A DNA stretch of 64,000 nt from an uncultured Chloroflexia bacterium (GCA_963734535.1 CAVTHS010000006.1:32001-96000); one strand, 5' to 3'; positions 1-64,000 are shown, counted from the stretch's first letter. Numbers and translations are program-made. The notes: generated by a model not told the origin, from the sequence alone.

Positions 1-184
1 CCGTGAACCCGGGCCGCCCGTCGAGGAGCCAGGCCGCAGCCGCGAACGGGGTCGCGACCGCCGTGCCGAGCCAGACGGCGCGCGCCGTCGCACGCAGCGG
101 CTCGCCCGACGACTTGACCGATGCGTTCCACGCCGCGTGCAGCAGCGCAGCGAGCAGGACGAGGACGGTCGCAGCCAGCGGCAT
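1..184 (-). CDS. EamA/DMT family transporter, N-terminal part (runs off the window edge)
   Basis: Manual translation MPLAATVLVLLAALLHAAWNASVKSSG; AALLHAAWN is a typical DMT first-helix motif. TAGACT -10 element 6 nt upstream of the ATG. Confidence 0.75.
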   Translation of the reverse strand, partial: MPLAATVLVLLAALLHAAWNASVKSSGEPLRATARAVWLGTAVATPFAAAAWLLDGRPGFT

Positions 185-425
185 CAGGCGAGTCTACGAG
201 CCGCGCCCGGCGCGCGAGGGTCCCGTGGCGGGGCGACGACGGGGCCACCGCACGCGATCGCCGTGCCGTCCCGGATCACGCAGCCGTCATTCGCCTGGAG
301 GCTGCCGCGGGCGTCCGGCCCGTCGCCGGGCCCAGGAATCGTGCGACCCCGGGCGATGCCCGGGGTCGTAGAGGTCGTGCGGCGGGTAGTGGCGCCGATT
401 CGCGGGCGCCGACGGCCTTCTCGGC

Positions 426-1171
426 CTACTTCTTCGGCGTCGCCTTGGCCTTGGCAGGTGCCTTGGCCTTGGCCGGTGCCTTGGCCTTGGCCGGTGCCTT
501 GGCCTTGCGGCGTCGGCGTCGGCGATCTTCGCCTTCGGTGCCGACTTGGCGGCTGCCTTCGGCTTTGCGGGCGCCTTGGCGGCGGCAGCGGCCCTCGGGG
601 CGGGCTTGGCCGCCGGCTTCTCGGCCAGGGTCGTGGCGGCCTTCGATGTGGCACGAACGCGCGCCCTGGGGGCGGTGGCCGGCGCCGGTGTGGCCGCCTT
701 GGTCGCCTCGACGTCGGTCCGGCCAGCCCGCGCGATGGCGGCCTTGGCCTTCCCGGCTGCCGTCTGGGCGCCCTTGGCCTTCGCCGCCTTGCCGGCCGCG
801 ATGCGTGCCTTGGCGGCCTTCGCCGCGGCTGCGGTGCCGGTGATCTTGGTGATCTTGGCCGCTGTCTGGACGGATGCGCCGCCGATCGCGGCCGCCACCT
901 TGCGGGCCAGGCGTGACTTGCGCCGCGCTGCCGTGTTCGGGTGGAGGGCGCCGACCTTGGCGGCCTTGTCGAGCGCGCTCATGGCCTCGGCGAGCGAGAC
1001 GGTCGCGTCGCCCTCGACCTGGCCGGTCGCGATCCTGAGGGTCTTGGTGACGAGGGTCTTGGCCTTCGTGCGCCGCGGGGCGTTGATCGCCTCACGACGT
1101 TCGGCCTGACGGACCCGCTTCAGGCCGGACGGCGTCCGTGTGCCGGTCCAGCCGCGGGGCGAGTGAGCCAC
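426..1171 (-). CDS. rpsT: 30S ribosomal protein S20 with a long Ala/Lys/Pro-rich C-terminal tail; apparent 1-nt frameshift near 507
   Basis: KRVRQAERREAINAPRRTKAKT...LDKAAKVGALHPNTAARRKSRL is the S20 signature. GTG start with GAGGA RBS. The KAKAPA repeats continue in a shifted frame to TAG at 426-428. Confidence 0.9.
442..506 (-). repeat. 18-bp tandem repeat encoding (KAKAPA)n, about 3.5 copies
   Basis: GCCTTGGCCTTGGC(A/C)GGT units visible on the + strand. Confidence 0.85.
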
Positions 1172-1415
1172 TGGCGTTCGGTCCTCTGGTGGGGAAGGAT
1201 TGTCCTTGGGTGGGTGCCGCGCAGCGGGAGAGGACACCGCGACGGCGCGACCGCGAATGGTACCAGACGCGCCGGGGGGCGACCAATGTCTTGTCCCTGC
1301 TCAGTGAATCTGTCAGGGCGAACAATGGCTCGCCAGGGCGGTCCGGGTGGCGGCCATTGACCCGCCGGTGATGCCCGTTCGCGGGCCCGACAGCGTCCGC
1401 TACACTCGCAGCCCG

Positions 1416-3230
1416 ATGTCGATCCCCCAGTCACGCCTGCGCAACTTCTCGATCATCGCCCACATCGATCACGGCAAGTCGACGCTGGCGGACCGCCTGC
1501 TCGAGCAGACCCACACGATCGACCCCCGGCAGATGACCAGCCAGGTCCTCGACTCGATGGACCTCGAGCGCGAGAAGGGGATCACGATCAAGGCGCGCGC
1601 GGTCCGGATGGAGTACGCGGCCGCCGACGGCCTGGTCTACGGCCTCAACCTCATCGACACGCCCGGCCACGTCGACTTCGCCTACGAGGTGAGCCACAGC
1701 CTGCAGGCCTGCGAGGGCGCCGTCCTCGTCATCGACGCGTCCCAGGGGATCGAGGCCCAGACGCTCGCCAACGTCCACCTGGCGCTCCGCCAGGACCTCG
1801 TGATCGTGCCGGTCATCAACAAGATCGACCTGCCGTCGGCGCAGCCGGACGTCGTGATGGACGAGCTGGAGAACGTCCTGGCCATCCCGCGCGAGGAGGT
1901 CCTCCTGGCGTCGGCGAAGGACGGAACCGGGATCATCGAGATCCTGGAGGCGATCGTGGCCCGAGTGCCTCCGCCGAAAGGGAATCCCCGGGGTCACCTC
2001 CGCGGGCTGGTCTTCGACTCCCACTACGACCAGTACAAGGGCGTCGTGACCTACGTCCGCCTGGCGGAGGGCACCATCCACGAGCACTCGCGGATCCGCA
2101 TGATGGGCTCGGGAGCGGAGACCGAGATCCTGGAGCTGGGCGTGTTCCGCCCGCAGCTCGTCCCGGTGCAGCAGCTCGCAGCGGGGGAGGTCGGCTACAT
2201 CGCGACGGGCCTCAAGAGCGTCCGCGACGCGCAGGTCGGCGACACGGTCACCGACGCCGCGGCCCCCGCCTCCGAGCCGTTGCCGGGCTATCTGCCCGCC
2301 AAGAGCCTGGTCTTCGCGGGGATCTACCCGATCTCCGGCGAGGATTACCCGCTCCTCCGCGACGCGATGGAGAAGCTGCACCTCAACGACGCCAGCTTCA
2401 CGTTCGAGGCCGAGAGCTCGATCGCCCTCGGCTTCGGCTTCCGCTGCGGCTTCCTTGGCCTCCTCCACATGGAGATCGTCCAGGAGCGACTGGAACGCGA
2501 GTTCTCGCTGGAGCTCATCGCGTCGGCGCCGTCGGTGGAGTACCGGGTCACGCCCATGGGGGGCGGGCCCGTCCTCGCCGTCGACAACCCCGCCCTCATG
2601 CCCTCGGCCGGCGAGATCGAGACGATCGAGGAGCCATGGGTGAAGCTCTCGGTGATCACCCCCTCGACGTACATCGGCCCGCTCATGGAGCTGTCCACGA
2701 ACCGACGCGGCACCTTCACCAGCATGGAGTACCTCGACCCCACCCGGGTCCTCCTCTCCTTCGAGATGCCGCTCGCGGAGCTGATCATCGACTACTTCGA
2801 CCAGCTCAAGAGCCGCAGTCAGGGCTACGCGTCGATGGACTACGAGGAGCTGGGCTACCGCGCGGCGCGCCTCGTCAAGCTCGACGTGCTGGTGAACGGC
2901 GAGCCCGTGGACGCCCTGTCCCTGATCGTGCACCGGGACAAGGCCCAGACCGCCGGCCGGCAGCTCACCGAGAAGCTGAAGGAGCTCATCCCGCGCCAGA
3001 TGTTCGAGGTGCCCGTGCAGGCCGCGATCGGGTCCACGGTGGTGGCGCGGGAGACCATCCGCGCGATGCGCAAGAACGTCCTCGCCAAGTGCTACGGTGG
3101 CGACATCACGCGGAAGCGGAAGCTGCTGGAGAAGCAGAAGGAAGGCAAGCAGCGCATGAAGCGCGTCGGATCCGTGGAGATCCCGCAGGAGGCCTTCCTC
3201 GCCGTCCTGCGCATGGGCGAGACCGGCTAG
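1416..3230 (+). CDS. lepA: Translation elongation factor 4 (LepA)
   Basis: [55 protein letters not shown] at 1401-1406. Confidence 0.98.
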
Positions 3231-3246
3231 GCGCCGCGGCCGTCCG

Positions 3247-4011
3247 GTGGAGGAGCTGCTCCGCGCTCTCGTGACGCTCGGCATCGCGGGCCTGCTGTGC
3301 CTCCTGCGCCTCGAGGCCGCCACGTTCCGCGCCGCGGAGTACGACGAGCCGTCCGCGGACGGACGGGCAAGCACGTTCCGCCTTCGGATGGGCTGGTACG
3401 TGCTGGGGCTCTCCATGGTCGTGGCGGCCCTGGTCATCCACCCGGCGCCCGCCAGCGACCTCCTTCTCGGGCCGGGCGATCGGGCCGGCGCGATCCTCGG
3501 CGGTTTCGCGCTCGGGGCCATCGGGACGGGGCAGGCGGTGCTCTTCGCACGACGCCGCTACGCCCGGCTGCGGATGCCTCCTCTCTGGTCGTACCCGGAC
3601 GCCCTGCTCAACGCGCTCGGGACCGCGCTCATCGACGAGGCCACCTTCCGTGGCCTCGTCCTGGGCTTCCTTCTCCTGGCCGGCATCGATCCGACCCTCG
3701 CGATCATCGCCCAGGCCCTCCTCTATGTGCTCGCCACGCGCACGGCCGCCCCGGGCCGCAGCCCCTACGTCTTCGGCCTCGCGCTGTGGATGGGGCTCGC
3801 CGCGGGCTGGCTGACGGTGGTCACGGGCGGAATCGGCGCGGCATTCCTGGGGCACGCGGTCACCCGGATCGCCGTCTTCGTGTGCACCGGCCACGCCGGT
3901 CAGCCGGCGGCGCGCGGCCACGAGGCCGAGGACTCGTGGGAGTACCGACGATCGCCGGACGGATGGAGGCAGGCGGAGAGCCCGGGCGAGGAGGCGCGGG
4001 CGGATCGATGA
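3247..4011 (+). CDS. CPBP (CAAX protease/Abi) family intramembrane protease-like protein
   Basis: Multi-TM protein with DEATFRG (EExxxR-like) and GHAVTR motifs. ATGA overlap with hemW. Confidence 0.7.
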   Translation: MEELLRALVTLGIAGLLCLLRLEAATFRAAEYDEPSADGRASTFRLRMGWYVLGLSMVVAALVIHPAPASDLLLGPGDRAGAILGGFALGAIGTGQAVLFARRRYARLRMPPLWSYPDALLNALGTALIDEATFRGLVLGFLLLAGIDPTLAIIAQALLYVLATRTAAPGRSPYVFGLALWMGLAAGWLTVVTGGIGAAFLGHAVTRIAVFVCTGHAGQPAARGHEAEDSWEYRRSPDGWRQAESPGEEARADR

Positions 4012-5252
4012 CGAGCGGCGACGGGCCGGCGCCCACGGCCCCGGTCGCCCTGTACATGCATGTCCCCTTCTGCCGTTCGCTCTGCCCGTACTGCGACTTC
4101 GTGGTCGTTGCCGGCGCAGCGGCCGTGGGTCCGCGCAGTCGCGTCGCCGGCTACCTTCGCGCCGTCGGGGTCGAGCTGGACCTGCGCGCGAACGCGCTCG
4201 ACGCGGCATTCGGGGCGCCGGGAAGCTCCACGCGGCCGCGCCTCGAGACCGTCTACCTCGGCGGCGGGACGCCGTCGCTGCTGCCAGGCGAGGCGATCGC
4301 CGGGCTGCTCGACCAGGTCCGAGCCCGCTACGGGATCGCGCCCGGTGCGGAGGTCACGCTCGAGGCCAACCCGGGGCGTGACGACCGGGGAGACCTGGCC
4401 GGCCTGGCGAGGGCCGGCATCACGCGGATCTCGATCGGTGCCCAGAGCCTCCAGCCCGACGAGCTCCGGGCGCTCGGCCGGCGTCACCGCCCGGCCGATG
4501 TCGCCGCGACGGTCGCCGCGGCACGCGACGCGGGCATCGCCAGCGTGAGCCTGGACCTGCTCTACGACGTCCCGGGCCAGACGCTCGCGAGCTGGACGGA
4601 GACGCTGGAGGCCGCCGTCGCGCTCGGGCCCGACCACGTCTCGGCCTACGCGCTGACGCTCGACGATCCCGAGGCCGAGGGCATCGCGGGGCCGACCGGC
4701 GATCACCTTCCCACCCCGCCAGGCGCCAGGCGGTGGCGCGCATCGGCACGCGCGGCACAGGACGAGGACCGGGCCGCCGGGGCCTACGGGCTTGCCGATG
4801 CGCTGCTCGAGGGGAGCGGCTATCCGTGGTACGAGCTCTCGAACTGGGCGCGCCCCGGTCACGAGAGCCGGCACAACCTCGTCTACTGGGAGCGTCGACC
4901 CTACGCCGCCGTGGGTCCCGGGGCGCATTCCTTCGACGGCGCGACGCGACGCTGGAACGGCGCACGCCTCGATGCGTGGACGGCCGCGCTCGCGCCCGCC
5001 TCGGCGGAGGTCGCGCCGAGGCTGCCGCCGGGCGGATCGGAGCCGGTGGATGCGGCGGCGGCCGAGACGGAGGCCCTGTTTCTCGGTCTGCGCCTCGCGC
5101 GCGGCATCCCGCGCGAGGTCGCGCTCGGCAGGATCGAGGCCTTCGCATGGGCCACCGAGCATGGCCTCGTGGAGGACCGCCCGGGGGACCGCGTGCGCCT
5201 GACCCTCCGCGGACGGCTCCTTTCCAACGAGCTCTTCTCCCGCCTCGTCTGA
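4008..5252 (+). CDS. hemW: Radical SAM heme chaperone HemW (HemN-like)
   Basis: LYMHVPFCRSLCPYCDF (CxxxCxxC), YLGGGTPS, YELSNWA, HNLVYW; conserved lepA-hemW-hrcA context. Confidence 0.92.
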   Translation: MTSGDGPAPTAPVALYMHVPFCRSLCPYCDFVVVAGAAAVGPRSRVAGYLRAVGVELDLRANALDAAFGAPGSSTRPRLETVYLGGGTPSLLPGEAIAGLLDQVRARYGIAPGAEVTLEANPGRDDRGDLAGLARAGITRISIGAQSLQPDELRALGRRHRPADVAATVAAARDAGIASVSLDLLYDVPGQTLASWTETLEAAVALGPDHVSAYALTLDDPEAEGIAGPTGDHLPTPPGARRWRASARAAQDEDRAAGAYGLADALLEGSGYPWYELSNWARPGHESRHNLVYWERRPYAAVGPGAHSFDGATRRWNGARLDAWTAALAPASAEVAPRLPPGGSEPVDAAAAETEALFLGLRLARGIPREVALGRIEAFAWATEHGLVEDRPGDRVRLTLRGRLLSNELFSRLV

Positions 5253-5285
5253 CCTCGCCCTTCCGAGCCGCACGGGTGCACACGA

Positions 5286-5315
5286 TTGACACGCGCGCGC
5301 GTCCCCTGCTACGAT
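5286..5315 (+). promoter_or_regulatory. Sigma70-type promoter of the hrcA-grpE-dnaK operon
   Basis: TTGACA (5286-5291), 18-nt spacer, TACGAT (5310-5315), immediately upstream of the CIRCE pair. Confidence 0.85.
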
Positions 5316-5327
5316 CCGTCCGAGCAG

Positions 5328-5354
5328 TTGGCACTCTATAGAGGAGAGTGCTAA
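5328..5354 (+). promoter_or_regulatory. CIRCE element 1 (HrcA operator)
   Basis: TTGGCACTC-N9-GAGTGCTAA versus consensus TTAGCACTC-N9-GAGTGCTAA. Confidence 0.95.
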
Positions 5355-5360
5355 CAGGAT

Positions 5361-5387
5361 CTGGCACTCGCACCGACTGAGTGCCAA
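5361..5387 (+). promoter_or_regulatory. CIRCE element 2 (HrcA operator)
   Basis: CTGGCACTC-N9-GAGTGCCAA. Confidence 0.9.
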
Positions 5388-5403
5388 CAGGAGCAGGACA
5401 CCC

Positions 5404-6477
5404 GTGACTCGTGGCATTCGACGCAGCTCCGGCCCGCTGGACCAGCGGGCCCAGGTGATCCTGCGCGCCGTCATCGAGGAGTACATCACGAGCGCGGCCC
5501 CGGTTGGCTCGCAGATGCTCGTCGAGCGGTATCGCTTGCAGGTGAGCTCGGCGACCGTCCGGGCGATCCTGGCGGAGCTCGAGATGGAAGGGCTGCTCTC
5601 GCACCCGCACACGTCCGCCGGCCGCGTTCCGACCGACGCCGGCTACCGCTTCTACGTGGAGGGCCTGATGGGCGAGGTCCCCCTCTCGCCCATCGAGCAG
5701 CTCACGATCCGCCACCAGTTCGGGCAGGTGGAGTTCGCCTCGGACCAGTGGTTCCGGCTGGCTGCCACCACGCTCGCGTCCGCGACGCGCTCGGCGGGCA
5801 TCGCGACCCCGGCCAAGCCGCGTGCCGCGCAGATCCGGCGCTTTGAGCTGCTCATGATCGGCGACCGCATGGCGAGCCTGATCATCGTCCTCAACGAGGG
5901 GACCCTGAAGCAGACGCTCCTGACGCTCGACCCGGCGACAACCGAGAGGGAGCTCGACGAGGCTGCTCGCCGCCTCAACGCGTCGTGCGCCGGGAGGAGC
6001 GCTGCTGACGTCGCCGAGCACCTCCGCTGGTTCGACCAGGCCCCGCCCGACGACGCGATCTTCGCGCTTGTCCGCCGTGCCGGCGATCGCGCGCTGCGCC
6101 TCCTCCGCGAGTTCGACGCCGCGAGCGTCGAGCAGCTCTTCAGCGACGGCCTGCTCAACGTCATGGCGGCCCCCGAGTTCGCCAGCTCCGAGAAGCTGCG
6201 GCGTGTCTTCGAGGCGCTCGAGAACCGGAGCTACTTCGCCGAGCTCTTCGACGCCGTCACCATCGACGGGGGCCTGCGGGTCTACATCGGGCGGGAGAAC
6301 CGTCCCGACGAGATGGCGGACGTGAGCCTCGTGATCGGACCGTACGGCCGCCCCGGTGCCGCCGTGGGTTTCGTGGGCGTGCTGGGTCCCACCCGCCTCC
6401 GGTACCCGCAGGCGATCGGGACCGTGCGCTTCGTGTCCGGCCTCATGAACGATCTCGTGGATCACCTCTACACCTGA
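5404..6477 (+). CDS. hrcA: Heat-inducible transcription repressor HrcA
   Basis: ILRAVIEEYI...PVGS...SSATVR...HPHTSAGRVPTDAGYRFYV; VLGPTRLRY. Confidence 0.96.
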   Translation: MTRGIRRSSGPLDQRAQVILRAVIEEYITSAAPVGSQMLVERYRLQVSSATVRAILAELEMEGLLSHPHTSAGRVPTDAGYRFYVEGLMGEVPLSPIEQLTIRHQFGQVEFASDQWFRLAATTLASATRSAGIATPAKPRAAQIRRFELLMIGDRMASLIIVLNEGTLKQTLLTLDPATTERELDEAARRLNASCAGRSAADVAEHLRWFDQAPPDDAIFALVRRAGDRALRLLREFDAASVEQLFSDGLLNVMAAPEFASSEKLRRVFEALENRSYFAELFDAVTIDGGLRVYIGRENRPDEMADVSLVIGPYGRPGAAVGFVGVLGPTRLRYPQAIGTVRFVSGLMNDLVDHLYT

Positions 6478-6493
6478 ACCGCAGGGACACACC

Positions 6494-7072
6494 ATGCCGA
6501 ACCATCCTGACCAGCCCGTGCCGCGCCGCCGGACGCGCGCCGATGACCGGATCGCGGAGCTCGACGTGAGCGCCACGTCGCTTCTCGCCCAGGTCGAGAC
6601 GCTGACGGCCGAGCGTGATGCCGCGCTCGCCAGGGCCGACGAGAACCTCCTGACCGCCCAGCGGGCGGCCGCCGACTACGCGAACCTCAAGCGCCGCTCG
6701 GAGGCCGACCGGGAGCGCGATCTCGACCGCGCCCGCGAGAGCCTGCTGTCGCGCGTCGTGGAGCTCGCCGACGACTTCGACCTGGCCCTCGACCACCTGC
6801 CGCCCGAGGCGCGCGACAACCCGTGGCTCGAGGGGATCGTGGCCATCGACCGGAAGCTGCGGGCGCTCCTGGAGCGCGAGGGCGTCACGCCGATCGAGGC
6901 GCTCGGGCGGCCATTCGACCCGAACGAGCACGAGGCCCTGAGCCACGTGTCCGGGAGCGGCGCTCCCGAGGGCGACGTCGTGCTGGAGATCCGGCGCGGC
7001 TATCTCCTGCGGGACCGCGTGCTCCGCCCGGCGCTGGTCGCCGTCAGCGACGGCAGCCCGCGCCTGAACTGA
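6494..7072 (+). CDS. grpE: Nucleotide exchange factor GrpE
   Basis: [34 protein letters not shown]. Confidence 0.95.
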
Positions 7073-7122
7073 CCATCCACCCACCCCCAACCCCACCCCG
7101 AACACCAGGAGACCTGCACGCA

Positions 7123-9060
<1,938 letters not shown>

Positions 9061-9198
9061 CCCCGGCGCCGCGCCAGCGGCGCCGCCTGCCGACGCTCAA
9101 GCGCACGAGGCCCGGCTCAGCCCGGGCCTCGCGATTCCCGGACCCGCCGGCGAACCGCGGTTGGCCCCTCGCCGCGTCGCCGGATACACTCGGCTCCC

Positions 9199-10137
9199 AT
9201 GCTCGAGACGCCGACCGCGCCGCTGATCCGTGCCCGCGCGCTCACGAAACGCTTCGGGGCGTTCACGGCCGTGGACGCCATCGACTTCGACGTGGCGCCC
9301 GGCGAGGCGTTCGGATTCCTCGGCCCGAACGGCGCCGGCAAGACGTCCGCCATGCGCATGATCGGGTGCGTCTCGCCCGTGTCGGGCGGCGAGCTGTCCG
9401 TCCTGGGCATGGACCCGCGCGCCGACGGGCCGTCGATTCGCGCCCGCCTCGGGGTCGTGCCGCAACAGGACACGCTGGACATGGAGCTCACGGTCTCCGA
9501 GAACCTGTCGATCTACGGGCGCTACTTCGGCCTTCCTCGCCGCCTCATCCGCGAGCGGGTCGCCGACCTGCTCGAGTTCGTGCAGCTCTCCGAGCGGGCC
9601 CGTGACCAGGTCGAGTCGCTCTCGGGCGGGATGAAGCGGCGGCTCACGATCGCGCGCAGCCTGATCAACGAACCGGAGCTGCTGCTCCTCGACGAGCCGA
9701 CGACCGGCCTCGACCCGCAGGCCCGCCACCTCCTCTGGGACCGGCTCTACCGGCTCAAGCAGAAGGGCGTCACCCTCGTCCTGACGACGCACTACATGGA
9801 CGAGGCCGAGCAGCTGTGCGACCGGCTGGTGGTGATGGACAAGGCGCGAATCGTCGCCGAGGGCTCGCCGCGCCAGCTGATCGAGCAGCACAGCAGCCGC
9901 GAGGTCCTGGAGATGCGCTTCCCGGTCGGGGTCCAGGACTCGCTCGACGGCGCGCTCGACGGGCTCGGCGATCGCGTGGAGCGCCTCCCGGACCGCGTGC
10001 TCGTCTACGCGGACGACGGCGACGCCGCGGCGATCGCGGCGCACGAGCGGGGCCTGCGACCGGAGATGAGCCTGGTTCGCCGCTCCTCGCTCGAGGACGT
10101 CTTCCTCCGGCTGACCGGCCGGAGCCTGGTCGACTGA
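9199..10137 (+). CDS. ABC exporter ATP-binding protein (NodI/DrrA-like)
   Basis: GPNGAGKT, LSGGMKRR, LDEPTTGLDPQARH, TTHYMDEA. Confidence 0.93.
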   Translation: MLETPTAPLIRARALTKRFGAFTAVDAIDFDVAPGEAFGFLGPNGAGKTSAMRMIGCVSPVSGGELSVLGMDPRADGPSIRARLGVVPQQDTLDMELTVSENLSIYGRYFGLPRRLIRERVADLLEFVQLSERARDQVESLSGGMKRRLTIARSLINEPELLLLDEPTTGLDPQARHLLWDRLYRLKQKGVTLVLTTHYMDEAEQLCDRLVVMDKARIVAEGSPRQLIEQHSSREVLEMRFPVGVQDSLDGALDGLGDRVERLPDRVLVYADDGDAAAIAAHERGLRPEMSLVRRSSLEDVFLRLTGRSLVD

Positions 10138-10144
10138 CGGCCAG

Positions 10145-10951
10145 ATGGCGCTGCCGCCGGCGCTCCGGGTGCTCGAGCACGAGCTGCTGCTCTATCGCCG
10201 CGTCTGGCGCGGGAGCATCGTCAGCTCGTTCCTGAATCCCGTCCTCTTCCTGGCCGCGATGGGCGTCGGCCTCGGCAGCTATGTCGGCCAGAATGCGGGG
10301 ACGGCGGGCGCGGCCTCGGGCGGCGGGGCCGCGGCGCTCGGCGGCGTGAGCTACCTCGTCTTCATCGCGCCGGGCCTGCTCGCCTCGACCGCGATGCAGA
10401 CGGCCGCCGGCGAATCGACCTTCCCGATCATGGGCGGCATCGTCTGGGACCGGACCTTCCTGGGGATGCTCACGACGCCGGTCCGGGTCCTCGACGTCCT
10501 GCTCGGCAAGATCGCCTACATCGGGCTCCGGCTGGCGCTCGTGTGCGGCGTCTTCTTCGTCGTGATGCTGCTCTTCGGCGCGACACACGGGCTCCAGGCG
10601 ATCCTCGCCGTGCCGGCTGCCGTCCTGACGGGCCTCGCGTTCACGACGCCGATCGTCGCGTACTCCGCCACGCAGAAGGACGCGACCGGCTTCAACGCGC
10701 TCTTCCGGTTCGGCGTGATCCCGCTCTTCCTGTTCTCCGGGACGTTCTTCCCGATCGCGCAGCTGCCCGGGATCCTGCAGCCGCTCGCCGTCATCACGCC
10801 GCTGTGGCATGGCGTGGACCTGTGCCGGACGCTTGCGCTCGGGACGGCCGATGTGCCGGGCGTGCTGATCCACGTGGCGTACCTCGGCGCGATGGCGGCC
10901 GGTGGCCTGGTCCTCGCCAATCGCACGTTCCGGCGCCGGCTCGAGCTGTGA
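10145..10951 (+). CDS. ABC-2 type permease (NodJ-like)
   Basis: Six-TM pattern; PLFLFSGTFFP; TPLWHGVDL. Confidence 0.9.
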   Translation: MALPPALRVLEHELLLYRRVWRGSIVSSFLNPVLFLAAMGVGLGSYVGQNAGTAGAASGGGAAALGGVSYLVFIAPGLLASTAMQTAAGESTFPIMGGIVWDRTFLGMLTTPVRVLDVLLGKIAYIGLRLALVCGVFFVVMLLFGATHGLQAILAVPAAVLTGLAFTTPIVAYSATQKDATGFNALFRFGVIPLFLFSGTFFPIAQLPGILQPLAVITPLWHGVDLCRTLALGTADVPGVLIHVAYLGAMAAGGLVLANRTFRRRLEL

Positions 10952-10961
10952 CGGAAGCGCC

Positions 10962-11765
10962 ATGGCCCTGATTGCCCGCGTCGTGCCGCCGGCCCTCCTC
11001 GGGGGCCGTCGCGCCGGCCTCCTGATCGAGCGCAACCTGGTGGTCTACCGGCGCGGCTGGCTCATGATCGTCTCGGGCTTCTTCGAGCCGCTCTTCTACC
11101 TCCTCTCGATCGGGCTCGGCATCGGCGCGCTGGTGGGGGCGATCCCGCTCGGCGACGGGCGCACGGTCCCCTACACGGCCTTCGTGGCACCGGCGCTCCT
11201 CGCCAGCTCCGCCATGAACGGCGCCATCTACGACTCGACCTTCAACGTCTTCTTCAAGCTGAAGTACGCCAAGACGTACGACGCGATCCTCGCGACGCCC
11301 GTCGGAGTGGCAGACGTGGCCGTGGGCGAGATCGGCTGGGCCCTCATCCGCGGCGCGCTCTACGCGGGCACGTTCCTGCTGGTGATGCTGGCGATGGGCC
11401 TCGTCCGCTCGCCCTGGGCGATCCTCGCCTTTCCGGCCTCGCTCCTGATCGGCTTCGCGTTCGGTGCCGCCGGAATGGCAGCGACATCGTTCATGCGGAC
11501 CTGGCAGGATTTCGACCTGGTCCAGCTCGTGATCCTGCCGCTGTTCCTCTTCTCCGGCACGTTCTACCCGGTCACGACCTACCCGGAGCCCATCCGCCTG
11601 CTCGTCGAGCTCACGCCGCTCTATCACGGGGTGGACCTCGTCCGTGGATTGACCACCGGTGCGCTGGGGCCGGGAATGCTCGTCCACGTGGCATACCTCA
11701 CGGTGATGGGCCTCGTCGGGCTGGCGATCACGTCGCGGCGCCTGGAACGGCTCCTCCTCAAGTAG
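10962..11765 (+). CDS. ABC-2 type permease (NodJ-like), second paralog
   Basis: FEPLFYLL, PLFLFSGTFYP, TPLYHGVDL. Confidence 0.9.
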   Translation: MALIARVVPPALLGGRRAGLLIERNLVVYRRGWLMIVSGFFEPLFYLLSIGLGIGALVGAIPLGDGRTVPYTAFVAPALLASSAMNGAIYDSTFNVFFKLKYAKTYDAILATPVGVADVAVGEIGWALIRGALYAGTFLLVMLAMGLVRSPWAILAFPASLLIGFAFGAAGMAATSFMRTWQDFDLVQLVILPLFLFSGTFYPVTTYPEPIRLLVELTPLYHGVDLVRGLTTGALGPGMLVHVAYLTVMGLVGLAITSRRLERLLLK

Positions 11766-11895
11766 GCGCAGGACAGAACCGCCGGACCGCGCGGTCGCGG
11801 CGGTGCCCGCCTCGCCACGTGTGGGCGGGCGGCGACGGTCCGCGCTCCGCGACGGTTCGAGCGGCTGCGCAGCACGGGGCGTATCCTGCGACGCC

Positions 11896-12843
11896 ATGAG
11901 CCCACGAGCGAAGCGCACAGCACCTGCCGCCCCCCGGACCGCGATCGGCATCGACGTCGGCGGGACCGGCGTCAAGGCCGCCGTGGTGGACCTCGAAACC
12001 GGCGCCCTGGCGTCGCCCCGGCTCCGGGTGAAGACGCCGCAGCCGGCGACGCCGGAGTCGGTCGTCGAGGTGATCGGCGGGATCGTCGACCAGCTGGTCG
12101 CGGACGGGCACGTCACGCCCGGCATGCCGGGCGGCGCCGGGCTGCCGGGCGTCGTGAAGGCGGGCCGGCTGCTCACCGCCGCGAACATCGACAAGTCCTG
12201 GATCGACGCGCCCGCCGAGGCCATGCTCGCGGCCCGGCTGGGGCGGCCCGTCCGCCTCGTCAACGACGCCGACGCGGCGGGCCTCGCCGAGGCGACCTTC
12301 GGCGCTGCCAAGGGCGTGCCGGGAACGGTGCTCCTGCTCACGATCGGGACGGGGATCGGCAGCGCCCTCTTCATCGACGGCCACCTCCTCGACAGCACCG
12401 AGTTCGGGCACGTGACGTACCGCGGAAGGGACGCCGAGACCCTGGTCTCCGGGGCTGCCCGCGAGCGCCGCGGGATCGGCTGGAAGAAGTGGGCCCGCGA
12501 GTTCAGCGAATACATGGCCCTGCTCGAGCGCTGGTTCTGGCCCGACCTCATCATCCTCGGTGGCGGGGTCAGCAAGGAGTACGCGAAGTACTCGCGCTTC
12601 CTGACGTCGCGCGCGCCCATCGTCACGGCGCAATACCTGAACACCTCGGGGATCGTCGGCGCGGGCCTGGCCGCGGCCGGCGTCGGGATCGCCGCCGCGG
12701 TGCTCGCGCGCGAGGATGCAACCAACCCTGCGACGGCCGCCCTGCCCCGGGCGGACGGCGACGGGGCCTCCGCTGCCCGCGCCGCTGCGCAGGCCGCCGA
12801 GGTCGCGGCATCGCTCGTCATCGAGGACCAGCCGACGCACTGA
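11896..12843 (+). CDS. ppgK: ROK family sugar kinase, polyphosphate glucokinase-like
   Basis: GIDVGGTGVKAAVVD, AANIDKSW, NDADAAGLAE, TIGTGIGSA, EFGH, IILGGGVSK. Confidence 0.85.
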   Translation: MSPRAKRTAPAAPRTAIGIDVGGTGVKAAVVDLETGALASPRLRVKTPQPATPESVVEVIGGIVDQLVADGHVTPGMPGGAGLPGVVKAGRLLTAANIDKSWIDAPAEAMLAARLGRPVRLVNDADAAGLAEATFGAAKGVPGTVLLLTIGTGIGSALFIDGHLLDSTEFGHVTYRGRDAETLVSGAARERRGIGWKKWAREFSEYMALLERWFWPDLIILGGGVSKEYAKYSRFLTSRAPIVTAQYLNTSGIVGAGLAAAGVGIAAAVLAREDATNPATAALPRADGDGASAARAAAQAAEVAASLVIEDQPTH

Positions 12844-12967
12844 CGGGCCCGGGGCTCGACGATCCGATCGGGCCGGACGTCGTTTGGTCGATCCCGGTTC
12901 GCGGCCCGGGACAGCCGGAGCGGCTGCGGGACGCCCCACGACGCGCCTCCCGTAGACTTGCGGGCGC

Positions 12968-14098
12968 ATGGCCACCGAACGCGACTACTACACGATCCTC
13001 GGCGTACCCAGAACCGCGAGCGACGCGGAGGTCAAGCGCGCCTTTCGCAAGCTGGCCCAGCAGTGGCACCCGGACGTCAACCGCGACTCCGGCGCGGACG
13101 AGCGGTTCAAGGAGATCAACGAGGCATACCAGGTCCTGTCCGACCCGCAGCGCCGCCAGGCCTACGACATGTTCGGTGCAGCCGGCGTCAACGGGTCCGG
13201 CGGCTTCGACGGGTCGCAGCAGGGCTTCGGCGGGTTCTCTGACCTCTTCGACGCGTTCTTCGGCGGCACGGCCGCCGGGGGCGGGGCCGCGAGGCGCGGC
13301 CGGGCGGTCGTCGGCTCCGACCTCCGGTACGACCTGCGGGTGACCTTCGAGGAATCGATCCGTGGCACGGAGAAGGAGATCGACTTTCCCGTGCTCGACC
13401 GCTGCGCCACCTGTTCGGGATCAGGCGCAAAGCCCGGCTCGACGGCGATCAGCTGCCCGCAGTGCCAGGGCCGCGGCGAGATCCGGCACGTGCGACAGAC
13501 GATGCTGGGCCAGATGGTCAACGTCGTGGCTTGCCCCCGCTGCCGCGGCGAAGGCAAGGTCGTCGAGACGCCCTGCGAGGCGTGCGGAGGCGACGGCCGG
13601 CGTGAACGCACGAAGCGGCTCCGCGTCAGCGTGCCCGCCGGAATCGACGACGGCCACCAGATCCGCCTCTCCGCCGAGGGCGAGGTAGGGCCGCGCGGCG
13701 GCCCGCCCGGCAGCCTCTACGTGGCGATCCACGTGACGCCGCACCCGTCGCTCAAGCGCGAGGGAACCGAGCTCTTCCACGACCTCTCGCTGTCGGTCGC
13801 CCAGGCAGCCCTGGGGACGACCGTCCGCGTGCCCACCGCGGACGGCGAGGAGGACGTCGAGATCAAGCCCGGGACGCAGCCCGGCACGGAGATCCGGCTG
13901 CGCGGTCGCGGCGCCCCCCACCTTCGTCGCGCCGGCGCGCGCGGCGACCTGCACGTCCTGGTGGACGTCCGGATCCCGACCAGGCTCAGCCGGGAGCAGC
14001 GCGAGGCGCTCGAGGCGTTCGCCGCGGCCTCCGGCGAGACCGGCCTCGGCACCGGAAAGGTCGGGGTCCTCGACCGTCTCAAGGACGCGCTCGGGTGA
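12968..14098 (+). CDS. dnaJ: Molecular chaperone DnaJ
   Basis: J domain with HPD, G/F-rich region, four CxxCxGxG zinc-finger repeats. Confidence 0.98.
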   Translation: MATERDYYTILGVPRTASDAEVKRAFRKLAQQWHPDVNRDSGADERFKEINEAYQVLSDPQRRQAYDMFGAAGVNGSGGFDGSQQGFGGFSDLFDAFFGGTAAGGGAARRGRAVVGSDLRYDLRVTFEESIRGTEKEIDFPVLDRCATCSGSGAKPGSTAISCPQCQGRGEIRHVRQTMLGQMVNVVACPRCRGEGKVVETPCEACGGDGRRERTKRLRVSVPAGIDDGHQIRLSAEGEVGPRGGPPGSLYVAIHVTPHPSLKREGTELFHDLSLSVAQAALGTTVRVPTADGEEDVEIKPGTQPGTEIRLRGRGAPHLRRAGARGDLHVLVDVRIPTRLSREQREALEAFAAASGETGLGTGKVGVLDRLKDALG

Positions 14099-14121
14099 TC
14101 CGGGTCGGGGTCGCCGACCCC

Positions 14122-15107
14122 GTGTCTGACGGGCTCGTCGGCGACGACGCGTGGCTCGAGCTGGCCGTCACCTGCGACCCGGAGGCGGTCGAGGCGGTCA
14201 GCGAGATCCTGTCGCGCGTGGCCCCCGGCCGGCGTCAGCGTCGAGCCCGGCTTCCGACTGACCGACGAGGGCCTCGGCGCCGTCACCGACCCGTCCCGGC
14301 CGGCCACCGTGCGCGCCTTCCTCCCGGCGCGCGACGCGCGGGCCGTGCGCGAGGCCGTCGCGAGCACCGACCGGGCGCTCGGCCACCTCCAGGCCTTCGG
14401 CCTCCGCGAGATCGGCGAGCTCGCGACCTCGGTCGTCCACGAATCCGAGTGGGCGACGGCCTGGCGGCGGCACGTCCACGTGATGCGCATCGGGAGGCGG
14501 ATCGTGATCCGCCCGACGTGGCGGCGGCATCGGCGCCTGCCCGACGACGTGGTGGTCGCGATGGATCCCGGCATGGCGTTCGGGACCGGCCTCCACCCGA
14601 CCACGCGCCTCTGCCTTGCCGGCATCGAGCGCTGGGCGGACGAGGGTCTCCTCGGGGCGGGCGCCGCGCCGGACGGCCGGGCGCGGCTGCTCGACGTCGG
14701 CTGCGGCTCCGGGATCCTTGCGATCGCGGCCGGCCTGCTCGGGGCAGGGGAGCTCGTCGGCGTGGACACGGACCCGATCGCGGTCGATGCGACGCTCGCG
14801 AACGCGCGGCGCAACCGGCTCGCCCGCCGCGTCCGGGCGTGGGTCGGCAGCGTCCCGACCGGCGCGGGTCCATTCGACCTCGTTGCCGCGAACCTCGTCG
14901 CGTCCGTGCTGGTCGCGATCGGCGCCGGAGTTGCATCACGAGCTGCGGCCGGGCGGGCGGCTGCTCGCGTCGGGCATCTTCGTCGACCGCGAGGACGACG
15001 TGCGGTCCGCGCTCGATGCGGCCGGCCTCGCGATCGTGCGCCGCGACGCGGAGGGTGACTGGGTTGCCCTCGACGTGGAGCGTCGCCCCAGTGGAGGCCG
15101 TTCGTGA
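14122..15107 (+). CDS. prmA: Ribosomal protein L11 methyltransferase; apparent frameshifts near 14228 and 14922
   Basis: Fragments WLELAV..., DPGMAFGTGLHPTT, LDVGCGSGIL, ANLVA, LRPGGRLLASGI lie in three frames; follows dnaJ. Confidence 0.9.
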
Positions 15108-15451
15108 GCACCGACTGCCTGTTCTGCCGGATCGTCGCGGGCGAGATCCCGGCCGCGAGGGTGCACGAGGACGACCTCGTGATCGCCATCCGCGACCTCC
15201 ACCCGGTCGCGCCCGTGCACGTGCTCCTCATGCCACGGGCGCATATCGGCTCGGCGCTCGACCTCGACGAGTCCGATGCGCCCCTCGCGGGGCGGCTGCT
15301 GGCGTGCGCGGCCGCGCTGGCGCGCTCGGAGGGGATCGCGGATGGCGGCTACCGGCTCGTGGTGAACGCGGGCGTCGACGGCGGGCAGACCGTCGGCCAC
15401 CTTCATGTCCACCTGCTGGGCGGTCGCGAGATGCGCTGGCCTCCGGGATGA
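15104..15451 (+). CDS. Histidine triad (HIT) nucleotide-binding protein
   Basis: DCLFCRIVAGEIPA; GQTVGHLHVHLLGGR. Confidence 0.95.
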   Translation: MSTDCLFCRIVAGEIPAARVHEDDLVIAIRDLHPVAPVHVLLMPRAHIGSALDLDESDAPLAGRLLACAAALARSEGIADGGYRLVVNAGVDGGQTVGHLHVHLLGGREMRWPPG

Positions 15452-16036
15452 CGGGCCGTCGCCGGCCGGGTGGCTTCCGCCGGCCGGGTGGTGTGCCCGG
15501 CCCGGGCTGGGCGCTTGGCGCAACGTTCGTCGTGGCGGGCACCCTCCTTGCCGCGTGCGTCGGCGGGGCGCCGGCCCCGCGCACGCCCGGGCCGCTCCCG
15601 ACGGCGCAGCCGAGCACGTCCGCCGCCGTCGAGGCGACGCTCGCGCAGGTCGACGTGGCGCTCCGCGCTCGCGGGCTGGTCGTGGAATCGACGCTCACGG
15701 CGGTCCGTCCGGCCGAGCCGCCGTCGTTCGCCGGGGTGGCGCGATGGCCGTTCCACGCCGTGCTCCCCGACGACCCGGCCGGTGGCTACCTCGTGATCTA
15801 CGAGTTCCCGGGGCCCGCCCTCGCGGCCGACGGAGGGCACGACCTCGCCGCCTACGTCTCCAGCGGCCCCGGGCGGGTCCAGTACGCGCCGGACATCCGG
15901 TTCGTGCTGCGCCAGGTGGGCTCGACGCTGGTCTTCTACTCCGTGGTCGCCGGCCTCCTCGCCCGACCCGCGGACGCCGGACCTGGCCGCGGCGCTCGCG
16001 TCGGTGGGGTCGGAGGTCCCGATCCCGCTCGGCTGA
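15448..16036 (+). CDS. Hypothetical lipoprotein; apparent frameshift near 15943
   Basis: ATGA overlap with HIT; lipobox LLAAC; after the shift reads WSPASSPDPRTPDLAAALASVGSEVPIPLG*. Confidence 0.6.
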
Positions 16037-16067
16037 GGCGCAGGCGCGTCGCGGACCGATCCCCGGC

Positions 16068-17759
16068 CTACGCGCCCTCGATGACGGGAAGCGGCGCGGA
16101 GACGGCCGCCCAGGCTCGCACCTGGTCACGCTTCACCTTGAGGGTCAGCGTGCGCGGGAAGTCGTCCTCCGGCCAGAATCGCCACGCCGCCACCCGGGCC
16201 TGGACCGCGAGCGTCGCGTTGGCGGCCTTCACCGCGGCGTCGACCTCGGCCCGGACCCGCGCGATCTCGTCCGGGTCGTCGAATGCCGCGGCCGGCTGCG
16301 CAGCGGCGCCGGCCCCGGGGACCGCGGGTGCTGCGGACGGGGCGAGGACGATCGCCTCGATCCGGCCGGGTTCCGTCTCCAGGACGATCGAGTCCCGGAT
16401 GCCCGCGACACGGAGCGCGTTCTCGATGTCCTCGGGGAAGACGTTCTGGCCGTTGGGCAGCACGATGATGTCCCGCTTCCGACCGTGCAGGACGAGCCGG
16501 CCGCGTCCGTCGAGCCGGCCCAGGTCGCCCGACCGGTAGAAGCCGTCCGTCGTGAAGGCAGCCGCGGTTGCCACCTCGTCTTCCCAGTATCCCCGGGTCA
16601 CGCTGGGCCCCCGGAACAGGATCTCGCCGTCCTCCTCGATCCGGATCTCCATCCCGGGAACCGGTCGACCCACGCTGCCAACCGGATGGTCCCGCCAGGT
16701 CGTGCACGCCCCCGACCCAGTCTCCGTGGCGCCGTAGCCCTGCATCACGACGACCCCGATGTCCTCCCAGCCCTGCTGGACGGCCGGCGGGAGGAAGGCA
16801 CCGGCCGACACGAGGAGCCGGAGGCCGCCGCCGAGCTGCGCGTGGATCCGCCGGAAGATCCAGCGCCGCGCTGCCATCGGGAGCCGCCGGGCGACCGCCC
16901 GGGCACGCCCGAAGGTTGCGGCCTGACCCTGTCGCTGGATCTCGCGCTCGAGGCCCGCCCAGAACACCTCCAGGAGCTGCGGCACGAGGATCATCGCCGT
17001 GGTCCGATGCGCGCGGATCGATTCGAACACGACCCGCGGATTGCGCGTCCGGACGTACAGGACGTCGGCGCCAAGGTCGAGGAGGAGGTACAGCCCGATG
17101 GCCTGCTCGAAGAGATGGGCAAGCGGGAGGACGGAGACGACCCGGTACGCGATCTCCGGGACGAGCCGGTGGAAGCCGTCGATGCCCGCGATCGTGTTCT
17201 CGTGGGCCAGCACGACCCCCTTCGGCGTGCCCGTCGTGCCGGACGTGAAGACGAGCAGGTACGGGTCCTCCGGGGCTGGTCGCGCCCACGAGCCGAGGGT
17301 CTTCTCCCAGTCCGCCGGGAAGCCCGCGCCGGGCTCTGCGCACAGGTCGTCGATCGTCATGGTCGGGACATGGTCGAGGTCGGACTCGGCGGGATCCGGA
17401 GCGTCGCGCCCGGTGCCGATGGCCAGCTGCGTCGCCCCGGACCGGTCGGCGATTCGCCGGACCGTTGCCGGGGCCATCCGCAGGTCGAGCGGGACGAGGA
17501 TGAGGCCGGCCCGCATCGCCCCGAAGTAGACCGCCGCCAGCTCCGGGCACGACGCGGACCACGTCAGCAGCCGATCGCCCGGCTGCAGCCCGCGGGAGCG
17601 GAGCCGCCACGCGGCGAGCCGGCTCCGGCGGTCGAGCTCCCGGTAGCTCCACGCCCCGATCGCGCCGTCGTCGCGCCGGATGCGGAGCGCAGTGCGGTCG
17701 CCGTATCGGGCCGTCGCCCCCTCGAGGAGGTCGACCAGGGTTCGCCGGGTCGTGGTCAC
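16068..17759 (-). CDS. Long-chain acyl-CoA synthetase (AMP-binding)
   Basis: FTSGTTGTPKG, QGYGATET, SGDLG, RTLTLKVKR. Confidence 0.92.
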   Translation of the reverse strand: MTTTRRTLVDLLEGATARYGDRTALRIRRDDGAIGAWSYRELDRRSRLAAWRLRSRGLQPGDRLLTWSASCPELAAVYFGAMRAGLILVPLDLRMAPATVRRIADRSGATQLAIGTGRDAPDPAESDLDHVPTMTIDDLCAEPGAGFPADWEKTLGSWARPAPEDPYLLVFTSGTTGTPKGVVLAHENTIAGIDGFHRLVPEIAYRVVSVLPLAHLFEQAIGLYLLLDLGADVLYVRTRNPRVVFESIRAHRTTAMILVPQLLEVFWAGLEREIQRQGQAATFGRARAVARRLPMAARRWIFRRIHAQLGGGLRLLVSAGAFLPPAVQQGWEDIGVVVMQGYGATETGSGACTTWRDHPVGSVGRPVPGMEIRIEEDGEILFRGPSVTRGYWEDEVATAAAFTTDGFYRSGDLGRLDGRGRLVLHGRKRDIIVLPNGQNVFPEDIENALRVAGIRDSIVLETEPGRIEAIVLAPSAAPAVPGAGAAAQPAAAFDDPDEIARVRAEVDAAVKAANATLAVQARVAAWRFWPEDDFPRTLTLKVKRDQVRAWAAVSAPLPVIEGA

Positions 17760-17838
17760 CCGTGCATCGTGGACGACCGTGGCCGGCTCTGCAACGGGAT
17801 CGGGTCCGCGGCGTACCGTGGGGCGCGGAGGTTGCCCC

Positions 17839-18201
17839 ATGCACGAACACGTCGAATCGGTCTTCTTCATCGCCGACCTGGTCGCGGACGCGCCACATGT
17901 CGCTCGCGGCATCCACAGTCAGACGCTGTACGAGGGACCGGACCTCCGGCTGGTGCTCTTTGCGTTCGCGCCCGGTGAGGAGCTCTCCGAGCACACGGCG
18001 GCGCGACCCGCCGTCGTCCATGTCCTCGATGGCGAAGGCGGAGCGGTCGTGGACGGTGAGGCCCGCGCACTCGGCCCCGGCACGTGGTTCCGGATGCCGG
18101 CCGGGACGGCACACTCCATCCACGCGCGGACCCCGCTCCGGATGGCCCTCTACCTGCTCCCCGGTGCCGCCATCCCGGCCGATGGCGGGAACGCCGGGTA
18201 G
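17839..18201 (+). CDS. Cupin domain protein
   Basis: [15 protein letters not shown]...VHVLDGEG...[11 protein letters not shown]; GGAGG RBS. Confidence 0.85.
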
Positions 18202-18365
18202 CCGCGCCGTCTCCCACGTGCGTTTGCCAGCGGCACCTCGCCCGGGCTACACTCGGCCCGCCCGGTCGCCGCGTATGCACGCGTGCGCCGAGCACGCGTG
18301 CGCCGACACTCGCCCGGCGGCGCCGCGGGCCAGACGATCCCAGGGCGGAGGAGGTGATCCCGGCA

Positions 18366-18548
18366 TTGGCAGAGATCCGAGTTGGTGAGAACGAGACCTT
18401 CGAGAGCGCGCTTCGCCGCTTCAACAAGAAGATCCAGCAGTCCGGCATTCTCGCCGAAGCCCGCCGTCGCGAGCACTACGAGAAGCCCAGCGTGAAGCGG
18501 AAGCGGAAGGAAGCAAAGCGCAAGAAGGCCGCCCGCCAGCAGGGTTAG
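18366..18548 (+). CDS. rpsU: 30S ribosomal protein S21
   Basis: [15 protein letters not shown]...[16 protein letters not shown]; TTG start with GGAGGTGA RBS. Confidence 0.97.
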
Positions 18549-18742
18549 CCGCCGGGACCGGCGGCGCGGGAGCCAAACGGCCGAATCCGGCCGATCACCC
18601 GACCCGCATCCACCGCCGGTTCCACCCGCTTCCCCGGCCCGCATCCCGGGCCCCCGAGGCCCCCAGCGCACATCGACGTCGAGCCACGACCCCGCCTGCG
18701 AGGCGGGCCGCCCGGCGCCGGACGCGACAGGAGCCACCGCCG

Positions 18743-19264
18743 GTGTCCCTTCGAGATCGCCTTCACGACGACATCACGACCGCCATGCGGTCGGGTGACG
18801 CGCTGCGCCGCGACACGCTCCGGATGGTATGGAGCAACGTCTACGCGCAGGAGAAGCGCGATCTCGCCAACCTGTCCGACGATGCCACGCTCGGCGTCCT
18901 GACCCGCGAGGTGAAGACGCGCCGCGAGTCGGTCGAGGCCTATCGCGCGGGGGGCCGCGAGGACCTCGCCGCGAAGGAAGAGGCCGAGATCGCGATCATC
19001 GCCGCATACCTCCCGCCACCTCTCACCGAGGACGAGCTGCAGACGCTCATCGCCGACGCCATCGCCACGACCGGCGCCGCGTCGGCCCGGGACCTCGGCC
19101 GGGTGATGAGCCGGCTGGCCGCCCCGACCCGCGGCCGCGCGGACGGAAGGCACGTCAGCGGGCTGGTCGTGCAGGCGCTCGCGGCCGCGGATCTCGCGGC
19201 CCACGATGCGGCTCCCCACGCTGGCGGTGGCACCGGGTCGACCGGCGGCACGCCCGCGGGCTGA
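18743..19264 (+). CDS. yqeY: GatB/YqeY domain protein
   Basis: SLRDRLHDDITTAMRSGD, RRESVEAY, GREDLAAKE, YLPPPL, DLGRVM, GRADG; follows rpsU. Confidence 0.92.
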   Translation: MSLRDRLHDDITTAMRSGDALRRDTLRMVWSNVYAQEKRDLANLSDDATLGVLTREVKTRRESVEAYRAGGREDLAAKEEAEIAIIAAYLPPPLTEDELQTLIADAIATTGAASARDLGRVMSRLAAPTRGRADGRHVSGLVVQALAAADLAAHDAAPHAGGGTGSTGGTPAG

Positions 19265-19267
19265 CCG

Positions 19268-21424
19268 ATGCTCTCCCGCAGCTTCGACCGCGTCACCCGC
19301 TTCACCCGGCAGGATGCGGGACGGCTTGCCGTCGCCACGATCCTGCTGGTCGGCGGCCTGACCGCGATCCTTTCGATCGGCGACCTTCCGCAGGCCTACA
19401 ACCTCCAGGAGGGCAGCGTCGCGCCCCAGCAGATCCGGTCGCCACGGGCGATCCGGTTCGTGTCGGCGGTGCAGACGGCCACGGCACGCCAGGCCGCCAG
19501 CGACGGCGTGGAGCCGCAGTACGACTTCAGCGCCGACACGGCCTCGGCGCTCGCGCGGCGCCAGCTGGAGGCCCTCGCCAAGACCATGGCACCCGTGGAC
19601 GCTGCGTTCATCGGGCCGCTGACCGCAATCGGACGGAGCGTCGCGCTCGCCGGGACGCTTCCCGGAATCTCCGCGACCGCGCGAAAGACGCTCGACGCGA
19701 TGGCCGTCGAGCGATGGTCGATGGTCGCTGCCGAGGCGACCCGTGTGCTCGGGATGCTCCAGCGCTCGGAGCTGCGCGATTCGGAGATGGAGGGCACGCG
19801 GCGCAACCTCGGTGGGCTGTTCTCGCCACAGCTGACCGACGACGAGCGCGGGCTCGCGACGGAGATCGTCGACCCGCTGCTCGTGCCGAACTCGACGTAC
19901 AGCGCCGAGCTCACGGCCCAGAAGCGCCAGGCGGCCGCAGATGCCGTGACGCCGGTGGAGGTCGCGGTCGCCAAGGGCGAGGTCGTCGTGGATTCCGGGC
20001 GGAGGGTCGACGCAGCCGATATCGAGAAGCTGGCCGCGCTCGGCCTCACCGAGGCACGCCTGGACATCGCGCGCATCGCCGGCTGGTTCCTGCTGGCGGG
20101 GCTCATCGTCATCCTCTACCTCGCCTGGCTGTGGCGCTACCGCCAGGAGCTCTGGCACCGGGCACGGACGCTGGCCCTGCTCGGCCTCGTCCTGCTGGTG
20201 ACCGCGCTGGCCTACAAGCTCACGGCCGGGCGCTCCGTCGTGCCGTTCTTCGTCCCCGGCGCCGGGGCGGGCATGCTCGTCGCCATCCTCCTCGGAGCCG
20301 GGCCGGCGACCGTCCTTTCGTTCTTCCTCGCGGTGATCGCCGGTACCTCGAACGATCTCTCGCTCGAGCTCGCGACCTATGTCTTCGTCGGCTCGCTGAC
20401 CGGGATCCTCGCGGTGCGTCGAGGTGACCGGGTCGCCGTCTTCCTGCAGGCCGGCATCGCGATCGCGATCGCGAACGTCGCCGTCGTCTCCATCTTCTCG
20501 CTCCTCGGGACGCGCGACATCACGGGCGTCATCCAGCTTTTCGGGGCGTCCGCGGCCGCCGCCGCCGGGGCCGCCGTGGCGACGGTCGGCACGTTCCAGG
20601 TCGTCGGCAACGTGTTCGGGATCCTGACGGTCTTCCAGCTGCTGGAGCTGGCCAACCCGTCCCAGGCGCTGCTCCGCCGGCTCCTCCTCGAGACGCCGGG
20701 CACGTATCACCACGCCCTGATGGTGGGAAACCTTGCAGAGCGCGCAGCGGAGGCGATCGCCGCGGATTCGCTGCTGGCCCGGGTGGCCTCGTACTACCAC
20801 GACGTCGGCAAGCTCGAGAACCCCGCCGGTTTCATCGAGAACCAGGCGGGCGGCGAGAACGTCCACGACCACCTGTCGCCGGAAGCCAGCGCCCAGCTCC
20901 TCAAGGCGCACGTGTCGGGAGGAATCGACCTGGCCTATCGGTCCAAGCTCCCGAAGCCGCTCATCGCCTTCATCCCGCAGCACCACGGGACCGCCCGGAT
21001 GAGCTACTTCTGGGCCAAGGCGCGCGAGGAGGCGGCGGCGCCGCATGGCGGTCTCGGGACGAGCGCCGGGCTCGCGGCAGCCGATGCGCTCGACGAGCGT
21101 CGCTTCCGCCACAACGGCCCCAAGCCCCAGTCGAAGGAGGCGGCGATCCTGATGCTCGCGGACGGGGTCGAGGCCTCGGTCCGCTCGCTCGCGAGCCACG
21201 ACGAGCCCACGATCCGGGGGATGGTCAGCCGGATCATCACCGAGCGGTTGGAGGACGGCCAGTTCGACGAGTGCGAGCTGACGCTGCGCGACATCGAGCG
21301 GGTCCGCGAGGCGTTCGTGGCCCAGCTGCTGGGGATGTACCACCAGCGAATCGCATATCCCCAGAACAAGATCGTGGAGCTGGAGGCGCGCCGCGAGGCG
21401 TCCGCCGGCGGACGCGGCACGTGA
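19268..21424 (+). CDS. 7TM-HD phosphohydrolase, cyclic-di-AMP phosphodiesterase PgpH-like
   Basis: Extracellular domain, about 7 TM helices, then PGTYHH...YYHDVGK...QHHGT...GPKPQSKEAAILMLAD. Confidence 0.9.
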   Translation: MLSRSFDRVTRFTRQDAGRLAVATILLVGGLTAILSIGDLPQAYNLQEGSVAPQQIRSPRAIRFVSAVQTATARQAASDGVEPQYDFSADTASALARRQLEALAKTMAPVDAAFIGPLTAIGRSVALAGTLPGISATARKTLDAMAVERWSMVAAEATRVLGMLQRSELRDSEMEGTRRNLGGLFSPQLTDDERGLATEIVDPLLVPNSTYSAELTAQKRQAAADAVTPVEVAVAKGEVVVDSGRRVDAADIEKLAALGLTEARLDIARIAGWFLLAGLIVILYLAWLWRYRQELWHRARTLALLGLVLLVTALAYKLTAGRSVVPFFVPGAGAGMLVAILLGAGPATVLSFFLAVIAGTSNDLSLELATYVFVGSLTGILAVRRGDRVAVFLQAGIAIAIANVAVVSIFSLLGTRDITGVIQLFGASAAAAAGAAVATVGTFQVVGNVFGILTVFQLLELANPSQALLRRLLLETPGTYHHALMVGNLAERAAEAIAADSLLARVASYYHDVGKLENPAGFIENQAGGENVHDHLSPEASAQLLKAHVSGGIDLAYRSKLPKPLIAFIPQHHGTARMSYFWAKAREEAAAPHGGLGTSAGLAAADALDERRFRHNGPKPQSKEAAILMLADGVEASVRSLASHDEPTIRGMVSRIITERLEDGQFDECELTLRDIERVREAFVAQLLGMYHQRIAYPQNKIVELEARREASAGGRGT

Positions 21425-22003
21425 CCGCGGCCGGGCCGATCGCCGCTCCGCGCCCGTTCTACCTCCCGCCGTTCCGCATCGACCTCGAGATCCGCGCCGG
21501 CGTGCCACGCGTGCTCCCGGCGGCGGCGATCGCGCGGGACCTTCGCGCCGCGCTGGTGGCAGGCGGGGCACCCGAGCCGGCGTCAGTCGGCCTGGTCCTC
21601 GCCGACGACCCGGAGCTGGCCCGGCTCAACCGGACCTTCCTGGGCAGGGCGGGCGCGACCGACGTTCTCTCGTTCCCGCTCCTGCCGCCCGATGCCTACC
21701 CGCCGCATCCGGGCGCACGCGCGTCGGGCCGCACGGTCCGTCTCGGCCACCGCCCGGGCGTTCCTGCTGCCGCCCGGGACGCGGCTGCACCTGGGCGACG
21801 TCGTGGTCTCCGTTGAGCGCGCGGTCCGCCAGGCAGTCGAGGGCCGCGGCGGCCAGGCCGGTGACGTCCGGTGGGCACCGGCCGACGAGCTGCGCCTGCT
21901 CGTCGTCCACGGCGGGCTCCACCTGTGCGGCTGGGACCACGCGGAGCCTGCCGAGGAAGCCGCCATGCGCGCGCTCGAGCGGACCGTCCTCGCCGCCGGA
22001 TAG
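21421..22003 (+). CDS. ybeY: rRNA maturation RNase YbeY; apparent frameshift between about 21700 and 21760
   Basis: LNRTFLG...TDVLSFP in one frame; LGDVVVS...HGGLHLCGWDH in the next. Confidence 0.9.
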
Positions 22004-22088
22004 CCGCGCCGAGGCGGGGCGCGGTACCATCCCGCCAAGGCCCGGTCCGCGCGGATCCGGGCCGTTCGGCGTGTGCAGCGGAGGAAGC

Positions 22089-22781
22089 GTGAAGGTCGTC
22101 GTGGGGCTCGGGAATCCGGGCGAGCAGTACGCGAAGACACGCCACAACATCGGCTGGATGGTGGTCGACCGGCTCGCGGACCGTGCTGGCTGGGCGGGGC
22201 GCGGGCGGACGCGTGATGCCAGCGCCGTCGTGCAGGGCCGCTTCCACGGCCTGGACCTCGTGCTCGCCAAACCGCTCACCTTCATGAACGACTCCGGCGT
22301 TGCGGTCCGCAAGCTGATCGCCCGGGAGCGCGCTCCCCTCCACGAGCTGCTGGTGGTCACCGACGACTTCAGCCTCCCGTTCGGGAAGATGCGCTTCCGC
22401 GAAGGCGGAAGCCACGGCGGCCACAACGGCCTTCGCTCCATCATCGAGGAGCTGAGCACCGAGGCCTTCCCCCGCCTCCGGATCGGGATCGGCGAGCCCG
22501 GACGGGACGCCGTGGACCACGTGCTCTCCGTCTTCCAGCACGCCGAGCGACAGCGGCTCGACGAGCTGCTCGACGCGGCCGCGGATGCGACCGAGGCATG
22601 GGCGCGGGACGGCCTGAGCAAGGCCTCCAACCGGTTCAACGCCTTCGTGCTGCGGCCGGCCGACGAGACGCGGACCGCGCCGCCCGGCGAGGTCGACGGG
22701 CCGCCCGGTCCCGACGGCGTTCGGCGGACCCGGACCGGCTGGCGGCGAGCCCGGCCGGGTGGCCCGGACGAGCCCGCGTGA
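22089..22781 (+). CDS. pth: Peptidyl-tRNA hydrolase
   Basis: VGLGNPG..Y..TRHNIG, KPLTFMNDSG, GGHNGLRS, RLRIGIG. Confidence 0.96.
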   Translation: MKVVVGLGNPGEQYAKTRHNIGWMVVDRLADRAGWAGRGRTRDASAVVQGRFHGLDLVLAKPLTFMNDSGVAVRKLIARERAPLHELLVVTDDFSLPFGKMRFREGGSHGGHNGLRSIIEELSTEAFPRLRIGIGEPGRDAVDHVLSVFQHAERQRLDELLDAAADATEAWARDGLSKASNRFNAFVLRPADETRTAPPGEVDGPPGPDGVRRTRTGWRRARPGGPDEPA

Positions 22782-25700
22782 GCGGACGCCATCCGGTTGC
22801 CGGCGGCCGGTCAGAGTCCGGCGGCCGGGCAGCTGCCGTTCCCGGATCGGGGCAGGCCATCACGACCTCCGGTGTCCCGATGCGCGGCGTCGAGCCCGAG
22901 GACCGCGGCGCGCGCCGGCGGATCCCCGATCTCGCGGTCCTGCCGCCGCTCCTTCACGGCACCGCGCCGTTCCTCGCGCTGAGCGGGGCGCTCGGGCCGG
23001 GCGGCTCGGCGCCCGGTCCCCGGGGCCGACATGCGGCCGTGACCGCCGTCCCGCACGGCGCCAAGACGTTCCTGGCTGCCGCGCTCGCCCTCGCAGGCGG
23101 CGAGCGCGTCTGCTGGATCGCGCGCGACGCGGAGATCGGCGATCGCGTCGCGGAGGAGCTCACGGCATGGCTCGGGGACCCGGCCGCCGTGGCCGTCCTC
23201 GAGCCGCGCACCGCCCTCGCCTACGAGCGGAGCGAGCTCGTCCGTGACGAATCGGCGGCCCGCGTGGCGGCGCTCGCTGCGTGGCGAGCCGGGCGCGCCA
23301 GGGTGCTCGTGGCCTCGGTCCAGGCGCTCCTCCAGCCGACGCTCGGCGGAGACGACCTGCCGGCCGCGCCGCGTTCCATCCGTGTCGGGGACCGGCAGGT
23401 CCAGGGCGCCCTCCTCGCGGAGCTGCTCCGGCTGGGCTACGAGCCGGTGATCGAGGTCGCCGGTCGGGGCGAGTTCGCGCGGCGCGGCGGGCTCGTGGAC
23501 ATCTTCGCCGCCGGAGCGGACCTTCCCGTCCGGATCGAGTTCTTCGGCGACGAGATCGACAGCCTGCGCCGGTTCGATCCCGCGGACCAGCGCACGGTCG
23601 GGCCCGCCGAGGTCGTCGACCTGCTGCCTGCAAGCGAGTTCCTCCTCCCCGTCTCGGGCATGGCGGGCATCCGGTCGCGGCTGGGCTCCCTGGCAGGGAA
23701 GCTGCCCGAGCGCCTGGGCGCCGATCTCGCCCGTTTCGAGGGAGCCGACGAGGCCGGGCCGGCGACGGCCAGCGGGACGCGCGCCCTCGAGGCGGGCGAC
23801 GCGGCCGAGGTCTGGGCCGCGATCCTGTGTCCTGCCTCGGGGATCGATCACCTCCCGCCCGACACCCTCCTGGTCCTCGACGAGCCGGCCGACGTTGCCT
23901 CCGCAGCCCAGTTCCTGTGGGAGCAGGCCGCGGAGCGGCGACGCGACCTGATCGCCGCGGGCGAGCTGCCCGGCGAGTGGCCGGACGCCTACGTCGGGCC
24001 ACGGGACTGGAAGGCGCGCCTCGTCCGTGGCCGCACGCTCGAGCTCACCTGGGAGCCGGGGCCGGTCGAGGCGATCGGCGGCGGGCCGGCGACCGAGGAC
24101 CCGTTCGGCTGGCGCGAGCCGATGCTGCCGCCGGGCAGGAGCGCGAGCCTCCCGCGCGCCATCGAGCGCTGGCGTGCCGGCCGGTCGGCCACGGTGCCGA
24201 TCGCCGAGGAGGAGGCCGACGACGTCCGTCCGGCGGTCCCGCCGGGGATCGTGTCCTCGCGCCATGCGCCCGGGGCCCAGCGATCGCCGGCGCCGCGGAT
24301 CGTGCTGGCCTCCGACCAGGCGCCCCGCCTCTCCGAGCTCCTGGGCCAGGCCGGGATCCCCGCCGGCGTGACCTTCCACCCTGCCGTCGCCCCGCCGCCC
24401 GGGGCGGTGACGCTGGTCGGGCGGAGCTTGAACGCCGGGTTCGCCGGCGGGCCGGACGGCCTCGTGCTGGTCACCGACCGCGAGCTGTTCGGCGCCGTCC
24501 GCGTCCGCCGGCCGAAGGCGCTGCGACGCGTCGTGCCGCGCGACATCCTGGAGCGCCTCACGCCGGGCGACCTGGTCGTCCACGTCGATCACGGGATCGG
24601 CCGCTACGAACGGATGCTCCGGCGCGGGAGCGACGGCGGAGAGCGCGACTACCTCGAGATCGCGTTCGCCGGCTCGGACCGGATCTTCGTGCCCGTCGAG
24701 CAGATCAACCGCATCAGCCGGTACGCGGGTGCCGAGCGGCCCGGCCTCTCGAAGCTCGGCGGCGGGGAGTGGGCCCGGACCAAGGCCCGCGTCCGCCAGG
24801 CCGTCAGCGACCTGGCAGAGGAGCTTCTCGAGCTCTACGCCGCCCGGGCTGCCGCGGAGGGCCACGCCTTCCCGTCCGACACGCCCTGGCAGCAGGAGCT
24901 CGAGGCCTCGTTCCCCTACGAGGAGACTCCGGACCAGCAGCGAGCCATCGTCGACGTGAAGGCGGACATGGAGGCCGGCCGGCCGATGGACCGGGTGGTC
25001 GTCGGCGACGTCGGCTACGGCAAGACCGAGGTCGCCCTGCGGGCGGCGTTCAAGGCAATCCAGGACGGCCGCCAGGTGGCGGTCCTGGTCCCGACGACCA
25101 TCCTTGCCGACCAGCACATGCGCACGTTCGCCCAGCGCTTTGCGGCCTTCCCCATCACGGTGCGGCTGCTCTCGCGGTCGGTGCCGCCGCGCGAGCAGCA
25201 GGCCACGCTCGCCGGGCTGGCAACCGGCTCGGTCGACCTGATCGTCGGGACGCATCGACTCCTCTCGAAGGACGTCGTGATCCGCGACCTGGGCCTCCTC
25301 GTCGTGGACGAGGAGCAGCGCTTCGGGGTCGCCGCGAAGGAACGTCTGAAGCAGCTTCGCCGCGAGGTGGACGTCCTGACCCTCTCGGCGACCCCCATCC
25401 CGCGGACGCTCAACCTGGCACTCGTCGGGGTGCGCGACCTGTCCGTGATCGAGACGCCGCCCGAGGACCGCCTGCCCATCCAGACGCGCGTGGCCGAGGC
25501 GTCCGCCGGGCTCGTCAAGGACGCCGTGCTGCGCGAGCTCGATCGGGGAGGGCAGGCGTTCTATGTCCACAACCGGGTGGAGACGATCGAGGCGCAGGCG
25601 GACCAGCTCCGGCGGCTCCTGCCGGGCGCGCGGATCGTGGTCGGCCACGGACAGATGGACGAGCGACAGCTCGAGGAGGTCATGCGCAGCTTCGCGGGCG

Positions 25701-26626
25701 GCCAGGCGGACGTCCTCGTCTGCACCACCATCATCGAGTCCGGCCTGGACATCCCGAACGCGAACACGATCGTGATCGACCGCGCCGACACCCTGGGCCT
25801 CGCCCAGCTCTACCAGCTGCGCGGCCGCGTGGGACGGAGCTCGCGGCGCGCCTATGCCTACCTCCTCTACCGGCGCCGCGACCGGCTCTCCGACGAGGCG
25901 CGCAAGCGACTCCAGGCGATCTTCAACGCCTCGGAGCTTGGCGCGGGCTTCCAGATCGCGCTCTCCGACCTGGAGATCCGCGGCGCGGGCAACATCCTGG
26001 GCGGCGAGCAGTCGGGCCACATGGCGGCCGTCGGGTTCGACCTGTACACGAGGCTCCTCGCGGAGGCGGTCGAGGAACGCAAGGCGACCTGGGAGGGTCG
26101 TGCGCCGACGCTCGCCCCGGCGGGCGCCACGGTGGACCTGCCCGTCGACGCCCACCTCCCGGACGCCTACGTTCCCGACGAGGCGGCGAAGCTCGAGCTC
26201 TACCGGCGCCTGGCGCGCGCCCGGACCCGCGGGGATCTCGCCGCGTTCCGGCAGGAGGTTGCCGACCGCTTCGGGCCGCCGCCGCCAGCGGTGATCCGGC
26301 TCGTGGAGGTCGCGGAGCTGCGTCTCGCCGCGGAGGCCGCCGGGATCAGCTCGCTCGCTCGCGAGGAGGGCCAGCTGGTGGTCCGCTTCGGATCGGGCCT
26401 TTCGCGAGGCGAGGCGATGCGCCTCATCGCCGGCGCGCCGCTTCCCGGCGTGCGGCCGGGCGACATGACGTTCGCGGCGAGCCAGGTCCGTATCAGGATC
26501 CCGCGGGACGCTGCCCGGGCGTGGGTCCTGACCCAGGCCATCGTCACCCGCGTGGCCGCGGCGCGCGGACCCGACGGCGCGGATCAGGCGTCTCCTGCCG
26601 CCTCCTCGCCCCCCCGGAACCGGTAG
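22778..26626 (+). CDS. mfd: Transcription-repair coupling factor
   Basis: UvrB-like module, VVHVDHGIG, FPYEETPDQ, GDVGYGKTE, DEEQRFG, QLRGRVGR, DLEIRGAG. Start may be 22880. Confidence 0.96.
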   Translation: MSGRHPVAGGRSESGGRAAAVPGSGQAITTSGVPMRGVEPEDRGARRRIPDLAVLPPLLHGTAPFLALSGALGPGGSAPGPRGRHAAVTAVPHGAKTFLAAALALAGGERVCWIARDAEIGDRVAEELTAWLGDPAAVAVLEPRTALAYERSELVRDESAARVAALAAWRAGRARVLVASVQALLQPTLGGDDLPAAPRSIRVGDRQVQGALLAELLRLGYEPVIEVAGRGEFARRGGLVDIFAAGADLPVRIEFFGDEIDSLRRFDPADQRTVGPAEVVDLLPASEFLLPVSGMAGIRSRLGSLAGKLPERLGADLARFEGADEAGPATASGTRALEAGDAAEVWAAILCPASGIDHLPPDTLLVLDEPADVASAAQFLWEQAAERRRDLIAAGELPGEWPDAYVGPRDWKARLVRGRTLELTWEPGPVEAIGGGPATEDPFGWREPMLPPGRSASLPRAIERWRAGRSATVPIAEEEADDVRPAVPPGIVSSRHAPGAQRSPAPRIVLASDQAPRLSELLGQAGIPAGVTFHPAVAPPPGAVTLVGRSLNAGFAGGPDGLVLVTDRELFGAVRVRRPKALRRVVPRDILERLTPGDLVVHVDHGIGRYERMLRRGSDGGERDYLEIAFAGSDRIFVPVEQINRISRYAGAERPGLSKLGGGEWARTKARVRQAVSDLAEELLELYAARAAAEGHAFPSDTPWQQELEASFPYEETPDQQRAIVDVKADMEAGRPMDRVVVGDVGYGKTEVALRAAFKAIQDGRQVAVLVPTTILADQHMRTFAQRFAAFPITVRLLSRSVPPREQQATLAGLATGSVDLIVGTHRLLSKDVVIRDLGLLVVDEEQRFGVAAKERLKQLRREVDVLTLSATPIPRTLNLALVGVRDLSVIETPPEDRLPIQTRVAEASAGLVKDAVLRELDRGGQAFYVHNRVETIEAQADQLRRLLPGARIVVGHGQMDERQLEEVMRSFAGGQADVLVCTTIIESGLDIPNANTIVIDRADTLGLAQLYQLRGRVGRSSRRAYAYLLYRRRDRLSDEARKRLQAIFNASELGAGFQIALSDLEIRGAGNILGGEQSGHMAAVGFDLYTRLLAEAVEERKATWEGRAPTLAPAGATVDLPVDAHLPDAYVPDEAAKLELYRRLARARTRGDLAAFRQEVADRFGPPPPAVIRLVEVAELRLAAEAAGISSLAREEGQLVVRFGSGLSRGEAMRLIAGAPLPGVRPGDMTFAASQVRIRIPRDAARAWVLTQAIVTRVAAARGPDGADQASPAASSPPRNR

Positions 26627-27309
26627 CCCACGCCGTAGCTCGTGGCGATGAACCGGCGCGTCGGCGCGGCCTCGGCGAGCTTGGCCCGCAGGTTGCGCAT
26701 CGTCACCCGGAGCAGGTGGAGGTCGTCGCCGTAGCCCGGGCCCCAGACCGCGGTCAGCAGGTCGGTGTGGCCGACGACGGACTCCGGGCGCTCGGCGAGA
26801 TGGCGCAGGAGGCGGTACTCGGTTGGGGTGAGGTGGACCTCGCGGTCTCCGGCGGTCACCCGGTGATCCCGCCCGTCGATGACGAGGCCCGGGTGGCGGA
26901 GCTCGTCGCCCGCGATGGCCATGGCACGGGCGTTCGCGCGTCGGAGGACGGCTTCGATGCGCGCCATCAGCTCCGGGAAGCTGAGCGGCTTCGTCATGTA
27001 GTCGTCGGCGCCGGCGCCCAGGCCGCGGATCTTGTCCTGCTCGGCGTCCCGCGCGGTCACGAGGAGGATCGGGACAAGGCTCGTCGCCCGGATCCGCTCG
27101 ATCACCTGCCAGCCGTTCAGGCGCGGCAGGCTGAGGTCAAGCAGGACGAGGTCCGGCTCCTCGGCCTCGAAGCTGACGACCGCCTCGGCCCCGTCGTGCG
27201 CCACCCGCGGCCGCCAGCCGTGCCGCTCCACCCACAGCGCGAGGAGGTCCGCGAACTCCGGCTCATCCTCCACGATGAGGATGCGTGCCCCGGGCGGCGG
27301 GTCGGGCAT
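26584..27309 (-). CDS. OmpR/PhoB-family response regulator (KdpE-like)
   Basis: ILIVEDE, LLDLSLP, GADDYMTKP, LTPTEYRLL, GVGYRF; start overlaps the kinase stop. Confidence 0.95.
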   Translation of the reverse strand: MPDPPPGARILIVEDEPEFADLLALWVERHGWRPRVAHDGAEAVVSFEAEEPDLVLLDLSLPRLNGWQVIERIRATSLVPILLVTARDAEQDKIRGLGAGADDYMTKPLSFPELMARIEAVLRRANARAMAIAGDELRHPGLVIDGRDHRVTAGDREVHLTPTEYRLLRHLAERPESVVGHTDLLTAVWGPGYGDDLHLLRVTMRNLRAKLAEAAPTRRFIATSYGVGYRFRGGEEAAGDA

Positions 27310-28910
27310 CACTGGAGGACGGGGAGCCGGAACGAGATGGACATGCCGCGCCGGGTCGTGTCCAGTCGGATCCAGCCGCCGTGCGCCTCGACGAGCCGCC
27401 GGCAGACGTAGAGCCCCAGGCCGCTCCCCGGGATGCGCGACTCGCGCATCCGCCCGCCCCGGAAGAACCGGTCGAAGACCTGCGCCTTCTCTCCCGGGTC
27501 GATCCCCTCGCCGTCGTCGGCGAAGGTGACCACGACCGAGTCCGGGGGCAGGTGGCGCGCCCGGATCGTGATGGACGCCCCCGGGCCCGCGTACTTGTGG
27601 GTGTTCGCCGCCAGGTTCGCGAGGACCTGCCGGATGCGGCGGGCGTCCACGTCCACCTTCGGCAGCACCGGGACGTCGAGCGTGATGGCCGGAGCCCCGG
27701 CAAGCTCGCCATGCTCCGCGACGAACGCCTGCAGGAGGGCGCCGAGGTCCGTCGGCGCGCGATCGAGCTGGAGCTGGTCGCTCTCGAGCCGGGACACGTC
27801 GATCACCTCGTCGACGAGGGCCCCCAGCCGGTCGACGGCGTCCCCGATCCGCTCCAGGTGGTGCCGGCTCGTCGGGGCGTCGAGGCCCAGGTGCAGCAGG
27901 CTCTGGGAATGCCCGCTGATCAGGGCGAGGGGCGTCCGCAGCTCGTGCGAGATCGTGGCCACGAAGCTCGACTTGAGCGCGTCGAGCGCCCTCGTGACCC
28001 GCAGGTCGCGCAGGACCGCGACCGCGCCCGATGGGGAGCCTGTCATCCGCGCGTAGCTCGCCGCGACCGGGATCGGTGTTGCGTCCACGCCGCCGACCAC
28101 CTGCTCGCGGACCAGCGGCCGCCCGTGGGCCAGGACCTCCTGGAACGGGCACGTCCTCCCGCAGCCGCGGTTGCCGCCCCTCTCGGGCAGGCAGCCCAGG
28201 AACGCCTCGCAGGTCGCCCCGATCCCTTCGCGTTCGGCCGCCCCGACGAGCCGCGCCGCCGCGCCGTTGAGGCGCGTGATCCTCCCGTCCGAATCGACCG
28301 CGATGATCGCGTCGCTGGCGCCGTCGAGGATCGCGGCGAGCGTCGCCCGCTCCCGGAGGAGGGCGCCGCGCAGCTGCGCCGAGCGAAACGCGAGGGCGAG
28401 CTCGCGCCGGACGAGCCCGAGATAGCGGGCATGCCGGACGTCGAGCGCCTGGCCCGGCAGCGGCCGGATGGCAAGGTAGCCCAGCGCGACGCGCCCCTCC
28501 CCGCCGACTCCCAGGGCGCGGCTCTCCTCGAGCGGGACGCCGAACCAGCCGGCCCGGGCCGCCCAGCGACCGGCCGCCGTAGAGTCGGGGAACGAGGCGG
28601 GGAGCTCGGCTGGGTCGCCGGTTCCACCGACCGGATGCTGCCCAGCGGGTGGCAGCGAGGCGACCCGGTGGAGCGTCCGACGCGCGGGCGTCGCGAGCCA
28701 GAGCACCGCGTCGCCTGCGCCGCTCGTACGAGCGATCTCGGCGAGGACGGCCGGGGCCAGCTTCGCGAGGTCGTCGCCGGACGCCAGCAGCTGGCTCAGC
28801 TGGTACTGGGCAAACATCGCGTCGGCCTCTCGCTGGGCCTCGTCGAAGGTTCGCCGCCGCTCATCCTCCAGGCTGGCCACGCGCGCCCGGAGCACGTCCA
28901 GCTCGGTCAC
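27309..28910 (-). CDS. Soluble sensor histidine kinase (coiled coil-GAF-PAS-HisKA-HATPase)
   Basis: SHELRTPL H-box; QVLANLAAN, DDGEG, FDRFFRG, GSGLGL. PAS region AIIAVDSDGRITRLN. No TM segment. GTGA overlap with the upstream dhaL stop. Confidence 0.92.
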   Translation of the reverse strand: MTELDVLRARVASLEDERRRTFDEAQREADAMFAQYQLSQLLASGDDLAKLAPAVLAEIARTSGAGDAVLWLATPARRTLHRVASLPPAGQHPVGGTGDPAELPASFPDSTAAGRWAARAGWFGVPLEESRALGVGGEGRVALGYLAIRPLPGQALDVRHARYLGLVRRELALAFRSAQLRGALLRERATLAAILDGASDAIIAVDSDGRITRLNGAAARLVGAAEREGIGATCEAFLGCLPERGGNRGCGRTCPFQEVLAHGRPLVREQVVGGVDATPIPVAASYARMTGSPSGAVAVLRDLRVTRALDALKSSFVATISHELRTPLALISGHSQSLLHLGLDAPTSRHHLERIGDAVDRLGALVDEVIDVSRLESDQLQLDRAPTDLGALLQAFVAEHGELAGAPAITLDVPVLPKVDVDARRIRQVLANLAANTHKYAGPGASITIRARHLPPDSVVVTFADDGEGIDPGEKAQVFDRFFRGGRMRESRIPGSGLGLYVCRRLVEAHGGWIRLDTTRRGMSISFRLPVLQ

Positions 28911-29632
28911 CGGCGCCTCAGGGACCGGCGGCCGCTCGTCCGCCCATCGAGCATCGAGCGGAACAGGAGGAAGCACGAGGTTGCGCCCGGATCTCGGTGG
29001 CCGCGTGAACGCTCGCCGAGGCGCAGGGCGAGGCCCCGCCGGGCGACCATGGGGATCGTGGCCCGGACGCCCGCCCGCGCGGCCCGCGCCGCGCGCACGA
29101 AGGCCTCGTCCGGCGGGATGCCGGCGGCCGATCCGGCCTGGAGCGCCCGCACCGCGGGCTCCAGCGCGTCGAGGATGGTCTTGTCGCCGAGTCGGCACCT
29201 GCCGCGACGGGCAAGGCCGGCCCGGCCCGCGTCCAGCGCGCGCGCGAGCGTGGGCAGGTCGACCGCGTGGCGGCCGTCGAGCGCGAATCCCGTCTCGATG
29301 AAAAGCGTCCCGTACAGGGGGCCGCTTGCCCCGCCGACGCTGGCAACCAGCGTGTGGCCGATGCGGCGAAGCAGGGCCCCGACGTCGAGCGGTCCGGCCG
29401 CCTCGGCCGGTGCTTCGTCCTGGAGCGCCCGGATCACCGCCTGCAGGCCCGTGCTCATGTTCGTGCCGTGGTCGCCGTCGCCGAGCGCCGCGTCGAGCCG
29501 GTCGAGCAGCGCCTCGTGGCGCGCGATGGTGACGGCAGCACGCCCGACGAAGGCGACGACGTCCTCGGCGGTGATCGCGACCGCGGAGGCGCCGGCACCC
29601 GCCGCGGCTCGGTCGGGTCGCCCTAGACTCAT
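28907..29632 (-). CDS. DhaL (DAK2) paralog with degenerate catalytic loop
   Basis: [30 protein letters not shown] and DPGATS are kept; [11 protein letters not shown] is replaced by RGLALRLGERS. Confidence 0.88.
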   Translation of the reverse strand: MSLGRPDRAAAGAGASAVAITAEDVVAFVGRAAVTIARHEALLDRLDAALGDGDHGTNMSTGLQAVIRALQDEAPAEAAGPLDVGALLRRIGHTLVASVGGASGPLYGTLFIETGFALDGRHAVDLPTLARALDAGRAGLARRGRCRLGDKTILDALEPAVRALQAGSAAGIPPDEAFVRAARAARAGVRATIPMVARRGLALRLGERSRGHRDPGATSCFLLFRSMLDGRTSGRRSLRRR

Positions 29633-29709
29633 GCAGCCAGAGTCTACCCTTCGCCACGAGCAGGTCCGCGGCGATCCGGGCGGACGCCGGACAGCTCGGG
29701 AGGTGTTCG

Positions 29710-30174
29710 ATGGTCGCGCTCGTCCTGGTGGGCCACAGCCCCGAGCTCCTGCACGGGCTCCGCGCGATGCTCGCCCAGGCCGCGGCCGGCGTCCCCGTCC
29801 GCGTGGCCGGCGGCACAGATAGTGGTGCGCTGGGGACCAGCGCGCCGCGGATCCTGCACGCGATGCGCTCCGCCCTTGCGGATGCCCCGGACGGAGCGAT
29901 CGTGCTGCTCGACCTCGGCAGCGCCGCGCTCGCCCTCGAGATGGCGCTCGATGAGCTCGAGCCGTCCGCACGTGCCCGTGTGCGGGTGAGTCGGGGCGCG
30001 ATCGTCGAGGGAGCCGTGCGAGCCGCCGTCGAGGCTGCCGGCGGCGGGTCGCTCGCGGCCGTGCTCGCGGCCTCGGAGACGCCGCCGGCCCGGGACAAGC
30101 TTCCCGAGGACTGGCCGGCGGACGGGGCGGCCCCCGGCACCCCGGGGGAGACCCCGGGTCGGCCGGCCCGGTGA
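29710..30174 (+). CDS. dhaM: PTS-dependent dihydroxyacetone kinase phosphotransferase subunit DhaM (EIIA-Man-like), paralog 1
   Basis: LVLVGHS (phospho-His), AGG...GTS, DLGSA, IVEGA. Confidence 0.85.
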   Translation: MVALVLVGHSPELLHGLRAMLAQAAAGVPVRVAGGTDSGALGTSAPRILHAMRSALADAPDGAIVLLDLGSAALALEMALDELEPSARARVRVSRGAIVEGAVRAAVEAAGGGSLAAVLAASETPPARDKLPEDWPADGAAPGTPGETPGRPAR

Positions 30175-30816
30175 GCGGGGCGCTCGTCGTCGCCTGGCTC
30201 CGCCTCGCGGCATCTCGCGTCGCCGCGGAGCGCATGCGCCTGACCGACCTCGACGCCGCCGTCGGCGACGGGGACCACGGGATCAACCTGGATCGCGGCT
30301 TCGCTGCCATCGAGGCGCGGCTGGCAGCTGGCGACGTCCCGACGGAGGCTCCAGCCCCCATCCTCGCCCTCGCGGCCCGAACCATCACGGGCACCGTCGG
30401 TGGGGCCAGCGGCGCGCTGTACGGCCGCGCGCTGCTGCGGGCCGACTGCGGCGGTGGAGCTCTGGCCCGTCGGCGCGGGAATGTCGGTGGCCCAGGTCGC
30501 GGCCGCGCTGCGGGCCGCGGTGGAGGGGATCGCTACCCTCGGCCGGTCCCTGCCCGGGGAGAAGACGATGCTCGACGCGCTCGTCCCGGCGGTCGCCGCG
30601 CTCGAGGAAGCTGCGGTCTCCGGCCTGGGCCTCCCTGACTCCCTGCGCCGAGCGGCGGACGCGGCCGACGCCGGTGCCCGGGCGACGGTCCCGATGCTGG
30701 CCACGAAGGGTCGCGCAAGCTACCTGGGGGAGCGCTCGATCGGCCATCTCGACCCTGGCGCCGTCTCGAGCACGCTGCTCCTCCGGGCCCTCGCGGACGC
30801 CGCGAGAGGCGCCTGA
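30171..30816 (+). CDS. dhaL: Dihydroxyacetone kinase subunit DhaL, paralog 2; apparent frameshift near 30443
   Basis: [18 protein letters not shown], then [26 protein letters not shown] in a shifted frame. Confidence 0.85.
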
Positions 30817-30870
30817 CCCCCGCCGCGGGTCGGAGTCGTCGGCGCCCGCGGCACCCTCGGGGCCGCCCAC

Positions 30871-30933
30871 CCGCAACGTTCCCGCAACCTAGACGTTTCC
30901 TTGACGTTTTTCGCCATGCCGCGGGCGTACCGT
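30871..30933 (+). promoter_or_regulatory. Putative glpF promoter with two pairs of 11-bp-spaced direct repeats
   Basis: CCGCAAC at 30871 and 30882; GACGTTT at 30892 and 30903; TACCGT -10-like hexamer at 30928-30933. Confidence 0.5.
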
Positions 30934-31076
30934 TTCGGCAACAGTGCTCGAGGGCACTGTGGCGTCGGCGTGATCGGCCGCCACGCGACCCGGGCCGGGG
31001 TCGCGGTGGTGGCAGCGGAGGGATCGAGCGAGGTTCGCAGCCGGCGTGGGTGTCCAACCCAATAGAGGGAGTGAGC

Positions 31077-31811
31077 ATGAGCACGGAGAAATTCGTAGCG
31101 GAACTGATCGGGACCATGATCCTGATCCTGCTCGGTGACGGCGTCGTCGCTGGCGTCCTTCTGAACAAGTCCAAGGCGTTTGCGGGCGGCTGGATCGTCA
31201 TCACCCTGGCGTGGGGACTTGCCGTCTTCTCGGGCGTCGTGGTTTCGGGCCCCTACAGCGGCGCGCACCTGAACCCGGCGGTCACCCTCGGTCTCGCCAT
31301 CACCGGCGCGACCCCGTGGGACCAGGTTCCGATGTACCTCGTGGCCCAGTTCCTGGGCGCGTTCATCGGCGCGACGCTGGTCTTCCTGCATTACTACCCG
31401 CACTGGGCTGAGACCGAGGACCCGGGCCTCAAGCTCGCTGTCTTCTCGACTGGCCCGGCCATCCGCAGCCCGCTCTGGAACCTGATCTCGGAGATCATCG
31501 GGACGTTCGTCCTCGTCTTCGTGATCCTGACCTTCGGGAAGAACACCGCGAGCCTCGGCCCCTTGGCCGTTGCCCTCCTCGTCGTCGTGATCGGCCTCTC
31601 GCTCGGAGGTACGACCGGGTACGCGATCAACCCCGCCCGCGACCTCGGGCCGCGGATCATGCATGCGATCCTGCCGATCCCCGGCAAGGGAGGCAGCGAC
31701 TGGGAGTACGCGTGGATCCCCGTGGTCGGTCCGCTCATCGGCGGCGCGATTGCTGCGGTCTTCTGGGTTGCCCTCTACAAGGACTTCATCCTGAAGGCCT
31801 TGCCAAACTGA
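31077..31811 (+). CDS. glpF: Glycerol uptake facilitator (MIP family)
   Basis: [10 protein letters not shown] and [13 protein letters not shown] (NPA plus D, aquaglyceroporin type). Confidence 0.95.
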
Positions 31812-31828
31812 GCCGCGCCAACCCGTTC

Positions 31829-31859
31829 GCGCCGGCGGCTTCGGCCCTGCCGCCGGCGC
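31829..31859 (+). other. GC-rich intergenic hairpin between glpF and dhaK
   Basis: GCGCCGGCGGC-9 nt-GCCGCCGGCGC; no U-tract. Confidence 0.55.
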
Positions 31860-31917
31860 TCCGCACTCTCGTGAGCATCCCGAGCATCGGTTGGTTGACC
31901 CGCCATTGGAGGAGCGC

Positions 31918-32916
31918 ATGAAGAAGCTCATCAACACCCCGGAGCGCGAGGTCGACGAGGCGCTCGCCGGTATGGCAGCGGCCCACCCTGACCTGCTCCG
32001 CGTCGAGGAGCCCAACATCATCGTCCGCAAGGACGCGCCCCGACCCGGCAAGGTCGGCGTCATCTCCGGCGGTGGCTCGGGCCACGAGCCGATGCACGGC
32101 GGCTTCGTCGGGCTCGGCATGCTGGATGCGGCCTGCCCGGGCGCGGTCTTCACCTCGCCCGTGCCGGAGCAGATGCTCGCCGCAACCAAGGCGGTGAACG
32201 GTGGCGCCGGGGTCCTTCACATCGTGAAGAACTACACCGGCGACATCATGAACTTCGAGATCGCCGCGGAGATGGCGCAGGCGGAAGGGATCGAGGTCGC
32301 CTCGGTCGTGATCGCCGACGACGTCGCCGTGAAGGACTCGCTCTACACCGCGGGTCGCCGCGGCGTCGGCGGCACCGTGCTCGCCGAGAAGATCGTCGGA
32401 GCCGCCGCCGAGGCGGGCGCCGACCTCAAGACCGTCACCGCCCTCTGCCAGAAGGTCCAGGACAACGTCCGGTCGATGGGCATGGCCCTGACCTCCTGCA
32501 CCGTGCCGGCTGCCGGCAAGCCCACGTTCGACATCTCCGACTCGGAGATGGAGATCGGGGTCGGGATCCATGGCGAGCCCGGGCGGCGCCGCGAGGCGCT
32601 CCGGCCGGCCGACGAGATCGTCGAGATGCTCGTCACCCCGATCCTGGAGGAGGGCATCTTCGGCAGCGGCGACCGCGTCCTCGCGTTCGTCAACGGCATG
32701 GGTGGCACGCCGCTCATCGAGCTCTACGTCGCCTACCGGAAGGTGAACGAGATCCTGACCGGCAAGGGCATCACGATCGCGCGCAACCTGGTCGGGAGCT
32801 ACATCACGTCGCTCGAGATGGCGGGCTTGTCGATCACGCTCCTCAAGCTCGACGACGAGCTGCTCCGATACTGGGACGCGCCGGTCAAGACACCCGGCCT
32901 GCGGTGGGGAGTCTGA
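31918..32916 (+). CDS. dhaK: Dihydroxyacetone kinase subunit DhaK
   Basis: [32 protein letters not shown]. Confidence 0.97.
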
Positions 32917-33545
32917 ACACCGTGATCTCGACAGGCGACTTCTCGCGGTTCCTCGAGACGTTCGCCGCCCGGATCCACGCCGCAAAGGAGGAGCTGACAC
33001 AGCTCGACTCCGCCATCGGCGACGCGGATCACGGGATCAACATGGACCGCGGGATGACCGCCATCGTGGAGCTCCTCCCCGGGCTCCGGGACGGCGATGC
33101 CGGGACCCTCTTCAAGCAGACCGGCATGAAGCTCATCTCGACGGTCGGCGGGGCCAGCGGCCCCCTGTACGGGACGTTCTTCCTTCGCCTGGGCACCGCG
33201 TTCGGCACGGCCACGGAGATCGGCCCCACCGAGCTTGCCGCAGGGTTCCGAGCCGGGCTGGAGGGCGTCATCGCCCGCGGCAAGGCCGGGCTCGACGACA
33301 AGACGATGGTCGATGCCATGGTTCCGGCCGTCGCCGCCCTCGAGGCGGGCATCGGGGATCTCCCGGCCGCCCTCGACGCCGCCGCCGTGGCGGCCGCCGC
33401 GGGTCGCGACCGGGTGACTCCGCTCGTGGCCCGGAAGGGTCGCGCGAGCTACCTCGGGGAACGATCCGCGGACCACCAGGATCCTGGGGCGACGAGCACC
33501 ACGATCCTCTTCGAATCCCTTCGCGACGCTTTGCGCGCCGGCTAG
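32904..33545 (+). CDS. dhaL: Dihydroxyacetone kinase subunit DhaL (canonical)
   Basis: [45 protein letters not shown]. Start may be 32922. Confidence 0.95.
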
Positions 33546-33583
33546 CGCCGGCGCGCGCCATCTAGATCCGTACGGAGAGAGAC

Positions 33584-35081
33584 ATGACAAAGTACGTCGG
33601 CGCGCTCGACCAGGGCACAACGAGCACCCGCTTCATGATCTTCGACCACGCCGGTGCCGTCGTGGCAGTCGATCAGAAAGAGCACGAGCAGATCTTCCCG
33701 AAGCCAGGCTGGGTCGAGCACGACCCGATGGAGATCTGGACCCGGTCGCAGGAGGTCATCAAGGGCGCTCTTGCCAAGGCCGGCATCACCGCCGCAGACC
33801 TCGCCGCGGTCGGCATCACGAACCAGCGCGAGACCGCGGTGGTCTGGGATCGCAAGACCGGCAAGCCGGTCTACAACGCGATCGTCTGGCAGGACACCCG
33901 GACCGACCAGATCTGCGCCGCCCTGGCCAAGGATGGCGGCTCGGATCGCCTTCGGCCGAAGACCGGCCTTCCGCTGGCGACCTACTTCTCCGGCCCCAAG
34001 ATCAAGTGGATCCTCGACAACGTCGAGGGTGCCCGGGCCAAGGCCGAGGCGGGCGACCTCCTCTTCGGCAACATCGACAGCCTGGTGCATCTGGAACCTG
34101 ACCGGCGGCACGTCGGGCGGCGTCCACATCACGGACGTCTCCAACGCGAGCCGGACCCTCCTCTTCAACTACACCACGCTCGACTGGGATCCCGAGATCC
34201 TCGCTCTCATGGGCATCCCGAAGTCGATGCTTCCGGCCGTCAAGGCCTCCTCCGAGGTCTACGGCACGGCCGTCGGCGACCTCGCCGGCGTCCCGGTCGC
34301 AGGCGACCTCGGCGACCAGCAGGCCGCCCTCTTCGGCCAGACGTGCTTCTCCCCAGGCGAGGCGAAGAACACGTACGGCACCGGCTGCTTCATGCTCCTC
34401 AACACGGGCACGAAGGCAGTTCCGTCGAAGAACGGCCTCCTCACGACCCTCGGCTACAAGATCGGCAACCAGCCGGCCGTGTACGCCCTCGAGGGTTCCA
34501 TCGCGATCACCGGCGCCCTCGTGCAGTGGCTCCGCGACAACCTCGGGATGATCGAGAAGTCCCCCGACATCGAGGCCCTGGCGGCCACGGTCGAGGACAA
34601 CGGCGGCGTCTACTTCGTCCCGGCGTTCAGCGGCCTCTTCGCGCCGTACTGGAAGAACTCTGCGCGCGGCGTCATCGCCGGCCTGACCCGGTACGTCAAC
34701 AAGGGCCACATCGCGCGTGCCGTCCTCGAGGCGACCGCGTGGCAGACCCGCGAGGTCCTCGACGCCATGAACGCCGACTCCGGCGTTCCGTTGACGGCCC
34801 TCAAGGTCGACGGCGGCATGGTCTTCAACGACCTGCTCATGCAGTTCCAGTCGGACGTCCTGGGCGTCCCGGTCATCCGCCCGAAGGTTGCCGAGACGAC
34901 GGCCCTCGGCGCGGCCTACGCCGCCGGCCTCGCGGTCGGTTACTGGGCAGAGGTCGAGGACCTTCGCGCCAACTGGGCCAAGGACAAGACCTGGGAGCCC
35001 AAGATGGACGCGGCGCTCCGCGACAAGGAGTACGCGCTCTGGAAGAAGGCCGTCACGCGGACCTTCGACTGGGCGGAGTAG
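33584..35081 (+). CDS. glpK: Glycerol kinase; apparent 1-nt frameshift near 34081
   Basis: [26 protein letters not shown], then [33 protein letters not shown]. Confidence 0.95.
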
Positions 35082-35099
35082 TCTCTCTCGCCTCACCAT

Positions 35100-35183
35100 C
35101 CGGGGCCTCTCGGCGGTGCCGGGGGGCCCCGGAACACGTCATCCGGAACACGTCATCCGGGCGCACCCGATCCGGGCGCCCGA
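35100..35183 (+). repeat. 15-bp-stem hairpin followed by 14-15-nt tandem repeats in the glpK-glpA spacer
   Basis: CCGGGGCCTCTCGGC-GGT-GCCGGGGGGCCCCGG; CCGGAACACGTCAT at 35129 and 35143, then two degenerate CCGGGCGC copies. Confidence 0.6.
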
Positions 35184-35260
35184 CCACGGAGCGGCCCGCC
35201 AGGGGCCCGGCCGGCAGGATCACGCAGGACACGACAGGGGACCAGAGCGAGGTGAGCAGG

Positions 35261-36892
35261 ATGGGTGAGGCACACGCCTACGACGTCCTCGTCGTCGGCG
35301 GGGGTGCGACCGGGGCCGGGGTGCTCCGGGACCTGGCGCGACGTGGCCTGCGCACCCTTCTCGTGGAGCGCGGCGACTACGGCACCGGCACGACGGGCCG
35401 ATACCACGGCCTCCTGCACTCCGGGGGCCGATACGTCGCCAAGGACGCGCTCGCCGCGCGGGAGTGCATCTCGGAGAACCGGATCCTTCGACGCATCGCC
35501 CCGGCGAGCATCGAGGATACCGGCGGCTACTTCGTCGCCACGCCGAACGACCCGGACGACTACGTCGCCGGCTTCCAGGCGGCCTGCATCGCCGCCGACG
35601 TCGATTGCGAGGAGATCCCGGTCGCCGAGGCGCTCCGCCGCGAGCCGGCGCTCAACCCGCGCATCCGTCGCGTCTTCAAGCTGCCGGACGGCTCGGTCGA
35701 GCCCTGGCAGCTCATCGAGTCCAACATCGCCGACGCGCGCGTCCACGGCAGCGACGCCTGGTCCTACCAGCGCCTGGTGAGCATGGAGCGCGACGGCGCC
35801 CGGATCGTGGCGGCAACGCTCCGCGACGAGCGCTCGGGGAGCCTGACGCGCATCACGCCCCGGTTCGTGGTCTCGTGCGCAGGCGCCTGGTCCGGCCAGA
35901 TCGCGGCGATGGTGAACGTCACGGTGACGATGCACCCGGGCAAGGGCACGATGCTCATCTTCAACCAGCGGATGACCGACACGGTGGTCAACCGCTGCCA
36001 CAAGTCCTCCGATGGCGACATCATGGTGCCCGTCCATACCGTCGCGATCCTCGGGACCACCGAGCAGCGCGTGGAGGACCCCGATCGGTACGAGATCACC
36101 CGCGAGGAGGTTGCCGCGCTGATCGCCCAGGGCGAGGTGCTCTTCCCCGACCTCGCGAAGATGCGGCTGCTGCGCGCCTACGCCGGCGTGCGCCCGCTCT
36201 ACCAGCCGCCCGCCGAGGTGACCGCCGCCGCGCTCAAGGACGGCCGCCAGATCTCCCGTGCGCACACGGTCCTCGACCACGGCGCGATGGACGGCGTCGA
36301 GAACTTCGTCACGATCGTGGGCGGCAAGCTGACCACGTTCCGCAGGATGGCCGAGGACACGGTCGACATGGTGTGCGGCAAGCTCGGCGTCACCGAGCCG
36401 TGCACCACGGCCGACGAGATCCTGCCCGGCCAGGTCCCCGGCAAGACGTACTGGCTGGGCCACCGGCTGGCCGATCACGAGGCGGAGGGCGGCGGGGACG
36501 CCGCGCTCCTCTGCGAGTGCGAGTTCGTCACGCGTCCGCAGCTCGACGCCTTCCTTGACCGCCATCCCGACGCCTCGCTCGACGACGTCCGTCGGGGCAC
36601 CCGGGTCGGGATGGGGCCGTGCCAGGGAGGCTTCTGCACGTTCCGGGCCGCGGGCGTGGTGGGCGAGCGGGCCGGGCATGCCGGGGCGACCGATGTCGCC
36701 GAACAGGCCGACCGTGCGATCCTCGGGTTCCTCCGCGAGCGTTTCAAGGGCACGCGGCCGATCGCGGCGGGCCGCCAGCTGCAGGAGCAATGGATGATCT
36801 CCGGGGTCTACGAGGGTGGGCTGGGGGTCGAATCCCTGATCGAGCACGAGACGCCCGAAGCGTCCCGGGAGGTGGTCGGTGCCCAGCGCTGA
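35261..36892 (+). CDS. glpA: Anaerobic glycerol-3-phosphate dehydrogenase subunit A
   Basis: [31 protein letters not shown]-terminal CECE...[10 protein letters not shown]. Confidence 0.94.
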
Positions 36893-38201
36893 CGTCGTCG
36901 TCATCGGGGCCGGCCTCGCCGGGCTGACGGCAGCCATCGCGGCGGCCGAGTCCGGCGCGCACGTCGTCGTCCTGGCCAGGGGCCACGCCGCCACGCACTG
37001 GGGGCCGGGCGGGATCGACGTCGCCGGGATCCCGGCCGCGTCCACGCCCCGTGACGGGATCCGCCTCCTCGCGAGCCAGCCCGGCCACCCGTACGGCTTC
37101 CTGGGCGACGACGTCGCCGCGGCGCTCGACTGGCTCCGGCCGCACCTGGCGGCCGGCGGGGTCGACTACGTTGGTGACCTCGACACGCCTCTCCAGGCCG
37201 TGCCGACCTCCATCGGCGGGACGCGCCGCGCGGCCATCCTGCCGGCGGGCCAGGCGGCGGCGCTCTCGCCGTGGGCGCCGGGCGAGCGCCTCCTCGTGTG
37301 TGGCATCGCCGGTTTCAAGGATTTCTGGCCAGAGGCGATCGCCGCCAGCCTGTCGCGGGAGCGGATCTGGCAGGGCGGCAGCCGGCCGGCGTCGGTGACG
37401 CCGATCAGCGTGGCGCTCCCCGGGCTCGCCGCCCGGCACAACCTCAACGCCCTCGAGATCGCTCGGCGCTTCGACGACCCCGCGTGGCGCGCGACTGCGA
37501 TCGCCGCGCTGGCGCGGGCCCTCGCGGCCGTACCCGGGTCGGGTGGCCGCGTCGCCCTGCCGGCCGTCCTCGGGATCCGCGACCACGCGGCGGTCCTCGC
37601 GGCGGTTCAGGAGCACCTTCCGGCCGCGCCATTCGAGATGCCGCTCGTCCCTCCCAGCGTGCCGGGGATGCGCCTGTACGCGGCCCTCCGGGCGGCGCTG
37701 ATCCGGGCCGGCGGACGCGTCCAGGTCGGCGAGATCATCGAGCACGTCGAGCACGACGGTCATCGCGTCACGGCCGTCGTGGCCGCGGCCGCGGCCCGCA
37801 CGTACACCGTGCGGACCGGCGCCCTGGTCCTCGCCACCGGCGGGATCGCGGGTGGCGGCCTCGTCGCGGAGCGCGACGGGCGGCTCATGGAGGTCGTCCT
37901 GGGGCTCCCCGTGGAGGCGCCGCCGGTGGACGAGTGGCTCGCCCTCGACGCGTTCGACCCGGCGGGCCATCCGCTGGAGAAGGCGGGGATTCGCACCGAC
38001 ACCGAGCTGCGGCCCGTCGGCGCCGACGGGGTGCCCGTGTTCGACAACGTCCGCGTGGCCGGCAGCCTCCTCGCCGGCCAGCGATCTATCGGGGAACGTT
38101 GCGGCGACGGCGTCGCGCTCACCAGTGGACGACGGGCGGCGCGATCGCTGACCGCCGTCCCGGCCGGGCATGCCGCCAAGCCGGGGAGCAAGCGACCGTG
38201 A
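36879..38201 (+). CDS. glpB: Anaerobic glycerol-3-phosphate dehydrogenase subunit B
   Basis: [28 protein letters not shown]...GGL; lies between glpA and glpC. Confidence 0.92.
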
Positions 38202-39538
38202 CGATCGCCGAGCTGATCATGGATGCCTCGGAAGAGGCCGTCGGGTACACGTCCGACGAGTGTCTCAAGTGCAACGTCTGCCTCACCGTCTGCCCCGTCG
38301 CCCGTGTCACCGACCTGTTCCCCGGACCGAAATACGTCGGTCCGCAGGCCCAGCGATTCCGGACGGGCCGGGCGCAGCCCGTCCAGGTGCCAGGCACCCC
38401 GATCGCGCTCTCTCCCGACGTGACGGTCGACTACTGCTCGGGCTGTGGCTGGTGCACGACTGCCTGCCCGGCCGGCGTGAAGATCGCCGAGATGAACAGC
38501 CAGTCCCGCGCGCGGATGAAGGCCGGCAAGCGCCCGAAGCTCCGCGACTGGGGCCTGGGCCAGACGGACCTCGTCGGTCGCGTGGGAGTGCTCTTCTCGC
38601 CGATCTCCAACTGGGCGCTCGCGAACCGGCCGATACGGGCCATCATGGAGACGACGGTCGGCATCCATCGCGAGGCACCGTTCCCGAAGTTCGGCCGCCG
38701 GACGCTCCAGGCCACCTGGAAGCGCCGCCAGAAGCGGCGCGGCACGGCCGCCGTGCCCGGTCCCGACAAGGCCGTCGTCTACTTCCACGGATGCTCCGCG
38801 AACTACTACGAGCAGCACGTGGCCGATGCCGCGATCGAGATCCTGAAGCGCAACGGCTTCGAGACGATCATCCCGGAGCAGGTCTGCTGCGGCCTGCCGC
38901 TCATCAGCAACGGGATCTACACCGAGGCCCGCCAGCGGGCGCACAAGAACCTCGACGTGCTGGCTCGCTACGCACGCCAGGGCTACCGGATCGTCGGAAC
39001 GTCCACCTCCTGCACGCACACGATCAAGGCCGAGTACCGGGAGATGCTCGACATCCACGAGGACGACGCGTCGCTCGTGGCCAACGCGACGTGGGACATC
39101 TGCGAGTTCCTCCTCGACCTCCACGAGCAGGGCAGGCTCGACACCCGATTCGGCCGGCTCGACGAGGATCTTCCGTACCACGCCCCGTGCCAGCTGCGCT
39201 CCCACGGGATCGGGCTTCCCGCCATGGACCTCTTCGCGCTCGTGCCCGGGCTCCGGGCCGCCGACATGGACCATGACTGCTGCGGGATCGCGGGCACGTA
39301 CGGAATGAAGAAGGAGAAGTACCCGATCGGGATGGCAGTCGGTGCCCCGCTCTTCGACAAGATCAGGGCCAGCGGCGCCGCCGAGGCCGCGTGCGACTCG
39401 GAGACGTGTCGCTGGCAGATCGAGAAGGCGACCGGGACGCGAACGCGACATCCCATCGAGATTCTCCTGCAGGCCTATCGCGCCGGGGACGCGGAGTCCC
39501 GGAAGCGGAACGGGCAGCCCGCCGCCGGAGACGCGTGA
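38198..39538 (+). CDS. glpC: Anaerobic glycerol-3-phosphate dehydrogenase subunit C (Fe-S/CCG domains)
   Basis: CLKCNVCLTVCP, CSGCGWCTTACP, YFHGC, two CCG motifs, CRWQI. Confidence 0.94.
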   Translation: MTIAELIMDASEEAVGYTSDECLKCNVCLTVCPVARVTDLFPGPKYVGPQAQRFRTGRAQPVQVPGTPIALSPDVTVDYCSGCGWCTTACPAGVKIAEMNSQSRARMKAGKRPKLRDWGLGQTDLVGRVGVLFSPISNWALANRPIRAIMETTVGIHREAPFPKFGRRTLQATWKRRQKRRGTAAVPGPDKAVVYFHGCSANYYEQHVADAAIEILKRNGFETIIPEQVCCGLPLISNGIYTEARQRAHKNLDVLARYARQGYRIVGTSTSCTHTIKAEYREMLDIHEDDASLVANATWDICEFLLDLHEQGRLDTRFGRLDEDLPYHAPCQLRSHGIGLPAMDLFALVPGLRAADMDHDCCGIAGTYGMKKEKYPIGMAVGAPLFDKIRASGAAEAACDSETCRWQIEKATGTRTRHPIEILLQAYRAGDAESRKRNGQPAAGDA

Positions 39539-39543
39539 CGCCG

Positions 39544-39969
39544 ATGGGGGACGACGGGATCACCGAGCGGCTCGTCGGGCTGGTCATCGTCTCGCACTCG
39601 TCGAAGGTCGCCGACGGCACCGTCGAGCTGGCCGCCCAGATGGCCGGCGACGACGTCCGGATCGTCGCCGCGGGCGGCCTGGCGGACGGCGCGATCGGGA
39701 CCGACGCCACCCGGATCGCGGCCGCCATCCAGGCGGCTGACGCGGGCGCAGGGGTCGTGGTCATGACCGACCTCGGGAGCGCCGTCCTCTCCGCGTCGAC
39801 GGCGCTCGAGATGCTCGACGCGGAGCAGGCGGCCCGCGTCCGCCTGAGCCGCGGCCCCGTGGTCGAGGGTTCGATCGTTGCCGCGATCCAGGCCAGCGTC
39901 GGCGACACCCTCGAGGTCGTCGTCGAGACCGCGGACGCGATGCTGGCGCACGACAAGCTCGCTGGGTGA
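39544..39969 (+). CDS. dhaM: DhaM (EIIA-only), paralog 2
   Basis: VGLVIVSHS, AAGG..DGAIGT, DLGSAVLS, PVVEG. Confidence 0.92.
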   Translation: MGDDGITERLVGLVIVSHSSKVADGTVELAAQMAGDDVRIVAAGGLADGAIGTDATRIAAAIQAADAGAGVVVMTDLGSAVLSASTALEMLDAEQAARVRLSRGPVVEGSIVAAIQASVGDTLEVVVETADAMLAHDKLAG

Positions 39970-41027
39970 CCGTTCCCGCACCGGCGGCGCGGGCCACGAG
40001 CGCCGGGGTCGTCGTCATCGGCGGCGGCGCCGTGGGATCGTTCGTCGGGTCGCTCATCGCGGGCGCGGGCGTCCGCGTCACGCTCGTGGACAGGCCCGGG
40101 AGCGATGCCCGGGGTCCGGCGGAGATCGCCGTCCGGACGCCCGATGGCGGGGTTCGGCGCGCCAGCGTCGAGCGCTCGGACGGAACCGCCGGCCTGGAGC
40201 GCCCGGGCTTCATCGTGCTGGCCGTGAAGATGCCCGACCTGCGCGCGGCGGTCGAGGCCTGCGGGGCATGGCCCGACGTCGCCGTGGTCACGCTCCAGAA
40301 CGGGCTGGGCGCCGAGGAGCTCGTCGCGTCGGCGCGCGCGGAGGCGCCCCTCCTGGCGGCATCGCTCACGGCCCCGATCGAACGCGAGGCCGACGGCACG
40401 CTCGCCTGGCGGAAACGCCGCGGGATCGCCTTCGGCCGCGTCCGCGGCGAGACGGCCGCGGTCGAGGCCGCGCTCCGGGGCGCGCTCGACGCCGGCGGCC
40501 TTGCCGTCGCGGCCATTCGCGACTGGCGCGCCATGAAGTGGTCGAAGCTGCTCACGAACATCGTGGCGAACGCCGTCCCGGCCCTGCTCGACCTGGGGGC
40601 GGACGCCGTCTACGCGGACCGGCGTCTCTTCGAGATCGAACGCTCCCAGGTCCTCGAGTCTCTCCGGGTGATGCGGGCGCTGGGGTTGTCGCCCGTGGCG
40701 CTGCCGGGCGCAGACGTGCGGATGCTGGCGCTCGGGTTCCGCCTGCCCGGCGTGATCGCGCGACCCGTCATCGGACGGGTGGTCGCCGGGGCGCGCGGCG
40801 GGAAGTCGCCATCGCTGCTGCAGCACCTGCGCGCGGGCGGCGGGGCCTCGGAATCCCCCTGGCTGAACGGCGGTGTGGCACGTGCCGGCGCTGAGTCCGG
40901 TGTGCCGACGCCGGTGAACGCGGCGCTCGCCGCCCTGATGGAGGCGGCCGCGGCGGACCCCGCGGCATGGGCTCGGACCCGGGGCCGGCCCGACGCGCTC
41001 CTGGCGGCGGTCGCCCACGGGCGATGA
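39966..41027 (+). CDS. Ketopantoate reductase family protein
   Basis: IGGGAVG Rossmann motif, LAVK, LQNGLG, KWSKLLTN, PTPVN. Confidence 0.82.
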   Translation: MTVPAPAARATSAGVVVIGGGAVGSFVGSLIAGAGVRVTLVDRPGSDARGPAEIAVRTPDGGVRRASVERSDGTAGLERPGFIVLAVKMPDLRAAVEACGAWPDVAVVTLQNGLGAEELVASARAEAPLLAASLTAPIEREADGTLAWRKRRGIAFGRVRGETAAVEAALRGALDAGGLAVAAIRDWRAMKWSKLLTNIVANAVPALLDLGADAVYADRRLFEIERSQVLESLRVMRALGLSPVALPGADVRMLALGFRLPGVIARPVIGRVVAGARGGKSPSLLQHLRAGGGASESPWLNGGVARAGAESGVPTPVNAALAALMEAAAADPAAWARTRGRPDALLAAVAHGR

Positions 41028-41135
41028 CGCAGCGAGACGCCTGGGGGCACGACGGCCCTGCAAGCGTGCTGCGGCCCGCCCCGGTTCGCGTGGATCGCCG
41101 GTCCACGTCCGCCGTCGCGACCCGATAATGCCGGT

Positions 41136-41756
41136 GTGGAGCCCGGACCTGCCCTCGCCGCCGTCGTCACGGCTGCCGCCGCGTACTTCATCGGCGGGAT
41201 CCCGTTCGGGATCGTGGTTGCGCGCCTGGTGGGTGGACGTGATCCGCGCAGCGTGGGCAGCGGCCGGACGGGCGGCGCCAACACGCTGCGGGCCATCGGG
41301 CCGCGCTGGGCCCTCGTGGCCGGGCTTCTCGATGCCGGGAAGGGGAGCGTCGCCGTTCTCGTCCCGCGGCTGCTCGGGTTCGGGCCGGCGCTCGAGGTGC
41401 TCGGGGCGCTCGTGGCGATCGTCGGCCACAGCCGCTCGCCGTACATCGGCTTCGGCGGCGGACGCGGCGTCTCGGTCGCCTGGGGAACCCTCGTCGTCAT
41501 CCAGCCCGTGGCCGCCGCCGCGATCGTCCCGGTCTTCGTCGCCGTCATCCTCGTCACGCGGATCTCGTCGCTGGGCTCGCTCATCGGATCGCTGTTCGGC
41601 GCAGTCCTCGTGATCGGGCTCGCCTGGCTGCAGGGCCTGCCACCGGTCTATGACGTGTATGCGGCCGGGTCCGTCGCGCTCATCTGGATCTTCCACCACG
41701 ACAACATCGCGCGGCTGCTCGCCGGCACCGAGCGCCGGATCGACCGGGGTTCCTGA
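41136..41756 (+). CDS. plsY: Glycerol-3-phosphate acyltransferase PlsY
   Basis: [46 protein letters not shown]. Confidence 0.92.
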
Positions 41757-41916
41757 CGCCGATTGTTGCCGCGGGACATCGGGCTTCCGGCCGATGCGCC
41801 TCGCGTGGAGCCCGGGCGGGTGCGGCGCTGCGGTAGACTCTCGGCGGGCCCTCTTCCTCGTTCCATCCGCACCCGCGACCGTGCCCGCGCCGCGCCTTCG
41901 GAGGTTCCCTGCAGCA

Positions 41917-42438
41917 ATGACGCCGGACGAGCTCCGCGCGAAGATTCGCGAGATCCCGGACTTCCCGAAGCCGGGCATCCTCTTCTACGACATCACCACG
42001 CTCCTCAAGGATCCCGTGGCCTACCGGGCGGCGATCGACGCGATGCTCGCGCCGTACAGGGGCATGTCGATCGACATCGTTGTCGGGATGGAGTCGCGCG
42101 GCTTCATCTTCTCCGCTCCGCTCGCATACCAGCTCGGGGCCGGCCTCGTGCCGGTGCGGAAGCTCGGCAAGCTGCCCGCGGAGACCATCAGCGTCGAGTA
42201 CGCGCTCGAGTACGGGTCCAACACGCTCGAGGTCCACCGCGACGCGATCGAGCCCGGCCAGAAGGTCCTGATCGTGGACGACCTGCTTGCCACGGGCGGC
42301 ACGGTCAACGGGACGGTCGAGCTGGTCCAGCGCCTGAAAGGGGAGATCGCCGGGCTCGCGTTCCTCGTGGAGCTCGGCTTCCTCAAGGGCCGCTCCCGGC
42401 TCGCCGGGCACCCGGTCTCCTCCGTCATCACCTACTGA
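41917..42438 (+). CDS. apt: Adenine phosphoribosyltransferase
   Basis: [42 protein letters not shown]. Confidence 0.97.
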
Positions 42439-42463
42439 CGCGGGCCCGGGCAGGGACGGGTCG

Positions 42464-43900
42464 TTGACCGACGAGCGACGCCAGGCGTCCCAGCCCGCCG
42501 CGCCCGAAGCCACCAGTCCGGCGGAGGCCACCGGTCCGGCCGATCTCGACGAGGCGAAGCGGCTCGCTCGCCGGCGCTTCTTCCGATCCTTCGCCGCCGA
42601 CGCGATGAAGACCGCGGCCACCGTCGTGGGAGCGGCCGGCGCACTGCGCGAGAGCTCGGCCGGGATGGCAAGCGTGCTCCTTGGGACTGCCGACGCAGCG
42701 GCCGAGCCGGTCGGCCCGATCGTGACTGCCGCGCCGGGAGGGTCGGCCGGGACGTGGCGGAGCGCGTTCCGGTTGGAGCCGGAGCAGGTCGTGCTCCTGG
42801 ACCAGCGGCGCCTGCCCGACGAGCTGGTCGAGGTCGGCTGTCTGTCGGGGGCGGACGTCGCGCAGGCGATCCGCGAATCCGTCGTCCGCGGCGCTCCGCT
42901 GCTCGGCCAGCTGGCCGCGTGCGGCCTGGCCCTCACGGCGCAACGGTCGCTCCTCGCGTCCCCGTTCGCGCGGCGCGCCATCCTCGTCGGGACCGCGAAT
43001 GCACTGCGGAACGCCGCCCCGAACGCAGCGCCCGTCCGAAACGCGATGGATCGGATGCTGGCCCGGCTCGCGGAGGTCGGCAACCTGGACGCAGACGGTG
43101 CGACCATTGCCGCCGCGCTGCGCGACGAGGCCGATACGATCGTCGGAGAGGCGGTCTCGGCACACGCGCGGCTGGCCGCGCACGGCGCGGCACTCCTCGC
43201 CACCGATGCGCGAACGGCGGCCCCGGGGACGCTCCGCGTCCTGACGATCGGCAGCACCGGCGAGCTTGCCGGGGGGCAGATCGGCACGGCGCTCGCGATC
43301 GTGCGCGCGATCCGCGACGAAGGCCGGGAGGTGCAGGTCCTCGTCGCCGAGACCCGGCCGTGGCTGGCGGGCGCCCGGCTGGTCACCTGGGAGCTGGGGC
43401 AGGCCGGGATTGCCTGCGCGCTCGTCGCCGACGGGGCAGCGAGCGGGATGCTCGCGCGCGGCGAGGCGGACGCCGTCCTTGTCGGCGCGGAGTCGATCGC
43501 CGGCAACGGTGACGTCGCGTGCGACCCGGGCTGCTACGGGTTGGCGGTCGTCGCCGAGCGGCACGCCATCCCGTTCCTCGTCGCGGCGCCGCTCACGACC
43601 TGCGACCGCGAGGCGCTCGACGGGAGGACGCTTCGGGCGGAGCTGCGCCCCGCTTCGGAGCTGCTCTCGTTCGGCGGTCGGCAGATCGCGCCGGAGGGCA
43701 CGGCGGCCGTCAATCCATCCGTCGACATCGTCCCTGCGTCGCTCGTGTCGGCGATCGTGACCGAGGCCGGGGCCTTCCGGGCACCGTATGGCACGGTGCT
43801 GGACGATGCGGCCGCGGCGGCCGGGGTGCGTGCCGCCACGAACACGGACCGCGAGAGCGCCGCTGCCGGACCCGCGGACGCACCCGGGCAAGGGGCCTGA
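42464..43900 (+). CDS. MtnA/eIF2B-family protein with degenerate active site and N-terminal extension
   Basis: [29 protein letters not shown] and NP..DI.P are kept; catalytic motifs are altered (see findings). Confidence 0.82.
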
Positions 43901-44773
43901 ATGGCGGCCCCGGCGGCGCGCCAGGATGCCCCCCACGGCCTCGCCGTGCGCCCGTCAACCGATCGCGCGTTGCTCCGGGCCTTCCTCGAGCGGGATCGCC
44001 TGTACGCCGCCTACGCGCTGTGCGACCTCGACGACCGCGAGTTCGGGCGGACCCGATGGGGCGTCGCGCATGCGGGGTCGGAACCGGCGGCCGTGGTCCT
44101 CGAGTACGCGGGGCTCGCGCCCCAGCCGGTCTTCGTGATGGGCGATGGAGCCGGGATCGCGGCAGTCCTGCGGGAGCTCATCCGTCCCCGCGCCGCGTAC
44201 CTCGCCGCGCGGCCAGAGCACCTGCCGGCCGTCGCCTCGCTCTACCGGATCGAGCCCGGCCCGCCGATGGTCCGGATGTGGGTCGACCGCAGCCTCTTCC
44301 GGCCGTACCCCGCGGACGTCGCTCGGCTCCTTCCCGTCGAGGTCGGCGACCTCAACCGGCTCTACCAGCTGGGCTTCACCGCGTGGCTGCCGCCGACGGC
44401 GGTCGCGGAGGGCATCTACTACGGGATCCGGGTCGGCGGCAGGCTCGTCAGCGCCGCCGGCACGCACGTGATCTCGCCCGAGGCGCGCCTGGGCGTTGTC
44501 GGCAACGTGATGACCCACACGGACTTCCGGGGCCGGGGCTACGCGACGGCGGTCACGGGGGCGGTCACCGCCGACCTCCTGCGCTTCTGCGAGCAGGTCG
44601 TCCTGAACGTCCGCTCCGACAACCCGCCCGCCCTCCAGGCCTACGCGAAGCTGGGTTTCCGCGAGCACGTCCGCTTCGAAGAGCGGCTGATCCACCGGAC
44701 CGGCGGCGGGCTCGGCCCGCTCGGCGCGCTGCCGGGGCCGATCCGGCGGTTGCTCGGACGCGGCGAGAGCTGA
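43901..44773 (+). CDS. GNAT family N-acetyltransferase
   Basis: [16 protein letters not shown] acetyl-CoA motif; [13 protein letters not shown]. Confidence 0.9.
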
Positions 44774-44904
44774 CCGGCGCACCGCCCTTCAACGTGGGCC
44801 GTCGTCGCCTCGACGCGCGCGGGAGTCGCGGCAGCGACGTCGGGCATAATCAGGGAAACGTCCCCGACCTCGGCCCATCCCCCGCCCTGGAGATCCTGCC
44901 TGCC

Positions 44905-46182
44905 ATGACCATCCCGACCGCCCTGCCGCCCCACGACGTCACGGACCTCGGTCTCGTGGACGAGGGCGTCCGCCGGATCGAGTGGGCGGAGCGCGAGATG
45001 CCCGTCCTCCGGCTGATCCGCGAACGGTTCACGCGCGAGCTGCCGCTCCGGGGCATGCGCGTCGCAGCCTGTCTCCATGTGACCACCGAGACCGCGAACC
45101 TGATGCGGACGCTGGCCGCGGGCGGAGCCGAGATCGCGCTCGCTGCCAGCAACCCGCTCTCCACGAAGGACGACGTGGCGGCCGCGCTCACCGCGCGCTA
45201 CGGGATTGCCACCTGGGCCCGCCGGGGCGAGGACCGCGACACCTATTACGCGCACCTCAACGCCGTTGCCGACACCCACCCGCAGCTCACGATGGACGAT
45301 GGCTGCGACCTGGTCTCGCTGCTCCACGGCGAGCGGCCCGGCCAGCTGGGCGAGGTCCTGGCCGGGACCGAGGAGACGACGACGGGCGTGATCCGCCTCC
45401 GCGCCATGGCCAGGGACGGCGCGCTGCGCTTCCCGGTCGTCGCCGTCAACGAGGCGGAGACGAAGCACCTGTTCGACAACCGCTACGGGACCGGCCAGAG
45501 CACGATCGACGGGATCCTGCGGGCCACGAACATCCTGCTCGCCGGGCGCCAGGCCGTGGTCGCCGGGTACGGCTGGGTCGGCAAGGGGATCGCGTCGCGC
45601 CTCAAGGGGATGGGGGCCCACGTCGCGGTCGTCGAGGTGAACCCCGTCCGGGCGCTCGAGGCCCTCATGGATGGCTTCGAGGTCATGACGGTCGACCAGG
45701 CCGCCCCGTGGGGCGAGCTGTTCATCACCGCGACCGGCAACGTGAACGTCTTCCGCCGCGAGCATTTCGTGGCGATGCCGGACGGCGCGATCATGGCCAA
45801 CAGCGGTCACTTCGACGCGGAGCTGGATCTCAAGGCCCTCCGGGCCCTCGCGGAGGGTCACGTGCGCGAGGTCCGCGAGAACGTCCAGGAGTTCGACCTC
45901 GGGCCGAAGAAGGTCCACCTGATCGCGGAGGGCCGGCTCGTGAACCTCGGCGCCGCCGAGGGCCACCCCGCCGCGGTCATGGACATGAGCTTCGCGAACC
46001 AGGCGCTCTGCGCCGAGTACGTCGCCCGGCACCATGCCGAGCTGGAGAGCATCGTCTACAACGTTCCCGAGGCGATCGACCAGGAGGTCGCCCGTCTCAA
46101 GCTCGAGGCGCTCGGCCACCACATCGACGGGATGACCGACGAGCAGGTGGCCTACTCGAACTCGTGGACGAGCGGGACGTAA
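44905..46182 (+). CDS. ahcY: Adenosylhomocysteinase
   Basis: [50 protein letters not shown]. Confidence 0.98.
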
Positions 46183-46189
46183 GCCACAG

Positions 46190-48268
46190 ATGACAGAGAG
46201 GTCAGCCCAGGCTCCGTTCGCCGCCACCGACGAAGCAGGGCCCGTGGTCGTCGCTCCCTACGGCAGCTGGAGCTCACCGGTCGCCCTCGAGCTGGTTGCA
46301 GCTGGGTTCGTCCGGCTGGCCGAGACGCGCTGGGACGGCGAGGCCATCACGTGGCTGGAGGGTCGCGCCGGGGACGGCGGTCGCCAGACGCTGGTCCGGT
46401 GGACGCGCGCCGGGGGCGCGCGCGACGTCAGCCCGCCCGGGATCAACGTCCGGACCCGCGTCCACGAGTACGGCGGGGCGGCGTACCTGGCCGCCGGCGA
46501 CCTGCTCGTCATCTCGGACTTCGCGACCGGGCGGCTCCTGCGGATCGGCCCGGATCGGACCGCGACGCCACTCACGCCCGACGGCCGCTGGCGTTACGCA
46601 GACCCGTGTCTCGACGCGGCGCGCAACCGGCTGGTCTGCGTCCGGGAGGATCATTCGGTCGAGGGGCGCGAGGCGGTCAACACGCTCGTGACGCTCCCGC
46701 TCGACGGGTCTGCCGCGGACGACCCGGCGCGTGTCGTGGAGCTGGCGGGCGGCTCCGACTTCGTCGCCGCGCCGCGACTCTCGCCGGACGGCGGACGCCT
46801 GGCATGGATCCGCTGGAACCACCCGAACATGCCGTGGGATGGGACCGAGTGCGTCGTGGCGGACCTCGGGTCGGACGGATCACTCGGTGAAGCGACGGTC
46901 GTGGCGGGCGACCCGGACACCTGGGTCACCCAGCCGGCGTGGTCGCCGGACGGCGTTCTCCACGTGTCGGCGGAGCTGGACGGCTGGCTGAACCTCTATC
47001 GCGTCGCGGACGGCGTGCCCCCGGATGCGGGCGTGCATGCCGATTCCGCCGTCCGTCTCGTCCCGCTTGCGCCGATGGCCGCCGAGTTCGGGGGACCGGA
47101 GTGGAACTTCGGCTACGCCGACTACGCCTTCGCGTCCAACGGGACGATCATCGCCGCCGGCCGCTCCGGCGGGCGCGACCGCCTCTACCGCATCGACCCG
47201 ACGGGAGTGGCCGGCCCGGCCGAGATCACGCTTCCGTTCACCGAGCTCGACTACATCGGCGTGCAGGGCGACCGCCTCGTCTGCCTGGCGGCGGCGCCGA
47301 CCGCGTTCCGCTCCGTCGTGATCGTGAGCCTCGTCGACGGGACCTTCGAGGTCCTCCGCCGAGCCTCCGGCGCCGTGCTCGATCCAGCCGATCTCGCGAC
47401 GGCCGAGCCGGTCGAGTTCCCGACGACCGGGGGGCGCACCGCGCATGGGATCCTCTACCGGCCGCACAACCGGCGTGCCCGGGCGCCCGACGGGGAGCTG
47501 CCGCCGCTGGTCGTGACCAGCCACGGCGGCCCGACCTCCGCGGCCTTCACCGGCCTCTCGATCTCGCTGCAGGTCCTCGCCACCCGCGGGATCGCCGTGC
47601 TCGACGTGGACTATGGCGGGAGCACGGGATACGGGCGCGATTACCGCGAGCGCCTGGAGGGGAGCTGGGGGATCGTGGACGTCGACGACTGCGTCGCCGG
47701 CGCCCGCGGGCTGGCCGACCGCGGCATCGTGGACCCGGAGAGGCTCGCGATCGAGGGCGGCTCGGCGTCGGGCTTCACGACGCTCGCGGCGCTCGCCTTC
47801 CGGGACGTCTTCCGGGCCGGCGTGAGCTACTTCGGGATCGGGAACCTGGCCGCGTTCGTGGCCGAGACCCACAAGTTCGAGTCGCGCTACCTCGAGGGCC
47901 TGGTCGGGCCGTATCCGGCCGCCCGGGACGTCTACGAGGCCCGCTCGCCGATCTTCCACGTCGATGGGATCCGCTGCCCGGTGCTGGTGCTGCAGGGCCT
48001 CGACGACCGCGTCGTGCCGCCGTCGGAGGCCGAACGGATCGTGGCAGCTTTGCGGGCGAACGGCATCCTCCACGCCTACATCCCCTTCGAGGGCGAGGAT
48101 CACGGGTTCCGCAAGGCGTCGTCGATGCTCCGCTCGATCCAGGCCGAGCTCGCGTTCTACGGCGCCGTCTTCGGGTTCGTCCCGGCCGATGCCCTGCCAC
48201 CGCTGCCCCTCGTCGGCGGGCCGCCGGAGGCAAGCGGGCCCGCGCGCCTGATCCCCGCGTCCGTGTGA
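46190..48268 (+). CDS. S9 family (prolyl oligopeptidase-like) peptidase
   Basis: APYGSWSSP, HGGPT, GGSASG nucleophile elbow, QGLDD, GEDHGF. Confidence 0.93.
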   Translation: MTERSAQAPFAATDEAGPVVVAPYGSWSSPVALELVAAGFVRLAETRWDGEAITWLEGRAGDGGRQTLVRWTRAGGARDVSPPGINVRTRVHEYGGAAYLAAGDLLVISDFATGRLLRIGPDRTATPLTPDGRWRYADPCLDAARNRLVCVREDHSVEGREAVNTLVTLPLDGSAADDPARVVELAGGSDFVAAPRLSPDGGRLAWIRWNHPNMPWDGTECVVADLGSDGSLGEATVVAGDPDTWVTQPAWSPDGVLHVSAELDGWLNLYRVADGVPPDAGVHADSAVRLVPLAPMAAEFGGPEWNFGYADYAFASNGTIIAAGRSGGRDRLYRIDPTGVAGPAEITLPFTELDYIGVQGDRLVCLAAAPTAFRSVVIVSLVDGTFEVLRRASGAVLDPADLATAEPVEFPTTGGRTAHGILYRPHNRRARAPDGELPPLVVTSHGGPTSAAFTGLSISLQVLATRGIAVLDVDYGGSTGYGRDYRERLEGSWGIVDVDDCVAGARGLADRGIVDPERLAIEGGSASGFTTLAALAFRDVFRAGVSYFGIGNLAAFVAETHKFESRYLEGLVGPYPAARDVYEARSPIFHVDGIRCPVLVLQGLDDRVVPPSEAERIVAALRANGILHAYIPFEGEDHGFRKASSMLRSIQAELAFYGAVFGFVPADALPPLPLVGGPPEASGPARLIPASV

Positions 48269-48339
48269 CCGCGGCGCCGACGCCATTCGGCACGGCGTCG
48301 CTGCCCGAGTCGAGCGGCTCGAACGCTCGTTCCCTCGGC

Positions 48340-49161
48340 TCAGCGACGTCGAGTGCCGCCCGGGCGTGGGCGTCTCCGGTTGCGGCGCCGGACGTCGGAC
48401 GCGATCAGCATGCCGAGCAGGGCCAGGGCGATGACGACCGCGAACACCGCGCTCGAGACTCCGCCCTGGTCTCCAGCCGTCCCAACGGGGATCGCGGGGC
48501 CCGTGTGACCGGCCGAGGTCCCGGGACTCACCACGGGGTTCGGGCCGGCGCCCGACGGCGAACCTGCGGATCTTCGAGCGACGAGGGCAAAGTCGCCGAA
48601 CCGGGTGACGACGGCGGTGAACACGGGAGCAAACCCCGCGGCCTGGGTCTCGAGCGGCTCCCATCCGCCAGGGGTCAGCTGCTCGATCGTTACCAGCGGC
48701 TCGTCGCCCGGGCTGCGCATGACGACCGTCACCTGCTGAGCCGCCGGTGCCGTGAGGTCGACCCCGGCCTGGTTCGTGAGCGTGATGCGGTACACGTTGC
48801 CATCAATGCGGCCGTCGGTCGGGAGCGTGCCCGGTGCGACCGGGGTGATCGAGATCCTGATCGACGTGGTTCCCGCCGGCAGGTCGAGTGAGCCTGGCGT
48901 TGCGAAGACCTGGGCCTGGGGCGGAAGCTCCCCGGTGCCGAGGGCGACCAGCGGATTGGCCCCGTTGACGGGCTCCACGACGTTCGCGGCAGACCCTGGG
49001 CCCCCGGGCTGGCCCTGCAGCGGTGTCAGCCATCGGTAGGGCTCCTGCACCGCGACGCCGTCGTAGAGCGGTGGAGTGAGCACGGGTGCGACGTGCTGGG
49101 CGGCAAGGATCGCGATGATGCCGATCGCAAGCGAGGCGATTCCGATGCGGTGCTCGCGCAT
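48340..49161 (-). CDS. Hypothetical surface protein with signal peptide and C-terminal TM plus Arg-rich tail
   Basis: Hydrophobic N-terminus, PPLYDG...PYRW, beta-rich body, P/G/S linker, TM helix, RRRNRRR; start overlaps the CPBP stop. Confidence 0.7.
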   Translation of the reverse strand: MREHRIGIASLAIGIIAILAAQHVAPVLTPPLYDGVAVQEPYRWLTPLQGQPGGPGSAANVVEPVNGANPLVALGTGELPPQAQVFATPGSLDLPAGTTSIRISITPVAPGTLPTDGRIDGNVYRITLTNQAGVDLTAPAAQQVTVVMRSPGDEPLVTIEQLTPGGWEPLETQAAGFAPVFTAVVTRFGDFALVARRSAGSPSGAGPNPVVSPGTSAGHTGPAIPVGTAGDQGGVSSAVFAVVIALALLGMLIASDVRRRNRRRPRPGGTRRR

Positions 49162-49769
49162 CACAGCCACCATGTCGCGATGTCGGCGATGGCGTGGGCG
49201 ATCGCCGGGGCCGCAACTCCGCGGCTGACGAGGCGCAGGCCCGCCAGCAGGAACCCGACGGCAATGTCCAGGGGGACGACGTGCCACCCGTAGAGCGGGA
49301 CGTGGAGCAGGGCGAATGCCGCGCTCGTCAGGGCGATCGCGACAGGGAGGCTCGCAGCGCCCGAAAGGGCATCGAACAGGGTGCCCCGGAGCACCGCCTC
49401 CTCGCCGACGGCGACCAGCAGCGTCACTGCCACCCAGAGGGCGAACGGCTCCGGGTGGCTGCCGAGGGGGAGGCCGGGCCCCGGCCGGGCGACGATCGGC
49501 AGGAGCACGAGGACGATTCCGCCGGCAAGCCCACCCGCAACGCCGACACGCCGGGGGCGGCCCAGGGACAGGCCTGTCGCGACCGCGAGCCCGATCAGCA
49601 ACGCGCCGAAGACGATCCCGGCCGTGAACGCGGGGCCGACGCCTGCCCCGTTGAGCGCGACGCGGGCGGCAACGGCGAGCGTCAACCCGCCCGAGATCGC
49701 CGCTGCGCGGGCGGCGCGCCGGAGTGAGCTCAGCGTCGCCGCACCCACCGCCGGCGCGGCCGGCGCCAT
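49161..49769 (-). CDS. CPBP family intramembrane glutamic endopeptidase
   Basis: EEAVLRG, FALLH and HAIAD motifs intact. Confidence 0.88.
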   Translation of the reverse strand: MAPAAPAVGAATLSSLRRAARAAAISGGLTLAVAARVALNGAGVGPAFTAGIVFGALLIGLAVATGLSLGRPRRVGVAGGLAGGIVLVLLPIVARPGPGLPLGSHPEPFALWVAVTLLVAVGEEAVLRGTLFDALSGAASLPVAIALTSAAFALLHVPLYGWHVVPLDIAVGFLLAGLRLVSRGVAAPAIAHAIADIATWWL

Positions 49770-51198
49770 CACCGCGGCAGCGGGACGAACTGGATCGTCC
49801 CCGTTGCATACGTCGGCGGCCAGACGAACGCGTACGTCCGGACTGCCTGCCATTGCCAGATGACCGCCGCAGCCCGATCGTTCTGGCCGAGTGTTGCGGG
49901 ATCGGACGAGAACCGGAGCCCTGCCCCGTTGGGCAGCGCGCCGGTCGGCAGGTCGACGGCGCGGGCGGCTGCGGCGATCGTCACCGCGTCCGGACCGCCC
50001 GCCAGTGCCGCGGCGGGCAGGACGTCGTGGAAGAGGGGCCACGCGGCCGAGAACCCGGAGATGCCCTCCTCGGTCGGGCCGGCCGAGGAGCCGAGGTCGG
50101 GGCCGACGAGGCCGTATTCCGGTGCTGCGCTCGGTTCGGGCGCGCCGCCGTACCCGGTGCCTCCACCGCCGTTGCCGCTGGGCGCCGTGCTCGCGGCGCC
50201 CGGGCGCGCGGCCCAGGCGGCCGCGAAGCGGTCGTAGACGGCGCGCGCGGCAGGATCGAGCGCGCCCGGCTGGAACCCGCCCGTGGGGCGATCCGACGCG
50301 AAGATCCCGATCGCATCCGCTCCGAGGTCGCCAGCGAAGTCCGGGTCGCACTCGGCCATCGTCGACCCGATGAGGGCCTTCACGCGAAGCCCCTGCCGAC
50401 AGCATCGCCCGGCGGAACGCGACGCCGTCGGGGATGTGCGATGCCAGGATGAGGACGTCCGGGCTGGCGGCCTTGAGCTCGTCCATCAGGCGCGACCAGG
50501 CCGGGTTGCCCGAGGTCGTACGAAAGGCGCGCCACGACCCGCCCGTGCGCGACATCGGCGGTCCGCTCGGCGGCGTCGGCCACGGACTGCGCGTAGTCGT
50601 CCTGCGCGTTGACGATGGCGACGCGAAGGTCGGGCGCGGCGAGGCCGAGGCGTGGGGCCAGCTCCGTCGCGGCGAACTGGGCCGAGTTCGTCCCGAGCTG
50701 CGTGCCACTCGCCCCAACTCGGAATACGAGCGGAAGACCGCGCCCCGTGAGGCGATCGGCGACGGCGCCCGCCTCCCAGTACACGAGGCCGGCCGCATCG
50801 GCGGCGGCGCTCGCGGCGATCGACAGGTCGGACGAATAGGCGCCGACGACGACGCTGACGCCGTCGGCCCGCAGATCGGCCATCACGTCCTGCGCATCCG
50901 CGCGACTCTCGAGATCGCGTACCACGAGCTCGATCGGACGCCCGCCGACGCCGCCGTCCGCGTTCACGAGGTTCGCCGCGATCTGGACGCCCGCGAGCTC
51001 CTGGCCGGCCAGTCCTGCGGCATTGCCCGCCAGCGGGAAGACCGCCCCGATCCGGATCGGCGGGGCGCCGGACGATCCGGCGGGCGTGGCAGCGGGCGCC
51101 CGGGCAGCTCCCGCAAGCAGGCTGACCGCGATGGCCGAGCCACTGGCAGCGAGCGCGATGCCGACGATGAGGCCTCGTCGAAGGGCGGATCGGGGCAT
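49769..51198 (-). CDS. ABC substrate-binding protein (LivJ/type I PBP-like); apparent frameshifts near 50505 and 50388
   Basis: IRIGAVFPLAG, VNADGGVGGRPIEL, VVGAYSS, PDVLILASH, IWQWQ...VWP over three frames. Confidence 0.8.
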
Positions 51199-51199
51199 G

Positions 51200-51681
51200 T
51201 CACTTCACCGTGAAGAGGACTTCGTCGGACCAGACCCGCGGGTTGAACGGGGCGTGATCGGCGGCCACGAACTCGGCTTTGAGCACGTACGTCCCAGGGT
51301 GGACCGGCAGGTCCTGCTCGAGGCCGTAGTTCATCGAGACGAGGACGTTGTCGACGTACAGGTGGACGTGGCCCGCGGTCGGGTCGGATGCTCGTCGAGG
51401 TTGCAGCCACGATCTCGGCGCCCTGGAGCGAGACGATGATGTGCACCGTCGAGCCGTTGACGACCGCGCCCTGGGCCGGCGACGTGATCGCGATGACGGC
51501 CGGGGAGGCCGGCCGCGATCCGCTGGGCGTTGCGGCAACAGGGCTCGCGCCGGACGCGCCCGGCGGCGCAGATACGAGACCCGGATCCACCGATGCCGGT
51601 CCGCCGGCGGAGCAGGCCGCGAGGCTGACCGCGACCGCTACCGATCACCAGGAGGCGTCGAACGCGGCTGGTCGTGGACAT
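51200..51681 (-). CDS. Putative metal-binding lipoprotein; apparent frameshifts near 51640 and 51375
   Basis: Reconstructed lipobox LAAC, ITSPAQGAVV, GHVHLYVD, AEFVAADHAPF. Start may be 51693. Confidence 0.65.
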
Positions 51682-51689
51682 CGGATACC

Positions 51690-53743
51690 TCATGGTGCGA
51701 TGGAGATGTCGAGCCGGGTCGCGAGCTCGTCGCCTCCCGGCGCCGGCGCCGAGACGGCAAGGCTGTAGCGTGCCTGCGGGCAGCTTCGCGTCGGCGACGA
51801 AGTGGCCGGGCTCGAGCTGGCTAGGCGCCAGGGGACGCAAGCGTGCCGTCCACCGGGCCGAGCGTCATCGTCACGCTCGTGCACGGGAAGCTCGCTCCCT
51901 GACGCGTCGAAGAACGTGGCGTGGATCTCGTTGGGACCCGCCGTCCCGGGATCCGCGTAGATCTCGACCGTCCTGCCGGCGGAGAGGTGGACCGTGTAGA
52001 TGGTCGGCAGACCCGGCACGGCGTTGACCTCGATCGTCGCGCCGGCGACGCCGAGCCGGAAGCTGTTCCCGGGGTGGTCAGCTCGAGCCGGACCTCGACC
52101 GATGCCGTCCCGTTTGCGACCACGGCGGTGATGCCCCACGTCCCGTCGAGGGACAGGTTGGTGCCATTCGCGGAGAAGACCCCGGGGCCGGTCGGCACGA
52201 GGTCGAGCCGGGAGGTCCCGACGTCCGACCGCGGTGGCGTGAAGCGGAGCGAGACGCCGGAGGCGGCGATCGGCGCGCCGCTGTCATAGTCGCTCACGGT
52301 GGCCGTGAACGTGTCCGCGCCGGCCGCTCCCCGCACGACCACCAGTCGCAGCCGGACCGACGTACCGAAGTCGTTTCCAAGCACGACCAGCGGCGCCGGG
52401 GTCGGGCCGGGACTCGGGCTCGCCGCAGCCGCAGGTCCGCCCGTCGAGGCCTCGCCCGCCGCCGCGACGGCCGCCGGTGGGGCAAGGTTGACGAGGCTGG
52501 CGGACAGGAGCACGACCGTGGCACCAACGAGCAATTCGATCGGTGCCGACCGGCGCAGCCCGCGCAGCGTGCGACCGGCGGCGGGCACGTTCCGGAAATG
52601 GTTGACTGCCCCGAGCGTTGCGAGCAGGCCGAGCAGGGCGGTCTTGGCGATGACGAGGCGACCGAAGTCGGTCGTGACAAGGCGATCGAACGTCGCCGAT
52701 CTCCGCGATCGCCCGGATCAGCCCCGTGACGGCGACGGTCGCGATCCCGGCCGTGGCGAGCCGGGCAAAGCGCCGGGCGGCGCGGGCCGTTCGCTCATCG
52801 GCGACGCCGCGAAGCGTCAGCAGCAGGCCGGCAAGCCCGCCGAGCCACATGCCCACGGCGAGCACGTGGAGTCCCTGGATCGCGATCCCGGTCGTGGCAC
52901 TCGCGCCGGCGGCCGCGTGGCTCAGGAGGACGTCGGCAAGCAGCGCGCTCGCGGCGCCGAGCGCCGTCACGGTGAGGGCAGCTCGATTGGCCGGGCGACG
53001 CGCTACGACGATGGCGCCAAGACCGGCCGACGAGCAGCGGCACGCTGCGTTCCGCAGATCGGCCGAGCCCAGCGACGTGCCGAGCACCTCGCCCAGCGCG
53101 GCGCCCGACTCGGCGACCTGGTCGGCGAGCGACGATGGTCGTGCCGATTGCCGCCACGAGCCAGGCCAGCGGCAGGAACCGACGGCTGACGGCGGCGTCA
53201 GGCGCCGCGACGAGGAGCCCGATTGCAGCCCCGCCAAGAAGCCCGATCAGGCCAAGGAACAGGTACCAGCGGCCGGTGATCGTCAGGGCCGACGGCGCGC
53301 TGGCTCCGGGAGTCGTCCCGACGGTCCCCGGCCCGGCATTCGACCCGGGGGCCGGGGGCGGCGGGGTCGTGCCGACCCCGAAGGCGAACGACCCGGTCGC
53401 CGAATGCCCGTCCACTGCAGAGACCGTCCGCCAGGCAACGGTGTAGACACCCGGGCCCACGTGCATCATGGGCGCCGGAGAGCGTCAGCGCGTCCCCGGG
53501 AACGACCGTGGCCGAGCCGCTGCTCACGACATTTCCGGCCCTGTCGAGCACCCGGATCGTCGAGAGCCTTGGGTCTGGCGTCTCCCCGAACGTGATCGTG
53601 ACGGCAGCGGGGGCCGTCGTGAGGGTCGCGCCGGCGCTCGGGTCCGATCTCTGAGGAAGCGAGTGGGCGGCAGCCGAGCCGGCCGCGAGAGCCACCAGGA
53701 ACAGCGCCGCAGCGAGCGCGCGGGTCGCCACGACGCTGCTCAT
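51690..53743 (-). CDS. CopC-CopD fusion copper uptake protein (YcnJ-like) with C-terminal Ig-like domains; multiple apparent frameshifts
   Basis: AAA|HSLPQRSDP, ITFGE, YTVAWRTVSAVDGH (CopC); SHAAA, LHVLAVGMWLGGL, RRFARLA (CopD); DPGTAGPNEIH tail. Confidence 0.85.
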
Positions 53744-53828
53744 GGCACGGGCACGAGGACCTCCTACCCTCCGCTGGCCGGGACTGGCAGCGCGCCCCGA
53801 TCGGTCCGGCCGCGGACTGTCTGGTGCC

Positions 53829-54612
53829 TCAGCTCGTCATCGGCGACCGCTCGCCGACCGCCACGGAACGGTGTCGCCCGCGCAGGCTCGAGACCAGGGC
53901 CAGGAGCCCGATCATGATCCCGAGAACACCGGCGCCGAGGCCGACCAGGAGCGCCCGGCTCGCGTCATCCCGAGCCTGGTTTGCTGCCGCCTGCGCGGCC
54001 TGCAGGGATGCCTGGATCGTGCTGTTCGAGGTCTGTGTCTGCTGGACGGCGGCCTGGACCTGGCCGAGACCGGCCTGGGCGCCCTGGAGGCGCGTGTCGA
54101 GCCGATCCACCTTGGTGGCGAGATCGCCGATCGCCGGGACCTTCACCGGGAACTCCAGGGCCGCCGTCGTCTCCGCGGACGAGAACGTCGACGGCGACGA
54201 CGTCATCTGGAGGTCGACGGGGGCGCCGTGGATGGCGCCCGTGATGTGGAACGTGTAGTCGCCGGGGGAGGTGGGAACGAAGACGGCGTCGTACTCGCCG
54301 GGTGTGCCCCAGCCCTCCTCGACGTCGAATGCGGGCTCGAGCGAAAGCTCCTGGCTCAGCTGGTCGCCGAAGCCGACGACGACCGACAGGTCGCCGGCGG
54401 CGATGTCGGTGACGGGCTTCTCCGTGGTGGTCGCTGACGAAGACCTGGACGCCGTTCACCTCGCCGACGAACGTCGGCTCGTGCTGGAAGCCGATGGCGA
54501 ACGTGTAGTGGCCGGCGGACGCCATGCCGTGGGCAGATGCCCCCGCCACGGACGCAAGAGCCAGGAGCGCGGCCGCGAGGGCGGGCGCGAGGAAACGAAG
54601 GACGGAGCGCAT
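53829..54612 (-). CDS. Membrane-anchored exported protein with N-terminal His (candidate Cu-binding); apparent frameshift near 54425
   Basis: Signal peptide ASA|HG, IGFQHEP, PGEYDAVFVPTSPGDYTFH, coiled coil, C-terminal TM; AAGGAG RBS. Confidence 0.7.
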
Positions 54613-54651
54613 GATCGATCTCCTTGCCCTGCCGATGACGGCAGATCGAGG

Positions 54652-55521
54652 TCACCCTGGTACGGCGAATGCGCCACCGTGCCGGGTCTCCGACCGCGTG
54701 GAGCGGGTCGGAGTGGCGCGGAGGATCGGCGCGTGCGACCGTCGCGGGCGTCGGGTGGGCGCCGGCATCGGGCCGGTACCAGCGCAGACCGCTGCGGCCG
54801 GGTCGGGGCAGCGGTCGGTCAGGCAGCCACGGGCGGAGGGCGGCGCCCGCCCGGCAAGGCGCCGGGCGATCAGCCAGCCGTGGGCGACGGAGGCCGCGAC
54901 ATCGCCCCAGCGACGGGCGGCGCGGGTCGCGCCCGCCCGGACGAAGCGGGTCGCGCCGGCCCGGGCAGCGGCAAGGCGGCGCTCGAGGACGACACCCCGC
55001 CAGCGCAGCCAGGCCGCGGTGATGGCGAGCAGGAGCGAGACGCCGAAGAGGACCGGGAGCGCGAGCGGGTGGTGCGGCCAGACGAGGACGTCGAGGCCGT
55101 GGAACCCGTGGCCCGCGGCGAGGTGCTCGAGGTTCTCCTGGACGACGAACCCGGTCGTGATGACGAGGAACAGGCGGGGGGCGAGGCCGAGGAACTCGTC
55201 GAGGAAGGTCGGGCAGCTCCCCGGCTGCTCGCGCTCGCGCCGCCCCGGGCTCCGGCCGCCCCGCACCAGCGCGATCCGGGACCGCAGGCGGGCGAGGCCG
55301 ACCAGCGTCGCGACGATCGGGATGCCGGCCAGCAGGCTCGCGAGGACCGCGAAGGTGACCCAGTAGCCGTGCCCGGTGGCCGCGAGCGCCTGCCCCGAGA
55401 CGGGCCCGTACTCGGCGATGAAGACCGCGTCGTGGGCCACCACGAGGCCCACCAGGGCGAACGCCCAGAACCGGATCCGCCGGAACCGGACGAGCGTGCG
55501 GGACGGGGCCTCGGGCGCCAT
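54652..55521 (-). CDS. His-rich membrane protein with RAPP motif (candidate arrest-peptide leader); true stop possibly 54819
   Basis: About 4 TM segments; AHD, GHGYW, QENLEHLAAGHGFHG, WPHH; RAPP at 54838-54849. TACAAT 6 nt before the ATG. Confidence 0.7.
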   Translation of the reverse strand: MAPEAPSRTLVRFRRIRFWAFALVGLVVAHDAVFIAEYGPVSGQALAATGHGYWVTFAVLASLLAGIPIVATLVGLARLRSRIALVRGGRSPGRREREQPGSCPTFLDEFLGLAPRLFLVITTGFVVQENLEHLAAGHGFHGLDVLVWPHHPLALPVLFGVSLLLAITAAWLRWRGVVLERRLAAARAGATRFVRAGATRAARRWGDVAASVAHGWLIARRLAGRAPPSARGCLTDRCPDPAAAVCAGTGPMPAPTRRPRRSHAPILRATPTRSTRSETRHGGAFAVPG

Positions 55522-55619
55522 CGGCGGATTGTATGGAGGCACATGGCGCCGGGGGAACCCCGAAGGCACGGGGTGTCGCCGCCCTGTTCGGGGACACAGG
55601 CGACCCGCATACTGGGCCG

Positions 55620-55820
55620 ATGATCGGACGTATCGCGGCCGCCGTGAGGAAGCATCGACCCGGTTACTGGCTGGTCGCGAGCCCGGTCCACGCGACCATT
55701 CCGCGGTTGGACCACTTCGGCCCGCACAACGCCGTCGAGTGGGTCATCTGGGTCGCTGCGATCGTCGTGGTCGGCTTCATCGCCTGGCGGGTCATCGATC
55801 GGCGGCTTCCGCCGGACTGA
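55620..55820 (+). CDS. Small single-TM hypothetical protein
   Basis: EWVIWVAAIVVVGFIAWRVIDRR hydrophobic stretch; CATACT 6 nt before the ATG; start uncertain. Confidence 0.4.
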   Translation: MIGRIAAAVRKHRPGYWLVASPVHATIPRLDHFGPHNAVEWVIWVAAIVVVGFIAWRVIDRRLPPD

Positions 55821-55904
55821 GCGAACACCCGGCCGTCGCCCGCCGGGGCCCGGTCGCACGGTGCTACGCTGCCCGCGATCACCCAACGGGAGAGCCCTGC
55901 AACC

Positions 55905-57137
55905 ATGACCTCGATCGTCGACGCGTCCGGCTATCTCTTCACCTCGGAATCGGTGACCGAGGGTCACCCCGACAAGATGTGCGACCAGATCTCGGACGCC
56001 ATCCTCGACGCGATCATTCGCGACGACCCGGACGCGCGCGTCGCGTGCGAGACGGCCACCACCACGGGCCTCGTCCTCGTGCTCGGGGAGATCACGACCT
56101 CGACCTACATCGATTTCCAGGGCGTCGTCCGCGACACGGTCAAGGAGATCGGCTACACCCGCGCCGAGTACGGATTCGACTACCTGACGTGCGGGACGCT
56201 GGTCAGCATCAAGGAGCAGTCGCCCGACATCTCCCAGGGCGTCGACGCGTCGCTCGAGGTCCGCGAGGACGGCACCGCGCTCCACGAGCTCGGCGCCGGC
56301 GACCAGGGGATGATGTTCGGCTTCGCATGCCGCGAGACGCCGGAGCTGATGCCGCTGCCGATCGCGCTCGCGCACCGCCTGGCGCGCCGCCTCGCGGAGG
56401 CCCGCAAGTCCGGCCAGCTCCCGTACCTGCGGCCCGATGGCAAGACCCAGGTCACGGTGGAGTACGACCGGGGCGTGCCCGTGCGCGTGCGGACGGTGGT
56501 CGTCGCGTCGCAACACGACCCGGATGTCCGCGCGGAGCGGATCCGGCGCGACATCGTCGAATCCGTGATCCTCCCGACGATCCCGGCGGACCTCCGTCCC
56601 ACGGACCCGGTCATGCACGTCAACCCGACCGGTCGATTCGTGATCGGCGGTCCGATGGGCGACGCCGGCCTCACCGGCCGGAAGATCATCGTCGACACCT
56701 ACGGCGGGATGGCCCGCCACGGGGGCGGCGCGTTTTCCGGCAAGGACCCGACGAAGGTCGACCGCTCTGCGGCCTACGCCGCCCGCTGGGTCGCCAAGAA
56801 CGTGGTCGCCGCCGGGCTTGCCGATCGCTTCGAGATCGAGCTCGCCTACGGGATCGGGATCGCCCGCCCGCTGTCGGTCTCGATCGAGACGTTCGGGACC
56901 GGGCAGGTTGACGACGACGTCCTCCGCGCCGCGATCGACCGGAACTTCGACCTGCGACCCGCCTCGATCATCGAGGCCCTGGACCTTCGACGGCCGATCT
57001 ACCGGCAGACCGCGGCGTACGGCCACTTCGGCCGGCCCGACCTGGACCTCCCCTGGGAGCGCACTGACAAGGCGGCCCTGCTCGCCGCGGACTGCGGGCG
57101 TACCGCGCCCGCCGGCATGGGGTCCGGCCCGGCCTGA
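55905..57137 (+). CDS. metK: S-adenosylmethionine synthetase
   Basis: [41 protein letters not shown]. Confidence 0.99.
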
Positions 57138-57142
57138 CGCCG

Positions 57143-58327
57143 ATGTACGCGGTGATCCTCGCCGGCGGCGGCGGCACGCGCCTCTGGCCACTCTCGCGGC
57201 CGGATCGACCGAAGCCGTTCCTGCCGCTGCTCGGCGAACGGACGCTCCTGCGCGCGACGTTCGACCGACTGGTTCCCGAGCTCCTCGCAGCCGCCGACGT
57301 CGTCGTCGTCACCGACCGCCGGTACGCTGCGCTCGTGCTCGAGGAGCTGCCCGAGCTGGACCGCCCGCAGGTGCTCGGCGAGCCAACCGGGCGGAACACG
57401 GCTGCGGCCATTGCGTACGCGGCGGCCGCGATCGACCGACCGCCGGGTGACGTCATGCTGGTGCTGCCGGCAGACCATCTCGTCCGCGACGAGGGGGCGT
57501 TCCGGGCGTTGCTGCGCGAAGCGGCAGGGCTCGCCGCTGAGGCGGCACCGGGGACCGGCCTGCCGTCGCTCGTGACCCTGGGCATCGCACCCTCCGGCCC
57601 GGAGACCGGGTACGGCTACATCGTCACGGCGGGGCCCCGGGCGGGCGCGCCTGGGGCGGACGCGCCGGGGGGCCGCGCGCCTGGAGCGGGCGTGCAGCGG
57701 CCCGATCTGCCGGCCCGCCGGCCGGCGACGTCGGGTGCGCTCCCGGTGGCGCGGTTCGTGGAGAAGCCATCGGCGGAGGCGGCGGCTGCGCTCCTCGCGG
57801 GCCCGGCGACTGTTGCCTGGAACGCGGGGATCTTCGCCTGGCGCCGCGATTCCATCCGGGCGGCCCTCGCGGCGCACGCGCCGGACATCCTCGCGGAGGT
57901 GGAGGCGGGCGTGCGCGCGACCGCCGGGGATCGGGCCGCGCTGGACGCTGCCTACGCGACCCTCCGGGCCACCTCCATCGACTACGCGGTCATGGAACCG
58001 GCGTCGCAGGTCGGCAACGTCGCGATGATCGGCGCGGACGTCGGCTGGAGCGACCTCGGCAGCTGGGCAGCCCTCCGCGACGCGCTCGTTGCGCAGGCCG
58101 TGGCGGCCGGCGAGCCGGCGGGGGTGGTCGGCTTCGGCGCCCGCCGCGACCGCGGCTCCGAGTCCACGCTGGTGATGAGTGGCGCCAGGCTCGTCGTGAC
58201 CATCGGCCTGCGCGATACCATCGTGGTCGACACGCCCGACGCGCTGCTCGTCTGCGCCGCGGACCGCTCCCAGGAGGTCCGGGCCATCGCGGAGGAGCTG
58301 GCACGGGCGCGGGAGGAGGACACGTGA
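57143..58327 (+). CDS. manC: Mannose-1-phosphate guanylyltransferase
   Basis: ILAGGGGTRLWPLSR..RPK, GRNTA, PADH, ETGYGYI, FVEKP, SIDYAVME, WSDLGSW. Confidence 0.93.
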   Translation: MYAVILAGGGGTRLWPLSRPDRPKPFLPLLGERTLLRATFDRLVPELLAAADVVVVTDRRYAALVLEELPELDRPQVLGEPTGRNTAAAIAYAAAAIDRPPGDVMLVLPADHLVRDEGAFRALLREAAGLAAEAAPGTGLPSLVTLGIAPSGPETGYGYIVTAGPRAGAPGADAPGGRAPGAGVQRPDLPARRPATSGALPVARFVEKPSAEAAAALLAGPATVAWNAGIFAWRRDSIRAALAAHAPDILAEVEAGVRATAGDRAALDAAYATLRATSIDYAVMEPASQVGNVAMIGADVGWSDLGSWAALRDALVAQAVAAGEPAGVVGFGARRDRGSESTLVMSGARLVVTIGLRDTIVVDTPDALLVCAADRSQEVRAIAEELARAREEDT

Positions 58328-59799
58328 CGATCACGGAGGCGCCGCGCCCCTCGACCATCGTCTTCGGCACGGACGGCTGGCGGGCGAAGGTCGCCGACGA
58401 CTTCACGTTCGAGAACGTGCGCCGCTGCGCCGAGGGGGTCGCCCGTTACGTCGTCGACCGCGGCGAGCAGGCAAAGGGCGTCGTCCTCGCCTATGACCGG
58501 CGCTTCGCCTCCGAGCATTTCGCTGCCGCCGCGGCCGAGGTCCTCCTGGCCTACGAGATCCCGGTCGCGTATGCAAGCTCCGCGGTCCCGACCCAGATGT
58601 CCAGCTACGAGGTGGTCCAGCGCGGGGCGGCCGCGGGCATCGTCATCACGGCGAGCCACAACCCCTGGACGGACAACGGCTTCAAGGTCAAGTCGCCGAC
58701 CGGCGCGGCGGCCGGGCCGGAGCTCCTCGAGGTCCTCGAGCGGACGATCGCGGGCAACGGAGGTGCGGCGATCCCGCGGCGGCCGTTCGCGGACGCGGAG
58801 GCGGCCGGCCTCGTCGAGCGCTACGACCCGTATCCGGGCTACGAGCGGTTCGTGCGCCGCACCGTCGACCTCGACGCGCTGCGGGCGGCCGACGCGACGA
58901 TCCTCGTGGAGCCAATGTGGGGCGCCGGGGCGGGCTGGCTCAGTCGCCTGCTCGCGGGTGGCAGGATCCGCGTCACCGAGCTGCACACGGAGCGCAACCC
59001 GTACTTCGGCGGCGTCAACCCCGAGCCCATCCGGCCGAACATCGACGAGGCGCTCGGGGTCGTGGCGGCCGGTGGGTTCGATCTCGGGCTGCTGCTGGAC
59101 GGCGATGCCGACCGCGCCGGCGCGATCGACGAGCGGGGTGTCTTCGTCCACCAGCTCCAGGTGTACGGCCTGCTCATGTACTACCTGGTCGAGCATCGCG
59201 GGATGCATGCCCCGGTGGTCAAGAGCGTCAACGAGACGTCGATGGCCGAACGCCTGGGCGAGCGCTACGGGATTCCCGTCCACGAGACGCCGGTCGGCTT
59301 CAAGTACGTCGGCCCGAAGATGATCGAGACGGGCGCGATGTACGGCGGCGAGGAATCCGGCGGCTACGGGTTCGGCATGCACCTGCCCGAGCGCGACGGC
59401 ATCTACGCCAACCTGCTCCTGCTGGACCTCGCCCTGCGCGAGCGGGTCGCCGGCCGCTGGCCCTTCTCCAGGGCGATCGCGCACCTGCACGAGATCGCCG
59501 GGCCGTCGTTCTACCAGCGCGTGGACATCCACGTGGACCGGGCGGTCTACGCGTCCGTCAAGGAGCGTCTCCTCGTCGAGCTCGTCGACAGGGCGCCGGC
59601 GGAGCTGGCCGGCCAGCCGGTCACGCGGACGGTGGCGCTGACCACCGGGGACGGGTTCAAGTTCTTCATCGCGGATGGCTCGTGGCTCCTGGTCCGCTTC
59701 AGCGGCACCGAGCCGCTCGTCCGCGTCTACACGGAGGCGACCTCGGGGGCTGCAGCCGACGCGTGCGTCGCGGCCGGCGAGGCGCTCGTCCGGGGCTGA
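58324..59799 (+). CDS. Phosphomannomutase/phosphoglucomutase
   Basis: FGTDGWR, TASHNP, DGDADR, GGEESGG, RFSGTEP. Confidence 0.95.
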   Translation: MTITEAPRPSTIVFGTDGWRAKVADDFTFENVRRCAEGVARYVVDRGEQAKGVVLAYDRRFASEHFAAAAAEVLLAYEIPVAYASSAVPTQMSSYEVVQRGAAAGIVITASHNPWTDNGFKVKSPTGAAAGPELLEVLERTIAGNGGAAIPRRPFADAEAAGLVERYDPYPGYERFVRRTVDLDALRAADATILVEPMWGAGAGWLSRLLAGGRIRVTELHTERNPYFGGVNPEPIRPNIDEALGVVAAGGFDLGLLLDGDADRAGAIDERGVFVHQLQVYGLLMYYLVEHRGMHAPVVKSVNETSMAERLGERYGIPVHETPVGFKYVGPKMIETGAMYGGEESGGYGFGMHLPERDGIYANLLLLDLALRERVAGRWPFSRAIAHLHEIAGPSFYQRVDIHVDRAVYASVKERLLVELVDRAPAELAGQPVTRTVALTTGDGFKFFIADGSWLLVRFSGTEPLVRVYTEATSGAAADACVAAGEALVRG

Positions 59800-60014
59800 T
59801 CGGGCGCCTCCCGCGCTGTCGACCGGCCGGGTCGCCGGCCGGGTCGACCGGCCCGTGATGTCCGGCCGTCTGGCGCACCGGCGGGACGTCCGGCCCGCGC
59901 CCTTCTTGGCGGGGGGTTGTACTCTTCCTGAAACAACCGCTCGCCGGTCGACCGGACGATTCGACCGGGCGGCGGCCTCTCTTGGCCCAGTGTGACAACG
60001 GAGGGAACGCCGCG

Positions 60015-60296
60015 ATGCACAGCTCTCTCATCGGCAAGGTCGAGAAGGCAAATCGGTACGCACGCGAGCAGGACCGCGTGGAGTTCGATCGCCTCAGCGT
60101 CACGTTCCGTGGGGACAACGACACCCACCATGTGAGCCTCGACGCCGGTGCCTGGCACTGCACGTGCCACTACTTCGAGAGCTGGCAGAGCTGCGTCCAT
60201 CAGCTCACCCTCCAGAAGATCCTCGGGCAGATGCTGCGCGAAGAGGCGCAGATCTCGATCTTCAGCGCTCCCGCGGCCGAGGCGCTGCCCGGCTGA
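60015..60296 (+). CDS. Small SWIM-type zinc-finger protein
   Basis: MHSSLIGKVEKANRYA...CTCHYF....CVH (CxC-n-CxH); GGAGG RBS. Confidence 0.8.
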   Translation: MHSSLIGKVEKANRYAREQDRVEFDRLSVTFRGDNDTHHVSLDAGAWHCTCHYFESWQSCVHQLTLQKILGQMLREEAQISIFSAPAAEALPG

Positions 60297-60319
60297 CGCC
60301 CCGGGCCCGACCGCCGAGG

Positions 60320-60409
60320 GCCGGGACCCGACGCCCGCCTCTCCACCGGCCGACCGCCGGGACCCGACGCGTGCGGCATTCGACCGGCCGACGGCCGGGA
60401 CCCCGACAC
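60320..60409 (+). repeat. Three degenerate direct repeats with 36-38-nt period
   Basis: GCCGGGACCCGACGC at 60320 and 60356, variant at 60394; copies 2 and 3 preceded by ACCGGCCGAC. Confidence 0.55.
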
Positions 60410-60495
60410 GCCGAGGCCCGCGTGATCGCTGCCGGCTGATCTCCGGACCTTTCCTGTCGCGTCGCCCGTCCGCCACGGTTCTCTTGGCGGCCCAG

Positions 60496-61628
60496 TCACG
60501 GCAGCCACGTCGGCCAGCCCGGGGTGAGGCCGTCGGGTTGTGCGAGCCGGGGACCCGCGCGCCACGCGTCGCTCGCGCGCTCGTAGATGGCGAGCGAGCC
60601 AGGGCCCGCGTCGCCCGGCTGCACGACCATCGCGAGGAAGCGTCCGTCGCGGCTGAGCGCAAACCCGCCCGACACCAGGTCCGCCCCGGGCAACACCGGG
60701 CCGGATCCCGGCAGGCGGCGCGACGTGAGCACCGACGCGGTCGGCCCGACGACGAGGCGGTCGCCCGTCAACGCCACGGACGTGCGGCCGTCACCCGAAG
60801 TCCCGAATGCATACGCACGGACCTGCAGCCGGTCCAGGACACGCCCGTCCGATACGGCGAGGAGGCCGAGGAACAGGCGGTCGAACCGGTCGCGCTGCAC
60901 GATCGCCACGCGCGCCTCGTCGACCCACGCGGGCGGGACCCCCTCGGTCTCGTCCGCGAGCCGGTTGATCTCGCGTCGTCCGCTGGCCGGGTCGATGACG
61001 ACGAGGGCGCTCGGCGATTGGGTGTCCCCGGGCCGCGCGATCGCCGCGACCCGGGTCCCGTCCGGCGACGCGGTCGCCGACCAGATGAACGCGCCCGCGG
61101 GCATCTCTCCGGGTCCGCTGAGCGCAAGGGCGCGCCACGCGGTGCCGGACGCCAGCCCGTCAGGCCCGCGCTGGGCCACGAAGGCCCGACCGTCGCGGAG
61201 GACGGCCACGAGCCGGCCGCCCGCGATGGGAGCCAGCGCGGTCGACGGACGGATCGGGAAGCGGAACCGGGATGACCTCGCCCGAGAGCCGGACGAGGCT
61301 GAGCGAGGCCGTCTCGCCGTCGAAGGCGAGCAGGAGAAGCTCCGACCCGGTGGGCGCCACGGTCGGAGCAACCGGGGATGCCTCCGCGAGTGTCGGGATC
61401 GGCCGTGGCGTTGGTGAGGCGGGCGTCTCCGGGCCGGATGCCAGGGCAGCCGGACTCGTGGTCGTGTCGATCGATGGCGGGCCGGTGGGGACTGCGGGCG
61501 CGCACCCGGCGAGCATGACCGCGACCGATAGAACCACGCTCGGCACGGGAGTCGCGACGCGGCGGCTCCTCGCCCGGCGGCCGGCCGGGCGAGGAGCAGA
61601 CGAGCAGATCCGGCGGGACGCTGCTCAT
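60496..61628 (-). CDS. Beta-propeller (TolB/WD40-like) lipoprotein; apparent frameshifts near 61570 and 61250
   Basis: Lipobox LAGC, Pro/Thr linker, repeats ASPDGTRVA, TSGDGRT, LSRDGRFLA; ATGA overlap with the upstream gene. Confidence 0.65.
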
Positions 61629-62557
61629 CGCAGGACGTCGCCCCCGATGAGCGCTCCGGTGCCCGCGTCGAGGTAGAGCTTCACGGCGCGAAGCGCGTCG
61701 GCGAGCGGTCCCGACGTGCGGGCCTCGACGACCCACGCCAGGCGTAACGTTGCGCCGGGCGCGTCCGGCCCGGTCGGGTCGAAGACGCTGTTCGGCGCGA
61801 CCCAGCCCAGGCCGAGCGTGGCGATGCTGACCTGGCCCGCGCGGCTGCCGAAGATCGTCCCGAGGGTCGTCGTCGCCCGTGCGCGCGCCGCGGCCTCGTC
61901 GAGCGTTGACGCGGGCCGCGCGGCGAGGGGCCGCTCGGTTCGGACGACCGCGTGCATCCGGCCATCGGGCCAGAGATCCAGGCGGACGCCGTCACCGACG
62001 ACCGGCACGCCGTCAACGACCCGGGGCCAGGTGAGCGTCCAGCCGGTGTCGTCGGGACCCTGCCGGACATCCGGCGCGCCAGCCGTGTCGAGGCCCAGGT
62101 CCGTCGCAAGACGATTCGCCCGGGCACGCGCCGCAGCGGCGCTCGGCATCGGCGGACCGCCGGCCGCCTGCCAGCCGAACGCGACGGCGCCCACGAGGCG
62201 CCCGCGTGCGTCGAACCGGTGGAGCTGGAGGGTCCGGCCCGTGCGATCGCTCTCGGTGACTTCGTCGTACGCGGTGCCGTCGAACCGGTCGACGACCCGT
62301 TCCACGCGCGACGAAGCCGGTTCGGGCAGGCCGAGGCGCGACCGGACCTCGGCCGCGCGCGCCAGGGCGGCAGCGGCCTTGCCCGGGGTCACCGGCGTCC
62401 GCTCGGTGACGGGACCGCCGGCGACGAAGCGATCCGCCGCGGCGCCCGTGGACGTCCCGCCCGGGAAGCCGAGCGCGATGGCCGTGCCGGCGACCGCGAC
62501 CGCGGCAAGGAGGCGTGTGGCGCGACGCCGCGCCGGGAAGCAGAGACGTGTGCGCAT
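61625..62557 (-). CDS. Secreted FTP/PepSY propeptide-like protein without a protease domain
   Basis: Signal peptide; WPRVVDGVPVVGD, LDEAAA, LRLAWVV, LYLDAGTGALI resemble M4/M36 propeptide motifs. Confidence 0.6.
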   Translation of the reverse strand: MRTRLCFPARRRATRLLAAVAVAGTAIALGFPGGTSTGAAADRFVAGGPVTERTPVTPGKAAAALARAAEVRSRLGLPEPASSRVERVVDRFDGTAYDEVTESDRTGRTLQLHRFDARGRLVGAVAFGWQAAGGPPMPSAAAARARANRLATDLGLDTAGAPDVRQGPDDTGWTLTWPRVVDGVPVVGDGVRLDLWPDGRMHAVVRTERPLAARPASTLDEAAARARATTTLGTIFGSRAGQVSIATLGLGWVAPNSVFDPTGPDAPGATLRLAWVVEARTSGPLADALRAVKLYLDAGTGALIGGDVLR

Positions 62558-62567
62558 CGTGATCACC

Positions 62568-63323
62568 TCACAGACAGCTTGTGCAGCCGGACGGCAGGGG
62601 TCCTGCCCGCCCCGTCCACACGTAGCTGCCGTACCAGTTGGCGGCGAAGCCAGCGTTGAACGAGCCGAGCCGGGCGACGTCGAAGGCCTGGCCAACGCCG
62701 TAGCCGGGCCCGATCGCGCTCCAGAACCGCGTCTCGAACGCGTACTCGTCGCTGTCCCAGGCTTCGCCGAGATACCCGAGGTAGAAGCTCGGGCCGGCCC
62801 AGGCGCCCCACCCGGCCTTCGTCTTCGCGATGGCGAAGGCGCCGGGCATCGTCGTCGCGGACTCGCCGAGGTGGCAGGTCGACATGATCACGAGGTTCGA
62901 CGCGCGCCCGCGCCGCACGGCCGCGATGTCGCGGGCGAAGACGATCCGGGACCCGCTGCAGATCCCCGCGTCCTCGCGGAAGCCGAAGTCGCGCGTCGAG
63001 CCGGAGTAGGCGTAGTTGTCGCCGTGGCTGTGGACGTAGAACCCCCAATCGTTGAGGGTCCGTGACAGCACCTGCGTCTTGGTGAACGCCGTCCCGCTGT
63101 ACGCGGTCGTGGCGTACCCCAGGTTGCGGTAGCCGGCGACCGCGGCCGAGAGCATCCGCGCTGGGTACGTGTCGTTGAAGCCGATGCAGTTGAACGAGAA
63201 CGAGGTCGTGTTCGAGTCCGCGGACGCCTGGTACGCGGCGCGCGCGGGACCCGCGGCCGCCGCCACGAGCGCGGCCGCACCGACGAGGGCGGCGAAGGAA
63301 CGAAGCCATCGGCCGGGAGACAT
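62568..63323 (-). CDS. Secreted caspase/gingipain-like (clan CD) cysteine peptidase candidate
   Basis: Signal peptide ending PARA|A; FYVHSHG and LVIMSTC His-Cys dyad motifs; GGAGG RBS. Confidence 0.6.
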   Translation of the reverse strand: MSPGRWLRSFAALVGAAALVAAAAGPARAAYQASADSNTTSFSFNCIGFNDTYPARMLSAAVAGYRNLGYATTAYSGTAFTKTQVLSRTLNDWGFYVHSHGDNYAYSGSTRDFGFREDAGICSGSRIVFARDIAAVRRGRASNLVIMSTCHLGESATTMPGAFAIAKTKAGWGAWAGPSFYLGYLGEAWDSDEYAFETRFWSAIGPGYGVGQAFDVARLGSFNAGFAANWYGSYVWTGRAGPLPSGCTSCL

Positions 63324-63534
63324 CCATGAACCTCCTCCGGCGGGAACGAGTGGGCGGCGGACCGAGCGGCTGCCGGCGAGGAGGCGAGTGACGGCAGTCT
63401 GCCCGCCCGCCATTCACGGGCCCTTATCGGGCGGTCGGTCCGGCCGGCGAAGGCCCGGCGGCGGCGCCCGCGGCAGCCGCCACGCCGCAGTCGTGGCGCC
63501 CGCCGACGGCCGCACCCGTGCTACGCTGCTGCCC

Positions 63535-63640
63535 GTCACCACCCCGCCGCGTGGTCGCGAAGCCGGTGAGATTCCGGCACAGTCCCGCTACGGTGACCGC
63601 CGTTCCAGCAACGGCGGAAGTCCGGTCGCCGGCCCCGCGG
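63535..63640 (+). ncRNA. Cobalamin riboswitch
   Basis: GAAGCCGGTGAGATTCCGGCACAGTCCCGCTACGGTGA core and AAGTCCGGTCGCCGGCC B12-box-like 3' strand; TACGCT -10 at 63522-63527. Boundaries approximate. Confidence 0.88.
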
Positions 63641-63784
63641 CAGAGCCGCACGTACCCTCGCGAGAAAGGGGCAGGCAGGCATGATCCCGACCGGCTGATC
63701 CTCGCCCGTCGTTGGCGTGCGTCCCGTGGTTCCGAGCCAGGAGCCACGCGTTCGCGTCGATCGCAACCCCGTGCGAGAGGTCCG

Positions 63785-64000
63785 ATGATCCTCACCCGTG
63801 CCCGCCGGCGGCCCGCCGGCTTCCTCACCCTTTCGGCGCTCATTGCCGCCATCCTTGCCGGCTGTGGCGCCGCGGCCCCGGTCGTGCCCGCCACGATCGG
63901 CCCGTCGCCGACTGCCGTCATCGCGGCCGCGGCGACCGGGACGCCGCCTCCCGCGTCGCTCGCGCCATCACCGGGGCCCTCCGCGGCGGCGGTGGCCTAC
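63785..64000 (+). CDS. Lipoprotein, probable cobalamin ABC substrate-binding protein (partial)
   Basis: [27 protein letters not shown] lipobox, P/A/T linker, GAGAGG RBS; function inferred only from the upstream riboswitch. Confidence 0.65.
   Translation, partial: MILTRARRRPAGFLTLSALIAAILAGCGAAAPVVPATIGPSPTAVIAAAATGTPPPASLAPSPGPSAAAVAY

Follow-up and report, generated by a model that had tools for sequence, protein, structure and literature searches.

The subunits of dihydroxyacetone (DHA) kinase are textbook trigger enzymes, serving also as transcription co-factors. To our knowledge, they act in this second role only with one-component regulators, DhaR and DhaS. In Lactococcus lactis, a non-catalytic paralogue of the K subunit, DhaQ, reportedly works with DhaS, a TetR-type regulator of the dha operon; the NCBIfam family TIGR02362 is named 'DhaKLM operon coactivator DhaQ'. 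In Staphylococcus aureus, the effect of FakA on the SaeRS two-component system is said to be indirect, via fatty acids. In Escherichia coli, DhaL::ADP is a co-activator and DhaK a co-repressor of DhaR, which reads DhaL in a nucleotide-dependent manner through a cytoplasmic GAF + PAS-like sensor and in this way follows whether DHA is phosphorylated (PMC10084136, in excerpt).

The locus described here, which comes from a soil-type Chloroflexota genome, would follow the same logic as DhaR, with an L subunit addressing a GAF + PAS sensor, and its regulator genes adjoin the dha genes as they do at the E. coli locus. In E. coli, however, the catalytic DhaL is itself the signal, whereas here a dedicated paralogue, termed DhaL*, lacks the equivalent of Arg178. 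The E. coli sensor forms one protein with an AAA+/HTH one-component output, in contrast to the HisKA/HATPase_c kinase and separate OmpR-type regulator found here. The DhaQ-DhaS pair likewise differs, combining a K-subunit paralogue with a TetR-type regulator instead of an L-subunit paralogue with a two-component system. Assignment of this locus to the DhaQ-DhaS type was rejected, as its sole DhaK is of the dhaK1 type (492.5 bits against dhaK1, cut-off 406.25; 275.2 against DhaQ TIGR02362, cut-off 413.25) and no TetR gene was found at the locus with Pfam. Control of a kinase by a soluble protein that reflects the metabolic state, in place of a small ligand, is described for EIIA-Ntr with KdpD/PhoR and for PhoU/PstSCAB with PhoR (excerpts of PMC9239096 and PMC9239213), but these systems involve other protein families and membrane-bound kinases and contain no Dak2-fold protein. 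FakA reportedly ties a Dak2-fold domain to two-component signalling (PMC9136124, in excerpt); it is an active enzyme, however, and there is no operon coupling. Literature searches found no system made of a DhaL paralogue and a histidine kinase. We propose that DhaL* is a non-catalytic reporter of nucleotide state that controls the kinase and, via the kinase, the glpF/dha promoter, a proposal whose chances of being right or wrong we judge to be evenly balanced.

Organization and conservation of the locus

The window, the whole 64,000-nucleotide stretch of DNA that was analysed, carries three DhaL, two DhaM and one DhaK by Pfam and NCBIfam (Table 1). On the minus strand, dhaL* is followed by the genes of a soluble GAF-PAS histidine kinase (HK) and an OmpR-type response regulator (RR), with overlapping stop and start codons. 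Read directly from the sequence, the dhaL*/HK junction is GTGA and the HK/RR junction is GTGA, or TGATG if ATG is the start. These genes face dhaM1-dhaL2 on the plus strand, after which come glpF-dhaK-dhaL3-glpK-glpABC-dhaM2. Gene content and order, the overlaps and the count of Dha subunits all agree with an earlier note on this DNA. The presumed targets of the regulator extend from glpF through dhaM2 (31071..39969, plus strand).

Table 1. Features of the locus, numbered from the first letter of the window
Feature	Position	Strand	Basis or remark
RR, OmpR/PhoB-family response regulator, 242 aa	26584-27312	-	Pfam Response_reg + Trans_reg_C
HK, soluble histidine kinase, 533 aa	27309-28910	-	Pfam PAS, HisKA, HATPase_c
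dhaL*, DhaL paralogue, 241 aa	28907-29632	-	Pfam Dak2, TIGR02365
Divergent intergenic region, 77 bp	29633-29709		between dhaL* and dhaM1
dhaM1, single-domain EIIA(Man)-type DhaM	29710-30174	+	Pfam EIIA-man, NCBIfam TIGR02364
dhaL2, second DhaL paralogue, frameshifted	30171-30816	+	two Dak2 pieces, two frames
Candidate operator/promoter of glpF-dhaK-dhaL3-glpK	30889-30933	+	direct repeats
glpF	31071-31811	+	Pfam, NCBIfam
dhaK	31906-32916	+	Pfam, NCBIfam
dhaL3	32904-33545	+	Pfam, NCBIfam; overlaps dhaK end
glpK, +1 frameshift at 34082	33584-35081	+	Pfam, NCBIfam
glpA/B/C-like genes	35252-39538	+	Pfam, NCBIfam
dhaM2	39535-39969	+	Pfam, NCBIfam

The dhaL*-HK-RR genes form a conserved, translationally coupled operon adjoining glycerol/DHA genes. 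A search for conserved synteny, which the earlier note had proposed, was made over Limnocylindria-type MAG loci; two further loci, from Hylemonella (L076) and Leptospira (L077), were excluded from every count because their match is limited to the first PAS residues. In 70 of 72 related loci, a number far beyond chance, dhaL* is the gene immediately upstream of the kinase, and the RR lies downstream of the kinase in all 71 loci with enough DNA. A divergent dhaM adjoins dhaL* in 64/66 loci, and the upstream flank contains dhaK in 60/62 and GlpF in 61/62. Of the 55 loci in which both genes are intact, 50 have the kinase start overlapping the dhaL* stop, by 4 nt in 43 loci and by 1 nt in 7. Of the exceptions to the gene order, L046 is clean, with an apparently normal kinase that keeps 54 of 55 invariant residues and an RR but no adjacent dhaL* or dhaM, and L033 is riddled with frameshifts, the kinase included.

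Two genes of the window are themselves broken, which the earlier note had not recorded. A +1 frameshift divides dhaL2 between two frames (30171..30638 and 30400..30816), four nucleotides at 30444-30447 representing one codon, and glpK carries one surplus base. Relatives L003, L004 and L005 are without these breaks, dhaL2 being whole in L003 and L004. The two frameshifts are assembly errors or recent mutations, and the window alone is compatible with both. Many related long-read MAG loci also have frameshifts.

DhaL* and the lost arginine

By sequence, DhaL* passes the curated threshold for DhaL (170.9 bits against TIGR02365, cut-off 138.3), matches Pfam Dak2 with E = 6.9e-47 and is 37% identical to E. 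coli DhaL. Its model (pLDDT 87.6) has the all-helical DhaL fold, the top fold match being 3pnl_B (target-normalised TM 0.93, rmsd 1.4 A, 210 columns); the FakA N-domain is also among the matches. The nucleotide/Mg motifs, which read LDAALGDGDHG, GGASG, GDKT and DPG in the window, are invariant as DxxxGDxDHG, GGASG, DKT and DPG in 55/55 orthologues. At the segment of the E. coli KGRASYLG loop, however, DhaL* reads ARRGLALRLGERS, so that R178 is replaced by Leu201, S180 by Leu and Y181 by Arg, as the earlier note had described for the arginine together with the retained motifs. Its suggestion to look for the Arg-to-Leu change elsewhere gave a uniform answer: leucine occupies the position in all 55 aligned orthologues. 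The motif with the arginine that DhaL* has lost is still present in DhaL3 and in the second DhaL2 piece. Leu201, Arg199, Arg204, Arg145 and Cys146 of DhaL* are each invariant (55/55), five of the twelve DhaL*-specific positions fall within residues 199-210, and a GKA to GRC change sits, with the remodelled loop, near the nucleotide site.

According to a review, kinase activity requires an arginine of the L subunit; mutagenesis of this residue abolishes the activity of triokinase, and the Arg543Ile variant of a patient lowers it (PMC13663913, in excerpt). We equate the reviewed Arg543 of TKFC with Arg178 of E. coli through the shared Gly-Arg dipeptide and the wording of that excerpt. As the arginine reported to be essential is Leu201 in all 55 orthologues, DhaL* is a member of the DhaL family by descent and fold and probably not by catalytic function. 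The substitution is rare: among the best 150 of 7885 library matches, leucine is found at the Arg178 position in 8 and KGR in 106, and 7 of the 8 belong to the seven top-scoring matches. Public annotation labels DhaL* an ordinary DhaL, and for that reason the distinction is currently missed.

In the DhaL phylogeny that the earlier note had advised, the 65 DhaL* rows form a single clade (SH-aLRT 100) separate from DhaL2 and DhaL3, and the alignments indicate a distinct lineage under purifying selection. The frameshifts of the window (dhaL2, glpK) and of many related long-read MAG loci could be taken to mean that DhaL* is a functionless decaying duplicate, or an artefact of annotation or assembly, but this is extremely improbable and is refuted by the conservation data. 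The dhaL* ORF is unbroken in 67 of 70 loci, conservation of its product equals that of the catalytic paralogue (over 55 loci, the median identity to the window is 59.1%, vs 52.4% for DhaL3), and its derived motif is invariant across lineages with identity as low as 44%.

The kinase, the regulator and the candidate operator

The kinase consists of a long N-terminal helix, a GAF fold (residues ∼46-190), a PAS domain (186-300), HisKA and HATPase_c. The model of residues 1-192 (pLDDT 85) has GAF domains as its fold matches, and against PDB sequences the N-terminal profile gave only weak matches at the PAS edge and none for residues 1-185. As the earlier note had stated, no transmembrane helix was found, the highest 19-residue Kyte-Doolittle mean being 1.2. 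His322 of HisKA, Asn436 and the Gly boxes are invariant, and the pair has the classical two-component make-up, with H-box His, N/G boxes, receiver and winged-helix output. Neither the kinase nor the RR reaches the cut-off of any NCBIfam equivalog. The GAF + PAS pair is shared with DhaR, but the two sensors are not significantly related in sequence (hhalign probability 12.8% over 100 columns), and DhaR structures are not among the 50 fold matches listed for the N-terminal model. Four PAS cysteines, 234, 240, 250 and 254, are kept in 55, 55, 52 and 55 of 55 kinases, respectively. The GAF pocket and the four-Cys PAS are possible inputs of the kinase's own.

Both domains could receive a ligand or cofactor, and three of the cysteines are invariant, the fourth being kept in 52/55. 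This would fit another account, in which the kinase senses something else through these domains, for example a metabolite, redox state or oxygen, and DhaL* is a working kinase subunit, for DhaK or another substrate-binding partner, carried as cargo in an autoregulated operon. We consider this account unlikely. In its favour, DhaL* exceeds the DhaL cut-off and has lost neither the fold nor any of the nucleotide/Mg motifs, L046 retains kinase and RR without an adjacent dhaL*, and a redox input would make sense because anaerobic-type glpABC genes are nearby. It must, however, accommodate leucine, in 55/55, in place of an arginine reported to be essential for phosphoryl transfer, and a catalytic DhaL3 already encoded right after dhaK. 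The 50/55 start/stop overlaps and the first position in the operon also suit a stoichiometric partner better than cargo, and the DhaL*-specific changes cluster in the loop that closes on the K subunit (for the role of the loop, PMC13663913, in excerpt).

A -10-like TAGACT (29641-29646, minus) lies 8 nt ahead of the dhaL* start, and given this short distance the dhaL* mRNA probably has little or no leader. Read by eye, most of the intergenic regions compared have TAGACT or TACACT similarly close ahead of dhaL*. On the other strand, a GGGAGG ribosome-binding site precedes dhaM1. Upstream of glpF are two direct repeats spaced 11 bp apart, CTAGACG (30889-30895) and CTTGACG (30900-30906). The proximal repeat CTTGACG is at a -35-like position, with a 21-nt spacer to the -10-like TACCGT (30928-30933), and a CGCAAC-N5-CGCAAC repeat (30872-30888) lies immediately upstream of the pair. 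The exact glpF-promoter repeat is unique within the window, and in an anchored alignment covering 52 loci CTTGAc is preceded by a conserved cTnGAC at a distance of 11 bp. In L059, L063 and L066, a similar repeat is found in the dhaM/dhaL* intergenic region, which there precedes dhaM-glpF-dhaK-dhaL. The glpF leader gave no match to Rfam up to E = 1. The repeats at the glpF promoter would be the binding site of the OmpR-type regulator.

Possible signalling through DhaL*

If DhaL* is a nucleotide-state reporter, dhaL*-HK-RR would be a three-part signalling module with DhaL* as the signal-reading subunit. The retained fold and tight nucleotide/Mg site would still allow an ADP or an ATP form, and DhaM, an EIIA-type protein fed by the PTS through HPr, would be expected to phosphorylate ADP bound to DhaL*. 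With arginine replaced by leucine and the mobile loop remodelled, phosphoryl transfer to DhaK-bound dihydroxyacetone should not occur, and therefore DhaL* would no longer be a flux-carrying kinase subunit. Its nucleotide state would mirror the phosphorylation of DhaM, which is drained when DhaL3/DhaK phosphorylates DHA. One nucleotide form would bind the cytoplasmic GAF-PAS region and shift the kinase/phosphatase balance, and the OmpR-type regulator would then act at the glpF-dhaK-dhaL3-glpK promoter through its phased direct repeats. Gene structure, conservation, translational coupling, the fold, the missing arginine, the GAF-PAS sensor and the conserved repeats at the promoter are observed, whereas nucleotide binding, phosphorylation by DhaM, catalytic loss, kinase binding and the regulator target are inferred. 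The module probably represents an undescribed way in which glycerol/dihydroxyacetone genes may be switched on and off. A more elaborate version, which we offer tentatively and hold to be somewhat doubtful, is a pseudo-enzyme that couples the PTS/DHA relay to the two-component system: DhaM charges its ADP, there is no discharge onto DHA, the ADP or ATP form docks on the GAF domain, and the four-Cys PAS adds a redox or oxygen input, giving a two-input gate for glycerol/DHA catabolism.

The link to the PTS bears on a further possibility, that DhaL* does regulate the kinase but reports cellular ATP/ADP by free exchange, or another ligand in its remodelled site, and not the state of DhaM and the PTS. 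Changes near the nucleotide site, GKA to GRC and the remodelling of the loop, are compatible with this, and some L domains of the DAK family exchange nucleotide fast, as in the C. freundii enzyme (PMC9136124, in excerpt). It is nevertheless rather improbable, as a divergent dhaM with its phospho-His motif kept adjoins dhaL* in 64/66 loci, the adjacent dhaM operon of L065 includes an HPr gene after dhaM, and the full-length match of the model to E. coli DhaL (210 columns) is consistent with a retained capping segment. DhaM1 scores 92.1 bits against TIGR02364, slightly below the cut-off of 98.25, and its phospho-His motif LVLVgHS and DLGSA are kept in 61 sequences. It is not degenerate, and the earlier idea of a non-catalytic DhaM paralogue has to be given up.

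The dhaL2 gene is a variable accessory part of the locus: it was not detected beside dhaM1 in L025, L059, L063, L065, L066, L067 and L068, a Dak2 gene is placed after the RR in L071 and L072, and in the loci that diverge most a single dhaM is followed by an HPr gene. The dhaM1-dhaL2 pair, which the earlier note had included in the system, is hence not a constant member of it. The note's suggestion that Dha paralogues signal to the kinase is supported in part by the conserved operon, the DhaL* clade, the loss of the arginine and the GAF + PAS sensor, and loses the degenerate DhaM1 and the constant dhaM1-dhaL2 pair.

Should the nucleotide-state reading be correct, an L-subunit signal is plugged into a two-component output, sensing and catalysis are divided between paralogues, and DhaL* represents a new class of accessory sensor for soluble histidine kinases; under relay coupling, the kinase would have no known precedent among histidine kinases as a reader of a Dak2-fold nucleotide carrier. 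The module also offers a way to test how carbon use is regulated in Limnocylindria, which are represented here by MAGs only.

A fusion of DhaL* with the kinase was rejected among 45 long DhaL* relatives (E <= 1e-20): P0095 and P0131 are read-through of a frameshifted dhaL* in L041 and L075, and the remainder are DhaK-DhaL or DhaL-DhaM-HPr-EI fusions. Over 55 paired rows, mutual information between columns of DhaL* and of the kinase gave scattered top pairs with no valid control, and is uninformative at this depth. Elsewhere in the window, the 48-54 kb stretch, in which no rRNA was found, is empty in gene calling and contains weakly scoring genes.

Gene order at the dhaL*-kinase-regulator locus

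Because the G+C content of the window is ∼73%, genes were called by codon-position G+C, and the calls were checked with Pfam and NCBIfam. The three DhaL, two DhaM, and one DhaK proteins counted in the earlier note were all recovered, and the kinase, which had been described as lacking a transmembrane helix, indeed has no hydrophobic stretch able to cross the membrane. The gene for DhaL*, the DhaL paralogue with leucine at the position of E. coli Arg178, meets the kinase gene at GTGA, and the kinase and regulator genes meet at GTGA or TGATG. Two frameshifts absent from the earlier note were observed: a +1 frameshift divides dhaL2, and glpK carries an extra base (+1 relative to intact orthologues). 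The counterparts of both genes are unbroken in the related loci L003, L004, and L005. Decay of dhaL2 and glpK in the window may account for the breaks, but similar breaks occur in many related long-read MAG loci, which makes assembly error the simplest and likely reading. At the 3′ end of the regulator gene, a 43-nt convergent overlap with mfd is also found in close relatives (e.g., L001).

Features of the window (nucleotide positions)
Feature	Position	Strand	Remarks
mfd	22880-26626	+	3′ end overlaps regulator gene (26584-26626)
OmpR-type response regulator	26584-27312	-	Pfam/NCBIfam-checked call
Histidine kinase	27309-28910	-	533 aa; PAS, HisKA, HATPase_c
Cysteine pattern of kinase PAS domain	28149-28211		residues 234-254
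dhaL*	28907-29632	-	TIGR02365 (DhaL family), 170.9 bits vs cut-off 138.3
dhaM1	29710-30174	+	divergent from dhaL*
dhaL2	30171-30816	+	divergent from dhaL*; frameshift at 30444-30447
Repeats upstream of glpF	30872-30909
5′ leader of glpF	30934-31070
glpF, dhaK, dhaL3, glpK, three glpABC-like genes	after dhaL2	+	extra base in glpK at 34082
dhaM2	39535-39969	+
Region of weak codon-position signal	48268-55600
Cobalamin riboswitch	63535-63651	+	Rfam RF00174

With the kinase sensor (residues 1–310) as query, word-indexed searching scored 8000 candidates and found 245 matches at E ≤ 0.001; where a match is named, the name is that of a Chloroflexi or Limnocylindrales MAG protein. Eleven of the kinase matches were aligned over their N-terminal parts, and a species-representative genome collection was scanned, in which 183 stretches matched and 78 were confirmed, giving 77 loci. 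L076 and L077 were dropped, their match being limited to the first PAS residues. The 75 loci left are MAG contigs with titles naming Chloroflexota, Chloroflexia, Limnocylindr- names, or Anaerolineaceae, with the sole exception of L053 (Rokubacteria). The proteins of the window were mapped onto these loci by tblastn, and only loci with enough DNA were counted in each case. A Dak2 (DhaL-domain) gene lies directly upstream of the kinase on the same strand in 70/72 loci, the regulator lies downstream in 71/71, and an EIIA-type dhaM is divergent in 64/66; the upstream flank holds dhaK in 60/62 and glpF in 61/62. In 50 of the 55 loci with both dhaL* and kinase unbroken, a possible start codon of the kinase lies across the dhaL* stop, the overlap being 4 nt in 43 loci and 1 nt in 7. 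Of the two exceptions to the gene order, L033 has frameshifts, including in the kinase, and in L046 the kinase is 615 nt from glpF with neither dhaL* nor dhaM between them. The L046 kinase is apparently normal (54/55 invariant residues kept), and its occurrence without an adjacent dhaL* counts against the mechanism proposed below.

The surroundings are more variable. No dhaL2 was detected beside dhaM1 in seven loci; L071 and L072 instead have a Dak2 gene after the regulator. The most divergent loci (L059, L063, L065, and L066) have a single dhaM, divergent from dhaL*. In L065, this dhaM is followed by an HPr gene (4682–4960 of the locus, minus strand; Pfam PTS-HPr, E = 9.4e-26; GLHARPA) and then by glpF-dhaK-dhaL; visual inspection of the matching regions in L059 and L066 also showed HPr-like sequence. 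Since dhaL2 and the arrangement of dhaM vary between loci, the constant core is dhaL*-kinase-regulator opposite a dhaM-led dha/glp gene set. Of the synteny suggested in the earlier note, the dhaL*-kinase-regulator part is therefore upheld, and the dhaM1-dhaL2 pair is not. Nor is DhaM1 a degenerate paralogue, because its LVLVgHS and DLGSA motifs are kept in 61 sequences. A separate group of proteins of ∼870–1070 aa (P0285–P0313) has Dak2 and EI domains, mostly together with EIIA(Man) and HPr, and thus represents a DhaL joined to an entire PTS chain of the DhaM type; the named ones are from Actinomycetota or Microcella.

DhaL* and the lost arginine

The nucleotide/Mg motifs of DhaL* are as originally read (LDAALGDGDHG, GGASG, GDKT, and DPG). 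Alignment of its loop, ARRGLALRLGERS, to E. coli DhaL (PDB chains, MG1655 b1199) confirmed the proposed Arg-to-Leu change, with Leu201 at the position of Arg178. In a tool-made alignment of 55 DhaL* orthologues, Leu201, Arg199, Arg204, Arg145, Cys146, and the nucleotide/Mg motifs are invariant. When 174 Dak2 proteins from the loci and the window were aligned (65 DhaL*, 58 of the catalytic DhaL3 encoded after dhaK, 48 DhaL2, and 3 elsewhere), DhaL* showed a consensus of its own, RRGRC..GDKTI and ARRGLALRLGeRSRGH.DPGAtSC, whereas DhaL2 and DhaL3 retain the loop sequence altered in DhaL*, as had been claimed. The phylogeny called for in the earlier note (maximum likelihood, quick search, LG+G4) placed the 65 DhaL* rows in one clade with an SH-aLRT of 100. 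Median identity to the window over 55 loci is 59.1% for DhaL* versus 52.4% for the catalytic paralogue. DhaL* is a distinct paralogue under selection and is as well conserved as the catalytic one.

Twelve positions conserved in DhaL* differ from the conserved DhaL3 residue, five of them within residues 199–210, and the DhaL*-specific substitutions are concentrated in the loop closing on the K subunit. An AlphaFold model of DhaL* (pLDDT 87.6) superimposes on E. coli DhaL with a TM score of 0.93 and an rmsd of 1.4 Å over 210 columns. When 1.84 billion cluster representatives were searched with a profile, 7885 matched at E ≤ 0.001. Among the best 150, KGR is present in 106 and leucine at the Arg178 position in 8 (P0124, P0125, P0126, P0127, P0128, P0129, P0130, and P0258), seven of which are the seven best-scoring matches; 27 had no regular-expression match, and the leftover matches fell on another motif. 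Among these best 150 of 7885, leucine is thus a rare variant, restricted to the small DhaL* family. One public source names DhaL*-type proteins plain "DhaL".

For human triokinase/FMN cyclase, a 2026 review describes Arg543 as adjoining Gly542 within a mobile loop (535–554), with mutagenesis abolishing triokinase activity and the patient variant Arg543Ile lowering it (PMC13663913). This Gly-Arg pair fits Gly177-Arg178 of KGRASYLG, and Arg543 would then be the equivalent of E. coli Arg178. Given this equivalence and the reported role of Arg543, DhaL* is most likely no longer able to phosphorylate DHA.

The kinase sensor

Residues 1–192 of the kinase gave no match in Pfam or in PDB sequences. 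Modeled with 42 orthologues (pLDDT 85), they form a GAF core that is preceded by a long helix at the N terminus and followed by a long exit helix; the best fold matches are GAF domains, found in regulators, phytochromes, and PtsP. As a PAS domain comes next, the sensor is GAF plus PAS. The sensor of E. coli DhaR, for which DhaL is the reported activator and DhaK the repressor, depending on the ATP/ADP load of DhaL, is likewise GAF plus PAS (PMC10084136). Although the architecture is the same, common descent is not demonstrable, direct comparison of the two being not significant (hhalign probability 12.8%), and this is a further point against the mechanism proposed below. The kinase PAS domain carries the pattern C-x5-C ... 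C-x3-C-P-F, in which Cys234, Cys240, and Cys254 are present in 55/55 sequences and Cys250 in 52/55. Four conserved cysteines with an inter-pair loop of variable length suggest a metal or Fe-S site, which may provide a second input (redox or oxygen).

Two apparent DhaL-kinase fusions, P0095 (L041, 822 aa) and P0131 (L075, 627 aa), were rejected as read-through of a frameshifted dhaL* in long-read MAGs. No genuine fusion was found among 45 long relatives, which counts against the proposed mechanism.

Candidate operator and proposed mechanism

OmpR/PhoB-family activators use phased direct repeats that overlap the -35 element. Upstream of glpF are the repeats CGCAAC-N5-CGCAAC and GACGTTT-N4-GACGTTT, the exact sequence occurring once in the 64-kb window. 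The proximal CTTGACG is at a -35-like position, with a 21-nt spacer to a TAnnnT element. Of 63 glpF upstream regions, 54 match a search pattern describing this layout. When 52 regions were aligned without gaps, with the pattern as anchor, cTnGAC was conserved exactly 11 bp upstream of CTTGAc, and the distal and proximal heptamers differ by ≤2 bases in 26/52. In L059, L063, and L066, dhaM-glpF-dhaK-dhaL are grouped on the strand opposite dhaL*, and a similar GTCAAG/TTGAC repeat with an 11-bp phase is in the dhaM/dhaL* intergenic region. By analogy with the family, the regulator may bind the phased repeats at this candidate glpF operator. The conserved TAGACT/TACACT only a few bases before the dhaL* start, together with the lack of a ribosome-binding site, indicates that the dhaL* mRNA is probably leaderless.

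Between the glpF promoter and ribosome-binding site lies a conserved structured 5′ leader of ∼140 nt. One hairpin, CAGTGC..GCACTG, shows compensatory changes in other lineages (CGGTGC/GCACCG and CAGTAC/GTACTG); a second is GCGACCC..GGGTCGC. Double changes occur in 3/38 predicted pairs (7 sequences), and no Rfam match was obtained up to E = 1. The leader could provide a second, RNA-level control of glpF.

From the observed gene anatomy and its conservation we infer a mechanism, every step of which is conditional. DhaL* would hold ADP or ATP and be charged by DhaM~P, itself supplied by HPr. Charged DhaL* would be unable to discharge onto DHA, and its state would therefore follow the phosphorylation level of DhaM, which would fall as DhaL3/DhaK phosphorylates DHA. 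One form of DhaL* would bind the GAF-PAS sensor and set regulator phosphorylation, and the regulator would control the glpF-dhaK-dhaL3-glpK promoter. A Dha-kinase subunit acting as transcriptional co-factor is a known principle, and accessory proteins that steer histidine kinases have also been reported. The new elements are a dedicated arginine-less L paralogue and a two-component output; a literature search judged by titles and abstracts found no report of coupling between a histidine kinase and a protein of the DhaL type, and a search on Limnocylindria and glycerol found nothing relevant.

Elsewhere in the window, the region of weak codon-position signal contains minus-strand Rce1-like, periplasmic-binding, YtkA-like, and CopC-domain ORFs; a search there for rRNA and other Rfam families gave no match. 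The cobalamin riboswitch scores 33.9 bits against a gathering score of 31.5.
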